This document shows, piece by piece, positions 1 to 64,000 of a DNA stretch of 64,000 bases; the first letter of the stretch is position 1, and each line of letters begins with the position of its first letter. The notes below the pieces were generated by a model. It saw nothing but the letters and a program-made list of their open reading frames with translations. It made no database searches and was not told where the DNA came from. Source of the DNA: an uncultured Chloroflexia bacterium (GTDB taxonomy: Bacteria; Chloroflexota; Limnocylindria; Limnocylindrales; CSP1-4); the NCBI GenBank assembly GCA_963766735.1, contig CAVYBU010000006.1, positions 64,001-128,000 of the forward strand, read 5' to 3'. A program made the translations under genes and the position numbers.

Positions 1-9617: not shown

Positions 9618-11225
9618 TCAGGCAGCCGCCGCCTCGTCCGGCTCCTCCTGTTCGACCGGTCTGCCACTGGGCAGGTCCCTGGTGAATGCCAGGGAGGCGA
9701 GCGCGATGAGCGCCGCGGCCAGCAGGCCGACCTTGAGCGACCGGATCTGGGCCTGCTCGTAGTCGTCCACGATCGCCTGGGTCGTCGCCTCGTCGAGCCC
9801 GGCCCCCTGCAGGGCGGCCTCGACATCCGCGGAGGCGACGAAGTCGATCCCGGAGGCCGTCGCCTTCTCGATCTGCACGACGACCTCGGCCGGGATGCGG
9901 TCGTCCTGCTGGACGTTGGTCACGAACGCCCCGGTCAGGCCGACCAGCACCAGCGCCCCGATGAGGGCGACGCCGAGCGAGGACCCCAGCTGCTGGCCGG
10001 TGTACTGGAGACCTCCCGCCTCGCCCCGGCCGGACGAATCGACCGAGGACTGGACCACCAGGCCGAGCTGCGACGCGATGAGCCCCATCCCCACGCCGAG
10101 GATGCCCATCGCGGTGGCGAACGCGAGATCCGCCAGGTCCGGCTTGATTGTGGCCAGGAGGGCGAAGCAGGCGAGCGCAACCGTGGCCAGGCCGACCCTC
10201 GTGATCGTGCGGACGGGGTATCGGCCTGCCAGGCGCGAACCGGCTGCTGCCGCGAGGAACATGGCGACCGACGTCGGCAGCATCTTCACGCCCGTCTGGA
10301 AGGCATCGAGGCCGAGCACCAGCTGGAGATAGAGCGGGATGGTGAAGAAGATGCCCATCAGGATCAGGTTCTGCGAGAACAGCCCGATGAGCCCGGAGCG
10401 CAAGGGCGGGATCTTCACGAGGTCGAGGTGCACGAGCGGATCGGTGCCGGCCGCTTCCCGGTGCCGCTGCCACCACACGAACGTCCACAGGAGCACGGCC
10501 CCGCCGGCGATCACGAAGGGAGTCAGCGCGATGCCGAATGGCTCGACCGGCGAGTCCTTGGGCACGATCCAGCCCCACGTGCTCGACTGCAGGACTCCCA
10601 GGACGACGGCGCCCAGGCCGGCGGCGGACAGGAGCGTGCCGACGATGTCCAGCCGCGGCTTCGAACCCGTGCGCACGGCGTCTGCGACGAACTTCGTCAC
10701 GGCGAGGATGCCGATCACGATGACGACCTCTCCGACAAACACGATGCGCCAGGTCAGCTCGGTCGTGGCCCAGCCACCAAGGATGGGGCCGATCGCGATG
10801 CCGGCGCCCGCCACGCCGCCGATGATCGCGTAGGCGGCCTTGCGCTCCGTCCCCTCGAAGTTGCCGGCGATCAGCGCCGCCATCGCCGGCAGCACCAGGG
10901 CCGCGCCGATGCCCTCCAGGATCGACCAGCCCAGGGTGAGCTGGAGGACCGTCTGGGAGACCGCCGTCAGGCCCGACCCGCAGGCGTAGATGACGAGCCC
11001 GATCACGAATGCCCGGCGGCGCCCGATGATGTCGCCGATCTTGCCGCCGGTGAGCATGAACATCGCCATGACCAGGCAGTACAGCGTGATGACCGCCTGG
11101 ATCGTCGTGACCGTGGTATCGAACTCGGCGACCAGCGCGCTGATCGAGACGTTCATGACCGACTGATCGAGGACCATGATGAATTGCGCGCCGGCCAGCG
11201 CCAGCAGGGGCAATCGCCGGTTCAC
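9618..11225 (-). CDS. MFS transporter, DHA2/EmrB-QacA-like (14 TM)
   Basis: QFIMVLDQSVMNV, GGKIGDIIGRRRAF motif A, GPILGGW; start placed at GTG 11225. Confidence 0.9.
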   Translation of the reverse strand: MNRRLPLLALAGAQFIMVLDQSVMNVSISALVAEFDTTVTTIQAVITLYCLVMAMFMLTGGKIGDIIGRRRAFVIGLVIYACGSGLTAVSQTVLQLTLGWSILEGIGAALVLPAMAALIAGNFEGTERKAAYAIIGGVAGAGIAIGPILGGWATTELTWRIVFVGEVVIVIGILAVTKFVADAVRTGSKPRLDIVGTLLSAAGLGAVVLGVLQSSTWGWIVPKDSPVEPFGIALTPFVIAGGAVLLWTFVWWQRHREAAGTDPLVHLDLVKIPPLRSGLIGLFSQNLILMGIFFTIPLYLQLVLGLDAFQTGVKMLPTSVAMFLAAAAGSRLAGRYPVRTITRVGLATVALACFALLATIKPDLADLAFATAMGILGVGMGLIASQLGLVVQSSVDSSGRGEAGGLQYTGQQLGSSLGVALIGALVLVGLTGAFVTNVQQDDRIPAEVVVQIEKATASGIDFVASADVEAALQGAGLDEATTQAIVDDYEQAQIRSLKVGLLAAALIALASLAFTRDLPSGRPVEQEEPDEAAAA

Positions 11226-11324
11226 CAGGTCAATCCTCCAGCCATCGCATCCGTCGTTTCGCAACACGGATCTTCGCACGCGGCGAGAGTCGAGAGTGGC
11301 GCGACCAGCACGACCAGAACACGG

Positions 11325-11393
11325 TCGAGCCCGGGCGGACGATCCACCCGGGCTCGAGGTTCGTGATCGTGTGGGGCCTCCGGATCAGCCGGA
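11325..11393 (-). repeat. Structured intergenic element, copy 1 (long hairpin plus CCGGATCAGCCGG block)
   Basis: TCGAGCCCGGG-N11-CCCGGGCTCGA at 11325-11357; near-identical copy at 27694-27726; second hairpin GGCCTCCGG/CCGGAGGCC at 11375-11397. Confidence 0.75.
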
Positions 11394-11404
11394 GGCCGAG
11401 GGAG

Positions 11405-11587
11405 CTAGAACCGTCCGCGGCGGCCCGGCGTGACGGCCGCGCCGACAACCGCGGCCTTGGCGACGGGCGACGGCCCGGGCTTGACGGCGGCGCCGACGAC
11501 GGCGGCCTTCGCGACGGGCGACGGCCCAGGCTTGACGGCGGCGGTCACGACCGCGGCCTTGGCGATCCGGGAGGGTCTCATCGGCAT
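11405..11587 (-). CDS. 60-aa basic peptide built from ~3 tandem 17-aa repeats (AKAAVVGAAVKPGPSPV)
   Basis: RBS GAAGGAG, ATG 1 nt after the DUF6325 stop; 51-bp repeats differing mostly at synonymous positions. Confidence 0.75.
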   Translation of the reverse strand: MPMRPSRIAKAAVVTAAVKPGPSPVAKAAVVGAAVKPGPSPVAKAAVVGAAVTPGRRGRF

Positions 11588-11588
11588 G

Positions 11589-12047
11589 TCAGGCTCCTTC
11601 TGCCCCGAGGGCCTCGTCGGCCTCGATGGCGGCGATGATCGCCTGGACGGGGATCCGTCCGTTGGCAACCAGTTGACCACCCGCGTGGCGCACGGCCGCT
11701 CCGAACGGCGCCGCCCACAGGTTCTCGAAGACGAGGATCCCGGCCGTGCTGCCGGGGCTCATCGCGTAGGCGAGGTTGTAGATGTCCTCCTCGGCCAGCG
11801 TCTCGGCAAGCTGGGCCTCGATCCCGGCCAGCTCCCCGAGGTCACCGAGGTCGGTGAGCTCCTGGACCGCGACCGAGCCGTCGTTGGCCTTGCCGACGAT
11901 GAGCAGGTCCATGACCCGGATCGTTCCGGAATCGTGGAGCCTGACGAGCTCCGCGAGCGCCTCGCCCGTGAAGTTCGCCTGCCCCGCCGGGAACTCGACG
12001 ACCAGGTAGTCGACGGGCCCCAGCTCGTCGATCGATCTCTCTGTCAT
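11589..12047 (-). CDS. DUF6325 family protein (DUF1269-related)
   Basis: LGPVDYLVVEFP, IRVMDLLIVGK, GILVFENLWAAPFGAAVR, GRIP; RBS GGAGGAG. Confidence 0.85.
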   Translation of the reverse strand: MTERSIDELGPVDYLVVEFPAGQANFTGEALAELVRLHDSGTIRVMDLLIVGKANDGSVAVQELTDLGDLGELAGIEAQLAETLAEEDIYNLAYAMSPGSTAGILVFENLWAAPFGAAVRHAGGQLVANGRIPVQAIIAAIEADEALGAEGA

Positions 12048-12191
12048 GACTCCTCCATCTTTCCGGCGTACTCGCGCCATCGTGGCTACGCTGCGCTCAT
12101 CCGGGCGCCACCGCATCCCACGCTGCGGGTGAAAACCGAGTGTGCCGAGCCCACGGCTCTGCATCGGCCACGGTGTCGTGGTGGCTCTGGA

Positions 12192-14558
12192 TCATTGTCC
12201 CACGTCCATCCGCGGCCGAGGGGGCAAGCCGGGGAACGGTTCGAGCAGGCCGAGATCGATCGCCTGCTGGACGGCCTCGCTGCGGCTCGACGCCCCGAGC
12301 TTGCCGTAGATCGAGATGGCCTGCGTCTTGACCGTGTGCGGGGACAGGAACATGCGCTCGCCGATCTCCTTGAACGTGAGCGGCGTCGACAGGATCGGGA
12401 GCAGCCGTAGCTCAGCGGGGGACAGCGCAGACGACCCGGCGAGGGCGGTGGACGCATCCTTGAGGCGTGTGCGCATCTCGGCGATGCCCGCCGTGAGGGT
12501 TCCGAGAGCGGGGCGCCTGCGGGCGATCGCTTCGGCTTGGGAGACCACGTTTCGCGCGCCCGCCGGATCGGCGATCGCCAGGTAGGCCCGGGCCAGCTCC
12601 AGGAGGGCACCGACTGCGGACCAGGGCCCGGCGTAGGTGGCGAGCGGGCAGACCAGCTGGGCGCGGACGAGCTCGTCGCGCGCGCGCGCCAGGCCACCAC
12701 GATGGATCGCCACGCGCGCCGCCACGGCGTGGGTCATCAGCGACACGGCGAAGTGGCCGAGTCGAGCGCTCGCGAGCACCCCATGGCTCTCGCGGGCAAA
12801 CTCCTCTGCCGCGCCCCAATCGCCCCGTGCGATCGCGAGGCTTGCCCGGTTCGCCCAGGAGACCATGGCACCCGCCATCCCTCCCGCCGACACGGCATCC
12901 GCGAACGCCGCATCGGCGGTCCCGTCGTCACCAAGGAGCAGATGTGCCGAGCCGAGCAGCGTGAGGGCGTTCGTCCGCCAAGGACTGCCCGGCGCCTCCG
13001 CGGCCACGGCAAACGACGCATTGGCGAGCATGTCCTCCGGTCCGTTCCGGGCCATGGCCGCACGCAGCAGCGCCCTCGATGACTCGAAGGACGCGGAGCC
13101 GTCGCCCGGATCGCCGCTATACGTCGAGTGCTCGGCGATGTCCGCCAGGTGCTCGCTGGCCTCCGGCCGTCCGTTGAGGAGGTGGATCCAGGAACCCGCG
13201 ACCGCCAGCGGAGGCCGCCGCGCAAGGGCGGCGTCGTCAAAGCTCCGCAGCCACCGGTCCAGCTTGTCGCCGTGACCGCCGTAAAGGGTGGGCAGGAACG
13301 TGGACACGACGAGCGCGGCGGCGGCGTCCATGTCGTCGCCTCGCAACGCGTGCTCAACGGCGAGCTCGATGCGGTCACCCGTCGCATACCAGGCCGCCGC
13401 TCGGCGATGCAGCTGCGGCACAAGGTCCGGCTCCCGTCGGGCGAGCTCCGCCTGCAGGAACTCGCGCAGGAGGTTGTGGTAGCGGTAGCTGCCCCCGGGT
13501 CCGCCGACCTCGCCGATGAGCTGGTTGGCCTCCGCGAGCGACTCCAGCCGTGCGGCCGCTCCGGGCAGACCGGTGACGGCCGTCGCGACTTGCGGCTCGA
13601 CGACCTCGAGGATCGAGCTCCTGGTGAGGAGCGCGGTGTCGTCGCCGGTCAGACCCGACAGGAACTCGGACCGCAGGTAGTCGGCTATGTAGTCACCCCG
13701 GTCCCGCGAGCCTTCGAGAAGGCTCGCGGACCGACCCGACCGCTTGCCGGCGAGGGTGACGAGGTAGATGCCCGCAGCCCACCCCTCGGTCCGTTCCGCC
13801 AGCGCCCGGACCTCGTCGGGTATCAGGGGGTGGTCGGCGGCAGTGGTCAAGGCCTCCGTCTCGGCGAGGTCCAGGGCAAGCTCGTCCCGCCCGAGCTCGA
13901 GGAGGTCGCGCCCTGCCCGGAACCTCCCGAAGGGGAGGGCCGGTGTGGTCCGTCCCGCCACCGCCACCTGGAACCCGGCGGGGAGGTGGTCGATGAGCGT
14001 CGCCAGGGCGTCGAGACACGTTCGGTCCACGAGACGGTGAATGTCGTCCAGGACGAGCACCGCCGGCCGGCCGATGCGGTGCATCTCGAACGCGAGACGG
14101 GGCACAGCCAGAGCGACGATCCGCGACTCGGGCGCCGCAATGCCCGATCGGATGGATCCATCGACGGGTTGGAGGCGGTCGATGGCGGCGGCGAGGTAGG
14201 CGAGGAAGACGCTCGGGACGTTGTCGAAGTCGTCGAGCGTCAGCCACCCGACGGGGCGATCCTCGCGCGCCGCCCACTCTGCCAGGAGCAGAGTCTTGCC
14301 GTACCCGGGCGGGGCGCTGACCGAGACGACCGAGGCTCGAGGCTCGGCCATCAGAAGGCCGATGAGCCGGTCGCGCGGGATCGTCCCGGGGCGGGGCGCA
14401 GGCGGGAGAAGCTTCGATTCGACCAGGGGGAAGGAGGGTTGGGAGCGCGGATGCGGCTCGGCGTCCGACGGCAGGCCCGACGCCGGGCGCGGCTCGTAGG
14501 CGTTGGCGACGGTCCGGATCCTCGCTGCGGGCGCGGCTGGCTGATGGACGAGACGCAC
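12192..14558 (-). CDS. MalT-like STAND ATPase / LuxR-family transcriptional regulator
   Basis: ESKLLPP, Walker A APPGYGKT, Walker B LVLDDIH, TEGWAAG, YRYHNLLREFL, C-terminal LuxR HTH; start codon uncertain (GTG 14558 chosen). Confidence 0.88.
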   Translation of the reverse strand: MRLVHQPAAPAARIRTVANAYEPRPASGLPSDAEPHPRSQPSFPLVESKLLPPAPRPGTIPRDRLIGLLMAEPRASVVSVSAPPGYGKTLLLAEWAAREDRPVGWLTLDDFDNVPSVFLAYLAAAIDRLQPVDGSIRSGIAAPESRIVALAVPRLAFEMHRIGRPAVLVLDDIHRLVDRTCLDALATLIDHLPAGFQVAVAGRTTPALPFGRFRAGRDLLELGRDELALDLAETEALTTAADHPLIPDEVRALAERTEGWAAGIYLVTLAGKRSGRSASLLEGSRDRGDYIADYLRSEFLSGLTGDDTALLTRSSILEVVEPQVATAVTGLPGAAARLESLAEANQLIGEVGGPGGSYRYHNLLREFLQAELARREPDLVPQLHRRAAAWYATGDRIELAVEHALRGDDMDAAAALVVSTFLPTLYGGHGDKLDRWLRSFDDAALARRPPLAVAGSWIHLLNGRPEASEHLADIAEHSTYSGDPGDGSASFESSRALLRAAMARNGPEDMLANASFAVAAEAPGSPWRTNALTLLGSAHLLLGDDGTADAAFADAVSAGGMAGAMVSWANRASLAIARGDWGAAEEFARESHGVLASARLGHFAVSLMTHAVAARVAIHRGGLARARDELVRAQLVCPLATYAGPWSAVGALLELARAYLAIADPAGARNVVSQAEAIARRRPALGTLTAGIAEMRTRLKDASTALAGSSALSPAELRLLPILSTPLTFKEIGERMFLSPHTVKTQAISIYGKLGASSRSEAVQQAIDLGLLEPFPGLPPRPRMDVGQ

Positions 14559-14610
14559 GATACACGTGTCGAGCTCGGCCCGGCGAAGTGCCAGATGGAC
14601 CGCCGCCGCC

Positions 14611-14997
14611 TCAGGAACGCGCTGGCGGGTCCGTCCGGCCGTGATTGGACGGATCGTTCTCTTCGAGGGCAGCCTCCACGTCGTAGCCTGCGGCCAGCGC
14701 GATCCTTGGGGCCGCCGAGATGACGCGCGCCGACCCCACGGCACCGGCAACTGCCACGACGACGCCGAGGACGTCCTCGAGCGCTGCTCCGGCCCGCTGC
14801 GCCGCAGCGACGGCAACAAGGTACGACGACTGCGGGGCATCCAGCGCCACGAGGGCCCCGATCCGGAGGAGCGCCTCGGTGCGCTCGTCCAGCCGGTGGA
14901 GGCCCGGGTCCTGTTGGCCGGGGTTCGCCATCGCCCCGATCAAACCGGGATCCCCGATCGTCAGCCGGCGGAACGCCTCTTCGGTGGACGGCATCAC
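14611..14997 (-). CDS. Carboxymuconolactone decarboxylase/AhpD-like protein (no Cys)
   Basis: LDERTEALLRIGALVALDAP...GAALEDVLGV...AVGSAR pattern; RBS GAGGAGGG. Confidence 0.75.
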   Translation of the reverse strand: MMPSTEEAFRRLTIGDPGLIGAMANPGQQDPGLHRLDERTEALLRIGALVALDAPQSSYLVAVAAAQRAGAALEDVLGVVVAVAGAVGSARVISAAPRIALAAGYDVEAALEENDPSNHGRTDPPARS

Positions 14998-15213
14998 GTG
15001 ACCCCTCCTCGGGGGTTCTGGCGGCCGAAGGGCGTCATAGCATCGCGTCGGTGGTGACCCACATGAGGTCTGGGTGGAAGTCGTACCCCCAGGGAAGCCC
15101 TGCGTTCTTCCGCCCGAGACGTGTGTCCCTCGTGCGTCGTCATGATCCCGTCTCCAATTCTCGCCCCGGCTGGACGACCCGCCGGGCGGCGCTGATCCCG
15201 GCGCTGCAGACGC

Positions 15214-15768
15214 TCAGTCGTGCTCGTTCCCGGCCACGAACGTCCGGCTCTGGCGTGCCGGCAGCTTCATCCGGTCGGGATCGATGTCATAGCTCCAGGG
15301 CAGGCCGGAGTTCTTCCAGCCGTTCTTCATCCGCATGCCGTCGAAGACGCTCTCGGCGTCCTTGACCTGGCTCCCCTCCATACCGTCGAGGATGTTCCAG
15401 GCATTCGTGAACCCGGCCGCCGCCAACATGTTGATCGCGATCGCGCTGCGGCCACCGGACCGGCACGTGACGAGGATCTTGTCGCCTGTCGCCGCCCAGC
15501 CCTGTACCGCCGCGACGAAATCGGGGTTGAGCTCCCAGCGCAGTGCCTTCTTCTCGGGGTCCCACTCGTACGTCTGGAGCGCGAACGGGATGTTCGTGGC
15601 CATCGGCGCGTGGCCGACGAAGACGAACTCCTCCGGCGTGCGGACGTCGAGGATCTTCAGGCCGGGGTCGGCCTGCCACAGGTCGTAGGCCTCCTTCGCC
15701 GTGACATACAGCCCGAGGCCGGTCTGGCGCGCCGCGGCGATCGTCTCTTGCGGGTGGTTCGCGATCAT
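15214..15768 (-). CDS. Rhodanese-like sulfurtransferase
   Basis: ILDVRTPEEF, GHAPMATNIP, active-site loop CRSGGRS, GWKNSGLPW. Confidence 0.9.
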   Translation of the reverse strand: MIANHPQETIAAARQTGLGLYVTAKEAYDLWQADPGLKILDVRTPEEFVFVGHAPMATNIPFALQTYEWDPEKKALRWELNPDFVAAVQGWAATGDKILVTCRSGGRSAIAINMLAAAGFTNAWNILDGMEGSQVKDAESVFDGMRMKNGWKNSGLPWSYDIDPDRMKLPARQSRTFVAGNEHD

Positions 15769-15828
15769 GGATAGACCCCTTTCTGAAACGGCATGGCGCC
15801 CCTCGGCGCGTGACGAGTCGGTCGTTGC

Positions 15829-17556
15829 TCAACCTGCGGCAAGGCGGGCCTCGATGTGGTGGACGGCGGCATCGACGGTCGGGAACAGGTGGTCTTCACC
15901 GATCTGGTCCAGCAATCCGGTCTTGGCGGCGAACTCCAGGACCGGCTGGTGGACCTCGGCGAAGTCCGTATCGATGCCGCGTTTTCGCAGCCGTCCCACG
16001 AGGCCCTTCAGCATGTCGGAGCTGGTGATGTCCAGGCTGTCCTGCCCGGCGGCGTCGATGAGCACGGCGCGCACCGGCCCATCAGAGTCCTCGAGCAGGC
16101 GCATGATCTGGTCCCGCACCGTCAGGGCATTCGCGTAGTAGAGCTGCGCATCCAGCCGCAGGATCAGGATGCCGGGCACGGGCGCTGCCGCAGGATGCCG
16201 CGTCACGTCGCCGAACGCTCCGGCCTGGTCTGGCATCCTCCCCAGGCGTGAGAGGTGTGGGCGGCTCGATCGGTAGATGATGATGAGCAGTGCGCTCACG
16301 AGGCCGATGAGCATCCCCGGCAGGACGTCGATGAGGATCACGCCCGCGAAGGTCAGCACGCCGAGCGTGAACTCCGTTCGCGACACCAGCCTCGCGGTGT
16401 GCAACTTGCGCGACGCGACGATGTGCCACAGCGCGTGCAGGATCAGCGCTGCGAGGATTGTCTCCGGCAGGTTCGTGAACAGCGGCGTGAGGAACAGGAG
16501 CGTCAGCACGACGGCGGCCCAGGCCACGAGCCCGGAGACCTGTGACCTCCCCCCGGCCCCGTCGTTTACAGCCGACGGCGCCATGCTGCCGCCGGCAACC
16601 TGCCCGCCGAACAGGCCGGTGGCGAAGTTGACGGCGGCATAGGCCCCCAGCTCCGTGTTCGAGTCGATCTCGTAGTCGTGCTTGTCGGCGTACTCGTGGG
16701 CAACGCCAAGAGACTGGCTGAACGTGACGAGCAGCATGGCGATCGCCGGCAGGACCATGATCGGCAGGACGGACAGCGGGACCGCCGGCACGGCGGGGAT
16801 CGGCAGGCCCTGGGGCAGCACGCCGACCACCTCCACGCCATGGGTGGCGCTGAGGTCGAGGACGGAGCTGACGACGATCGACCCGAACAGAACGATCAGC
16901 CCGGCGGGGATCTTCCGGTTCCAGCGCGGCAGGAGAACGAGCAGGGCGAGCGCGGCAATGCCCAGGACAAAGGTGAACCAGTTGGCGTCCGGCAGCTCAC
17001 GCACGATGCCGATCAGCTTCTCGACCGTGTTGCCGGCCGGTTTCTCCACGCCCAGGAGCTTGTTGAGCTGCCCGACCATGACGTATACGGCCAGGCCGGT
17101 GATGAAGCCGTCCAGCACCGGCTTCGAGAGGAACTGGGTGACGAAGCCGAGGCGCGCCAGCCGGGCGACCAGGAACACCGCGCCGACGACGAGGACGAAG
17201 GCGCCCACGTACTGCTGGTAGAGCGCAGGGTCGATGGGCGACCCGCTGGCAACCACGCCGGCCGCGACCATGACGGCCGTCACGGAGGACGCGATCAGGG
17301 CCGCCGACGCCGAGGTCGGCTGGACGAAGACGTGCCGCGAGCTGCCCAGCACCGCATAGACGAGCAGCGAGCACACCAGGGTGTACAGGCCGAACTGGGG
17401 CGGAAGCCCGGCAACACCGGCATAGGCCATCGATTCGGGAACGATGAGTCCCCAGACCGTCAGCCCGGCGATCGCGTCAGCGGTCAGCCAGCTCCGATCG
17501 TAGGCCGGCAGCCACGCGAGGATCGGGATGCTCCGTTTGAGTGTCGGGGTCGTCAC
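15829..17556 (-). CDS. sulP: SulP/SLC26 anion permease with STAS domain (paralog 1)
   Basis: DAIAGLTV..VPESMAYAGVAGLPP, FLSKPVL, STAS LRLDAQLYYANA and DSLDITS. Confidence 0.92.
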   Translation of the reverse strand: MTTPTLKRSIPILAWLPAYDRSWLTADAIAGLTVWGLIVPESMAYAGVAGLPPQFGLYTLVCSLLVYAVLGSSRHVFVQPTSASAALIASSVTAVMVAAGVVASGSPIDPALYQQYVGAFVLVVGAVFLVARLARLGFVTQFLSKPVLDGFITGLAVYVMVGQLNKLLGVEKPAGNTVEKLIGIVRELPDANWFTFVLGIAALALLVLLPRWNRKIPAGLIVLFGSIVVSSVLDLSATHGVEVVGVLPQGLPIPAVPAVPLSVLPIMVLPAIAMLLVTFSQSLGVAHEYADKHDYEIDSNTELGAYAAVNFATGLFGGQVAGGSMAPSAVNDGAGGRSQVSGLVAWAAVVLTLLFLTPLFTNLPETILAALILHALWHIVASRKLHTARLVSRTEFTLGVLTFAGVILIDVLPGMLIGLVSALLIIIYRSSRPHLSRLGRMPDQAGAFGDVTRHPAAAPVPGILILRLDAQLYYANALTVRDQIMRLLEDSDGPVRAVLIDAAGQDSLDITSSDMLKGLVGRLRKRGIDTDFAEVHQPVLEFAAKTGLLDQIGEDHLFPTVDAAVHHIEARLAAG

Positions 17557-17677
17557 TCAGGCGTCCTTGGGAAACAGATCGTGCGCGTGCCGCCGGGACG
17601 CGCATATGGGATCGTGCGGAGGCTCAATCGTGCGGGCGGCCCACTTGTTCCGCCCGCACGAACGCGTGCGGTCCCAG

Positions 17678-18844
17678 CTACCCGAGGCGGATGCCTTCTA
17701 CCTCGAGCCCGCCGCCGTGCGGCAGCTTGCTCCAGCTCCGGCGCGCCCACTCCTCCTTGAGGACCTCCTCCGCCGCCTTCTCCAGGAACTCCGGCCGGGC
17801 CCATGCGTCCACGTCGAAGTCGTTCTTGATGTAGCCGTGCTTGAACATGAAGTCCTTGCCGATCTTGATGGTCTGCATGTTCATTGCGCTCAGGCTCGGC
17901 ACCATGTCGACGTGCTTGATGCCCTGGTACGTGTCCTCGGCATCCAGATAGAACGTCTGGCGGTTGAGGATCGCGCCGGCAGCGCGCTTGTGCTCATTGG
18001 CCCAGCGCCCGACCTTGACCATGGCCTTCATGTAGGCGATGACGAGCTCGGGATGCTCGTCGGCCATCTCCCTGGTGCATGTGATCACCGCGGGGGTGTT
18101 GGCGACCTGGATGGTCCAGTCGGGGTACCGGGACAGGTCCTCGATCATCTTGAGCTGGCCCGTGGCCTCCTGGAGATGCTGGAAGGGCTTGCTCTGGGTG
18201 TAGATGGCGTCGACGACACCGCCGAGCAGCGCCTTCTCGAGCGGGCGGAAGGCAAGGTCGTGCTTGTGGTCGCGGCGCATCCACAGCTCGGACGGGTTGT
18301 TCATCGGCGGGACGAGCATCTCCGGCTTGTCGTACCAGTCGTCCGGGTAGGGAAACTCGACGAGCTCGATGTCGTCCATCGTCATGTCGTGGAGCTTGAG
18401 CATGTTCAGGATGCCCATGTGCTCCTGGATCCGCCACCAGTCGTTCTTGATGGTGTTCAGGCTCTTGCTGATGCCGATCTTCTTGCCCTTGAGGTCCGAC
18501 ATCTTGAAGACGTCGTCACGGGCACGGACGACCATGCAGCCGCCTTCGTAGACCCAGGTCGCTCCCAGCAGCACGGTGCGCCGAAGGTCGGCGTTCACGT
18601 GGATCGGCGGGTAGAGGCCGCCGAAGCGGATCAGGTTGTCGAGGTTGTGGATGTAGTGCGGGTACCAGTTGTTCTCGGGAGCGTGGCGGAAGTAGGCGTA
18701 CTCGACGCCGATCTTCTTGAACTCCTCGCGGCACCAGCCCAGCTCCTGGTCCACGTTGTTGGCGGACACCATGGGGCAGTTGGTGAACCAGACCTCGTTC
18801 CAGTTCAGCGGGACGGTTGTGGAGACTCGGTGTACCTCTGCCAT
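17678..18844 (-). CDS. DszB-like (aryl-sulfinate desulfinase / sulfonate SBP-fold) protein
   Basis: WFTNCP and HYIHNLDNLIRFGGLYPP resemble the DszB catalytic Cys/His/Arg/Gly motifs; LKGKKIG SBP motif; no signal peptide; RBS GAGGAG. Confidence 0.75.
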   Translation of the reverse strand: MAEVHRVSTTVPLNWNEVWFTNCPMVSANNVDQELGWCREEFKKIGVEYAYFRHAPENNWYPHYIHNLDNLIRFGGLYPPIHVNADLRRTVLLGATWVYEGGCMVVRARDDVFKMSDLKGKKIGISKSLNTIKNDWWRIQEHMGILNMLKLHDMTMDDIELVEFPYPDDWYDKPEMLVPPMNNPSELWMRRDHKHDLAFRPLEKALLGGVVDAIYTQSKPFQHLQEATGQLKMIEDLSRYPDWTIQVANTPAVITCTREMADEHPELVIAYMKAMVKVGRWANEHKRAAGAILNRQTFYLDAEDTYQGIKHVDMVPSLSAMNMQTIKIGKDFMFKHGYIKNDFDVDAWARPEFLEKAAEEVLKEEWARRSWSKLPHGGGLEVEGIRLG

Positions 18845-19019
18845 GTTCGGTGCTCCTCGTTCCTTCGTGCTGTTGGCCATCGCCAGTCCCGTCCTGCACG
18901 GCCCGCGCACTGGACCCGAGTCTCGCGTGACTTCCTGCCCCGACTCTGGTCCTCCAGCCGTCGGCCGGCATCGCGCGAATCGCGGCATTCCGTTCCCGCT
19001 CGGGGCGCTCCGCCCAGCC

Positions 19020-19466
19020 TCAGGCCCGGTCCGTCCTGGCCACGAGGTGCGGGAGGGCATCGGCTCGGTCGCCTCCTCCAGCTCGGGTGCGCCGGGCGGC
19101 AGGGAGAGGTCCCGGGTCCACGCCCGCCTCCTCCAGGCCCGACAGCGCGATGACCAGGAACACGATGGAGGCGAGGCCGCACGGGCCGAACCAGCCGATG
19201 AACGCGACCGTCAGCGGCTGGTAGCGCTCGCCAAGGAGCGCGATGGCGACCGGCACCATGCGGATCGCGGCGAGGCTCAGGACGGCGTAGGCGATTGCAG
19301 CCGGGTCCCACAGGCTGGTCAGGATCCTGCCGGCGACGGCGAGCCCGAAGTCGCACCACACCCCGATCGCCAGCAGGGAGCCTTGTGCCTCGGTGAAGTG
19401 GACGGCGTCCTCGTCGCGCTGTCGCGTTCCGGCCCCGAAGGCGAGGCCGCCGACGAAGGGGATGTC
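19020..19466 (-). pseudogene. C-terminal remnant of a CPA1 (NhaP-like) cation:proton antiporter
   Basis: Frame starts right after a TAG: FVGGLAFG...YAVLSLAAIRMVPVAIAL...IGWFGPCGLASIVF; no N-terminal half, and the tail loses the last TM helix. Confidence 0.75.
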
Positions 19467-19561
19467 CTAGGCTGGATCTCGCTGGATCCGCGCGACGGGC
19501 AAGTTCAGACCCATGGCGACCATCCCCGTCAACCGCCCAACCGTTGTTCGCGGGAGCGAGC

Positions 19562-19840
19562 TCAGAAGGGGGTGTCCCGCCCCGGGTCCATGTTCGAGCG
19601 CTCACGCACCGCATCGACGACGTCGCCCGGGCGATGCTGGGCATCCACCGGGGCCGGAGCGCCCTTGCCGCGGGACTTCCGCTTCCGGTCGCTCGTCAGC
19701 GCGCGAAGGCGCTCCTCGCTCGTCAGCGGGGCCTCGCCGGTGGGCGTGGACGGCGCCTCGGCTGCGCTCGTGGACGGTGCCTCGGCTGCGCTCGTGGGCG
19801 GTGCCTCGCCGGCCGGGCTGTCGGTGTGCTCATCGGTCAT
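19562..19840 (-). CDS. Small hypothetical protein with 8-aa (24-bp) TSAAEAPS repeats
   Basis: 92 aa, RBS GGAGG, ~4 degenerate 24-bp repeats at ~19722-19815. Confidence 0.55.
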   Translation of the reverse strand: MTDEHTDSPAGEAPPTSAAEAPSTSAAEAPSTPTGEAPLTSEERLRALTSDRKRKSRGKGAPAPVDAQHRPGDVVDAVRERSNMDPGRDTPF

Positions 19841-19907
19841 GGCCGCGTGCCTCCAGTTCGTGCATCGATATGGTCGCGGTCGCGATGCCGGGCTCAGGCC
19901 CGGCCGT

Positions 19908-20247
19908 CTGGCGCCGCGCCCGGTCACGATGCCGGGGCTCCGTACAGCGTGCCATACTCCGTCGATGGACCTCACATTCGTCGGCTGGATCGTCGTTGGC
20001 CTGATCGCAGGGTTGTTCTCCGGCGTCGTCGCCGGTGGCCGGACGCTCCAGGGCTGGATGCCGAGCCTCGCCATCGGCCTGGTGGCCGCGGTGATCGCGG
20101 GCTGGCTGCTGCTGAACGTCGTGGGGATGGACTCGATCACCAGCATCTGGGTTGCGGCGCTGTTCGCGACGGTCGTCGCGATCGTCCTCCGGCTGCTCAT
20201 CAAGACGGTCTCGTTCGGCGGCGACTGACGGCCGGCAGGCGGACGCC
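19908..20247 (+). repeat. ~340-bp direct repeat, copy 1 (promoter + GlsB/YeaQ gene)
   Basis: Aligns by eye with 29271-29611, including ~57 nt of upstream sequence. Confidence 0.9.
19965..20228 (+). CDS. GlsB/YeaQ/YmgE (transglycosylase-associated) family membrane protein, copy 1
   Basis: 87 aa, WIVVGLIAG, 3 TM; CATACT 6 nt before ATG. Confidence 0.8.
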   Translation: MDLTFVGWIVVGLIAGLFSGVVAGGRTLQGWMPSLAIGLVAAVIAGWLLLNVVGMDSITSIWVAALFATVVAIVLRLLIKTVSFGGD

Positions 20248-20323
20248 CAGCGGTGAACGTGTCGACCCACGGCCCGTTTGAGATGAGCCGCCGACGCACC
20301 GCGGGCGTGGCTATGCTCTTGCG

Positions 20324-22027
20324 ATGACGATCCCGGGCGTGCAGGCTGTCCGAACCTACCAACGCGCATGGCTGTCGAAGGACATCGTCGCGGGGCTGGT
20401 GCTCGCGAGCCTGCTGGTCCCTCAGGGCATGGCCTACGCGGAGCTGGCCGGGCTGCCTGCGATCACGGGTCTCTACACGTCCGTCCTGTGCCTGGTCGGC
20501 TACGCGGTGTTCGGGCCGTCCCGGATCCTCGTCCTCGGCCCGGACTCGGCGCTGGGCGGGATGATCGCCGCCACGGTCCTGCCGCTCGCGGCCGCCAACG
20601 GTGACCCGTCCACCGCCGTCGCCTATGCGTCCGTGCTCGCGCTGATGGTGGGCGCGTTCATGCTGATCGGGGCCCGCGCCGGTCTTGGCTTCATCGCCGA
20701 CCTGCTCTCCAAGCCGACCCAGATCGGCTACATGAACGGGCTCGCTCTCACGATCTTCATCGGCCAGCTGCCGAAGCTGTTCGGCTTCTCGACCGACGCG
20801 AGTGGCCTGATCGAGGAGACGCAAACCTTCGTGCAGGGTCTGGCCGCAGGCGAGGCCGTGCCCGCCGCGGTCGGCATCGGGTTGCTCAGCGTCGCGCTGA
20901 TGGTGATCCTGGGCCGCTTCCTACCGAAGGTGCCGGCCGTGCTGGTGGCGGTGATCGTCGCGATGGCGCTGTCCGCGGGCCTGGATCTTGCCGCGAGCGG
21001 GGTCAGCGTGGTTGGCGTGCTACCCAGCGGACTGCCGCCGTTCACCATCCCCAGGATGGGACTGGAAGACCTGCCGCTGCTGCTCGCGGGTGCCCTGGGC
21101 ATCGCAGTGGTCTCGCTTGCCGACACGATCTCGGTCTCGTCGATCTTCGCCGGGCGAAGCGGGCAGGAGGTGCACGCCAACCAGGAGATGGTCGGGGTCG
21201 GCGCCGCCAACATCGCGGCCGGACTCTTCACCGGCTTCCCGATCAGCACGAGCTCATCGCGGACTGCGGTCGCGGAGCGGGCCGGGTCGAAGACCCAGCT
21301 GACGGGTCTCGTCGGTGCCGGGGTGATCCTCCTGATGCTGGTGTTCCTGCCCGGCCTGATGCAATGGCTCCCGCAGCCCACCCTCGCAGCCGTCGTGATC
21401 GTCGCGTCGATCTCGCTCGCCGACATCCCGGCGTGGCGCAGGCTGTGGCGACAGCGCAAGACCGAGTTCTGGCTGTCGTTGGCGGCGTTCCTGGGCGTGG
21501 CGCTCCTCGGCATCCTGCCGGGCATCGCCGTGGCGGTGACCCTGTCGATCCTGTGGGTGTTCCTGCAGGCGTGGAATCCGTACCGGACAACACTCGTCGA
21601 CGTCCCGGACGTCCCCGGCTACCACGACATCCGGATGTACCCGGAGGGTGAGCAGCTGCCGGGTCTCGTCATCTATCGCTTCGACGGCCCGCTCATCTTC
21701 GCCAACGCCAATACCTTCAGGAACGAGGTCCGGCATCTGCAGCACGCGGATCCGTCGCCCAGGTGGATCATCGTCGCTGCCGAGCCCATCACCTCGCTGG
21801 ACACGACCGCGGCGGAGATGCTTGAGGAGCTCGACAGAGAGCTCGACGCGAAGGGCATCAACCTCGTATTCGCCGAGATGAAGGACGCGGTACGCCAGGA
21901 GATCCGCCATTACGGCATGGACTGGCTGGCCAACCGCGACGCGTTCTACCCGACGATCGGCGCGGCGGTGAAGGCCTACCGCCAGTTCGCGGGGATCCCG
22001 AAGCCCGGCCGCCACTCCGGACCGTAG
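20324..22027 (+). CDS. sulP: SulP anion permease with STAS domain (paralog 2)
   Basis: DIVAGLVL..VPQGMAYAELAGLP, VLGPDS, SSSRT, STAS YRFDGPLIFANA; TATGCT -10 before ATG. Confidence 0.93.
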   Translation: MTIPGVQAVRTYQRAWLSKDIVAGLVLASLLVPQGMAYAELAGLPAITGLYTSVLCLVGYAVFGPSRILVLGPDSALGGMIAATVLPLAAANGDPSTAVAYASVLALMVGAFMLIGARAGLGFIADLLSKPTQIGYMNGLALTIFIGQLPKLFGFSTDASGLIEETQTFVQGLAAGEAVPAAVGIGLLSVALMVILGRFLPKVPAVLVAVIVAMALSAGLDLAASGVSVVGVLPSGLPPFTIPRMGLEDLPLLLAGALGIAVVSLADTISVSSIFAGRSGQEVHANQEMVGVGAANIAAGLFTGFPISTSSSRTAVAERAGSKTQLTGLVGAGVILLMLVFLPGLMQWLPQPTLAAVVIVASISLADIPAWRRLWRQRKTEFWLSLAAFLGVALLGILPGIAVAVTLSILWVFLQAWNPYRTTLVDVPDVPGYHDIRMYPEGEQLPGLVIYRFDGPLIFANANTFRNEVRHLQHADPSPRWIIVAAEPITSLDTTAAEMLEELDRELDAKGINLVFAEMKDAVRQEIRHYGMDWLANRDAFYPTIGAAVKAYRQFAGIPKPGRHSGP

Positions 22028-22196
22028 CCGGTGCGCGGCCCGGAGCCGGGCCGCCACCTCGGCCTGGAGCAGGCCCGCGGGGTGGAGTGGCACGGTCCGC
22101 GGGACCGGCGCCGGACATCCGAGGGACTTGCGCCGGGCAGGTGACACAGAAACGCCCGGCCGCACGCATGTGCGACCGGGCGTCGGATTGCCGGGG

Positions 22197-22601
22197 TCAG
22201 GCGGCCGGCGGCTCGGCCAGGTCGAACTGGGCCTTGATGTCGCTGCTGTTGAGGTACCAGATGATGAGCAGGGGCATGAGCGACATCCCGAGCCCGATGC
22301 CGGTGCCGGGGTACTGAAGCATGTAGAGGATCGCCGAGAACAAGGCCAGGCCGGCCACGACCATGGCCAGCATCCAGGCCCAAGGGCGCATCGACCACAG
22401 GCCGACCGCGGCCGCCAGCCAGAGGACGCCGCCGAGGACCGAGAGCCAGCCCCAGAGCGCGGCCGTCTCGAACGCCGGCAGGTCGCCCAGGGCACCGAAC
22501 CAGTCGAAGCCGATGAGCCGGAGCCCGAAGAACAGCCAGGCGAAGCCGGCGAGTGCGGCAAAGAAGCCGATGACCGAGATGAGAATGGGCGGGTTCTTCA
22601 T
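22197..22601 (-). CDS. Small 4-TM membrane protein (DUF2127/DUF7144-like)
   Basis: 134 aa; GLWSMRPWAWML...YLNSSDIKAQF; RBS GGGAG. Confidence 0.7.
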   Translation of the reverse strand: MKNPPILISVIGFFAALAGFAWLFFGLRLIGFDWFGALGDLPAFETAALWGWLSVLGGVLWLAAAVGLWSMRPWAWMLAMVVAGLALFSAILYMLQYPGTGIGLGMSLMPLLIIWYLNSSDIKAQFDLAEPPAA

Positions 22602-22746
22602 GCGAGTTTCTCCCTCACGAGTCGTGGTTGCGAGTGCATTGGGCTGATGTCGTGGGCTTCGGGGTCCGAGCGGGCGATATTCCCTCCGCTTCTGGGATGT
22701 CGTTCACTTGCCTTCACATCATTGCGCGCAATGCGTGCGAATACAA

Positions 22747-25654
22747 CTATCCACCGGCACCCGCGCCGATGCCCGCCTGCTGGGTGGCCTGGTGCACCGC
22801 CTGCTCGTCGGCCTGGCTCATCGGCTTGAGGTCGAAGACGACGTTCCGCAGGGTGCCGGTGAAGGCGTACGGCGCCTTGTCCTCGTAGGCGTCGTCCACG
22901 ACGCCGCCGTTGTCGCGACCCATGTCCATGCCGGCGTAGGTCGTGAACAGCATGGAGCAGGTGCGGTCGAGGCGACCCTCGCCGATCTGCTTCCCGTTCG
23001 CCCAGAGGGTGACGCCGCCGCCGGAGCCCGGCTTCGGCTCGTCGGCCTCGAACAGCATCTTCACCAAGACGTCGCCGGTCGGGATCGGCTCGGCCGAGAC
23101 CTGCTTGTACGTCTCGATGCCCAGGAACTGGTACGTGTGGTTGAGGTGGCCCTTCTCATCCACCCAGAGCGAGAAGCCACCGATGAAGTCGGCGAAGGCG
23201 CACAGGACGCCCTCGGCGCCGGCCTCGGGCACGTGGATGTCGGCCTCGATGGAGTACGACCGCCCGTAGATCCGTGGGATCACCGTGGTCGAGACGTTCT
23301 GGACATCGCCCGCGAAGGTATGGCGCGTGGCCGTGGGCATCGGGGGCAGGATGCCGAAGAACACGGCCATGCCGCCGAGCAGCGGCAGCGCGCGGTTGCG
23401 CTCGGCTTCCTTCCAGAACAGCTCCCGCATCTCGGCGAGCTTCTCGGGCTGCTCGGCCGCCAGGTCGTGGGCCTGGCTGAAATCGTCGGGCAGGTAGTAC
23501 AGCTCCCAGGAGTCCTGGTCGGGGTCGTACCCGCTGCCCGGCCTGAACCTGGCGAGCGTCGCCGGCGAGAAGTCCCACGGCAGCTTGTCCAGCCGGGCGC
23601 ATGCCCACCAGCCGTCCTTGTAGATGGCGCGGCTGCCGTACATCTCGAAGTACTGGACCGTGTGCCGCTCCGCGGCGCCCGGGTCTTCCAGCGTGTACGA
23701 GAAGGGCGTGCCGTCCATCGGCTCCTGCTCGATCCCGTCCACCACGGTGGGCTCCGGGATGCCGACCAGGTCGAGGACCGTCGGCGCGATGTCGATGCAG
23801 TGGGTGAACTGCGTCCGCAGATCGCCCCCGCTCTTGATGTGCCCCGGCCACGCGATGACCATCGGGTCGCGGTCGCCGCCGAGGTGGCTCGCCATCTGCT
23901 TGCCCCACTGGAACGGCGTGTTCTGGGCGTGCGCCCAGGCCGCCGCGAAGTGAGGGGCGCTGTGGAAGCCACCCAGGCCCTCCAGGCCGCCGAACTTCTC
24001 GATCAGCTCCAGCTGCTGCTCGGCGTCGAGCACGACGCCGTTGAAGAACGTCGTCTCGTTGAAGGACCCGGTGATCGTCCCCTCCATCGAGGCGCCGTTG
24101 TCGCCCCAGATGTAGATGACCAGCGTGTTGTCGAGCTCGCCCATCTCCTCGACCGCGTCGACGAGGCGGCCGACGTTCCAGTCGGTGTTCTCGGAGAAGC
24201 CGGCGAACACCTCCATCTGGCGGGCATACAGCTTCTTCTCGGCGTCGCCCAGGGTGTCCCACGCGGGGTACGCCTCGGGGCGCGGGGCCAGGTCGGTCTC
24301 CGGCGGAACGATCCCGAGCTTCTTCTGGCGCTCGAGGGTGCGGTCGCGGTAGGCGTCCCAACCGTCGTCGAACTGGCCCTTGTACTTGTCCGCCCACTCC
24401 CTGGCGACGTGGTGGGGGGCGTGCGTCGCACCGGTCGAGTAGTACAGGAACCAGGGCTTCTGGCGGGTCATGGGCCCGCACGGCGTGCAGCCACTCGACG
24501 GACTTGTCCGTGATGTCGTCGGGGAAGTAGTAGAGCTTCCCATCCTTGCCCTCGGGCACGCCGACGACCGAGTTGTCCTGGGTGATGATCGGGTCGTACT
24601 GGCCGGCCGCCCCGGTCAGGAACCCCCACCAGTGGTCGAAGCCCCAGGCCTGCGGCCAGTGCTCGAACGGCCCCGCGGGGCCCATCTCGCGCCCCGGCGT
24701 CATATGCCACTTGCCGAAGCCGCCCGTGATGTAGCCGTTCTCCTTGAGGATCCTGGGCAGGGCCGTGCAGCTTCGCGGCCGCGTCCCCGTGTAGCCCGGG
24801 AACGGACCGGGGAACTCCGCGATCCCGCCCATGCCCACGCGGTGGTGGTTGCGTCCGGTGAGAAGCGCCGCGCGGGTCGGCGAGCAGACGGCGGTCACGT
24901 GGAAGCGGTTGTAGGTCAGACCCATCTGCTGGATGCGCGACAGGGTCGGCGTCCGCAGCTCGCCGCCGAACGTCTCGGGACCACCGAAGCCGGCGTCGTC
25001 CACGAGCACGATCAGGACGTTCGGGGCCCCATCCGGCGCCTTGGGCCCGGGGATCATCGACCAGTCGCCGACGGACGTGTCCATCGTCCGGCCGACCACG
25101 CCCCCGAAGTTCCGGTCAGGGATCGGCAGCACGGTCCGATCCTGGCTGAACTTGCCCATCGCCTCGGCGAGGGAATCCTTCAAGGCGGCCGTGCCCGACT
25201 TCTCCGTCTGGACAACGGAGCGCACGAGCGCCCCGGCCAGGATCTGCTGGACGGCGAGGGCCTGGTCCTCCTCGAACATCGCAAGGATGGCGGCGGTGCC
25301 GGGCTTGAGCGCCTCGCCGATCTTGTCGTGGAGGCCCGTCTCCATCTTGTGCTTCGCGAAGCGCCCGGCGATTCCGCCCGCCGCGGCCCCAACGACGGTG
25401 GCTGCGAGCAGCGGGGGAGCGGCAAGACCCACGAGGAAGCCGACCGAGCCGCCGTAGCCGAGCCCCTTGCGGCCGAGGTGGTCGCCGGTCTGCTGGACGA
25501 TGACGTTGTCGTCCTTGTCGTGGCTGACGAGGATCGCGCCCTCGATGCTGACCTTCTTCGCCTTCACCGCGGCGACGAGGTCGTCGAATTCCTTCGTGGC
25601 GGTGTCGACGCTCGGGTACCCCGCAACCAGGACGTCGGTCAACTCGTGAGCCAT
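22747..25654 (-). pseudogene. Arylsulfatase (Cys-type) with N-terminal DUF1269 domain; split by a 1-nt frameshift near 24465 (real lesion or sequencing error)
   Basis: APNVLIVLVDDAG, CSPTRAALLTGR, GKWH in ORF 23156..25672; continues as QKPWFLYYSTGATHAPHH, GDNG, QYFEMYG in ORF 22747..24543. Confidence 0.88.
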
Positions 25655-25860
25655 GAGGTCGTCTCCCGTCAACGCTGTCCCGCCCAGCCCGCTGCCCAGG
25701 ACGGGAGCTGATCATCATCGACAAGCCGGGCAGGGCCCTCCTGCCAGGCGCCGCAACCAGTCCAGATTACATCCCTGATCCGGGGCATCGAACATCGAAC
25801 CCCGCGGATGATGCGGCGACCTGGGAGCGGGCCCCTGGCGCACCGGGACCGACTGATCGG

Positions 25861-26529
25861 CTACCGCCCCGGCCTGGATGCGCGGACCCGGTTCTGACCC
25901 AGGCGGATGAGCGGCAGCGCCAGCATCAGGGCGGTGGCCACCACGTAGAGGCCGACGGCGACGGGCGGAGCGACCAGGGCGCATGCGACCGCGATGATCC
26001 ATATCCCGATCGAGATCCTTCGTTGGCGGGCCATCGCCGCCAGCTCCTCATCGGCGACGTCGTCGATCAGCAGCGTCCGTTCACGAGCAAGGTGGGCCAT
26101 CAGGAAGGTCAGCAACAGCGATGCGACCAGCACGTTGATCCCGTAGATGAGCACCGCGACCTGGACATCGGGGCCGGCCAGGTGGCTCACCATCAGGCTG
26201 GTCGTGAACGGGAGCACGGCCACGAAGAGCAGGAACAGGAGGTTGAAGCTGAACGCGAGGGTGTCGCCGCGCTTCATGAGCCTCGTCATCCGGGTATGGG
26301 TGATCCAGTTGCCGCCGATGAAGGCGAAGCTGATGAGGTAGCCGAGGTACTCCGGCCACTGTTCGACCAGGGTCGGGAGCAATGGCTCGGGTCCGACCGG
26401 GACCGTCAGCTCCAGCACGAGCAGGGTGATCGCGATCGCGAACACGCCGTCAGAGAAGGCGTTGAAGCGGTCCAGAGGCAGTTCGTCGGCCGGGCGGGGC
26501 GCTCCGGCGCCGGAGTCTCGATCAGACAC
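25861..26529 (-). CDS. TMEM175/DUF1211 family potassium channel
   Basis: RFNAFSDGVFAIAITLLVL signature, W..H, LPF; RBS GGAGGAG before GTG. Confidence 0.9.
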   Translation of the reverse strand: MSDRDSGAGAPRPADELPLDRFNAFSDGVFAIAITLLVLELTVPVGPEPLLPTLVEQWPEYLGYLISFAFIGGNWITHTRMTRLMKRGDTLAFSFNLLFLLFVAVLPFTTSLMVSHLAGPDVQVAVLIYGINVLVASLLLTFLMAHLARERTLLIDDVADEELAAMARQRRISIGIWIIAVACALVAPPVAVGLYVVATALMLALPLIRLGQNRVRASRPGR

Positions 26530-26567
26530 TGTCGCTCCTCCATCTCGCCGGCCTTCCAGCAACGAGG

Positions 26568-26598
26568 CGAGAACCCGGGCTGGGCGCCCGGGTTCTCG
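26568..26598 (-). terminator. Intergenic hairpin (13-bp perfect stem)
   Basis: CGAGAACCCGGGC-TGGGC-GCCCGGGTTCTCG between two co-oriented genes; no U-tract, so a terminator role is unproven. Confidence 0.5.
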
Positions 26599-26648
26599 AT
26601 CCTGTCAACCGGACCCGGGGGCCCAGCCGGCCAGTTGCTCCGTTGATC

Positions 26649-27620
26649 CTAGGCCTGGGCGTCCTCGGCTTCCTCGATCGCGACCTCCTCGGCGTCGCGC
26701 GACATGGAGACGACGTCCTCGGCCTCCTCGATCGCGACCTCTTCGACCTCGCGGGCGAGCGACACGACGTCCTCCGCCTCCTCGATCGCCGATTCCTCGA
26801 CGTCCGCGGACAGCGCCACGACTGCCTCCGCCTCCTCGACGGCGGCCTCCTCGACCTCGATGGCCAGCGCCACGACCTCCGCGGCCTCCTCCATGGCGGC
26901 CTCTTCGATCAGCTCGGCAGCGAACAGCGTGTCGATGACGTCCTCGGCGGCGGCGTCCTCGATCGCCAGCGCCATTGCGACGACGTCGGCGGCCTCGGCG
27001 ATGGCGGCCTCCTCGACGAGCTCCGCCATGACCAGGGTCCGGGCGATGTCCATCGCGGCCATCACCTTGATGGCCTCGGCCGCCTCGATGGCCTCCTCGG
27101 CCTCCATCCTGACCCGCAGCTCCTCGCCGACGAGGGCCAGGGCGTCGGGCGAGATCATCGCCTGCATGAGCGAACGCCCCCCGGCCTCGCCGATCGCGTC
27201 GCGCAGGCTTGCCGCCCAGTGGTGCTCGATCACGAGGATCGCGGCCGCCCCGCCGGCGGGAATGCTCTCGGCAAGCTCCTTCATGCGGTCCACGCCGAGG
27301 CCGGCGTCCCGCTCGGCCACGGCAAGCGCGCCCAGGATCTCGCCCTCGACCATGCCCTCGACGCCGCCCTCGTGCAGGCCGATGAGGCCGCCCGCGATCG
27401 CGCCCAGGCGCATCCGCTCGTTCTCGGACAGGTCGGTCATGTGCATCGAGTTCTCGATGCTGCCGTGCCTGTCCTTCTGGACGAACAGGATGTCCACGAT
27501 CCGGATCACGCCGCGCTTCCGTGCCCGGCGCAGCTCGGCCATGATCTTGCCGGTGGCCTCGAACTTGTCGAACCCGATCACGAACACCTGGATCGGGCCC
27601 GTCACGTGCTTCTCGCTCAT
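26649..27620 (-). CDS. DUF6325/DUF1269-like protein with acidic 18-aa repeat tail
   Basis: GPIQVFVIGF, IRIVDILFVQK, AILVIEHHWA N-domain; ~7-8 repeats like VAIEEAEDVVSMSRDAEE. Confidence 0.8.
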   Translation of the reverse strand: MSEKHVTGPIQVFVIGFDKFEATGKIMAELRRARKRGVIRIVDILFVQKDRHGSIENSMHMTDLSENERMRLGAIAGGLIGLHEGGVEGMVEGEILGALAVAERDAGLGVDRMKELAESIPAGGAAAILVIEHHWAASLRDAIGEAGGRSLMQAMISPDALALVGEELRVRMEAEEAIEAAEAIKVMAAMDIARTLVMAELVEEAAIAEAADVVAMALAIEDAAAEDVIDTLFAAELIEEAAMEEAAEVVALAIEVEEAAVEEAEAVVALSADVEESAIEEAEDVVSLAREVEEVAIEEAEDVVSMSRDAEEVAIEEAEDAQA

Positions 27621-27693
27621 GTTGCCTGCTCTCCTGTGCTGACGATCGCGGGTGGTTGCCCCTGCGCGCGGCTCTCTCGGGGTCCGGATGATA

Positions 27694-27759
27694 TCGAGCC
27701 CGGGCCGACGATCGACCCGGGCTCGATGATTCGCGTGTTGCGGTGCCCGGATCAGCCGG
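27694..27759 (-). repeat. Structured intergenic element, copy 2
   Basis: TCGAGCCCGGGCCGACGATCGACCCGGGCTCGA plus CCGGATCAGCCGG at 27747-27759; matches 11325-11393. Confidence 0.75.
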
Positions 27760-28378
27760 CGGCGGGTGCCCCACCCTCAGCGGCATCAGCGGCGGCCGCG
27801 GCGGCCTTGATCGCGTCCGCGGCTTCCTCGTCAACCGGGACCGCCTTGACCTCCTCGGCGTCCGGCATCTTGAGCCTGACGTCCTCGACGGCCGTTGCCG
27901 ACACGAGGCACAGGATGCCCGACGTGCCGGGGGTGATGACGTCGGTCAGCTGCTTCTCGACCTCCACCCGGTGGTAGAGGTTGCGGGCCTTGCCCGCAGC
28001 CGCGCCGGCGAAGCCCAGCGCAACGGCACCGCCGACGATCGTCGCCGGCAGGAAGATCCCGGCGACCACGCCGCCCACGATGCCCCACTTGAGGCCCTTG
28101 CGGGTGCTGTGCTCGGTCATCTTCTGGATGTGGATCCGGCCGTCGGCGTCGGCCTTGGCGACGAGGACGCCGTCGATCTCGAGCGAGCCGTCGATCTCGG
28201 CCGACTGGAGGTCCCGGTAGACACCGACGGCGGCGTTGGCGTCCGCGAAGCGGGCCACGATGAGGGCATGGTTGCCCTCGGCGGCGATGGCGGCCTCGGC
28301 GATCACGCCCTTGTCATCGGCCACCTGGGCAGCGACGACGACGACGTCCTCGGCCTGGGGGGTGGTCTCTTCGGTCAC
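27752..28378 (-). CDS. DUF1269 family protein
   Basis: IDGVLVAKADADGRIHI, glycine-zipper GLKWGIVGGVVAGIFLP...GAAAG, PGTSGIL; RBS AGGAGG. Confidence 0.82.
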   Translation of the reverse strand: MTEETTPQAEDVVVVAAQVADDKGVIAEAAIAAEGNHALIVARFADANAAVGVYRDLQSAEIDGSLEIDGVLVAKADADGRIHIQKMTEHSTRKGLKWGIVGGVVAGIFLPATIVGGAVALGFAGAAAGKARNLYHRVEVEKQLTDVITPGTSGILCLVSATAVEDVRLKMPDAEEVKAVPVDEEAADAIKAAAAAADAAEGGAPAAG

Positions 28379-28572
28379 GTGGAACCTCCTGTGGGCTGGG
28401 CGCCGTCCCTGGGAGCCGCGGTGAGATGCGGCGCGATCGGGATGATGTCGGCGCGGTGGGTCCGTCCACGGTCGCGTGGCGGACGCGCGGTTGCTGCGCA
28501 GATCGATGGTACGCGGTTTCCGGAGAGAGGCGATTCCGTGGAGGGGAACCCGGGCCCGCTGCCACGCTCGGG

Positions 28573-29244
28573 TCAGGGTTCGGAGGCCGGCACCCCAGCG
28601 GCAGGTCCCGGCAGGTCTCGCTCCAGCGCCCGGGTGAGCCGGACGAGCGTGGCGGCAAGTGCCACGAACGCCACACCCGCCAGCCAGCCGGCGAGGACGT
28701 CAGTCGGCCAGTGGACCCCGAGCGCGATCCTCGAGAGCCCGATGAGCACGGGGAGGATCACCGCGAGGATGAGCACTGCCCGGCGGACCGCGAGCGAGAG
28801 CCGGCTTCGCCAGGCGACGAGCGCCAGGATCCCGTAGGTCACCGTGCTGTTGAGGGTATGGCCGGAGGGAAAGCTGTAGCCGGGCGCCGACACCAGGGGG
28901 TTCGCCGTCGGCCTGGGCCGGGCCACGAGCTCCTTCACGACCTCCGTGAACAGCGCCCCGGCGATGAGCACCAGAGCGACGATGATCGCAAGGTGGACAC
29001 GCCGCGAGACCGCGGCGGCCAGAAAGAGCGCGATCCCGATCAGGACGAGGATCTCCGCGCCGAGGAACGTGCACGCCTCCCAGAACCCGACCGGGACGGG
29101 GAGGGACTGCAGGGCGGTCGCAAGCGGCTCGTCGAACGCAAGGCCGCCGCGACGGACGACCAGCATGCCAAGGACGAGGAAGGCGATCGCGCACGCGAGG
29201 CCCACCCAGGGCCAGGTGTCGCGGCGGGTTGGGCGCGGCGTCAT
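28573..29244 (-). CDS. PAP2 family membrane phosphatase
   Basis: KELVARPRP, SFPSGH, SRIALGVHWPTDV. Confidence 0.93.
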   Translation of the reverse strand: MTPRPTRRDTWPWVGLACAIAFLVLGMLVVRRGGLAFDEPLATALQSLPVPVGFWEACTFLGAEILVLIGIALFLAAAVSRRVHLAIIVALVLIAGALFTEVVKELVARPRPTANPLVSAPGYSFPSGHTLNSTVTYGILALVAWRSRLSLAVRRAVLILAVILPVLIGLSRIALGVHWPTDVLAGWLAGVAFVALAATLVRLTRALERDLPGPAAGVPASEP

Positions 29245-29270
29245 GGCGACGCAGCATAGGGGACACGGCG

Positions 29271-29611
29271 CTGGTGCCGCGCCCGGTCACGATGCCGGGG
29301 CTCCATACAGCGTGCCATACTCCGGCGTATGGACCTCACATTCGTCGGCTGGATCGTCGTTGGCCTGATCGCAGGGTTGTTCTCCGGCGTCGTCGCCGGT
29401 GGCCGGACGCTCCGGGGCTGGATGCCGAGCCTCGTCATCGGCCTGGTGGCCGCGGTCATCACCGGCTGGCTGCTGGTGTCATTCGCCGGGGTGGACTCGA
29501 TCACCAGCATCTGGGTCTCGGCGCTGTTCGCGTCGGTCGTCGCGGTCGTCCTCCGGCTGCTCATCAAGACGGTCTCGTTCAGCGGCGACTGACGGCCGGT
29601 AGGCGGGCGCC
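29271..29611 (+). repeat. ~340-bp direct repeat, copy 2
   Basis: Aligns with 19908-20247. Confidence 0.9.
29329..29592 (+). CDS. GlsB/YeaQ/YmgE family membrane protein, copy 2
   Basis: 87 aa, 75/87 residues identical to copy 1 (manual count). Confidence 0.8.
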   Translation: MDLTFVGWIVVGLIAGLFSGVVAGGRTLRGWMPSLVIGLVAAVITGWLLVSFAGVDSITSIWVSALFASVVAVVLRLLIKTVSFSGD

Positions 29612-29722
29612 AGGTCCCAGCGGGGGTCGGGCGTCGGGCAGGGAAGGAACAGACGCGCCGATGGCACGGTACGAACCACGCGCCCTGACAGGTCACCCCG
29701 CGCGAAGCGGAGGGACGCACCG

Positions 29723-31885
29723 GTGACGGCACCGGCGGTACGGACCCCCGCGGTCATCCCCGACTGGCTGGTCAACCTCGCGGCCCTCGGCTGGCGGATG
29801 ATCGTCATCGCGGCGCTCATCGTCGTGCTGTGGCAGCTCAGCGGGCTCCTGTGGACGGTCTCCGCCTCCATCGCGATCGCCATCGTCATCGCGGCCGCTT
29901 TCGCGCCGTTCGTCCTGCGGCTGCGCGCCCGCGGTCGATCGCAGGCTGCGGCGGCGGGGATCGTGTGGGTGGTCGCGATCGCCGTCCTCACCGGCGCTGC
30001 GTTGCTGCTCTCGTTCGCCTTGCTGCCGTCCATCGGCGAGCTGGTGACCAGGATCTCGGCCGCCATCGCGGAGGTCCAGGCACGGGTCGTCGAGAACGGC
30101 GTCCCACCGGACGTCGCGGCGTCTGCTCGAGCGGCCATCGATGCCGCCCGCGAGGCGATCGGCGCGGCCGTGGGCGACATCGTCGCGGCGGCCGGAGGCG
30201 TCATCACCGTCCTGGTCCTCGCCTCCTTCCTCGTGTTCTTCTTCCTGAAGGACGGCGACAGGGCCTGGATCTGGGTCTTCCAGGCCGTCAGCGACCAGAA
30301 GCGGGAGCGAATCACCGAGGCCGGTGAGGACGCGCTGGCACGCGTCGGCGGCTACCTCCGCGGAACGACGATCCTGTCCGCGATCATCGCGCTCACGGAC
30401 CTCGTGTTCATGTGGGTTCTGGGCGTGCCGCTCGCGGTGCCGCTGGCCGTCCTCGTCTTCTTCAGCGGCTACATCCCGTACTTCGGCGGCATCGTCACGA
30501 CGATGCTCATCCTGCTGGTCGCGTACGCGACCCTCGGCCTGGGACCGGTCGTGGTCTTCATCCTGCTGATCGCCATCCGCAACGCGATCCTCGGCTACGG
30601 CATCCGCCCGGCCGTGTATGGCCGAACCGTGAGCATCCATCCCGCACTCGTCCTCATGGCGCTGCCCGCGGGGTTCGCGCTGGCCGGGGTCGTGGGCCTG
30701 TTCGCGGCAGTGCCCGTGACGGCCGTCCTGCTCGCAGTGGCGGCGGCGACCGTGGCGATCGTTGACCCCGGTCCGCGCCCCGAGCTCCCTTCCCTGGTGC
30801 CGGCCTGGCTCGACCGGGTCGCACAGTGGAGCTGGCGCCTGCTGGTGGGCCTGGGCCTGATCACGCTGATCGTGCTGGTGATCGTTGCGGTGCCGATGGT
30901 CGTGGTCCCCATCGTCATGGCCACGATCCTCGCGGCCACGCTGCACCCCCTGGTTCGCGTCCTCGTCCGGCGCGGCCGGGGACGCGGGCAGGCCGCCGCG
31001 ATATCAGTGGGCGGGGGGATCCTCGCGGTCACCGCGGTCATGGGGATCGCCCTGATGTCGCTGGTGGGCCAGGCCGGGGCCATCGGGCGGGAGGCCTCTG
31101 GCGGCGCCGGGTCCGTGAGCGATGCGGCGGGCGGCACCCTCGAGATCCTCACAGCCGCGGTGGCCACCGGGGGGACCGACCTGGTGACGACCGCGGCCTC
31201 CATCGTGTCCGACGTGGGCGCGCTTGTCGTGGTCATCGTCCTGAGCGCCCTGCTGTCGTTCTACTTCCTCAAGGACGGCGGACACCTGTGGAGCCGGACC
31301 CTTGCGCGTGTCCGACCCGAGGCGGCAGGCGCGATCGACGAGGCCGGCAGCCGTGCGTTCGAGGTGCTGAGCGGGTACATGATCGGGACCGGCGCCATCT
31401 CGCTGGTGGGCGCGGCCAGCCAGCTGGTCATCATGCTGGTCCTGGGCATCCCGCTCGCGGTGCCGATCTTCGTCCTCTCGTTCTTCCTGTGCTTCATCCC
31501 CTACATCGGCGGCTTCATCTCGACCGGCATCGCGCTGCTGGTGACCATCGCCGTCGGCGTCCCATCGGACATCGTGATCATGGTCATCTGGACCCTCGTG
31601 TTCAACATCGTCACCGGCAACGTCGTCTCGCCGCTCGTCTACGGCAAGACGGTCCACCTGCACCCCGCGGTCGTGCTGGTCGCGATCCCGGCCGGAGGAG
31701 CCGTCGCCGGGATTGCCGGCATGTTCCTGGTCGTGCCCCTGATCGGCGTTGTCGCCGTGACCTGGCGCACAGTCCTCGCTGTCATCGGGATGCCGAGGAT
31801 CCCGCGCGGGGCGGCGGTGCCGGCGTACGCCGCGGCCGCCCCTGACCTCGTTGGTCCCGAGGCGGAGCCGGCCGAGGGCGGCTGA
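29723..31885 (+). CDS. AI-2E family transporter with two tandem AI-2E domains
   Basis: FFFLKDG / IPYFGG / YGRTVSIHP in the first half, repeated as FYFLKDG / IPYIGG / YGKTVHLHP in the second. Confidence 0.9.
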   Translation: MTAPAVRTPAVIPDWLVNLAALGWRMIVIAALIVVLWQLSGLLWTVSASIAIAIVIAAAFAPFVLRLRARGRSQAAAAGIVWVVAIAVLTGAALLLSFALLPSIGELVTRISAAIAEVQARVVENGVPPDVAASARAAIDAAREAIGAAVGDIVAAAGGVITVLVLASFLVFFFLKDGDRAWIWVFQAVSDQKRERITEAGEDALARVGGYLRGTTILSAIIALTDLVFMWVLGVPLAVPLAVLVFFSGYIPYFGGIVTTMLILLVAYATLGLGPVVVFILLIAIRNAILGYGIRPAVYGRTVSIHPALVLMALPAGFALAGVVGLFAAVPVTAVLLAVAAATVAIVDPGPRPELPSLVPAWLDRVAQWSWRLLVGLGLITLIVLVIVAVPMVVVPIVMATILAATLHPLVRVLVRRGRGRGQAAAISVGGGILAVTAVMGIALMSLVGQAGAIGREASGGAGSVSDAAGGTLEILTAAVATGGTDLVTTAASIVSDVGALVVVIVLSALLSFYFLKDGGHLWSRTLARVRPEAAGAIDEAGSRAFEVLSGYMIGTGAISLVGAASQLVIMLVLGIPLAVPIFVLSFFLCFIPYIGGFISTGIALLVTIAVGVPSDIVIMVIWTLVFNIVTGNVVSPLVYGKTVHLHPAVVLVAIPAGGAVAGIAGMFLVVPLIGVVAVTWRTVLAVIGMPRIPRGAAVPAYAAAAPDLVGPEAEPAEGG

Positions 31886-32104
31886 GCAGAGACCGAACCC
31901 GGGACGGCGCCTGGCCGTGGACAGAGGAACATCCCTGTCTGCGCCCGGCGCTCAGCCCGCACGTCGGCCGGGATCACGCTCGCTCACATCGGCTGAGTTG
32001 CCTGCAGGCTCGCATCGGAGACGCCGACTGGCGATACTGCTCGGGCACACGGGATGATTTCCGGGAGGAAGCCGTCTCGTCCACAGGTCAGGAGGAATGG
32101 GCAC

Positions 32105-34867
32105 ATGACAGAGGTGACCGGAGCAACCGCTGCCGCCGGCGCGACGGCGTGGCACGCCCTGAGCACGGAGGACGCTCTGCAGCAGCAGGGCGTCGACGCC
32201 GACCAGGGATTGTCCTCAGCCGAGGTCACCGCACGCAGGACGAAGTTCGGTGCCAACCGGTTTGCGGAACAGGCCCCCGAGCCGCGCCTGCGCGCCTTCC
32301 TGCGCCAGTACGCCGACGCGATGCAGATCGTCCTGCTGGTCGCCGGCGTGCTGAGCATCTACCCGGTGGGCCAGGTCTCCACCGGGGTGATGCTGATCCT
32401 GCTGACGGTCCTCAACGCCTACCTCGGCCTGAGCCAGGAGGGCAAGGCTGCGGCGGCCGTGGCGGCGCTCCAGAAGATGATGGTCGTCAAGGCGCGGGTG
32501 CGCCGGGACGGCGAGCTGGTGGAGGTGCCGGCCGAGGAGCTCGTCCCGGGAGACATCGTGGCCTTCGAGGCCGGCGATCTCGTCACCGCGGACGGACGGA
32601 TCTTCGCGGCGGCAACCCTGGAGATCGACGAAGCGGCCCTGACCGGCGAAAGCCTGCCCGTCGCCAAGGACGTGAACCCCGTCGCCGCCGATGCGCCGCT
32701 GGGCGACCGGCTCGGCATGGCGTTCATGAACACGAACGTGACCCGTGGCTCGGGGCGCTTCGTCGTGACTGCCACCGGCATGAACACCGAGGTGGGCCAC
32801 ATCTCCGGGATGCTGCAGGTCGACAAGGGACAGGAGACGCCCCTGACGCGGCAGATCAACGCCTTGACCAACCAGCTCCTGATCATCGCCGGCCTCGCCC
32901 TCCTTGCCTCGATCGCGATCGGCTACTTCCGCTACGGCCAGCCATTCGATGTCCTGTTCGTGACGGCCATCGCCTTCGCCGTGTCGGCCATTCCGACGGG
33001 CCTGCCTGCCGTCATCACCACCATCCTCTCGTACGGCACGCAGACGCTCGCGAAGGCCGGCGCCATCGTGAAGCAGTTGCGATCCGTGGAGACCCTTGGA
33101 TCCACTTCGGCGATCAACTCCGACAAGACCGGCACGCTCACCCTCAACCAGATGACGGCCGTCGAGATGGCGATCCCGGGCCGCCGGTTCACCGTCTCCG
33201 GCACCGGCTACGGGATCGAGGGCTCGATCGCGCGCGTCGCGGGTGATGCGGACGTCCCGCTCGACCCGTTCCTCCTCCCGTGCGTCCTGGCCTCCGACGC
33301 CGTCGTCAAGGATGGCGCCTTGATCGGCGACCCGACCGAGGGCGCGCTCGTTGTCCTGGCCGAGAAGGGCGGGGTCAGCGCCATCGCCACGCGAGAGGCC
33401 TACCCGCGGGTCGCAACCCTGCCGTTCGATGCGGCCTACAAGATGATGGCCACCTTCCACCGCATGAAGGACGAGGCGGGCAAGGATGTCGTCCGCTGCT
33501 TCGTCAAGGGTGCCCCCGACCAGCTGCTGGCCCGCGGCACGTTCGTGGTCACGCCGGACCTGTCCGGGGTCCGTCCCGTCGACGACGACATGCGGGCGAG
33601 GATCCTCGCGGAGAACGAGCGCCTCGGGGCCAAGGGACTGCGCGTGATGGCAACCGGGCGCAGGGACTTCGATCCCGCCAGCTTTGATCCCGGTGCCGAT
33701 CTCCTGCCGCTGCTCGACGGGATGACCCTGCTCGCCCTCGTCGGGATCGTGGACCCGCCGCGACCGGCGGCCAGGAAATCGATCGCCGAGGCGCACAGCG
33801 CCGGGATCCAGGTCCGGATGATCACCGGCGATCATGCCGTCACGGCCCAGGCGATCGCACAGGACCTGGGCATCACCGGCCGCGCCATCACCGGCGCAGA
33901 GTTCCGGGCGATGAGCGACGACCAGGCCGTCCGGGAGATCGACGGCATCGGCGTGATAGCGCGAGTGACGCCGGAGGACAAGGTCCACCTGGTCGACATC
34001 CTTCGCAAGAAGGGCCACATCGTGGCGATGACGGGCGACGGCGTGAACGACGCGCCGGCGCTCAAGAAGGCCGACATCGGCGTGGCCATGGGCATCACGG
34101 GTACCGAGGTCTCGAAGGAGGCCGCGGTGATGATCCTCACCGATGACGACTTCGCGACGATCGTGAAGGCAGTCAAGCTGGGTCGCGGGCTCTACGACAA
34201 CCTCAAGAAGTACATCCGCTTCCAGGTCGGGCTCCTGCTCGGCTACATCGTCACGTTCCTGGGCTCCAGCATCCTGAACGTGCTCGGCGGCGTCCCGTTC
34301 GTGCCCATCCAGACGCTGTTCATGAACTTCACCGTCCAGGTCTTCCAGGCGGTCGGCCTCGGCTACGGCAAGGCCGCGGACGGCCTCATGGAGCGCAGGC
34401 CGCGCCCGTCCAGCGAGCCGCTCCTCAGCGGCCCACTCCTCATCTGGCTGGCCGTCGCCGGCCTCGTGATGGGTGGCGGCACGCTGGCCGTCATCGCCTG
34501 GGCCTCGAACGTCTACGACGAGACGGTCGCGCGCACCATGGGGATGATCGCCTTCTCGATCTCGAACGTCGCGTTCTCGTTCGCGACGAAGGACGAGCGG
34601 CGGTCGGTCTTCAGCCTCGACATCATGGGCGACCGGCCGTTCCTCTACGCGACGGCGGCCTCGATCGCGACGATCGTGCTGATGACCGAGTTCGGGTTCT
34701 TCAACCGGCTCCTCGACACGACCAACCTCAACCTCGACCAGTGGGTCGTCTGCATCCTCGTCGGGTTGCTGATCATCCCCGTCTCGGAGATCCGGAAGAT
34801 CGTCATCAAGAAGCCCCTCGACGAGGTTCCGTCCGAGGCTCCCATGGCAGCCGCGTTGGCCGCCTGA
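32105..34867 (+). CDS. P-type ATPase, type II scaffold with atypical ion-binding site (PTGL)
   Basis: [30 protein letters not shown]; M4 AIPTGLP; RBS AGGAGG before ATG 32105. Confidence 0.92.
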   Translation: MTEVTGATAAAGATAWHALSTEDALQQQGVDADQGLSSAEVTARRTKFGANRFAEQAPEPRLRAFLRQYADAMQIVLLVAGVLSIYPVGQVSTGVMLILLTVLNAYLGLSQEGKAAAAVAALQKMMVVKARVRRDGELVEVPAEELVPGDIVAFEAGDLVTADGRIFAAATLEIDEAALTGESLPVAKDVNPVAADAPLGDRLGMAFMNTNVTRGSGRFVVTATGMNTEVGHISGMLQVDKGQETPLTRQINALTNQLLIIAGLALLASIAIGYFRYGQPFDVLFVTAIAFAVSAIPTGLPAVITTILSYGTQTLAKAGAIVKQLRSVETLGSTSAINSDKTGTLTLNQMTAVEMAIPGRRFTVSGTGYGIEGSIARVAGDADVPLDPFLLPCVLASDAVVKDGALIGDPTEGALVVLAEKGGVSAIATREAYPRVATLPFDAAYKMMATFHRMKDEAGKDVVRCFVKGAPDQLLARGTFVVTPDLSGVRPVDDDMRARILAENERLGAKGLRVMATGRRDFDPASFDPGADLLPLLDGMTLLALVGIVDPPRPAARKSIAEAHSAGIQVRMITGDHAVTAQAIAQDLGITGRAITGAEFRAMSDDQAVREIDGIGVIARVTPEDKVHLVDILRKKGHIVAMTGDGVNDAPALKKADIGVAMGITGTEVSKEAAVMILTDDDFATIVKAVKLGRGLYDNLKKYIRFQVGLLLGYIVTFLGSSILNVLGGVPFVPIQTLFMNFTVQVFQAVGLGYGKAADGLMERRPRPSSEPLLSGPLLIWLAVAGLVMGGGTLAVIAWASNVYDETVARTMGMIAFSISNVAFSFATKDERRSVFSLDIMGDRPFLYATAASIATIVLMTEFGFFNRLLDTTNLNLDQWVVCILVGLLIIPVSEIRKIVIKKPLDEVPSEAPMAAALAA

Positions 34868-35075
34868 CGCGACGGGCTGGTCCCGTCCACCCCCGACGCG
34901 CGGGGCCGGCCTTCGGTTCGGCCCGCACGTCCGTTGCCGGGACGGCAAGCGGGGCGACCGGCCCTGCGGGATGATATGCACCCACGGGACGCATCGTCGT
35001 CTCAGCGCCGGACCGCGTGCTCCGTAGCGTCCATCCACAGTCGGCCCCGGTCCGACATCACCCAAAGGAGAATCC

Positions 35076-35417
35076 ATGGGCTGTCTGCTGGTGCTGATGG
35101 GGGGCCTGTTCCCCCGCTTCGGCGTGTTGCTCGTCTACATCGCGCGGCCGGCGTACTTCACGGCCGCCTTCGGCGACATGTGGCTGTGGCCGATCCTCGG
35201 GATCATCTTCGCGCCGTTCACCACGCTGATGTACGTCCTGCTGTGGGCGCCGTCGACCGGGATCAGCGGCTTCGACTGGCTGTGGCTGGCGATTGCCCTC
35301 GCGATCGACATCGGCCACTACGCCGGCAGCGCCTACGGGAACCGCGACCGGATGCCCGGCTACTCGAGTGGCACGGGCTACCCGGGCGACCCCAACAACC
35401 TCGGCCGCCCGATGTAG
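35076..35417 (+). CDS. Small membrane protein (3 TM, uncharacterised)
   Basis: 113 aa, FPR...LGIIFAPFTTLMY; RBS AAGGAG. Confidence 0.72.
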   Translation: MGCLLVLMGGLFPRFGVLLVYIARPAYFTAAFGDMWLWPILGIIFAPFTTLMYVLLWAPSTGISGFDWLWLAIALAIDIGHYAGSAYGNRDRMPGYSSGTGYPGDPNNLGRPM

Positions 35418-35424
35418 CTCGGCC

Positions 35425-36866
35425 TCAGCCCGTGGCCCCGTGGCAGGTCTTGGTCTTGCGGCCGCTGCCACAGGGACACGGGTCGTTGCGCCCCGCCTGC
35501 GCCACCGCCGTGCGGAGAGCTGCCGCTTCGCCGGCCAGGATGCCCATGGCCTCGTCCGCGTAGCGGCCCTGTCCCAGCAGCGTCGCCATCACCCGCATCG
35601 GCCGGTCGATGTGAGTGAAGAAGGACTTGTAGCCCGCGCACAGGTGGTTGAGCCCCGGCTCGCCGTCCGGGGTGTCGATGAAGCGGTTGCGCGGGCATTC
35701 CCCGTGGCACGCGAACCGCACGGGACACTCGCGGCAGTAGCGAGGCAGCGTGTCCCGCTTGTCCGTTCCGAACGTGCGTTGCGCGGGCGACGCGACCATC
35801 TCCAGCAGGTGCTGTCGCGGATGTTGCCCAGGAGGTAGCGCGGCTCGACGAAATGGTCGCAGCTGAAGACGTCGCCGGTGTGCTCCACCGTCAGCGCGTT
35901 GCCGCATGTCTCGCCGAAGATGCAGACCGCGGGCGGGGCACCGACCCACGAGGCAAGCGCCGCATCGAAGATCTGCACGAACACGGTGCCCACGTCGCGC
36001 GCGACCCACTCGTCGAACACGCTCGAGAGGAAGCGGCCCCAGCCGTCCGCCGTGACGGAGCGTGAGGTCACCAGGCTCCCGTCGAGCGTGTACAGCGGCC
36101 GCACCTCGCGCCCAGTGGTGCCCCAGCCGGCATCGGCCACCGGCAGCGACTCGGGCGTGGCGCGCTCGACGATCGGGATGAACTGGAGGTATCGGGCCCC
36201 GACCTCGTCGCGGAAGTAGCGGTACACCTCCGCGCCCCGGTCCTGGTTCGCCTCGTGCACCGTGCACAGGATGTTGACGTCGACGCCCTGTTCCGCCATC
36301 AGCCGCGCGGCGGCGAGCACCCTGTGATGGGTGGCCTTGCCGCCCTTGTCCACGCGGTAGCGGTCGTGGATGTCGGGCGGGCCATCCATCGAGAGCCCGA
36401 CCAGGAACCGATGCTCCCGGAAGAACGAGCACCAGTCCTCGTCGATCAGCGTGCCGTTGGTCTGGATCGTGTGCTCGACCTGCTGGCCAGGCTTCCGGTA
36501 CCGCTCGACCAGCTCGATCGAGCGCCGGAAGAAGTCGAGGCCCATCAGGGTGGGCTCGCCGCCCTGCCAGGCGACGGTCACGTTCGGGCTCTCGTGGGAC
36601 TCGAGGAGCTGCTTGACGTACAGCTCCAGCAGATCGTCGGCCATCCGGAACGCGGAGCCCGGGTAGAGCGCCTCCTTGGACAGGAAGAAGCAGTAGGTGC
36701 AGTCGAGGTTGCACACCGCGCCCGTCGGCTTCGCCAGCAGGTGGAAGCCCGGCGGCGAGCCCGCGGGCCGCGGGTCGGGCAAGACGGGACCCGGCGCGGG
36801 GCCGGCACCGGGGCCAGAACTCCCGGTCAGAATGCCGTCGCGGGTGAGGGGGCTGCTGGGATCCAC
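35425..36866 (-). pseudogene. Anaerobic sulfatase maturase (radical SAM/SPASM, C-terminal SEC-C); 1-nt frameshift near 35812
   Basis: AKPTGAVCNLDCTYCF, WQGGEPTL, IQTNG, CDHFV in ORF 35589..36971; CRECPVRFACHGECP and GRNDPCPCGSGRK in the frame ending at 35425; start approximate. Confidence 0.88.
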
Positions 36867-37017
36867 GGGCCGGGTGATCTCCCTTCCTGGGGCATGGCGC
36901 GCATGGCGGCGAGGGGTCGCCGCCGGGGCTTCACTTCGGCCGGGTGAGGCAGGCCCGGACGGCGGGCACATATGATGTCAGGGACGGGCGTCTCCGGCGT
37001 GTGATGGAGGGGAGTTC

Positions 37018-37800
37018 ATGACGATCGAGGGTGCGCCCGCGCAACCCGATCCATCGGACGGCACCGCGTGGCCTAGGACCGGGACCCCCGCCGTCCTCGG
37101 CGAGGCCGCGCACCAGATGCGCGCGCCCTGGGCGGCCGGCGTCGCGGGCCTCCTGTTCGCGATCCTGTTCACCGCCGCACTCGTCCTGCTCCGCTCGGAG
37201 GCGTTGACCACTGCAACCGATGCGCAGCTGGCCGTGATGTTCGCCACTGGTGGTCACCTGCCGATCGTGATCGGCGGCCTGTACCTGGCGCCGTTCTCGG
37301 GGATCATGTTCCTGTGGTTCGTCGCCGTGGTGCGGGACCAGATCGGCGAGCGCGAGGACCGCTTCTTCGCGACGGTGTTCTTCGGCAGCGGTCTCCTGTT
37401 CGTCGCCCTCGTGTTCGTGGCGACGGCGATCGCTAGCTCCGCGGTCGTCGGCTACCAGTACCTGGACCAGCCGGCACCGTCGGCGGACACCGTGGAGCTG
37501 CTCCGCGCGCTCTCATACACGGTGCTGTTCGCGTTCGCGACCCGGGCGGCCGCCGTCTTCCTGATCTCCATGGGCACGATCGGCCTGCGCAGCCGGACCT
37601 TCCCCAGATGGTTCGCATGGACCGCCTACGCGCTGGGGCTCGTCCTGCTGGTCGCCGTGACGCTCTGGGACTGGATCATCCTCGTGCTCCCGGCATGGGT
37701 CGCGATCGTGAGCCTGTTCATCATGCGCCGCGAGCGGGCGCGCCGGCCCAGCCGCGGGCCTGGCGGCGTCAGCGAGCCCGGACCCGACCGGGTCCCCTGA
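37018..37800 (+). CDS. Uncharacterised multi-pass membrane protein
   Basis: 260 aa, ~6 TM, PFSGIMFLWF..VVRDQIGEREDRFFATVF; RBS GGAGGG. Confidence 0.75.
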   Translation: MTIEGAPAQPDPSDGTAWPRTGTPAVLGEAAHQMRAPWAAGVAGLLFAILFTAALVLLRSEALTTATDAQLAVMFATGGHLPIVIGGLYLAPFSGIMFLWFVAVVRDQIGEREDRFFATVFFGSGLLFVALVFVATAIASSAVVGYQYLDQPAPSADTVELLRALSYTVLFAFATRAAAVFLISMGTIGLRSRTFPRWFAWTAYALGLVLLVAVTLWDWIILVLPAWVAIVSLFIMRRERARRPSRGPGGVSEPGPDRVP

Positions 37801-37805
37801 GGCTG

Positions 37806-40403
37806 ATGTCGGCCGCGGTCGGGCTGCGCAATCTCCTGGGCCGGGCCAGGCTCGCGATCGAGGGGCCGGAGGGGCCGGCAATCGCCTGGACGCTGCGCGG
37901 CTACCTCCCGAGCCAGCTCTCCGGCGACGTCATCTCGGGCCTGACCGTCGCGGCCCTGATCGTCCCCCTGAGCATCGGCTACGCCGGCGTCGCCGGGCTG
38001 CCGCCGGAGGTGGGCCTGTACGCGTCGATGGTGCCGCTTGCGGCGTATGCGATCTTCGGGTCGGCTCGGCAGGTGATCGTCGGTCCCGATGCGTCCACGG
38101 CGGCGCTGATCGCCGCGACCATTGCGCCGCTGGCGGTTGTCAGCGACGACCGCGTCCGGCTCGCCGGCGTGCTGGCCCTGATGGTTGCCGCGGTCTTCGT
38201 CGTCATGCGGCTCGGCCGGATGGGCTTCCTGGCCGACTTCCTCTCCCGCCCGATCCTGGTCGGCTACATGACGGGCGTGGGCATCACCGTCGCGGCCGGG
38301 CAGGTTGCGAAGATCGCAGGCGGATCGGCGATCGCGGACGCGATCGCGGTCCTGTCGGGTATCGACTGGAGCGCCGCCGACCCGAGGGCCGTCGCCGACG
38401 CGCTCCTGATCGCTGTCCGTGGCTCTGGCGCGGACCTCACCTCATTGGTCATCGGCATCGCCGTGGTGGTCGCCATGCTGCTCGGCCGTCGGTACCTGCC
38501 ACGGGTCCCGATGGCGCTGGTGGCCATGATCGTGGCAATGGTGGCGAGCGCGGCGTTCGACCTCCAGTCCAGGGGAGTCCAGGTGCTGGGTCCGGTGTCG
38601 CCCGGGCTGCCAGGGATCGGCATTCCGACGGCGTCCGCGACGGAGCTCGTCGGGCTGCTGCCCGGAGCGCTCGGCCTCGCGATCCTGAGCTTCGCGGACA
38701 CGGCGGCCACCGGACGAACGTTTGCGGCCCGCCGCCACGAGCGCACCGACGCGAACCGGGAGCTGGTGGCGCTGGCCGCGGCCGACGCCGGAGGGGCCCT
38801 CACCGGCGGCTACGCGATCAGCTCCAGCCCGTCACGGACGGCAGGGGCGGTGAATGCCGGGTCGAGCTCCCAGCTCACCGGGCTGATCGCGATGGCCTCG
38901 GTCGCCGTGGTCCTGGTGCTGCTGACCCGGCCGCTGTCCTACCTCCCGATACCCGCCCTGGGTGGCGTCATCTTCGTCGCCGTCCTCGGCCTCATCGACG
39001 TCCGCGGGATCGTCCGGATCCTGAACCTCAAGTCCAGCGAGGGCCTGATCGCGATCATCACGATGACCGGGGTGATCCTGTACGGAACGCTCATCGGCGT
39101 TGGTATCGCCGTGTTGCTGGCAGCCCTGAACATCGTGCGCCGGGCGGCGTGGCCGCAGATCGTCGAACAGGGCCGTCTCGACGACGGAACCTGGCGGGAT
39201 CTCACCCGACAACCCGAGGCACGCCGCGTTCCCGGGGTGATCGTGATCCGGTTCACGGGTCCCCTGTTCTTTGCGAACGCCACGGCCCTCCAGGCGCTGA
39301 CCCGCGAGCTCATGGCCGGTCGGCTCGACACGAGGGCGGTGGTCCTCGACCTTGCCGCGACCGCCGACATCGACGTCACCGCCGGCGGCGCCATCAGGGA
39401 GCTGGCGGACGACCTGGCTCGCGCCGGCCGGCAGCTGACGGTCGCGGGGCCGCTGGGCCCCGTGCGCGACGAGCTGCGGGCATACGGGCTGGCCGACCTG
39501 ATGGAGGCCACCGGAGGAACACGCGGCAGCATCGACGAAGCGATCGCCGGTCTCGGCCTGGACCCGTCGCGCGCGGTGGAGCCCGGCGAGAGGGGGAGCG
39601 GTGCGGCGTCCGCAGCGGACACGACGCCGGAACCCGGGGAGCCGGTGGCCGGCGAGCCCGAGGAGCCGGCGGCCGAGGAACCCCGGGCCGGCGAGCCCCG
39701 GCCCGGCGAAGGCCTCGTCGTGCGGGTCCTCGCCATCGCGCTGGGGATCGTGGTCGCCGCGACCCTGCTGGGGACGGCGCTCAACGCCTGGCGTGGTGAG
39801 GCGTCCGGTGTGTCTGTCGTCCCCAACCTGGTCGGGCTGTCCCTCGATCGTGCCTCGACGGCCGCAGGGGATGCGGGCTTCACGCTGGCGCCCCCGGTCT
39901 ACGTCCAGCGGAACGATCGACCGGAGAACACGGTCGTTGCCCAGGACCCGCCGGCCGGGACCGAGTTGGAGCGGGGATCCGTGATCCGCCCGGTGGTCAG
40001 CACCGCACGTGGGCTGGTGCGCGTGCCGGATGTCGTTGGCCAGGCCGAGTCCCAGGCCATCGCAACCCTGACCAGTGCGGGCCTCATCGTCCGCAGATCG
40101 GACAGCGTGTTCGATGAGGCGCTGCCCGCTGGTGCCGTCGTCACCACGAGCCCGGCGGCGGGCGTCTCGGTGGCGAAGGGCACGGTCGTCGACTACGTCG
40201 TGTCCGAAGGCGAGGAGCCCACACCGGCGCCCTCGGCAACGCCGGCTCCATCCCCGACGCCCTCGGCAACGCCGTCGCCGGCAACGACGGGCACGCCGAC
40301 GGTTTCGCCATCACCGCCGGACGGGACGCCACCAGTTGAGGCGCCGACCGGGACGCCCCCGAATGCCACGCCTCCAGCCGGGACGGCCAGTCCCACCTTC
40401 TGA
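37806..40403 (+). CDS. SulP-STAS permease fused to a TM helix, two PASTA domains and a Pro/Thr tail (paralog 3)
   Basis: GDVISGLTVAALIVP, VGPDAS, FLSRPIL, STAS RFTGPLFFANA; VVPNLVGLS..VVAQDPPAG and VPDVVGQ..VVTTSPAAG; one open frame. Confidence 0.85.
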   Translation: MSAAVGLRNLLGRARLAIEGPEGPAIAWTLRGYLPSQLSGDVISGLTVAALIVPLSIGYAGVAGLPPEVGLYASMVPLAAYAIFGSARQVIVGPDASTAALIAATIAPLAVVSDDRVRLAGVLALMVAAVFVVMRLGRMGFLADFLSRPILVGYMTGVGITVAAGQVAKIAGGSAIADAIAVLSGIDWSAADPRAVADALLIAVRGSGADLTSLVIGIAVVVAMLLGRRYLPRVPMALVAMIVAMVASAAFDLQSRGVQVLGPVSPGLPGIGIPTASATELVGLLPGALGLAILSFADTAATGRTFAARRHERTDANRELVALAAADAGGALTGGYAISSSPSRTAGAVNAGSSSQLTGLIAMASVAVVLVLLTRPLSYLPIPALGGVIFVAVLGLIDVRGIVRILNLKSSEGLIAIITMTGVILYGTLIGVGIAVLLAALNIVRRAAWPQIVEQGRLDDGTWRDLTRQPEARRVPGVIVIRFTGPLFFANATALQALTRELMAGRLDTRAVVLDLAATADIDVTAGGAIRELADDLARAGRQLTVAGPLGPVRDELRAYGLADLMEATGGTRGSIDEAIAGLGLDPSRAVEPGERGSGAASAADTTPEPGEPVAGEPEEPAAEEPRAGEPRPGEGLVVRVLAIALGIVVAATLLGTALNAWRGEASGVSVVPNLVGLSLDRASTAAGDAGFTLAPPVYVQRNDRPENTVVAQDPPAGTELERGSVIRPVVSTARGLVRVPDVVGQAESQAIATLTSAGLIVRRSDSVFDEALPAGAVVTTSPAAGVSVAKGTVVDYVVSEGEEPTPAPSATPAPSPTPSATPSPATTGTPTVSPSPPDGTPPVEAPTGTPPNATPPAGTASPTF

Positions 40404-40480
40404 CGCGGACAGCGGACCCGCGTGCGATGATCCCTCAACCGAACCCCGGGCATGACCCGGGAGGCAATCAGGAGACACCC

Positions 40481-42658
40481 GTGCGCCGGTTCCTGTTCGA
40501 AGCCCTGGTCGATGCGCTCATCCTCATCGGGCTCGCCTTCCTCCTGTCGCTGATTCACGTCCCGCAGCCGTTCCCGTTCGGGAGCGGACGCGCCCCGATC
40601 ATGGTCGGCCAGGGCGCCGGGTTCATCGGATTCTTCGTGTTCGCCGTCGTCCTTGGCGTCGTGAACCGCGGAGTGCGGCCGGTGATCGTCGCGTTCACCG
40701 GCCGCCTGGTGCTCGCGACCGCCGGCATGTTCATGGTCGTGATCACGTGGCTCGTGTTCTCGATCACGTCGTTCTTCGCCCCCGAACTGGTCGTGGTCGC
40801 GGCGCCGACGATTCTCTGGACGCTCGTTCTCGCGGCCCTCTACGGGTTCGTCTCGATCGTGCTGGACGCGGTGCTGGGGCTCAGCCGGCCATCGCTCGAC
40901 GTCGAAGGCCGGGGGAAGTTCATCTGGCGCTTCCTGGACGGGCTCCCCACGCCTCGCCGCAACGCCATCATCGAGAACCTGCGGTTCCAGCAGGTGTACG
41001 ACACCCTCTACCGCTACGGGCTCGACATCTTCCTCGGCGGCACGTCGATCGGCCGGATCCGCGCCTGGATCCAGCGGGTCATCTTCCGCGAGGAGGAGCC
41101 GTTCGTCGGGCTGTCCACGCCCGCCCGGATCCGGATGATGCTCCAGTCGCTCGGGCCGACGTACGTGAAGATCGGCCAGATGGTGGCGAGCCGCGGCGAG
41201 GCATTGCCCCCGGAGTGGCTCACGGAGCTGCAGATGCTGCAGAGCGACGTGGCGCCGTTCCCGTACGAGCAGGCGCGCGAGGTCATCACCAAGGAGCTGG
41301 GCAAGCCGCCCGAGGAGCTGTTCGCGACGTTCGAGACGGAACCGTTCGCGGCGGCCTCCACCGCCCAGGTCCACCGCGCGACGCTCCACGACGGGACCCT
41401 CGTCGCGGTCAAGGTCCAGCGGCCCAACATCGTCGCCAAGACCAAGGCCGACCTGGGCGTCATGCAGGAGCTCGCCCGGCAGCTTGCCAGGCGCGTCGAG
41501 ATTGCCCGCCAGCTCGACGTGGAGGGAATCCTGCGCGAGTTCGCCAGCGGCGTGATCAGCGAGATGGACTATCGCAACGAGGCCTACAACGCGCGTCGGA
41601 TCTCCGAGGCGATGGTCAAGTTCGAGCGGATGCACGTGCCCGTGGTCTATGGCCGCCTGTCGGGCGAGCGCGTCATGACGGCCGAGTTCGTGAAGGGGTT
41701 CAAGATCAGCGATGTCGCCGCGCTCGACGCCGCCGGCATCGACCGCAAGGAGATCGGGGTGGTCTTCGTCAGGGCCCTGATCAAGCAGGTCCTGGTCGAC
41801 GGCTTCTTCCACGGCGATCCGCATCCCGGCAACATCTTCGTCGAGCCCGACACCGGGCGGATCACGTTCCTCGATTTCGGGCTCGTCGGCCGGCTCACCC
41901 AGAACCAGCGCATGGACCTCCTGGACATGATCAACGGGCTCCAGCTGAAGGACTCGTCGGCGGTGGCCAGGGCGCTCCAGGGCCTGAGCACGGTCGGACC
42001 CGACTTCAACGAGCGCGGGTTCACGGAGGCGGTCGACCGGATCGTCCGCGAGTACCTCGTGTATGGCGAGGGCGACGGCATCGCGGACGCGATGTCCGCG
42101 GTCATGGGCGCCGTATACGGGCATGGCCTGCGGCTGGACAACGACCTCACGCTCGCGATGAAGGCCGTCATCCAGGCACAGGAGACCGCCTCGATCCTCG
42201 ACCCGTCGATCGACATCGGCAAGGCGGCCATGGAAGAGGCGCGGGACGCGCTGGTGGCGGGGCTGACACTCGACAACATCGAGAAGACCGCGACCGCCAC
42301 GGGCCTCCGTGTCGGCAAGGAGCTGGTCCGCCGCCTGCCCACGCTGGAATCGGCCGCCTTCATGTGGATCGACCAGTTCGGCAAGGGCAAGATCACGGTG
42401 GCGATCGACACCAGCGAGCTGGACACCCAGTTCCGGCAGCTGGACGACACAGGACGGCGGCTCACGATGGGGCTGCTCACCGTCGGCCAGCTGATCGGCT
42501 CGGCGATCCTCGCCGTCGTCCTGCTCCAGCCGGCGATTGCAGATACGGTGGGGCCGCTGGCCTCGATCGCGGTGTTCGCCTTCTTCGGGGTCCTGGCCTA
42601 CAGCCTGTTCATCACCTACCGCGTCGGCCGCCGGCCGGAAGACGACAGCAGGCGCTGA
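40481..42658 (+). CDS. ABC1/AarF/UbiB atypical kinase with N-terminal 4-TM (YvlD/holin-4-like) domain
   Basis: LGPTYVKIGQ, AAASTAQVH, VAVKVQRP, EMDY, FFHGDPHPGN, DFG; RBS AGGAG before GTG 40481. Confidence 0.9.
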   Translation: MRRFLFEALVDALILIGLAFLLSLIHVPQPFPFGSGRAPIMVGQGAGFIGFFVFAVVLGVVNRGVRPVIVAFTGRLVLATAGMFMVVITWLVFSITSFFAPELVVVAAPTILWTLVLAALYGFVSIVLDAVLGLSRPSLDVEGRGKFIWRFLDGLPTPRRNAIIENLRFQQVYDTLYRYGLDIFLGGTSIGRIRAWIQRVIFREEEPFVGLSTPARIRMMLQSLGPTYVKIGQMVASRGEALPPEWLTELQMLQSDVAPFPYEQAREVITKELGKPPEELFATFETEPFAAASTAQVHRATLHDGTLVAVKVQRPNIVAKTKADLGVMQELARQLARRVEIARQLDVEGILREFASGVISEMDYRNEAYNARRISEAMVKFERMHVPVVYGRLSGERVMTAEFVKGFKISDVAALDAAGIDRKEIGVVFVRALIKQVLVDGFFHGDPHPGNIFVEPDTGRITFLDFGLVGRLTQNQRMDLLDMINGLQLKDSSAVARALQGLSTVGPDFNERGFTEAVDRIVREYLVYGEGDGIADAMSAVMGAVYGHGLRLDNDLTLAMKAVIQAQETASILDPSIDIGKAAMEEARDALVAGLTLDNIEKTATATGLRVGKELVRRLPTLESAAFMWIDQFGKGKITVAIDTSELDTQFRQLDDTGRRLTMGLLTVGQLIGSAILAVVLLQPAIADTVGPLASIAVFAFFGVLAYSLFITYRVGRRPEDDSRR

Positions 42659-42744
42659 GCCGGCGGCCGCCCAATGCTGCACGGGACAGCCCGGGTGGTC
42701 TGGGCGACCGGGGTCGTCAGCCGGGCCGGGAGGAACCTGATCGC

Positions 42745-43446
42745 ATGAGCACCGCGTTCCCGGGCTTTCGCCCAGAGGCGCTGGACTTCCTCGTGGAGCT
42801 GGCCCTCAACAACGATCGATCGTGGTTCGGGCCGCGCAAGGCCTCCTTCGAGGCGCTGCTCAAGCGGCCCCTCGAACAACTCTGCGCCGCGGTCAACCTG
42901 GAGTTTCTGGCCCGCGACCTCCCGCTCGCCGCGGATCCGGCCAGGTCCCCGTTCCGGATCTACCGGGACGTCCGGTTCGCCAAGGACAAGTCGCCGTACA
43001 AGACCAACGTGGGCGCGAGCTTCCCGTGGATCGGAGACGGCGGCGGGGTGGGCGGCTACTTCCACCTGGAACCGGGCGGCGTGTTCGTCGGGGGCGGGAT
43101 GTGGCACCCGGCGCCGGCCCGGCTGGCGGCGTGGCGGAGCGCCGTCATCGCGGACCGGGGGAGCATCCATGCCGTGGTGGAGGACCCGGGGTTCGTGTCG
43201 GAGTTCGGCGCCGTGGACGGTGATCGCCTGAAGCGGGCCCCGAAGGGGTTCGCCCAGGACGACCCCGACATCGAGCTCCTGAAGCTGAAGGACGTGGTCT
43301 TCGGGCGCCCGCTCGCGGACGCGGACGTGATGGGGTCAGACCTGCCGGCGAAGATCGCGGACACCCTGGTCCACGCCACGCCCCTGCTGCGCCTCCTGGC
43401 CGGCCTGCCGGGCCACGAGACGGACGCGAGGTGGCTCCGGGACTGA
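42745..43446 (+). CDS. DUF2461 (TIGR02453-like) protein
   Basis: NNDRSWF, FRIYRDVRFAKDKSPYK, GYFHLEP, LKRAPKGF; RBS GGAGG. Confidence 0.9.
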   Translation: MSTAFPGFRPEALDFLVELALNNDRSWFGPRKASFEALLKRPLEQLCAAVNLEFLARDLPLAADPARSPFRIYRDVRFAKDKSPYKTNVGASFPWIGDGGGVGGYFHLEPGGVFVGGGMWHPAPARLAAWRSAVIADRGSIHAVVEDPGFVSEFGAVDGDRLKRAPKGFAQDDPDIELLKLKDVVFGRPLADADVMGSDLPAKIADTLVHATPLLRLLAGLPGHETDARWLRD

Positions 43447-43466
43447 TTCCGGTCGGGGTCGCGAGG

Positions 43467-44292
43467 TCAGCTGTCGATCGCGCGGTTGACCCAGTGCGCC
43501 GGCCGGGTGAGCGCCGGTGAGAGCCGGGTCCCGGGATTGCCGCTGGCGGCCTCGAGCTGGGATTGCGTCACGAACAGGGCGCCGCGCAGATCCGCGCCGG
43601 CAAGGTTCGCGCCGCGCAGGTCAGCGCCCGCGAGATCGGCCTTCCCCAGCTTGGCGCCGCGGAGGTCGGCCCCGATGAGCATCGCCCCGCGCAGGTTCGC
43701 ACCCCGCAGGTCCTGGCCGCGGAGGTCGACCCCGGCCAGATCGGCGCCCCGTTTGTCCGGCGCGCTGCGGCTGGTCGCCGGACCCGGCCCCCGCCCGCAC
43801 CAGCTCGCTGGCCTTCCCCAGGAGCGCGCCGATCGCCTCCCGGCGGCCTGCCACGTCCACGGCCAGCAGGGCATCGGCCGGCTCCTCAGCCAGCGACTCG
43901 ACCTCGTCCAGCGCCACCCGCAGCTCGGGGTGGATCGGGTGGGCCGCCGCCAGCGCCAGCGCTTCGGTCAGATACCAGGCCAGCTCGTGGAGCTGGCGCA
44001 TGACCGTGAAGGCGTCGAACATGGGCTCGGCCAACTCAGGCGAGCGTCGCCAGTCCTTTTCGGCAAACGTGGCCTGGGCCAGGTGCTGGCCCGCCCCAAA
44101 GCAGTCGTAGGCGACACAGCCCGGGAAGCCCGCCACCCTGAGGCGGGCGTGGATCCGGCACCCGAAGTCGGGCCCCAGGTTGGGGCAGGCCTCCCCCACA
44201 GGCTTGTCGATGGCGAAGTCCGCGGATGCCGCGAAGGCCAGCGCGACGCAGCACAGCCCGACGCAGCGGCTGCAGTCCGCGCGAAGCTCCAA
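43467..44292 (-). pseudogene. Cys-rich pentapeptide-repeat protein; 1-nt frameshift near 43790
   Basis: ADCSRCVGLCC..CPNL..CRIH..GCVAYDCFGAGQ N-half; [15 protein letters not shown] repeats in the next frame; removing one G from the G5 run at 43788-43792 joins them. Confidence 0.82.
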
Positions 44293-44301
44293 CGCCGGGG
44301 C

Positions 44302-44604
44302 CTACTCGCGCTCGTCGATCAGCAGCCGGACCCGCTTGCGGTTGTGGCCCATCGAGTCCGCCGCGACCGCCTTGCCGATCTCCGTGGCATAGGCCGCCTC
44401 GAAGTCCGCCTGCGTGTCGAACCAGAGCTCGGAGATGCCGTCGATCCCGCTCTCGGCGGGGTCAGCATCCACGATGTTGACGACCATCTTCCGCAGGCCC
44501 GGCAGCTGCAGGGCGAGCGGCCGGTGCTCCTCCAGCCACCAGCGGCGGAAGTCGTCGGGTGTCATGTCCTCGCGACGACTGAGCAGGATCATGGCCTTGA
44601 ACAC
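44302..44604 (-). CDS. EthD family protein
   Basis: FRRWWLEEHRPLALQLPGL, DGISELWF. Confidence 0.85.
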   Translation of the reverse strand: MFKAMILLSRREDMTPDDFRRWWLEEHRPLALQLPGLRKMVVNIVDADPAESGIDGISELWFDTQADFEAAYATEIGKAVAADSMGHNRKRVRLLIDERE

Positions 44605-44613
44605 GGTGCTCTC

Positions 44614-45174
44614 CTAGGCAGGCTTGCGGACCCGGGCGTTCGGCCGGCCGCCGGCGCTCAGGACCAGGGCGATGACGATCTCGTCCGGGCGCGGTGCGTC
44701 CGGGATGGCGACGTCGACGGCGTCCATGTCGTCGAAGACCCATCGGTCGTCCTTGTTGCCGATGGGCATCGTGATGGAGGCACCGGGCCCCGCGACCTTC
44801 TTGGTGCCCGGGATGATGTCGGCGCCGCCACCGATGGCCGCCCTGACCGGCGCCCCGAAGCGCGGGTGGAGGACTGCGGCCGTGTGCTCGCGATCGCCGT
44901 CGATCCCCACGATGGCGCCCTTGCCGTACCCGCGGACGTCCGCCGGGGCCAGGCCGACCGACGCCAGGACGGCCAGGGCGCGCTCGACCAGCAGGCCGGC
45001 CGCGTCACGGCCAAGGTCTTCCAGCTCGCCGAGGTCCTCCACGCGGCCACGGCCGGCCAGCGGGTTCCGGACTGCGATCGCGGCGGTCGCCACCGTCGTG
45101 GGCGGGTCAACCTCCGCGCCGGCCTCCACGAGCGTCTGCTGCACGGCCGCCACGATGACCCGCACTCCGTCCAC
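44614..45174 (-). CDS. Amino acid synthesis family protein (DUF1185)
   Basis: NPLAGR, YGKGAIVGIDGDREH, DAPRPDEI, GGRP. Confidence 0.88.
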   Translation of the reverse strand: MDGVRVIVAAVQQTLVEAGAEVDPPTTVATAAIAVRNPLAGRGRVEDLGELEDLGRDAAGLLVERALAVLASVGLAPADVRGYGKGAIVGIDGDREHTAAVLHPRFGAPVRAAIGGGADIIPGTKKVAGPGASITMPIGNKDDRWVFDDMDAVDVAIPDAPRPDEIVIALVLSAGGRPNARVRKPA

Positions 45175-45289
45175 GATTGGCTCCTTTCGATCCGATTCCG
45201 GCGGGCGACCGTCCGTCGCGTCACCTCTACTGTAGGGGCGCGGCCGGCGCGGCGGGCCCCGGAGCCGGCGCCCTCCCGGGCCGGCAGCC

Positions 45290-45760
45290 TCAGGGCCGTG
45301 TGGGAATGCGGTAGAGGAAGACCGCCACGATCAGTCCGGTCACGCCGAGCGCCCCGCGCAGCAGGAGGCCGTCCACCAGAAGGATCGACACGCCGAACGA
45401 CAGCGCGACCACGGCCAGCGCCCGGACGCGCACTCCGGGCGGCAGCGAGCGCGACGTGCGCCACTCCGTGATGATCGGCCCGAGGGAACGCTGGCCGACG
45501 AGCCAGCCATACAGGCGATCCGACGCCCGCGCATAGCAGGCTGCGGCCAGCAGCAGGAACGGCGTGGTCGGCAGGACAGGAAGGACGATCCCCAGCACGC
45601 CGATGACCAGGGACACGGTCCCGACCGTCACGAGGATCACGCGCAGGGGAAGCGACGCGCGGTCTGGCGGCCCGAGATCGACCGGTGAGGTGCCGGGATC
45701 GCCGGGGCACGGCGTCGGGCTCGGCGTCGGATCGGGAGTCTGGGGGTCCGACAGGTGCAT
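45290..45760 (-). CDS. YbaN/DUF454 family membrane protein
   Basis: LGIVLPVLPTTPFLLLAAACY, GPII..W, C-terminal IPT. Confidence 0.85.
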   Translation of the reverse strand: MHLSDPQTPDPTPSPTPCPGDPGTSPVDLGPPDRASLPLRVILVTVGTVSLVIGVLGIVLPVLPTTPFLLLAAACYARASDRLYGWLVGQRSLGPIITEWRTSRSLPPGVRVRALAVVALSFGVSILLVDGLLLRGALGVTGLIVAVFLYRIPTRP

Positions 45761-46057
45761 CGCATAAGGATGCCCTGCCGTGGCGCCGGCGTCGCCCCAC
45801 CCGAACCGGCGAGCACAGTGATCGCGACCCGGGGCGACCCGCCAGGTCGGGCTGGCGTTCGCGTTTCGGGACCCCGGACCGGTCAGGCCGACCGGGCCCT
45901 CCGGTCGAGATCGATGGCTCTCCTCGCGTCCCGCCGCGGCTGAGATGCTTGATCCGGCCCAGCCGGCCTCCTGAACGCGGCCGCTAGCGCCCGCGCCCGG
46001 ACGGACCAGCCCAGGTCGAGCATGGTTCCGGACGCGCACGGAGAGGAGTAGACGGCC

Positions 46058-46972
46058 GTGAAGATCATCGTCGCGGTCGACGGCTCGCCGCAGGCCAGTC
46101 TGGCGGTCGCCTGGATGGCGCAGATGCCGCTGACGGACGCAGATGAGATCCTCGTGACCTCGGTCGCCGAACGACCGGTGATCATCGGGGCCTGGGGATC
46201 TGCGTACCACGAGGGGTACGAGACGATCACCCCAGAGATGCTGGCCTCGAACCGGGCTGCTGCGCAGCGAGCTGCGGATACGGCCGCCGCGGTCCTGTCC
46301 CCTGGAGCATGTCCGGTGAAGGTCCTGGTCCGGGAGGGGCATCCCATCGAGGAGCTCCTTGCGGCCATCGCGGAGGCCGGTGCGGACCTGATCGTCGTCG
46401 GCCCTCACGGCCACGGCGCGCTCGAGACGATCCTCCTGGGCAGCGTGTCCCAGGCGCTGCTCCATGCCATGGCGACCTCCGTGCTCGTCGCCCGGGAGCC
46501 CATCGGTGCCCCGCGGCGCATCCTGCTGGCATCGGATGGTTCGACGCACAGCCTGGCGGCGGCTCGGTTCGTCGCGCAGCTCCCGCTCGCGGCCGACGTG
46601 AGGATCGACGTGCTGGTGGTGATCGATCGCTGGCCGCCGGCGCACGCGGATGACAAGGTCGTCGTCCCCGATGCGTTCGCCGCGGTCCAGCAGACCAGCT
46701 TGGAGGAGATCATCCAGGACACGGTCGGGGTCCTCGAGGCCGGCGGCAGGACCGGGGTACCGGTCATCCGGCACGGCAACGCCAAGCGGGAGATCCTGAC
46801 CGCGGCGAGGGATCTCCACAGCGACCTCGTCGTGACCGGAGCCCGGGGTGTCGGCGGCTTCCGCGGCCTCCTGCTCGGGAGCGTCTCGCGCGCCGTCGGC
46901 AAGGCAGCACCGTGCTCGACACTGGTGGTGTGCGAGGAGAGCGCGTCACGCACGGCGGACGAGCCGGGGTGA
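46058..46972 (+). CDS. Universal stress protein (tandem USP domains)
   Basis: IIVAVDGS..GPHG..LLGSVS and ILLASDGS..GARG..LLGSVS. Confidence 0.93.
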   Translation: MKIIVAVDGSPQASLAVAWMAQMPLTDADEILVTSVAERPVIIGAWGSAYHEGYETITPEMLASNRAAAQRAADTAAAVLSPGACPVKVLVREGHPIEELLAAIAEAGADLIVVGPHGHGALETILLGSVSQALLHAMATSVLVAREPIGAPRRILLASDGSTHSLAAARFVAQLPLAADVRIDVLVVIDRWPPAHADDKVVVPDAFAAVQQTSLEEIIQDTVGVLEAGGRTGVPVIRHGNAKREILTAARDLHSDLVVTGARGVGGFRGLLLGSVSRAVGKAAPCSTLVVCEESASRTADEPG

Positions 46973-46976
46973 CCGG

Positions 46977-47150
46977 ATGCATCGACCGGCGGATGCGCGG
47001 TGGCCCCAGCGGCGTCGGGCCGGCATGACCACGCGCCCGGTCACGTCGGTGGCGGTGGCTCGTCTCCGTCGCCGCCGGGGCCATGAGGCTGGCTCCGAAG
47101 AGGTCGCTCGCCATCTGGCGGCCTCGGTCCTCGTCGTTCGCCCGGCATAG
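46977..47150 (+). pseudogene. Possible USP remnant
   Basis: 57-aa frame ending GSEEVARHLAASVLVVRPA, like a USP C-terminus; the rest is not recognisable. Confidence 0.35.
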
Positions 47151-47171
47151 CACAGGGCGGGAGGGTTGCGA

Positions 47172-47330
47172 ATGGCCTCCCCGGCCGCCGTCCGGATCGG
47201 CGCCGACGACCCCGGCGTCGGCGACCCGTCCGGCAGCACTCGCTCCAGCATCACGATCCTGCGCGTGGCGATCGTCGTCCTGGTCACGTCCGTCGTCCTG
47301 CTCGCTGAAATCCGGAGGTCCAGCCGGTGA
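47172..47330 (+). CDS. 52-aa single-TM small protein coupled to the P-type ATPase
   Basis: RBS GGAGGG, GC-rich third codon positions, ITILRVAIVVLVTSVVLLAEIRR; TGA overlaps the ATPase GTG (GTGA). Confidence 0.5.
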   Translation: MASPAAVRIGADDPGVGDPSGSTRSSITILRVAIVVLVTSVVLLAEIRRSSR

Positions 47331-50011
47331 CGAGCGCGACGATCGACCAGAGCGCAGCGCCGGCTCGTCCGTGGACGGTCGATGCATCGGTCGTCGCTGC
47401 GGCGCTCGCGACTGACGCCACGCGTGGGCTGACCGGTGCCGATGCCGCCGATCGCCTCGTTCGCTTCGGACCCAACGAGCTGGTGGAGCGCGCCGGCAAG
47501 CCGACGTGGCGCCTGTTCGTCGAGCAGTTCACCAACACAATGATCGTGGTGCTCATCATCGCCGCGATCGTCACGGCGATGATCGGCGACCTCAAGGACA
47601 CCTTCGTCATCCTCGCCATCGTCGCGCTCAACGGGGTCATCGGCTTCGTCCAGGAGCATCGTGCCGAGCAGGCGATGGCGGCGCTCAAGCAGATGACGAG
47701 CCCGTCCGCGCGCGTCGTGCGCGACGGCGAGGTTCTCGTCGTCCGGGCTGCCGATCTGGTGCCCGGCGATGTCGTCCAGCTCGAGACGGGTGACATCGTC
47801 GCGGCCGACCTGCGGCTCAACGGGTCCGCAGCCCTCCAGATCAACGAGGCTGCGCTGACCGGCGAGTCCGAGCCTGCCGCCAAGGTGGTCGCAGCCCTCC
47901 CCGATGTCACCGAGGCGCTGCTCGCCGACCAGCGGAACATGGCTTTCAAGGGAACCGCGGTGACCTACGGCAGGGGCGCCGGCATCGTCGTGACGACCGG
48001 CATGGCGACTGCCCTGGGACGGATCGCCGACCTGATGCAGCAGCGGCCGGCTGGGATCACGCCCCTGCAGCGGCGGCTCTCGACGTTGGGCAAAGGGCTG
48101 GCCGCGGCGGCGCTGGCCGTCTGCGCGATCGTCTTCGTGGCAGGCGTGGCGCGAGGGGAATCCGTCGAGCTGATGTTCCTCACCGCCGTGAGCCTTGCGG
48201 TGGCGGCGATCCCTGAGGCGCTCCCGGCCGTCGTAACGGTGTCGCTCGCCCTCGGAGCACAGCGGATGGTCGCCCGCCGAGCCATCACCCGCAAGCTGCC
48301 GGCCGTTGAGACGCTGGGATCCGTGAACGTCGTCTGTTCGGACAAGACGGGCACCCTCACCCAGAACCGCATGATCGTCGAGCGCGTCTGGACGCCCGTG
48401 GCCGAGTACAGCGTGGATGGCGTGGGCTACGAGCCGGCTGGATCGATCACGGGAGAGGCTGACCCGGGAGGCGATGGCATCCTGTCGCACCTCGCCCTCG
48501 TGGCAGCGGCATGCAATGACGCAAGCCTCCACGGCCCAACGCGGAGTGGTGACCCGTGGACGATCACCGGCGATCCCACCGAGGGAGCGCTGCTGGCCCT
48601 TGCCGGCAAGCTGGGCGTCACCCGCGAGGACATCAACACTCGGTTGCCGCGCGTTTCCGAGGTCCCCTTCGACGCCACAAGGCGTCGCATGTCGACGCTC
48701 AATCGCCGAGAAGGCGGGGTGTGGGTGGCGATCAAGGGCGGCGTCGACGCCCTCGCGCCGCTCGGGCGGGACGTGGATCGCGACGCCTGGGATCTGGCGC
48801 AGGCTGCCGCCGATCGCTACGCAACCGAGGGCTACCGGGTGCTCGCGCTCGCCGAGCGGAACCTTGACGAGGTCCCCGGCGATCCGGCGAGCGCAGAAGC
48901 GGAGATCATGCTGCTCGGGCTGGTGGCGTTGGCCGACCCTCCGCGCGCCGAGTCGGCTGATGCGGTTGCCGCGGCACGAGCGGCAGGGATCACGCCTGTG
49001 ATGATCACGGGCGATCATGCCCTGACCGCGCAGGCAATCGCCCGACGGGTCGGAATCCTGGCCGGGAGTGGCAGGGCCCTGACCGGGGTGGAGCTCGAGC
49101 TGCTCGATGAGGCGGCGTTCGACCGGATCGTCGGCGACGTCGCCGTGTACGCCCGGACCAACCCGGAGCAGAAGCTGCGGATCGTCGACGCCTGGAAGCG
49201 GCATGGTGCCGTCGTCGCGATGACCGGCGATGGCGTCAACGATGCCCCTGCCCTCAAGCGGGCCGACATCGGGGTGGCGATGGGCATCACCGGGACCGCG
49301 GTGGCCAAGGAGGCCGCCGACATGGTCCTCGCGGACGACAACTTCGCGACGATCATTGCCGCGGTGGAGGAGGGGCGCCGGATCTACGACAACATCCGCC
49401 GCTTCGTCCGGTACGCCCTGACGGGCAACTCGGCCGAGATCTGGGTCATGTTCCTGGCCCCGTTTGCGGGCCTCCCGATGCCTCTCCTGCCGGTGCACAT
49501 CCTGTGGATCAACCTCGTGACGGACGGCCTGCCGGGGCTCGGTCTGAGCGTCGAACCGGCCGAGCGGGACACGATGCGGCGGCCTCCCCGCCCGATGAGC
49601 GAGTCGATCTTCGCCCGGGGCCTGTGGCAGCACGCACTGCTGGTCGGGCTCCTGATGGGCGGGGTGTGCCTGGGCGTGCAGGCCGCGGCGATCGGGCTGG
49701 GCGGTCACTGGCAGACGATGGTGTTCTCGACGCTTGCCTTCCTCCAGCTCGGCCTTGCCCTTGCCGTGCGCTCTGAGACGCAGAGCTTCATGGCCCTCGG
49801 CTGGCGTACCAACCTGCCGCTCGCGCGGGCGGTCATCGCCACGGTCGCGATTCAGCTCGCGATCATCTATGTCCCGCCGCTGCAGCCGATCTTCGAGACT
49901 GAGGCTCTCGCTCCTGGCGAGCTCGCGGCCATGCTGGCGGCGTCGTCGATCGGGTTCATCGCGGTCGAGACCCACAAGTGGGCGATCCGCCGCCGGACGC
50001 GCGTCGGGTGA
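47327..50011 (+). CDS. Ca2+-type (IIA) P-type ATPase
   Basis: [38 protein letters not shown]. Confidence 0.93.
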
Positions 50012-50104
50012 CCCCCGTCCGGCGCGCCCAGCGCCCGGACCCATGACGGGCCAGCCCGTCGGTCAGTGCGGAAGGGGAGCAGGCCCGGTCAACCGCCGCG
50101 TCGA

Positions 50105-51058
50105 TCAGCCAAACGGAACGGTCCGTCCGAGGCCACGTTCCACGGCTCGATCGTAGGCGAGCGCACCCAGCGCCACGTCGTCCATGGCAATGCCAAGGTG
50201 CATCAGCACGCTCCGCTTGTCGGCGGGGATCGCAAGGCGACCGGCCACGATGTCCGCCAGCTCGCCGTGAGGCTCCGGGAAGCCCGCAAAGTTCTCGTGG
50301 AACGTGGAGCGGTACTGCCCCAGGTCGTCCACTGCGTACAGCGCCGCCGCGTGGGCTGCCGCGGGCGCGAGCGCGTCGTCGTAGTCGAGCGGCAGGAGCA
50401 CGGCATCGGCCTCGGTGCCCTCGCCCGTGAGGCGCCCCTCGCCGAGAGAGACCGTTATGGCCGTGACCACGACATCCGCACCGTCCAGCGCCGCCTCCGG
50501 GGTGGGCGCGGCGAACGTCCGCCGGTCGCCGGCCAGCGCAAGGAGCGCGTCCGTCGCCACGGGGGCGCGGTCGTAGGCCCGGATCTCCTCGATCTCGGGG
50601 CGCTCTGCCAGGATCACGTCGAGGTTGCGCCGGCCCTGCGCGCCGCAGCCGACCATCCCGAGCCGCCTGGCACGCCGCGGCACGTGCCGGAGCGCGACAC
50701 CGGTGACACCCGCGGTGCGGATCTCCGTGATCCAGGCACCGTCCATCACGGCCAGCGGGCGCCCGGTGGCGGCATCGGTGAGCAGGAACACGCCGTAGAT
50801 GTACGGCAGGCCAAGAGCGCGGTTGCTCTCGTATCCCGCGACCCACTTGATGCCGGCGCGGTCCGAGCCGCCAAGGTAGGCGGGCATCGCGTTGATGAAG
50901 GATTCCGGGCGCGGGTGTATCGCCGGCTTGGGCGGGTTCTGGACGTACCCGGCCGCCTTCTGGCGGAACGCGTCCTCGAGCACGTCCACGACATCCGCCC
51001 AGCCGATGTCGAGCGCCTCGAGGTCCGCGCGGCCCAGGATCAGGAGTTCGTCGGGCAT
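50105..51058 (-). CDS. Ornithine cyclodeaminase / mu-crystallin family protein
   Basis: NAMPA, GIKWV, DGAWITEIRTAG, GCGAQG, GIAMDD. Confidence 0.9.
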   Translation of the reverse strand: MPDELLILGRADLEALDIGWADVVDVLEDAFRQKAAGYVQNPPKPAIHPRPESFINAMPAYLGGSDRAGIKWVAGYESNRALGLPYIYGVFLLTDAATGRPLAVMDGAWITEIRTAGVTGVALRHVPRRARRLGMVGCGAQGRRNLDVILAERPEIEEIRAYDRAPVATDALLALAGDRRTFAAPTPEAALDGADVVVTAITVSLGEGRLTGEGTEADAVLLPLDYDDALAPAAAHAAALYAVDDLGQYRSTFHENFAGFPEPHGELADIVAGRLAIPADKRSVLMHLGIAMDDVALGALAYDRAVERGLGRTVPFG

Positions 51059-51164
51059 GGGTGGTGCGCCTCCGCGCTGCTGGCGATGAACAGGGGGAGT
51101 ATCGGTGCCGGGGTATCGAAGTGGGCGACCGCACCGACGTGTGTGGAAGGCGTGCGTCGCGTCA

Positions 51165-52475
51165 TCACGCGGGGTCCGGCGGCGCGGCCTCGCCGGCAGC
51201 GGCCGCCGCCTGCGCCTTCGCCATGTCCAGCCGGGCGAACTCGGGCATCGCGAGGGCGATCGCACCCAGGCCCAGCAGCGAGAGGACGCCGCCGGAGACG
51301 ACGGAGAACTGCGTCCCCATGACCGCCGCGACGGCGCTCGCCTCAGCGTCCCCGATCCGCGGCCCGCCCGTCACGACGAGGATGTGGATCGAGCTGACCC
51401 GGCCGCGCAGTGCGTCCGGGGTCACCAGCTGGACGATCGCGCTCCGCAGGATGGCGCTGAACACGTCGGCACCGGCGGCAATGGCGAGGAACAGCAGCGC
51501 GAGCGGGAAGCTGAACGTCGCGAGCCCGAAACCCACGATCCCCAGGCTCCAGACCGCCACCGCGATCAGCACCGCCCGTCCCGGCCGGCGAACGCTCGAC
51601 GTCCAGCCGCTGAAGATTGCCGCCAGGAACGCACCGAGACCGACGGCGGAGGACATGAAGCCCACCCCTGCGGGTCCCACGCGGAACACGTCGAGAGCCA
51701 GGGGCGCGAACAGCGAACGCGGGGACCCGAACACCATCGCGTTGATGTCGACGAGGATGGTTGCCAGAACCTCTCGCCGGCTGCGGGCATACCGCAATCC
51801 CTCCGTCACCGTCCGCAGGCTTGGCCGGGCGGCCCCAGCTGCGGGCGGGATGGGCGCGATCATCAGGACGGCGATGATCGCCGCCCCGTAGGTGACGAGA
51901 TCGATGAAGTAGGCGGCCCCGATGCCCGCCGTCGCCAGCACGATGCCACCGATCGCCGGCCCGATCACGGCCGCGCCGTTGAACACCAGCTGGTTCATCG
52001 AGATAGCCGCCGGGAGGCGCTCGGGGGGAACCAGCCGCGGGATGGCCGACGCACGCGCCGGCTGGTCCACGGCGCCGAGGCCGGCCGCGGCGAACGCAAC
52101 CGCGTAGAGCGCGAGGACCGGCGGCGCGGGCAACGTCGCCAGCAGGACCAGGGCGAGGCTCGTCGTCGCCAGCCCCAGCTGCGTGATGAGGAGCAGGCGG
52201 CGCCGGTCCACCGCATCGGCGACCGCGCCGCCACCCAGCGCGAACAGCATGATCGGGACCAGCTGGACCAGCGACAGCACGCCCAGGGACCACACGTCGG
52301 ACGTCAGGACGTAGATCTGGTAGGGCAGGACGACCGTCGTGATCATCCGGCCGGCAACGCTGATCGCCTGGCCGATCCACAGCATCCGGTAGTCGCGGTC
52401 GAGGCGGAGCGGCGCGGGATCGGCGAGCAGGCTCCCGATGCGGCGGGGCGGACGGGGCGGACGAGTGACCGTCAC
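51165..52475 (-). CDS. MFS transporter (EntS/DHA3-like)
   Basis: YRMLWIGQAIS, GGAVADAVDRRRLL, TPDALRGRVSS, GGPRIGD. Confidence 0.9.
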   Translation of the reverse strand: MTVTRPPRPPRRIGSLLADPAPLRLDRDYRMLWIGQAISVAGRMITTVVLPYQIYVLTSDVWSLGVLSLVQLVPIMLFALGGGAVADAVDRRRLLLITQLGLATTSLALVLLATLPAPPVLALYAVAFAAAGLGAVDQPARASAIPRLVPPERLPAAISMNQLVFNGAAVIGPAIGGIVLATAGIGAAYFIDLVTYGAAIIAVLMIAPIPPAAGAARPSLRTVTEGLRYARSRREVLATILVDINAMVFGSPRSLFAPLALDVFRVGPAGVGFMSSAVGLGAFLAAIFSGWTSSVRRPGRAVLIAVAVWSLGIVGFGLATFSFPLALLFLAIAAGADVFSAILRSAIVQLVTPDALRGRVSSIHILVVTGGPRIGDAEASAVAAVMGTQFSVVSGGVLSLLGLGAIALAMPEFARLDMAKAQAAAAAGEAAPPDPA

Positions 52476-52635
52476 GGAGCCGCGTCGGAACCGACGAGGC
52501 TGCTGAGCACCATGTCGGACGTCCCTCCATCGCGAACCCGGCCGCGCTCCCGGGGGACCGCGCCGCTGGAGTCAAGTCTCCCCCCGCCGGCCGGTTCTCG
52601 CCCGCCGACCGGGCACGAGCCCGCAGCATGATTCG

Positions 52636-53334
52636 TCAGGCCAGCCGGCCCGCCGGGCGGAGCGTCTCGTAGCGGAGGTCTCCGCGCCGAAGGACAAAGG
52701 CGTCCAGCGCCAGGCCGTTGGGGTCCATCTCCGAGAACTCCTCGTTGATCCAGGCAACGAAGGCCCGGTCCACGTCCGCCGGCATCGAGATCAGGATGTC
52801 CCGCATCGGCGCGATCAGGCACTGGGGCGTCTCGCCGAAGATGCGCCGCAGCTCGTCCGGAACGAGGACCAGCGCGGATGCGCAGCCGACGCCCGACTGG
52901 AGCACGCGCACCGGGACGCCGTCCAGAGCCTGGCTCATCAGGTCCCGCGGCCGCACGCCCCGCAAACGGGCACGGAGGTTCTCCAGCGATGTCGCAACGA
53001 GGTCCGCCGGGCCGATGGGCCAGGACCCCAGCAGCGACTCCCCCACCACCAGGAACGCCGGCCCGATGTCGATCCCGAAACCCGTTGGGATCCCGGGCGG
53101 CAGCGTCACCCGGAACGGCTCGCCCGCCTGCGGCGGCATCGGCCTCCGGCGGGGCAGGATCGGGATGACGTTGGGGGCCATCACCTCCCAGTCCAGGTCC
53201 TGGGGCAGCTCGCCCATCGCGCGGAGGACCGCCTCCGGGGAGGCCTGTTCCATGCCGTCGCCGATGTCCACGGTGCGGTAGGTCTTGCCGGCCTTCCGCC
53301 GGCGCTTGGCGCGTCGCTTCTCGGTGTCGTTCAT
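52636..53334 (-). CDS. Hypothetical protein (weak DUF1444-like pattern)
   Basis: 232-aa ORF with typical codon bias; GIDIGP..W....DL...SLENL..ASAL..APMRDIL. Confidence 0.55.
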   Translation of the reverse strand: MNDTEKRRAKRRRKAGKTYRTVDIGDGMEQASPEAVLRAMGELPQDLDWEVMAPNVIPILPRRRPMPPQAGEPFRVTLPPGIPTGFGIDIGPAFLVVGESLLGSWPIGPADLVATSLENLRARLRGVRPRDLMSQALDGVPVRVLQSGVGCASALVLVPDELRRIFGETPQCLIAPMRDILISMPADVDRAFVAWINEEFSEMDPNGLALDAFVLRRGDLRYETLRPAGRLA

Positions 53335-53483
53335 GCGGCGCAGGATGACGATGGGGGCTTATCTCACGCCGCACCCGGACTTCATCCCCGCTTATCTGTC
53401 GACAGCAGGCGAGACCGGCTCTCGCGATCGACTACCCTCCCGGTGCCGGGGCGATCGCTCCGGTCTGTTCGAGGTGTCACCCG

Positions 53484-54518
53484 GTGGAGCCCAACGTCGT
53501 CCTGCCGTTCCTGAGCTCGACGCTCAGCTTCGTGTTCGCGCTGTTCCTGCTGGACCAGTGGCTCGAGCGGCGGCGCCCATACCAGCTGATCTGGACCTTC
53601 GGCATGGTCTGGTACGGGATCTCGGCCGGAACCGAGTTCTGGGGTGGCGCCTTCGGCTGGAGCGAACCGCTCTACCGCGCCTGGTACCTCATCGGGGCGT
53701 TCTACGTGGCGGCCTGGCTGGGCCTCGGGACCATGTACCTCCTGGGCAAGACGCGGTTCGGGTACGGCGCCGCAATCAGCATCCTGTTTGCCGCGCCGAT
53801 CATGCTGGCCTCGCAGGCGAGGCACCAGTACACGGATACCGGCGTCATCCCGGTCGTGGCGTTCGGCATCGCCGTGCTCGGGGGCCTGCTGATCATCGTC
53901 GAGACCTATCGCGCCAAGGGCACCTGGGCACGCGTCGCCGGCATCCTGATCGTGGGCGGCTCCATCGCGGTCGCCCCTCTGGTCGCCTTCGTGCCCCTGG
54001 CGGCTCCCGGGTACCTGGTCGACGCCAACGGCATTCCGGTCGGCGACCTGATGCCGGGTGCCGTCCGCCTGCTGACGCCGCTGTTCAACATCACCGGGGC
54101 CTTCGCGCTGGCCCTGGGCGCCCTGTACAGCACGTACATGTTCATGCCCAAGAAGCGCCTGGTCCGGTACGACCTGGCGCGCTCCCAGGGTCTTGGACGG
54201 TTCCTCGTCAACCTCGTCATCGCGCCGATCGCGATCACGGTCAACCTGATTGTCTCGATCCCCGGGACCGTCCTCGCCCTGTTCAAGGGCAAGCTCAACA
54301 GCCGCGTCCCGGCCACGATCCTGTTGGCCGTCGGCGCCTTCATCCCATCGGTGACCTCGGGGCTGTCACGGTTCGGCATCACTGAGACGTTCTTCCTGGG
54401 CGAGCTCCTGGGCGTGGTGTTCCTGTTCGCCGGCACACTGGTCTCGGTGGAGGTGTTCCGCGAGTTCCGGGTCCCGTTCACGCACCGCGTTCTCTACGCG
54501 CGGAGCGAGGCCGAGTAG
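53484..54518 (+). CDS. Uncharacterised multi-pass membrane protein
   Basis: 344 aa, ~9 TM, YRAWYLIGA..AAWLGLGT; RBS GAGGTG. Confidence 0.75.
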   Translation: MEPNVVLPFLSSTLSFVFALFLLDQWLERRRPYQLIWTFGMVWYGISAGTEFWGGAFGWSEPLYRAWYLIGAFYVAAWLGLGTMYLLGKTRFGYGAAISILFAAPIMLASQARHQYTDTGVIPVVAFGIAVLGGLLIIVETYRAKGTWARVAGILIVGGSIAVAPLVAFVPLAAPGYLVDANGIPVGDLMPGAVRLLTPLFNITGAFALALGALYSTYMFMPKKRLVRYDLARSQGLGRFLVNLVIAPIAITVNLIVSIPGTVLALFKGKLNSRVPATILLAVGAFIPSVTSGLSRFGITETFFLGELLGVVFLFAGTLVSVEVFREFRVPFTHRVLYARSEAE

Positions 54519-54549
54519 GGCGGGACCGTTCGGCGGACTCACCACAGCC

Positions 54550-55398
54550 TCAGGTCCTGACGACCTCCACCCCGCGCACCGGCGGCAAGGCGTCCGCGCG
54601 CCGGTTGGCGAGGACCGGGATCTGGCGCCGCGCAGCCGCCACGCGTGACAGGTCCAGCTCGGCGCGCACGATCGCCTCGTCCATGCCCGCCTGTGCGACG
54701 ACGCTCCCCCACGGATCCACGATCATCGAGTGGCCCCAGGCGGCGATCGCTCCCGGTCCACCGGCGCCGCATCCGGCCGCCGCGAGGACGTAGGAGCCAT
54801 TCTCGATCGCACGCGCGCGAACCAGCACCTCCCAGTGGTCACGCCCGGTCCGTTCGGTGAACACCGCCGGCACTGCCAGCACCTCCGCGCCGGCCAGGGA
54901 GAGCGCCCGGTACAGCTCCGGGAACCGCAGGTCGTAGCAGATCGACAGCCCCAGGCCCGTCCCCTCGACGGCTGCGACCACGGCCACGTCGCCCGGGGTC
55001 ACCCGCGCCGACTCCAGGTCGGACGGACCGTCGTCCACCGAGGCGTCGAACAGGTGGAGCTTGCGATAGCGGGCGACGAGCTCACCCGAACGGTCGAACA
55101 GGACGGCCGTGTTGAAGGGCCGCGCGGGATCCCCCGAAGCCTCTGCGTGGCTTCCCGCCAGGACCCAGCAGCCGTGCTCGCGGGCAACGGCTGCGAGGGG
55201 TGCGGTCGTCGGGCCGGGTACCGCGCGCGCCGACGCCCGGTATCCCTTCGCAGACCCGCGGAACTGCACGTACTCGGGCAGCACGACCAGGTCCGAGCCC
55301 ACGGCGGCCTCCGCCGCCAGGGCGGCCGCGCGGGCGATGTTCGCTTCAACATCATCGCGCGCCTCGAACTGGACCAGGGCAACCCGCATCGTCTGCAT
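54550..55398 (-). CDS. Carbon-nitrogen hydrolase (Nit1-like amidase)
   Basis: LPEY, YRKLHLFD, ICYDLRFPE triad; RARAIEN. Confidence 0.92.
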   Translation of the reverse strand: MQTMRVALVQFEARDDVEANIARAAALAAEAAVGSDLVVLPEYVQFRGSAKGYRASARAVPGPTTAPLAAVAREHGCWVLAGSHAEASGDPARPFNTAVLFDRSGELVARYRKLHLFDASVDDGPSDLESARVTPGDVAVVAAVEGTGLGLSICYDLRFPELYRALSLAGAEVLAVPAVFTERTGRDHWEVLVRARAIENGSYVLAAAGCGAGGPGAIAAWGHSMIVDPWGSVVAQAGMDEAIVRAELDLSRVAAARRQIPVLANRRADALPPVRGVEVVRT

Positions 55399-55487
55399 GC
55401 GGGAATGGTACGGCCGTCGCACCGGCCCAGGCCGGGCCAACCACGTGGCCGGACCCCAGACTTGCCGCGGCGTGCGAGCATCTGCCC

Positions 55488-56960
55488 ATGCCACCCCGGA
55501 AGGAGATCCTGGAGATCGGCGGCCGCGAGGTCGCGGTCAGCAACCCCGACAAGGTGTACTTCCCCGGCCCCGGGTACACGAAGCTGGACGTCGTCCGCTA
55601 CTTCATCGCCGTCGCTGACGGGGCTCTCGCCGGCGTCCGCGGCAGGCCGATGGCGCTCAAACGCTTCGTGGACGGCATCGAGAAGGAGCCGTTCTTCCAG
55701 AAGCGGGCCCCCGAGAACCGCCCGGAGTGGATGCGCGTCGCCACGCTCAGCTTCCCGTCCGGGAGAACTGCCGACGAGATCGTCATCGACGAGGTCGCCG
55801 GGCTGGCGTGGGTCGCCAATCTCGGCTGCATCGATCTCAACCCGCACCCTGTCCGCGCCGACGACCTCGACCACCCCGACGAGTTGCGGGTTGACCTGGA
55901 CCCGGTGCCCGGGGTGCCCTGGTCGCAGATCCGCGAGGTCGCGCTGGTCGTCCGGGAATCGCTGGAGTCGGTGGGGCTCACCGGCTGGCCCAAGACCTCC
56001 GGGTCTCGCGGCATCCACGTCAACGTCCGGATCGAGCGGCGATGGACCTTTCCGCAGGTCCGGCGGGCGGCCCTGGCCCTGGCAAGGGACGTGGAGCGGA
56101 GGGCGCCGTCGATTGCTACCAGCCGGTGGTGGAAGGAGGAGCGCCATGGCGTGTTCCTCGACTACAACCAGAACGCGAAGGACCGGACCGTCGCCTCCGC
56201 CTACTCGATCCGGCCGCTCCCCGATGGACGGGTGTCATTCCCGCTGCGCTGGGACGAGGTGGCCGAGGTGGTGGCCGAGGACTTCACGCTGGCGACGGTA
56301 CCGGCCATCTATGCCGCGCGAGGTGATGCCGGCGCCGGGATCGATGCTGCCGTGGGCTCCCTGGACGCACTGCTGGAGCTGTCCGCCCGCCACGAGGGCG
56401 ACGGCCAGGGGGATGCCCCGTGGCCGCCCAACTACGCCAAGCAGGAGGGCGAACCGCCGCGGGTCCAGCCGTCCCGCAAGCGCCGTGCGGATACCGAGTA
56501 CCGGGGCCGGGGCATCGACGGCGGGCCGCCGCCGGAGGTCGCCGAGGCGCGTGCGGCGGCGGTCGCCGCGGGCGATGCCAACGCCGGCCTGCCGACCGGG
56601 TGGGAGGGCTCGCGTCCCTCGCCGACCGGACGACGCCGATCCAGCATCCCGGTCATCGAGATCGGGCGAGCGCCCACGAAGGCCGAGGTGTACGACGGGC
56701 TCGAGCGCTGGAAGGGGCGTCATCCCGAGGCAGCCACCCACCTGCAGCCCGCGGACGTGATCGAGACGGCCATGCGAGGCCGCGCGTACGCCTGGTACCG
56801 TCTGCGGCTCAACCTGGTCCACGTCCCCGAGGGTCTCCGGCCCGGGCAGGAACCGCTCGATCCAGACGCCCAGCCGGACGACTGGGCGAACGTCGCGGAC
56901 GAGGAGCGGGCTGCATGGATGGCGGGTCGGCCACCACGCGACCGAGACCCGGAGACCTGA
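55488..56960 (+). CDS. LigD polymerase-domain / Prim-PolC family primase-polymerase with C-terminal extension
   Basis: SNPDKVYF, FFQKRAP, DELRVDLDP, KTSGSRGIH, DYNQNAKDRTVASAYS, WPPNY. Confidence 0.88.
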   Translation: MPPRKEILEIGGREVAVSNPDKVYFPGPGYTKLDVVRYFIAVADGALAGVRGRPMALKRFVDGIEKEPFFQKRAPENRPEWMRVATLSFPSGRTADEIVIDEVAGLAWVANLGCIDLNPHPVRADDLDHPDELRVDLDPVPGVPWSQIREVALVVRESLESVGLTGWPKTSGSRGIHVNVRIERRWTFPQVRRAALALARDVERRAPSIATSRWWKEERHGVFLDYNQNAKDRTVASAYSIRPLPDGRVSFPLRWDEVAEVVAEDFTLATVPAIYAARGDAGAGIDAAVGSLDALLELSARHEGDGQGDAPWPPNYAKQEGEPPRVQPSRKRRADTEYRGRGIDGGPPPEVAEARAAAVAAGDANAGLPTGWEGSRPSPTGRRRSSIPVIEIGRAPTKAEVYDGLERWKGRHPEAATHLQPADVIETAMRGRAYAWYRLRLNLVHVPEGLRPGQEPLDPDAQPDDWANVADEERAAWMAGRPPRDRDPET

Positions 56961-56977
56961 CGCGCAGGCGCCCGGCC

Positions 56978-58387
56978 CTAGTCCAGGTCCTCGTTGATCC
57001 CCTGGTCGCCTGCGAGGGGAGCCAGGCCCTGCAGCGACCGGAGCCGGTTCACGCGATCGATGGTCCGCGGGTGCGTCGCAAAGATCCGGGAGGCCCGCCG
57101 CTCGGTTGCCCGGATCGGGTTGACGAACCAGATCGGCGCGGTGGCGCGGTTGGCGGCCAACAGCACCTCGCTCGTGCTCGCCGCTGCGAGCAGCGCGCTC
57201 TCGAGGGCCGCCGGGTTGCGACCCAGCTCGACGGCCGTCGCGTCGGCCAGGTACTCACGCTCGCGCGACACGGAGACCTGGGTTAGCCGGGCGAACAGCG
57301 GCGCGATGGCGTTGAGCACGGTGGCAACGAGCAGAAGCACGAGCACGAAGATGATGATCGCCAGGATGACCGCAATGGCCGAGCCTGAGCCATCGCCACC
57401 GCCTCCACCGCCGCCGCCTCCCCCGCCGCTGCTTCCGCCGCCGCCGCTTCCGCCGCCGCCTCCCCCGCCGCTGCTTCCGCCGCCGCCCCAGCTGCCGAAG
57501 CCCCAGGAGCCGCCGCTGCCCCCACCGCCGGCGGTGTCGACGATCAGCCGGGGCACCCGCAGCGGGAACGTGACGACCCGGAAGAACCCGTCCGCGATGA
57601 GCACGACGAGGCCCACCCCGATGGCGACGACCAGGCTGTACCGGCTGTCGTAGTTGCGGATGTGCGAGAGCTCGTGGGCAACGACGCCCTGCAACTGCTC
57701 GCGGTCCAGTGCCCGGAGCAGGCCGCGGGTCACGACGATCACCGCGTGCGTGGGATCGCGGCCCGCCGCGAACGCGTTCGGCGCCGCCTCCTCGATCACG
57801 TACGCGCCCGGGGCGGGTATGCCCGCTGCCAGCGAGAGCTCCCGCACGACATCGAGGAACCGCGCATCCAGCGGGGAGCCCGGCTCGGTTGGCCGGGCGC
57901 TCGACATCCGCAGCAGGGCCCGATCCCCCAGCCTGAATGACGCGACCGCCGACGCCACGCCCGCGGCGATCGCCCCACCGGCGACCGCAAGCCCGACAGA
58001 GGTCCGCAGCGACACGACGATCGCCACGATGTAGGCGGTGAGAGCAAGCGTGACGACGATCGCCGCGGACAGGAACAGGCTGTTGCGCCGGTTCTCGGCA
58101 GCCTGGGACCAGAAGGTGGAGCCAGGAGGCGAGATCCGGTGCCAGGCGACCGGCACGGCAACCAGCAGGACCAGCGCCAGCACCATGACCAGCGGCGGCT
58201 CCCAGGGCGTGATCCCGAGCGGCCCTGACCGGAAGGTGAACGGGAGGTTCCCGTACTCGGCAACGTAGTAGATGACCAGGCCCGTGATGGCCGGCACCAG
58301 CACGAGGATCGCGACGAACGCGAGCGCGATCCGCCCGTAGTCCGCATCACCGACTCCGGACGCGATGCCCGATCGGGAGCGGCTCAC
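56978..58387 (-). CDS. htpX: M48 family zinc metalloprotease (HtpX-like) with poly-Gly insert
   Basis: PNAFAAGR, AHELSH, SREREYLADA, THPRTIDRV; start approximate. Confidence 0.82.
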   Translation of the reverse strand: MSRSRSGIASGVGDADYGRIALAFVAILVLVPAITGLVIYYVAEYGNLPFTFRSGPLGITPWEPPLVMVLALVLLVAVPVAWHRISPPGSTFWSQAAENRRNSLFLSAAIVVTLALTAYIVAIVVSLRTSVGLAVAGGAIAAGVASAVASFRLGDRALLRMSSARPTEPGSPLDARFLDVVRELSLAAGIPAPGAYVIEEAAPNAFAAGRDPTHAVIVVTRGLLRALDREQLQGVVAHELSHIRNYDSRYSLVVAIGVGLVVLIADGFFRVVTFPLRVPRLIVDTAGGGGSGGSWGFGSWGGGGSSGGGGGGGSGGGGSSGGGGGGGGGGGDGSGSAIAVILAIIIFVLVLLLVATVLNAIAPLFARLTQVSVSREREYLADATAVELGRNPAALESALLAAASTSEVLLAANRATAPIWFVNPIRATERRASRIFATHPRTIDRVNRLRSLQGLAPLAGDQGINEDLD

Positions 58388-58391
58388 GACA

Positions 58392-59483
58392 TCAGCCGCC
58401 GAAGATCCGGGACAGCTCGAACGGGACGCTGGTCTCAAGCTGGTCGTAGCGGCAGTCTGCGATCGGCTTGTCCGGGCGCCAGCGCCGGAACGTCGTCCCG
58501 TGGCGGAACCGGTCGCCCTGGAGGTGGTCGTACGCGACCTCGGCCACGCGCTCGGTGCGCAGCGGCTCCCACGAGAGGTCCTTGCCGCGGTTCCACCGGG
58601 ACCCCGCGCCCGGCATGCGCTGTCCGGGCACTTCGGCGGCAGCATCGAAGGCCGCCCAGGCCGCCCACTCAGCCCAGGGGTGCCCGTCCAGCGCCCCCTC
58701 GCGCAGCGGCGCCAGCTCCTCCACCAGGGCCGCCCGCCGCTCCCACGTGAACGAGGACGTGACGCCGGCGTGATGGAGCGTGCCCTCGTCGTCGAACAGG
58801 CCCAGCAGCAGCGAGCCGACGTGGGTCCCCGGCCCGTTCTTGTGCCACCGGAACCCGGCCACCACGCAGTCCGCCGTCCGCTCGTGCTTGATCTTCAGCA
58901 TCGCGCGCTTGCCGGGCTGGTACGCCCCGTCCAGGCGCTTCGCCATCACGCCGTCCAGGCCCGCGCCCTCGAACCGATCGAACCAGTCCGCCGCCAGCGC
59001 CCGGTCGAGCGTCGCCGGCGTGAGGTGGACGGGAGGCTGAGCGCCGCCCAGCACCGCCTCCAGCCGCGCCCTGCGCTCTCCCTGGGGCACGCCGCGGAGA
59101 TCCTCGTCACCCAGCGCCAGCAGGTCCCACGCGACGAACGATGCCGGCGACTCGGCCGCGAGCATCCGCACCCGCGATGCAGCCGGGTGGATCCGCAGCA
59201 GGAGCGCCTCGAAATCCAGCGCGCCGTCGCGCGCGATCACCACCTCGCCGTCCAGCACGCAGCGCTCTGGAAGCTGGGCGAGGAACGGTGCCTCGAGCTC
59301 GGGGAAGTAGCGGTCAAGGGGCTTCCGATCCCGGCTCTGCGTGAAGACCTGGTCGCCGTCCCGAAAGACGAGCGCCCGGAAACCATCCCACTTGGGCTCG
59401 AACAGCCAGCCGTCCCCCTCCGGGAGTGATGACGACGCCTTCGCCAGCATGGGCTCCAGCGGGGGCGGGAACGGGAGTGCCAT
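58392..59483 (-). CDS. ligC: ATP-dependent DNA ligase, LigC type
   Basis: PMLAK, EPKWDGFR, LDGE, DGVMAK, KIKHERTADCVV, RFRH, WRPDK. Confidence 0.9.
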   Translation of the reverse strand: MALPFPPPLEPMLAKASSSLPEGDGWLFEPKWDGFRALVFRDGDQVFTQSRDRKPLDRYFPELEAPFLAQLPERCVLDGEVVIARDGALDFEALLLRIHPAASRVRMLAAESPASFVAWDLLALGDEDLRGVPQGERRARLEAVLGGAQPPVHLTPATLDRALAADWFDRFEGAGLDGVMAKRLDGAYQPGKRAMLKIKHERTADCVVAGFRWHKNGPGTHVGSLLLGLFDDEGTLHHAGVTSSFTWERRAALVEELAPLREGALDGHPWAEWAAWAAFDAAAEVPGQRMPGAGSRWNRGKDLSWEPLRTERVAEVAYDHLQGDRFRHGTTFRRWRPDKPIADCRYDQLETSVPFELSRIFGG

Positions 59484-59629
59484 GGCGCGAACGATACCCC
59501 GCACGGTGCGCCCGCAGCGAGGGCGAGGAACCGACGCGCCGCCGGCCGCGTCCTCGGCGCACGTCCCCCATCGCCAACGCGACATGCAACTGTCCGGCAC
59601 CAACCGGTGCCACCCGGAGGTGACATCAC

Positions 59630-60628
59630 ATGAGGATCCCGCAGCGGCAGGACCACAGCGTCCGCCTGGTTCTCGTCCTCGGTCTCGTGGCCGCGATCCT
59701 CCTCGCCGCGTGCGGCGGCAGCGCCTCGGCGCCGCTGGAGAACGTCGGCGCCCCGATCCCCGGTAGCGAACGAACCGGGCAGAGCCAGGGCGCCCCCGTC
59801 TCGCCCGAAGACGCCGCCCTCTCGCCCGATGAGCAGGGCCCCGCGACCGGGGGCACGGACGGGAACGGCAACCCGGCAAGCCCCCTGCGCGATGACCTCA
59901 AGATCGTCTACACGGGCGCCCTCCAGCTCGTCGTGGCGGACCTGCCGCAGGCCCTGGCCAAGGGGCGCGCGGCCGTCGCGGCGGTGGGTGGCTACATCGG
60001 CGCCTCGCAGGAGTCCAACACCGACGACCGCTCCGTCGCGACCATCACCTACCGCATCCCGGCGAGTCGCTGGGAAGAGGTCATCGCGGCCCTGCGCGGC
60101 CTCGCCACCGAGGTCGTGTTCGAGCAGACCCAGGCCACCGAGGTCGGCGGCCAGATCGTCGACGTAGAGGCCCGGCTCAGGAACCTCCGCGCCAGCGAGA
60201 GCTCGCTGGTCGAGATCGCGAAGGGCACCGGCAAGATCAGCGACCTGCTCCTGGTCGAGGAGCAGCTGACCCAGGTCCGGGGCCAGATCGAGCAGCTCGA
60301 CGCGCAGCGTGCCCAGCTGGAGGACCAGGTGGCCTACGGCACCCTGGTCACGACGTACGGCACCGAGGTCCTCGCCGTCCAGGAGACGGCGAAGGGCTGG
60401 GATCCGACCGGGGACGTGGACGGAGCCCTCGCGACGCTCATCGGCGTGGGCCAGGCGATCGTCAGCGGCGGCATCTGGTTCGCCATCGTGTGGCTGCCGC
60501 TGATCCTGGTGCTGCTCCTCCTGGCGCTCGTCATCCGGTTTGCCTACCGCCGGTACGGCCCGAAGCCGAAGCCGACGCAGCATGACCCGATCCCGGGCTG
60601 GGGCGGCAGCGGAGACGCCAGCGCCTGA
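59630..60628 (+). CDS. DUF4349 domain lipoprotein
   Basis: Lipobox LAAC, KIVYTG, ITYRIP, VRGQIEQL...VAYGTL, C-terminal TM. Confidence 0.85.
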   Translation: MRIPQRQDHSVRLVLVLGLVAAILLAACGGSASAPLENVGAPIPGSERTGQSQGAPVSPEDAALSPDEQGPATGGTDGNGNPASPLRDDLKIVYTGALQLVVADLPQALAKGRAAVAAVGGYIGASQESNTDDRSVATITYRIPASRWEEVIAALRGLATEVVFEQTQATEVGGQIVDVEARLRNLRASESSLVEIAKGTGKISDLLLVEEQLTQVRGQIEQLDAQRAQLEDQVAYGTLVTTYGTEVLAVQETAKGWDPTGDVDGALATLIGVGQAIVSGGIWFAIVWLPLILVLLLLALVIRFAYRRYGPKPKPTQHDPIPGWGGSGDASA

Positions 60629-60644
60629 AGCTGCGCAGGACGCG

Positions 60645-61046
60645 TCAGCGGGCGACGATCACCGTGACGTGGGCGTGCGCGGCGACGTGTTCGGAGACGC
60701 TGCCCTGGAGCGTCCTGGCCAGGGCGCCGAGGCCGCGGGTCCCGATCACGATCGTGTCGTACCCGCGCTCGTCGGCGATCCTCTCGATGGTCTTCGCGGG
60801 GTCACCCCCCGGCTCAAGCAGGTCGGCTTCGATGCCGGCATCCCGCAGCAGCCTGCGGGCCTCGAGCAACTCCTCTGCATGGACCGTGCGGTCGTCCCAC
60901 GGATCGATGGGTGCCCGACCGGCCCGGACCGGCACCACGCTGATCACGCCGACCGTGGCCTCGTAGAACCTTGCCAGCTCGACGGCCTGCTCCAGCGCGC
61001 GCTTCGCGGGCTCGCCCCCGTCATAGGCGAGCAGGATCTTCTTCAT
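60645..61046 (-). CDS. Universal stress protein
   Basis: KKILLAYDG, GDPA, IVIGTRG, GSVSEHV. Confidence 0.92.
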   Translation of the reverse strand: MKKILLAYDGGEPAKRALEQAVELARFYEATVGVISVVPVRAGRAPIDPWDDRTVHAEELLEARRLLRDAGIEADLLEPGGDPAKTIERIADERGYDTIVIGTRGLGALARTLQGSVSEHVAAHAHVTVIVAR

Positions 61047-61222
61047 GGCCTCGACTCCCTTCCGGAGGCGCGCCGGCACTGGACGTTCTCTTGCCACGGC
61101 GGGTCTTCAACAGCGAAGCATGGATGCCGCGAGGGGCGACGCCCAGCGGCCCATGGCCGGGCGCGCCGTGCCGAAGGGCACGATTCGGTCATGGCTCGAA
61201 CCGGTCTGGCACCATGTCCGGC

Positions 61223-62041
61223 ATGTCCGACCAGCAGGTGCGCTACGACAGGATCGCCCAGGGCTACGCCAGGTGGTGGTCGCCGATCCACCGCGCGTCC
61301 ACCCTGCGGCTCCTGGACGAAGCCGATACCGACGTAGCGGGAGGGGCGCGGCGGATCCTCGACGTCGGGTGCGGCACGGGGGCGATGGCGGTTGCCGCCG
61401 CCGAGCGCTGGCCGACGGTGACGGTGGACGGGGTCGACGCGTCGGAGGGCATGCTCGCGATCGCACGCGGCGAGCTCGACAAGGTGCCGGGCTCGGTGCG
61501 GGATCGTGTCCGGTACGGGCACGGGTATGCGGAGGGGCTGCCATTTGCGGATGCCACCTTCGACGTCGTGCTGGTCGCATTCGTGTTGCAGCTCGTCCCG
61601 TCCCGACCGCGCGCGCTGCGCGAGATGCGGCGGGTGCTCCGGCCCGGCGGCCGCCTGGCCTGCGTCCGGTGGCTCGACGGCGGCGAGCGGCTGGGCGCGG
61701 ACGACGCCTACGACGAAGCGCTGGAGGCGGCGGGCATCGATCCGCGGGGCGAGGGAGATGACCGCCCAGACGCGGTGTCACCCGCCGCTGCCACAGCGCA
61801 GCTCCGCAGGGCCGGGTTCCGGGGAGTGACCTCGCACGTGGCCGACCTTGAGCACGCGTTCACCCCGGAGGGGTTCGCAGGGTTCATCACGCGATTCGAT
61901 GACGAGGACCTGTTCGCCACGATGGAGCCGGTGGCACGCGCCACCCTGGAAGCGGACCTGGTCCGACGGCTGCGCGTGCTGCCGCCGGACGGGCTCCGTC
62001 TGAGGCTGCCGACCGTGTATGCCAGCGGGTACCGGGGGTAG
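61223..62041 (+). CDS. Class I SAM-dependent methyltransferase
   Basis: ILDVGCGTG, GVDAS, LPFADATFD, RVLRPGG; start could be 61214. Confidence 0.88.
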   Translation: MSDQQVRYDRIAQGYARWWSPIHRASTLRLLDEADTDVAGGARRILDVGCGTGAMAVAAAERWPTVTVDGVDASEGMLAIARGELDKVPGSVRDRVRYGHGYAEGLPFADATFDVVLVAFVLQLVPSRPRALREMRRVLRPGGRLACVRWLDGGERLGADDAYDEALEAAGIDPRGEGDDRPDAVSPAAATAQLRRAGFRGVTSHVADLEHAFTPEGFAGFITRFDDEDLFATMEPVARATLEADLVRRLRVLPPDGLRLRLPTVYASGYRG

Positions 62042-62056
62042 CCGGCACCCGGCGGA

Positions 62057-62695
62057 TCAGACCTCGGCGGCCGGTTCCGCTTCGGGCTCGACGACCGGCT
62101 CCTCGCCGAGGGCCACGACGACCTCCTCGACGATCTCCTCGCGCGGCTCCAGCACCCGGGCGATCACATCGGCGGGATCGGCCAGGATCGTCACGCCTTC
62201 GGGCACGGCCAGGTCGGCGACGGTGATCGTGTCGTCATAGGTCGCCAGCGACCCGAGGTCGTAGTGGATCGACTCCGGCAGGTTGGCCGGCAGCGCCCGC
62301 GCCTTGATCATGGAGACGGGGTGCACGAGCGAGCCGCCCTGGGCGGCTGCCGGTGCGGCACCCTCTGCCACGAGCTGGACCTCGACCGTGAGTTCCTCGG
62401 TCATCCGGACCACGAACAGGTCCACGTGGAGCGGCCGCCTGGTGAGCGGATGGATCTGGATGCCCTGGAGCAGGACCGGGCGAGCGTCGCCACCATCCAC
62501 CGAGAGGTCGACGAGCGTGGAGCGCCCGGTCCGGCGGCGCAGCTGGTCGAAGGCGTGGGCGTCGATCATCACGGACTCGCTTTCCGTGCCATGACCGAAC
62601 ACGACAGCCGGCAGGCGTCCCTCCTTGCGGAGTCGGGCGACCTTCTTGCCGGTGATGGTGCGGCGCTCCGCCGCGAGACGGGGACGATCGGCCAT
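62057..62695 (-). CDS. rplY: 50S ribosomal protein L25 / Ctc
   Basis: GKKVARLRKEGRLPAVVFG, IQIHPLTRRPLHVDL, LPANLPESI, acidic tail; RBS GGAGG. Confidence 0.93.
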   Translation of the reverse strand: MADRPRLAAERRTITGKKVARLRKEGRLPAVVFGHGTESESVMIDAHAFDQLRRRTGRSTLVDLSVDGGDARPVLLQGIQIHPLTRRPLHVDLFVVRMTEELTVEVQLVAEGAAPAAAQGGSLVHPVSMIKARALPANLPESIHYDLGSLATYDDTITVADLAVPEGVTILADPADVIARVLEPREEIVEEVVVALGEEPVVEPEAEPAAEV

Positions 62696-62928
62696 TGATG
62701 CGAGCCTCCAGCTCTGTCGGCATCCGGACGGGGTCTGGCATCCGGTCCGGCGGCGCCCGGGGCGAGCAGTAGCCCGGGGCGAGCGGGCCTCCGGCCCGTG
62801 CATATCGCTGCCGAGGCTATCACGAGCGTCCACGGCGGTACGTCCGCGGCCCCGTCCGGGGTCGCGGGACCCGCTGCGCTGCACCCATCGCCCACCCCGG
62901 CGGCCTCCCGGTGTAGGATCGCCGAGCC

Positions 62929-63627
62929 GTGGCAGCCACCATCCTGATCGTCGAAGACGAGTTCGCCGTTGCGCGTGGGATCCAGTACGCCCTCCAGCAG
63001 GAAGGGTACGAGGTCACCGTCGCGCGGTCGGGCGAGGAGGGGCTGGACTTCGCCACCAACCAGGCCCCCGATCTCATCGTCCTGGACGTCCGCCTCCCGG
63101 GCATCGACGGCTTCGAGGTGCTGCGCCGCCTCCGCGCCGTCGGCTCCAAGGCGCCGGTCCTGTTCCTCACCGCCCGCGGCGACGAGTTCGACAAGGTGGT
63201 CGGCCTCGAGCTGGGCGCCGACGACTACGTCACCAAGCCGTTCGCCCTCCGGGAGCTGATGAGCCGCATCCGGGCCCTGCTGCGCCGCGCGTACGGGGAC
63301 CTGGCCAACGCCGCCGGCGGGCGGGTGATCCGCCACGAGGACCTCGTCATCGATCTCGAGCGCCGGCGCGTCCAGCGCGGCAACCGGCGCATCGCCCTGA
63401 CGGCGACCGAGTTCGAGATCCTCCGCCACCTGGCCAGCCGCCCGGGGCGGGTGTTCACCCGTCGGGAGCTGCTGGAGCTGCTGCGCGACTACGACGCCCT
63501 GGACCAGGACGAGAAGACGATCAACGTCCACGTCAGCCACCTGCGCGAGAAGATCGAGGACGATCCCTCGCTGCCCCACTTCGTGCTGACGGTCCGGGGT
63601 GCGGGCTACCAGTTCGCCGAGCGCTGA
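62929..63627 (+). CDS. OmpR/PhoB family response regulator
   Basis: ILIVEDE, LIVLDV, LTAR, GADDYVTKPF, winged helix TVRGAGY. Confidence 0.95.
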   Translation: MAATILIVEDEFAVARGIQYALQQEGYEVTVARSGEEGLDFATNQAPDLIVLDVRLPGIDGFEVLRRLRAVGSKAPVLFLTARGDEFDKVVGLELGADDYVTKPFALRELMSRIRALLRRAYGDLANAAGGRVIRHEDLVIDLERRRVQRGNRRIALTATEFEILRHLASRPGRVFTRRELLELLRDYDALDQDEKTINVHVSHLREKIEDDPSLPHFVLTVRGAGYQFAER

Positions 63628-63628
63628 C

Positions 63629-64000
63629 ATGGGCGATCCCCGCCCGCCCCGGGGCCGCCGCGACCCGCGGCCGCCGCTCCGCCCGACGGTCCCGAGGTCG
63701 TTCCAGACCCGGTTGACCATCGCGTTCATGGGCGTCGTCGCCCTGACCCTCGCGCTGGTGGCACCGGTGGTGATCAACCGCCTCGACGACTACTTCCGGA
63801 TCCAGGAGGAACAGAGCCTCCGCGCGCAGGCCGCGGCCACCGCGGCCATCCTCGACCGGTTCATCTCGGAGTCGGTCGGTACCAATGGCGTGGTAGCGGT
63901 CGTGGACGGCACACTCCAGCTGAACCCCGCCGTCGAGGCGGCGCTGATCGGAGGCGACCTCCTGGCGCTCGCCGCCCAGAACATCGCCCACGCCGACGTC
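63629..64000 (+). CDS. Probable sensor histidine kinase, N-terminal part (cut by window edge)
   Basis: ATG 1 nt after the regulator stop; open frame to the end: SFQTRLTIAFMGVVALTLALVAPVV (TM1) then a periplasmic-like segment; kinase core not visible. Confidence 0.7.
   Translation, partial: MGDPRPPRGRRDPRPPLRPTVPRSFQTRLTIAFMGVVALTLALVAPVVINRLDDYFRIQEEQSLRAQAAATAAILDRFISESVGTNGVVAVVDGTLQLNPAVEAALIGGDLLALAAQNIAHADV

Follow-up and report, generated by a model that had tools for sequence, protein, structure and literature searches.

The window, the whole 64,000-nucleotide stretch of uncultured Chloroflexia DNA analysed here, carries on its minus strand a gene of three parts (Table 1). Read from ATG 25654, a single frame passes through IEGAILVSHDKD, GLGYGGSVGFLVGLAAPPLLAATVVGAAAGGIAG, LKPGTAAIL, DRTVLPIPD and CSPTRAALLTGR with no stop codon in between. 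This start is preferred to TTG 25672 because the orthologues begin MA(D/H)xLTDVLVAGY. Pfam places DUF1269 (PF06897, residues 68–151) and Sulfatase (PF00884, residues 211–398, profile positions 1–164) in this one frame, which bears out the in-frame fusion that an earlier note on this DNA had described, and it finds the remainder of PF00884 (profile positions 161–301) in the overlapping frame 22747..24543; the two halves score 102.8 and 111.4 bits at a curated cut-off of 25. The reading frame of the window's copy is broken after residue 397 by one surplus base, and GC3 is 0.94 in the frame downstream of the shift. As the note had also held, the fusion is independent of this frameshift, the junction (residue ~172, nucleotide ~25139) lying ~675 nt upstream of the surplus base. 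A promoter scan of 22000..26700 found none, the three terminator-like sites in the same interval all fall within coding sequence, and an Rfam scan of the 64-kb window returned no families.

Table 1. Features of the fused sulfatase gene and of the maturase gene in the window (coordinates are positions in the window)
Feature	Coordinates	Strand	Basis
Whole gene: DUF1269 module, formylglycine-type arylsulfatase and C-terminal domain	22747..25654	-	968 codons read through; colinear with 968-aa orthologues
Shine–Dalgarno-like GGGAG	25663..25667	-	8 nt upstream of ATG 25654..25652
DUF1269 module, residues 1–172, equivalent to an entire stand-alone DUF1269 protein	25139..25654	-	Pfam PF06897; stand-alone proteins align with residues ~3–170
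Glycine-zipper hairpin, residues 64–97	25364..25465	-	Kyte–Doolittle maximum; conservation
Domain junction and the conserved stretch leading into the sulfatase core, residues 169–209 (FSQDRTVLPIPDRNFGGVVGRT...)	25028..25150	-	13 of 41 columns invariant in 20 fused proteins
Sulfatase catalytic domain part 1, residues 210–397, with DDAGFG metal-site residues	24464..25027	-	PF00884 profile 1–164
Formylglycine signature CSPTRAALLTGR, residues 257–268	24851..24886	-	Read from the sequence
Frameshift: codon 398 has four bases, CCAG, against one codon in six orthologues	24460..24463	-	DNA and protein alignment
Sulfatase catalytic domain part 2, residues 399–749, +1 frame relative to the start	23407..24459	-	PF00884 profile 161–301 and SGSH_C
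C-terminal ~220-aa domain, residues 750–968, ending in a ~24-aa tail, ALHxxxxxxxxGxGAGG	22750..23406	-	Beyond the PAS alignment; Atlas clusters unnamed
Anaerobic sulfatase maturase (radical SAM), predicted	35592..36977 (stop-to-stop frame)	-	NCBIfam TIGR03942, E = 1.5e-112, 376 bits at a cut-off of 349

By profile and signature, the gene encodes a predicted type I, Cys-type formylglycine sulfatase. The C/S-x-P-x-R signature followed by xxxLTGR is present as CSPTRAALLTGR, in which C257, S258, P259 and R261 are invariant, and T260 nearly so, across 20 fused proteins. The core (residues 210–749) aligns with chain residues 4–519 of the Pseudomonas aeruginosa arylsulfatase PAS (1hdh, 4cxk) at E values of 5e-65 to 7e-66, and both carry the Cys-type CxPxR signature; PAS, at 536 aa, lacks both the DUF1269 module and the ~220-aa domain at the C-terminus. 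The sole family hit of this C-terminal domain is a sub-threshold match to Laminin_G_3 (E = 0.04).

The fusion is widespread, being common to hundreds of bacteria from soil and of mycobacteria. At least 837 proteins of 532–1694 aa match residues 1–190 at E ≤ 1e-3 (among 8000 scored). PF06897 and PF00884, the combination that the earlier note had suggested searching for, occur together in 119 of the 120 matches listed and in 117 of the 120 mycobacterial and nocardial matches listed; 110 of the former 120 are 966–993 aa long. At the genome level, 565 of the 595 matched stretches encode relatives, and 80 were kept as related loci (22 labelled Chloroflexota, 53 Actinomycetota and 5 other MAGs), the nearest being uncultured Chloroflexia MAGs at 87–88% identity. 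The N-domain fronts the sulfatase in all 80, with matches beginning at query residues 1–11; exceptions to a full-length start are cuts at contig ends (L022, L041, L065, and L011 and L063 at the 3′ end). A single frame is open across the whole match in 77 of the 80 loci, which, together with the co-occurrence of both domains in the listed proteins, refutes a singleton or artefact created when two genes lost the stop codon that separated them, and the linker, being among the better conserved stretches, argues against it too; we give that explanation practically no chance. The N-domain has a dN/dS of 0.14–0.35. These data support a fusion that is real and ancient and is subject to purifying selection.

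The mycobacterial matches include a 969-aa Mycobacterium tuberculosis 'sulfatase' (P0314, in a cluster of 3014 members), which we take to be Rv3299c, and a protein of M. shinjukuense named 'Arylsulfatase AtsB' (P0277), an orthologue of the window's gene. The three modules of P0314 are colinear with those of the window's gene (970 columns, 64% identity), its Pfam architecture is the same, and the 968 codons of the window's gene agree with the three-module AtsB-type layout of ~967–970 aa. The gene is a Chloroflexota member of a widespread three-part AtsB-type arylsulfatase family, differing from mycobacterial AtsB in that the window's copy is frameshifted and comes from a GC-rich organism. The architecture is already in databases, where it is standard for this large sulfatase family and annotated automatically with both domains (source names of relatives read 'arylsulfatase A-like enzyme/uncharacterized membrane protein'); the family itself is unstudied. 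AtsB is counted among five type I sulfatases without a known substrate (PMC3675115), and the literature searched does not mention the DUF1269 part of AtsB.

The surplus base at codon 398 is absent from six orthologues, for which reason a programmed frameshift is rejected. The window's copy is either a pseudogene of very recent date or the product of an error in the assembly. That the frameshift is real, the gene dead in the source genome and the fusion functionless there has, in our judgement, close to an even chance. Besides the extra base itself, this is favoured by the three closest database proteins (P0002, P0003 and P0009, 90–92% identical), which have likewise lost their frame, at a position that differs from one to the next, by a somewhat raised dN/dS of the C-terminal domain in comparisons with the window's copy (0.22–0.26 against 0.08–0.19 in controls), and by the finding that none of 43 further ORFs of the window holds another split Pfam domain. 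Against it, dN/dS just past the shift is 0.12–0.19, close to the controls (0.115–0.145), so any decay must be very recent; among database relatives, out-of-frame fragments ending in Arg/Pro-rich tails are numerous, as fits indel errors in assemblies of GC-rich DNA, and three of the 80 genome loci are likewise broken, which fits such errors too. The frameshifted copy may lack expression.

The DUF1269 module is complete rather than a fragment, since stand-alone DUF1269 proteins of 171–193 aa cover its residues ~3–170 at 31–45% identity. PF06897 matches with 38.5 bits (curated cut-off 26.9), and the Atlas clusters nearest to the N-domain are DUF1269 (score 0.94). The resemblance to the stand-alone protein at 27752..28378, on which the earlier note had remarked, proved genuine but distant: BLASTP aligned 126 columns with 26% identity, at E = 1e-8. 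Using the N-domain profile, hhalign gave a probability of 89.5 for the protein at 26649..27620 and a weak match to the DUF6325 protein at 11592..12191 (E = 0.006, probability 5.9); both appear to be soluble paralogues with the same layout as DUF1269 and a less hydrophobic insert. No second known domain was found by Pfam in six database proteins with a C-terminal DUF1269, and P0224, which has a long N-terminal extension, matches no Pfam family at all, so these proteins gave no sign of other DUF1269 fusions.

A PDB sequence search with the N-domain, as a single sequence or as a profile, returned nothing credible (best profile E = 3.4). The AlphaFold2 model of the module is poor (pLDDT 57.9, pTM 0.52), with flanking alpha/beta elements visible in the order strand, helix, strand, strand, hairpin, helix, strand, helix, strand, helix. 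A fold search with this low-confidence model gave no match at E ≤ 1e-3 and target-normalised TM-scores of 0.45–0.55; the best of these weak matches was CutA1 (3ahp_B, E = 0.019, probability 0.92), followed by GlnK (2j9c), PstA (4d3h) and CPII (5d4p). Ferredoxin-fold trimers of the CutA1/PII type are the top structural matches of the module, weak and without sequence similarity. We infer that DUF1269 is a small alpha/beta domain of a ferredoxin-like kind, interrupted by a two-armed glycine-zipper hairpin. In a preprint, DUF1269 is independently described as a GlyZip helical hairpin set into a CutA1/NikR-like ferredoxin fold, and two stand-alone DUF1269 genes adjoin ccyA in Microcystis (10.1101/2024.07.07.602159); such stand-alone proteins appear to share the hairpin within the ferredoxin-like domain, and differ in having no enzyme attached.

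The hairpin, residues 64–97, is the sole hydrophobic stretch in the 968 residues. Its first arm carries G64, G68, G72 and G76 and its second arm G89, G93 and G97, the two being joined by an uncharged turn at P80-P81 and bracketed by basic residues (R62 and K63 before, R98, K101 and K103 after). The Kyte–Doolittle 19-residue maximum is 1.94, at residues 71–89, where the usual threshold for a membrane span is 1.6; the two prolines split this stretch into arms of ~16 residues, which is short for a full span. The hairpin is the most conserved part of the module (entropy 0.55 bits, against 1.00 and 0.85 in its flanks), on a par with the catalytic domain (0.60 bits), and glycine-zipper membrane families of Pfam appear as side matches on relatives. 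AlphaFold2 left it unmodelled, with pLDDT 30–39 and no helices over residues 61–111, and one orthologue of 936 aa (L018) lacks it entirely. A hydrophobic leader is absent from the N-terminus; judged by eye, a Sec or Tat signal is absent as well, as the note had stated.

The point at which modules are exchanged lies immediately 5′ of DRTxLPIPD, where sister proteins start or finish their signal peptide. Among 27 full-looking shorter relatives, eight have a Sec-type signal-peptide-like leader that ends right before this motif (P0456, P0460, P0462, P0475, P0480, P0481, P0495 and P0509), and four have merely 5–12 residues in front of it (P0478, P0484, P0490 and P0498), although these leaderless forms could reflect mis-called starts. 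Both kinds of ~800-aa sister show 70–76% identity, taken over the C-terminal 500 residues or across the full alignment with P0001, and keep the DRTxLPIPD junction, while the module in front of it is a different one or is missing. All nine fused forms and all six leaderless or other forms shown have the C-terminal tail; none of the eight signal-peptide forms does. On a careful, midpoint-rooted tree of 43 rows, the signal-peptide forms group in a single clade (100/100), whose sister (100/99) is the fused clade to which the window's gene belongs, so that the contrast in the tail counts as one evolutionary event. The fused label costs four changes on this tree, and a single change is possible in none of 200 bootstrap trees; the N-domain tree, built by a quick method, is poorly supported, showing four changes of which its well-supported branches force only one. 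The signal-peptide forms nest within the fused forms, which on a midpoint-rooted tree does not prove the fused form ancestral. Because the sisters carry a signal peptide or nothing at the position of the module, and because the signal forms nest in the fused ones, the N-terminal position looks like an addressing slot for the sulfatase core. This is one enzyme core with three swappable front ends (DUF1269 hairpin, signal peptide or none), in which the mycobacterial AtsB type falls into the hairpin class; we found neither point in print.

The radical-SAM maturase of Table 1, ~10 kb from the sulfatase gene, is likely the formylglycine-making enzyme, judging from its family match, and its family occurs in the flanks of 20 (tblastn) or 24 (clustering and Pfam) of the 80 related loci. 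Radical-SAM sulfatase maturases work in the cytoplasm. DUF6325-like genes lie near 24 of the 80 loci, in 10 of these on the same strand and within 1.5 kb, and a stand-alone DUF1269 gene is in the flanks of just one; the arrangement in the window, with 27752..28378 and 26649..27620 upstream, is therefore not conserved. In the loci of the cultured actinomycetes Terrabacter ginsenosidimutans, Pedococcus cremeus and Nocardioides sediminis (L021, L043 and L045), a DUF6325 gene follows ~70 nt downstream and a maturase gene ~2 kb downstream. The earlier note had proposed that DUF1269 is a membrane-targeting or assembly tag recruiting the sulfatase to a 'DUF1269/6325 scaffold'. A role in addressing or anchoring fits both the signal-peptide slot and the conserved hairpin, whereas for recruitment to a scaffold the support is confined to these neighbourhood counts. 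SulP anion transporters are abundant in the neighbourhood.

On balance we lean towards a glycine-zipper hairpin that, set in its ferredoxin-like domain, tethers the sulfatase to the membrane on its cytoplasmic side. From inside the cell the hairpin would reach into the cytoplasmic membrane, leaving both halves of the domain in the cytoplasm, where the sulfatase would be matured by the radical-SAM enzyme; so held, the sulfatase would act on esters at the membrane or close to it and free their sulfate, in a SulP-rich neighbourhood. This is suggested by the strands and helices on either side of the hairpin, which make one alpha/beta module in the AlphaFold2 model, by the lone hydrophobic stretch with its basic flanks and uncharged turn, by the tail common to fused and leaderless forms and missing from signal-peptide forms, and by the maturase in the window and in 20–24 of the 80 loci. 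The short arms, the hairpin-less L018 and the unmodelled hairpin speak against a tether. Since the hairpin is conserved far beyond the needs of a plain anchor, it is also likely to pack against further helices, those of its own copies or of a partner. There is a precedent of a kind in human steryl-sulfatase (1p49), whose catalytic domain matches that of the window's gene (E = 8.9e-21) and which is a type I enzyme that a pair of antiparallel hydrophobic helices anchors in the membrane. In steryl-sulfatase the hairpin is inserted into the catalytic domain and the enzyme faces the ER lumen, whereas in the product of the window's gene it would form a separate N-terminal module facing the cytoplasm; there is no homology between the two anchors.

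The same excess of conservation, together with the short arms, could be read as the mark of a soluble enzyme, in which DUF1269 would serve as a CutA1/PII-like domain for regulation or oligomerisation and the hairpin as a T-loop-like element or a helix-packing device within the oligomer. The best fold matches are indeed to trimeric CutA1, GlnK, PstA and CPII, and paralogues of the DUF6325 and 26649..27620 types, with their less hydrophobic insert, recur beside the gene. We consider this unlikely, given that the fold matches are weak and come from a low-confidence model, that the Kyte–Doolittle maximum of the hairpin lies above the usual threshold and relatives give side matches to glycine-zipper membrane families, and that sister enzymes use this slot for a localisation signal. 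Placing the enzyme on the other side of the membrane, with the hydrophobic stretch as a signal-anchor, seems to us improbable. Many bacterial sulfatases act outside the cytoplasm, and the closest non-fused sisters have a signal peptide and are exported; a single span, however, would split the alpha/beta module, leaving one half of it on each side of the membrane, both flanks are basic around an uncharged turn, an N-terminal leader is absent, and leaderless forms have the C-terminal tail as well, whereas exported ones lack it.

A broader picture, which we offer as quite a speculative one and judge improbable, combines a membrane hairpin with the CutA1/PII likeness: DUF1269 might be an oligomeric module whose hairpins assemble in the membrane and which, joined by SulP transporters and by soluble paralogues of the DUF6325 and 26649..27620 types, would form a membrane-bound unit for salvage or sensing of sulfate esters, mycobacterial AtsB being its enzyme arm and stand-alone DUF1269 its enzyme-free core. 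If the hairpin does tether the sulfatase to the inner face of the membrane, the search for the substrate of this family would narrow to sulfate esters that are membrane-bound or freshly imported, and DUF1269 would gain its first testable role.

The DUF1269 module, about 172 residues, runs in the translated frame without a stop into the leader DRTVLPIPD... and a type I sulfatase catalytic domain, giving 968 codons when the gene is read through. Pfam places DUF1269 at residues 68–151 of the start frame (38.5 bits; cut-off 26.9), followed in that frame by the first half of Sulfatase at residues 211–398; the second half and SGSH_C fall in an overlapping frame (22747..24543). DNA alignment with six orthologues revealed one surplus base, codon 398 reading CCAG (24463..24460), and the frame of the window's copy is lost past residue 397. 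As the domain junction lies ~675 nt upstream of this break, the fusion is not produced by the frameshift, and the sequence observations of the earlier note hold at each point checkable here. Within the core, the signature CSPTRAALLTGR is intact, and Pseudomonas aeruginosa arylsulfatase (1hdh, 4cxk) aligns to residues 210–749 (E about 1e-65). Residues 750–968 form an extra domain; its sole profile match, to Laminin_G_3, is below threshold (E 0.04), and the Atlas clusters it falls near are unnamed.

The break may reflect either a very recent pseudogene or an assembly error, and we consider the two about equally likely. The three nearest database proteins (90–92% identity) are likewise frameshifted, each at its own position, and many representatives in the DUF1269 search are out-of-frame fragments. 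No split domain was found among the 43 other ORFs of the window, and dN/dS past the break is close to control values. Out-of-frame versions of the same gene, with Arg/Pro-rich tails, are strikingly frequent among the closest database relatives (P0002, P0003, P0009, P0124–P0142 and others) and occur at the genome loci L008, L050 and L074; they cluster apart, inflating the apparent diversity of 'DUF1269 proteins'.

We examined how widespread the fusion is. Searching long proteins (532–1694 aa) with residues 1–190 gave 837 matches at E<=1e-3 among 8000 scored; PF06897 and PF00884 occurred together in 119 of 120 among the matches listed, and 110 of these 120 were 966–993 aa long. Several fused proteins carry the source name 'arylsulfatase A-like enzyme/uncharacterized membrane protein'. 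When one genome per species was scanned, relatives were encoded in 565 of the 595 stretches matched, and the N-domain precedes the sulfatase match in all 80 loci kept, save where a contig end cuts. These comprise 22 loci labelled Chloroflexota, 53 labelled Actinomycetota (Fodinibacter, Nostocoides, Terrabacter, Longivirga, Arthrobacter, Pedococcus, Nocardioides, Rhodococcus, Mycobacterium, Thermoleophilia, Solirubrobacterales and others) and five from MAGs labelled otherwise; the closest relatives of the window's gene are in uncultured Chloroflexia MAGs (87–88% identity). A single frame is open across the whole match in 77/80, the exceptions being the three broken loci. The 837 long-protein matches and these 77 loci refute the idea that the fusion is a singleton. 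It is conserved and under selection, with dN/dS of 0.14–0.35 in the DUF1269 module and 0.05–0.09 in the adjoining core.

A second protein search, seeded from a Mycobacterium locus, returned 122 matches, with both domains in 117 of the best 120 listed. Among them are the M. shinjukuense 'Arylsulfatase AtsB' and a 969-aa 'sulfatase [Mycobacterium tuberculosis]' whose cluster counts 3014 sequences. As the M. tuberculosis protein is colinear with the window's (64% identity, 970 columns) and the name AtsB occurs among the relatives, the window's gene is, judged by alignment, an AtsB-type member. The text available of PMC3675115 states that no substrate is known for any of the five type I sulfatases of M. 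tuberculosis; AtsB appears in table rows, as 'Arylsulfatase AtsB, Rv3299c' (PMC5423352) and in a BCG transposon screen under sub-MIC rifampicin (PMC11329110). No mention of an AtsB N-terminal domain was found in the available portions of these three sources. In the literature library searched, no publication names 'DUF1269' together with 'sulfatase'; 'DUF1269' by itself appears in five papers, and COG4803, IPR009200, PF06897, DUF6325 and PF19850 were found only in one preprint (10.1101/2024.07.07.602159).

An exhaustive search with residues 1–190 found 1027 representatives (E<=1e-3). Since whole stand-alone proteins of 171–193 aa align to residues ~3–170 (31–45% identity), the N-terminal module is, on this comparison, a complete DUF1269 protein. 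Residues 64–97 are the only hydrophobic stretch among the 968 (19-residue Kyte–Doolittle maximum 1.94), forming a predicted hairpin of two GxxxG arms (G64/68/72/76 and G89/93/97) separated by P80–P81 and bordered by basic residues (R62, K63 before; R98, K101, K103 after). Across 20 fused proteins it is the most conserved section of the module, with an entropy of 0.55 bits; the values are 1.00 and 0.85 in the module flanks, and the catalytic domain has 0.60. An AF2 model from 34 sequences (pLDDT 57.9, pTM 0.52) predicts strand 6–13, helix 16–31 and strands 37–45 and 51–57, leaves 61–111 unmodelled, and continues helix, strand, helix, strand, helix to residue 167. Sequence search found no solved structure for the module in the PDB, and Foldseek with this low-confidence model gave no PDB match at E<=1e-3; the top match, a weak one, was CutA1 (3ahp_B, E 0.019, probability 0.92), with many further CutA1 entries, GlnK, PstA and CPII ranking behind it. 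This agrees with the available text of the preprint, which describes stand-alone DUF1269 proteins, in a study of Microcystis, as a GlyZip helical hairpin within a CutA1- or NikR-like ferredoxin fold (10.1101/2024.07.07.602159). A Solirubrobacterales MAG orthologue (L018:8001-10808, 936 aa) keeps both DUF1269 halves and lacks the hairpin, through natural deletion or through a fault in the assembly.

To see what else occupies the position directly before the junction motif DRTxLPIPD, we searched with the last 500 residues among proteins of 275–875 aa, a range that excludes full fused proteins. This gave 5561 matches, with PF06897 absent from all 120 of the matches listed. Of these 120, 27 start with M, reach at least 760 aa and contain the motif. 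Eight carry a Sec-like signal peptide ending directly before the motif, called by eye (basic start, 12–16 hydrophobic residues, small-x-small site); four have just 5–12 residues ahead of it, two start at the linker MGKF, ten, which are partial or mis-called fused genes, start within the second half of DUF1269, and three are other. The ~24-residue C-terminal tail is present in 9/9 fused and 6/6 leaderless or other forms shown and absent from 8/8 signal forms. In a careful maximum-likelihood tree of the motif-to-end region (43 rows; fused row P0082 dropped, its motif missing), the eight signal forms group as a single clade (100/100) whose sister (100/99) comprises 13 fused proteins including the window's, and leaderless forms fall at three places among the fused ones. 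Four changes are needed to explain the fused label; a single change fits none of the 200 bootstrap trees. Fused forms stand on either side of the midpoint root, which reads most simply as an old fusion, lost several times and once swapped for a signal peptide; this root is provisional and the N-domain tree poorly resolved. The slot is used elsewhere for a localisation signal and here for one conserved hydrophobic hairpin.

Features of the window and recurrence of its neighbours at the 80 loci (tblastn with the window's neighbours as queries; mean flank 13.4 kb)
Feature	Position	Strand	Detail	Loci	Within 1.5 kb, same strand
Fused gene start	25654	-	ATG; GGGAG just upstream		
C-terminal tail, last ~24 codons	22750..22821	-	...ALHxxxxxxxxGxGAGG		
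Anaerobic sulfatase maturase	35592..36977		TIGR03942, 376 bits vs cut-off 349	20/80	7
DUF6325-like	11592..12191	-		24/80	10
LuxR-type AAA regulator	12195..14939	-		11/80	3
SulP permeases	15217..17556; 20324..22027; 37437..40400	-; +; +		18/80	5
Rhodanese-domain gene	15217..15828		adjoins one SulP permease		
Stand-alone DUF1269				1/80	0
TMEM175-like potassium-channel homologue	25861..26562	-	PF06736, E 8e-25	2/80	0
DUF7144				4/80	2
323-aa DUF1269-like neighbour	26649..27620	-	54-nt tandem repeats, 26660..26908, 4.6 copies		
AI-2E family transporter	29723..31885	+	~720 aa, two AI-2E stretches		
Phage_holin_4_2–ABC1 kinase	40340..42655	+	4-TM domain fused to kinase		

Links to the maturase, DUF6325 and SulP recur (24, 20 and 20 of 80 loci for maturase, SulP and DUF6325-like by clustering and Pfam), at frequencies probably above chance, judging from the few such genes per genome. 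The window's upstream set, two DUF1269-like genes and the TMEM175 channel, does not recur; the channel gene lies between these two and the fused sulfatase. The earlier note read the fusion as a Rosetta stone, with DUF1269 as a membrane-targeting or assembly tag recruiting the sulfatase to a DUF1269/6325 scaffold. This interpretation is partly supported. A genuine, selected fusion at what looks like an addressing slot stands; for the scaffold the support comes from gene neighbourhood, with DUF6325-like genes at 24 loci and a stand-alone DUF1269 at one.

Other neighbours deserve mention. The 323-aa protein has a DUF1269 layout (hhalign probability 89.5, E 2e-6) with a less hydrophobic insert, and ends in an acidic repeat tail (EEAxxEEAExVV...) that the 54-nt tandem repeats encode. 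The DUF6325 gene adjoins the large LuxR-type regulator 10 kb from the sulfatase, and both families recur beside sulfatase orthologues. Three SulP permeases within 64 kb, with the sulfatase and maturase, look like a sulfur or anion island. The third runs through STAS into PASTA repeats in one stop-to-stop frame (Pfam PASTA E 1.3e-22; NCBIfam PknB_PASTA_kin over residues 741–932), unusually pairing an anion transporter and a domain that senses the cell wall. Phage_holin_4_2 is also fused to a Phosphodiest (alkaline-phosphatase superfamily) enzyme in 10 related loci (e.g. L053:11499-13631), a further example of a membrane module ahead of differing enzymes. The AI-2E gene looks like a fusion born of tandem duplication, and eight related loci have AI-2E genes of the single kind.

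We propose that the hairpin inserts into the membrane from its cytoplasmic face, because it is set between the two halves of a single small domain, has basic residues on either side and no leader precedes it, the C-terminal tail is shared with leaderless forms, and the anaerobic sulfatase maturase acts in the cytoplasm. The enzyme would then be a membrane-tethered sulfatase facing the cytoplasm. A functional precedent for such a tether is human steryl-sulfatase, which a helical hairpin anchors to the ER membrane, though its anchor is unrelated to that of DUF1269. Speculatively, tethering might bring the enzyme to sulfate esters in the membrane, or couple it to transporters. The gene adds one broken copy to a large architecture already in the databases and unstudied, for which the module-swap pattern and the AtsB link are useful leads rather than a discovery.
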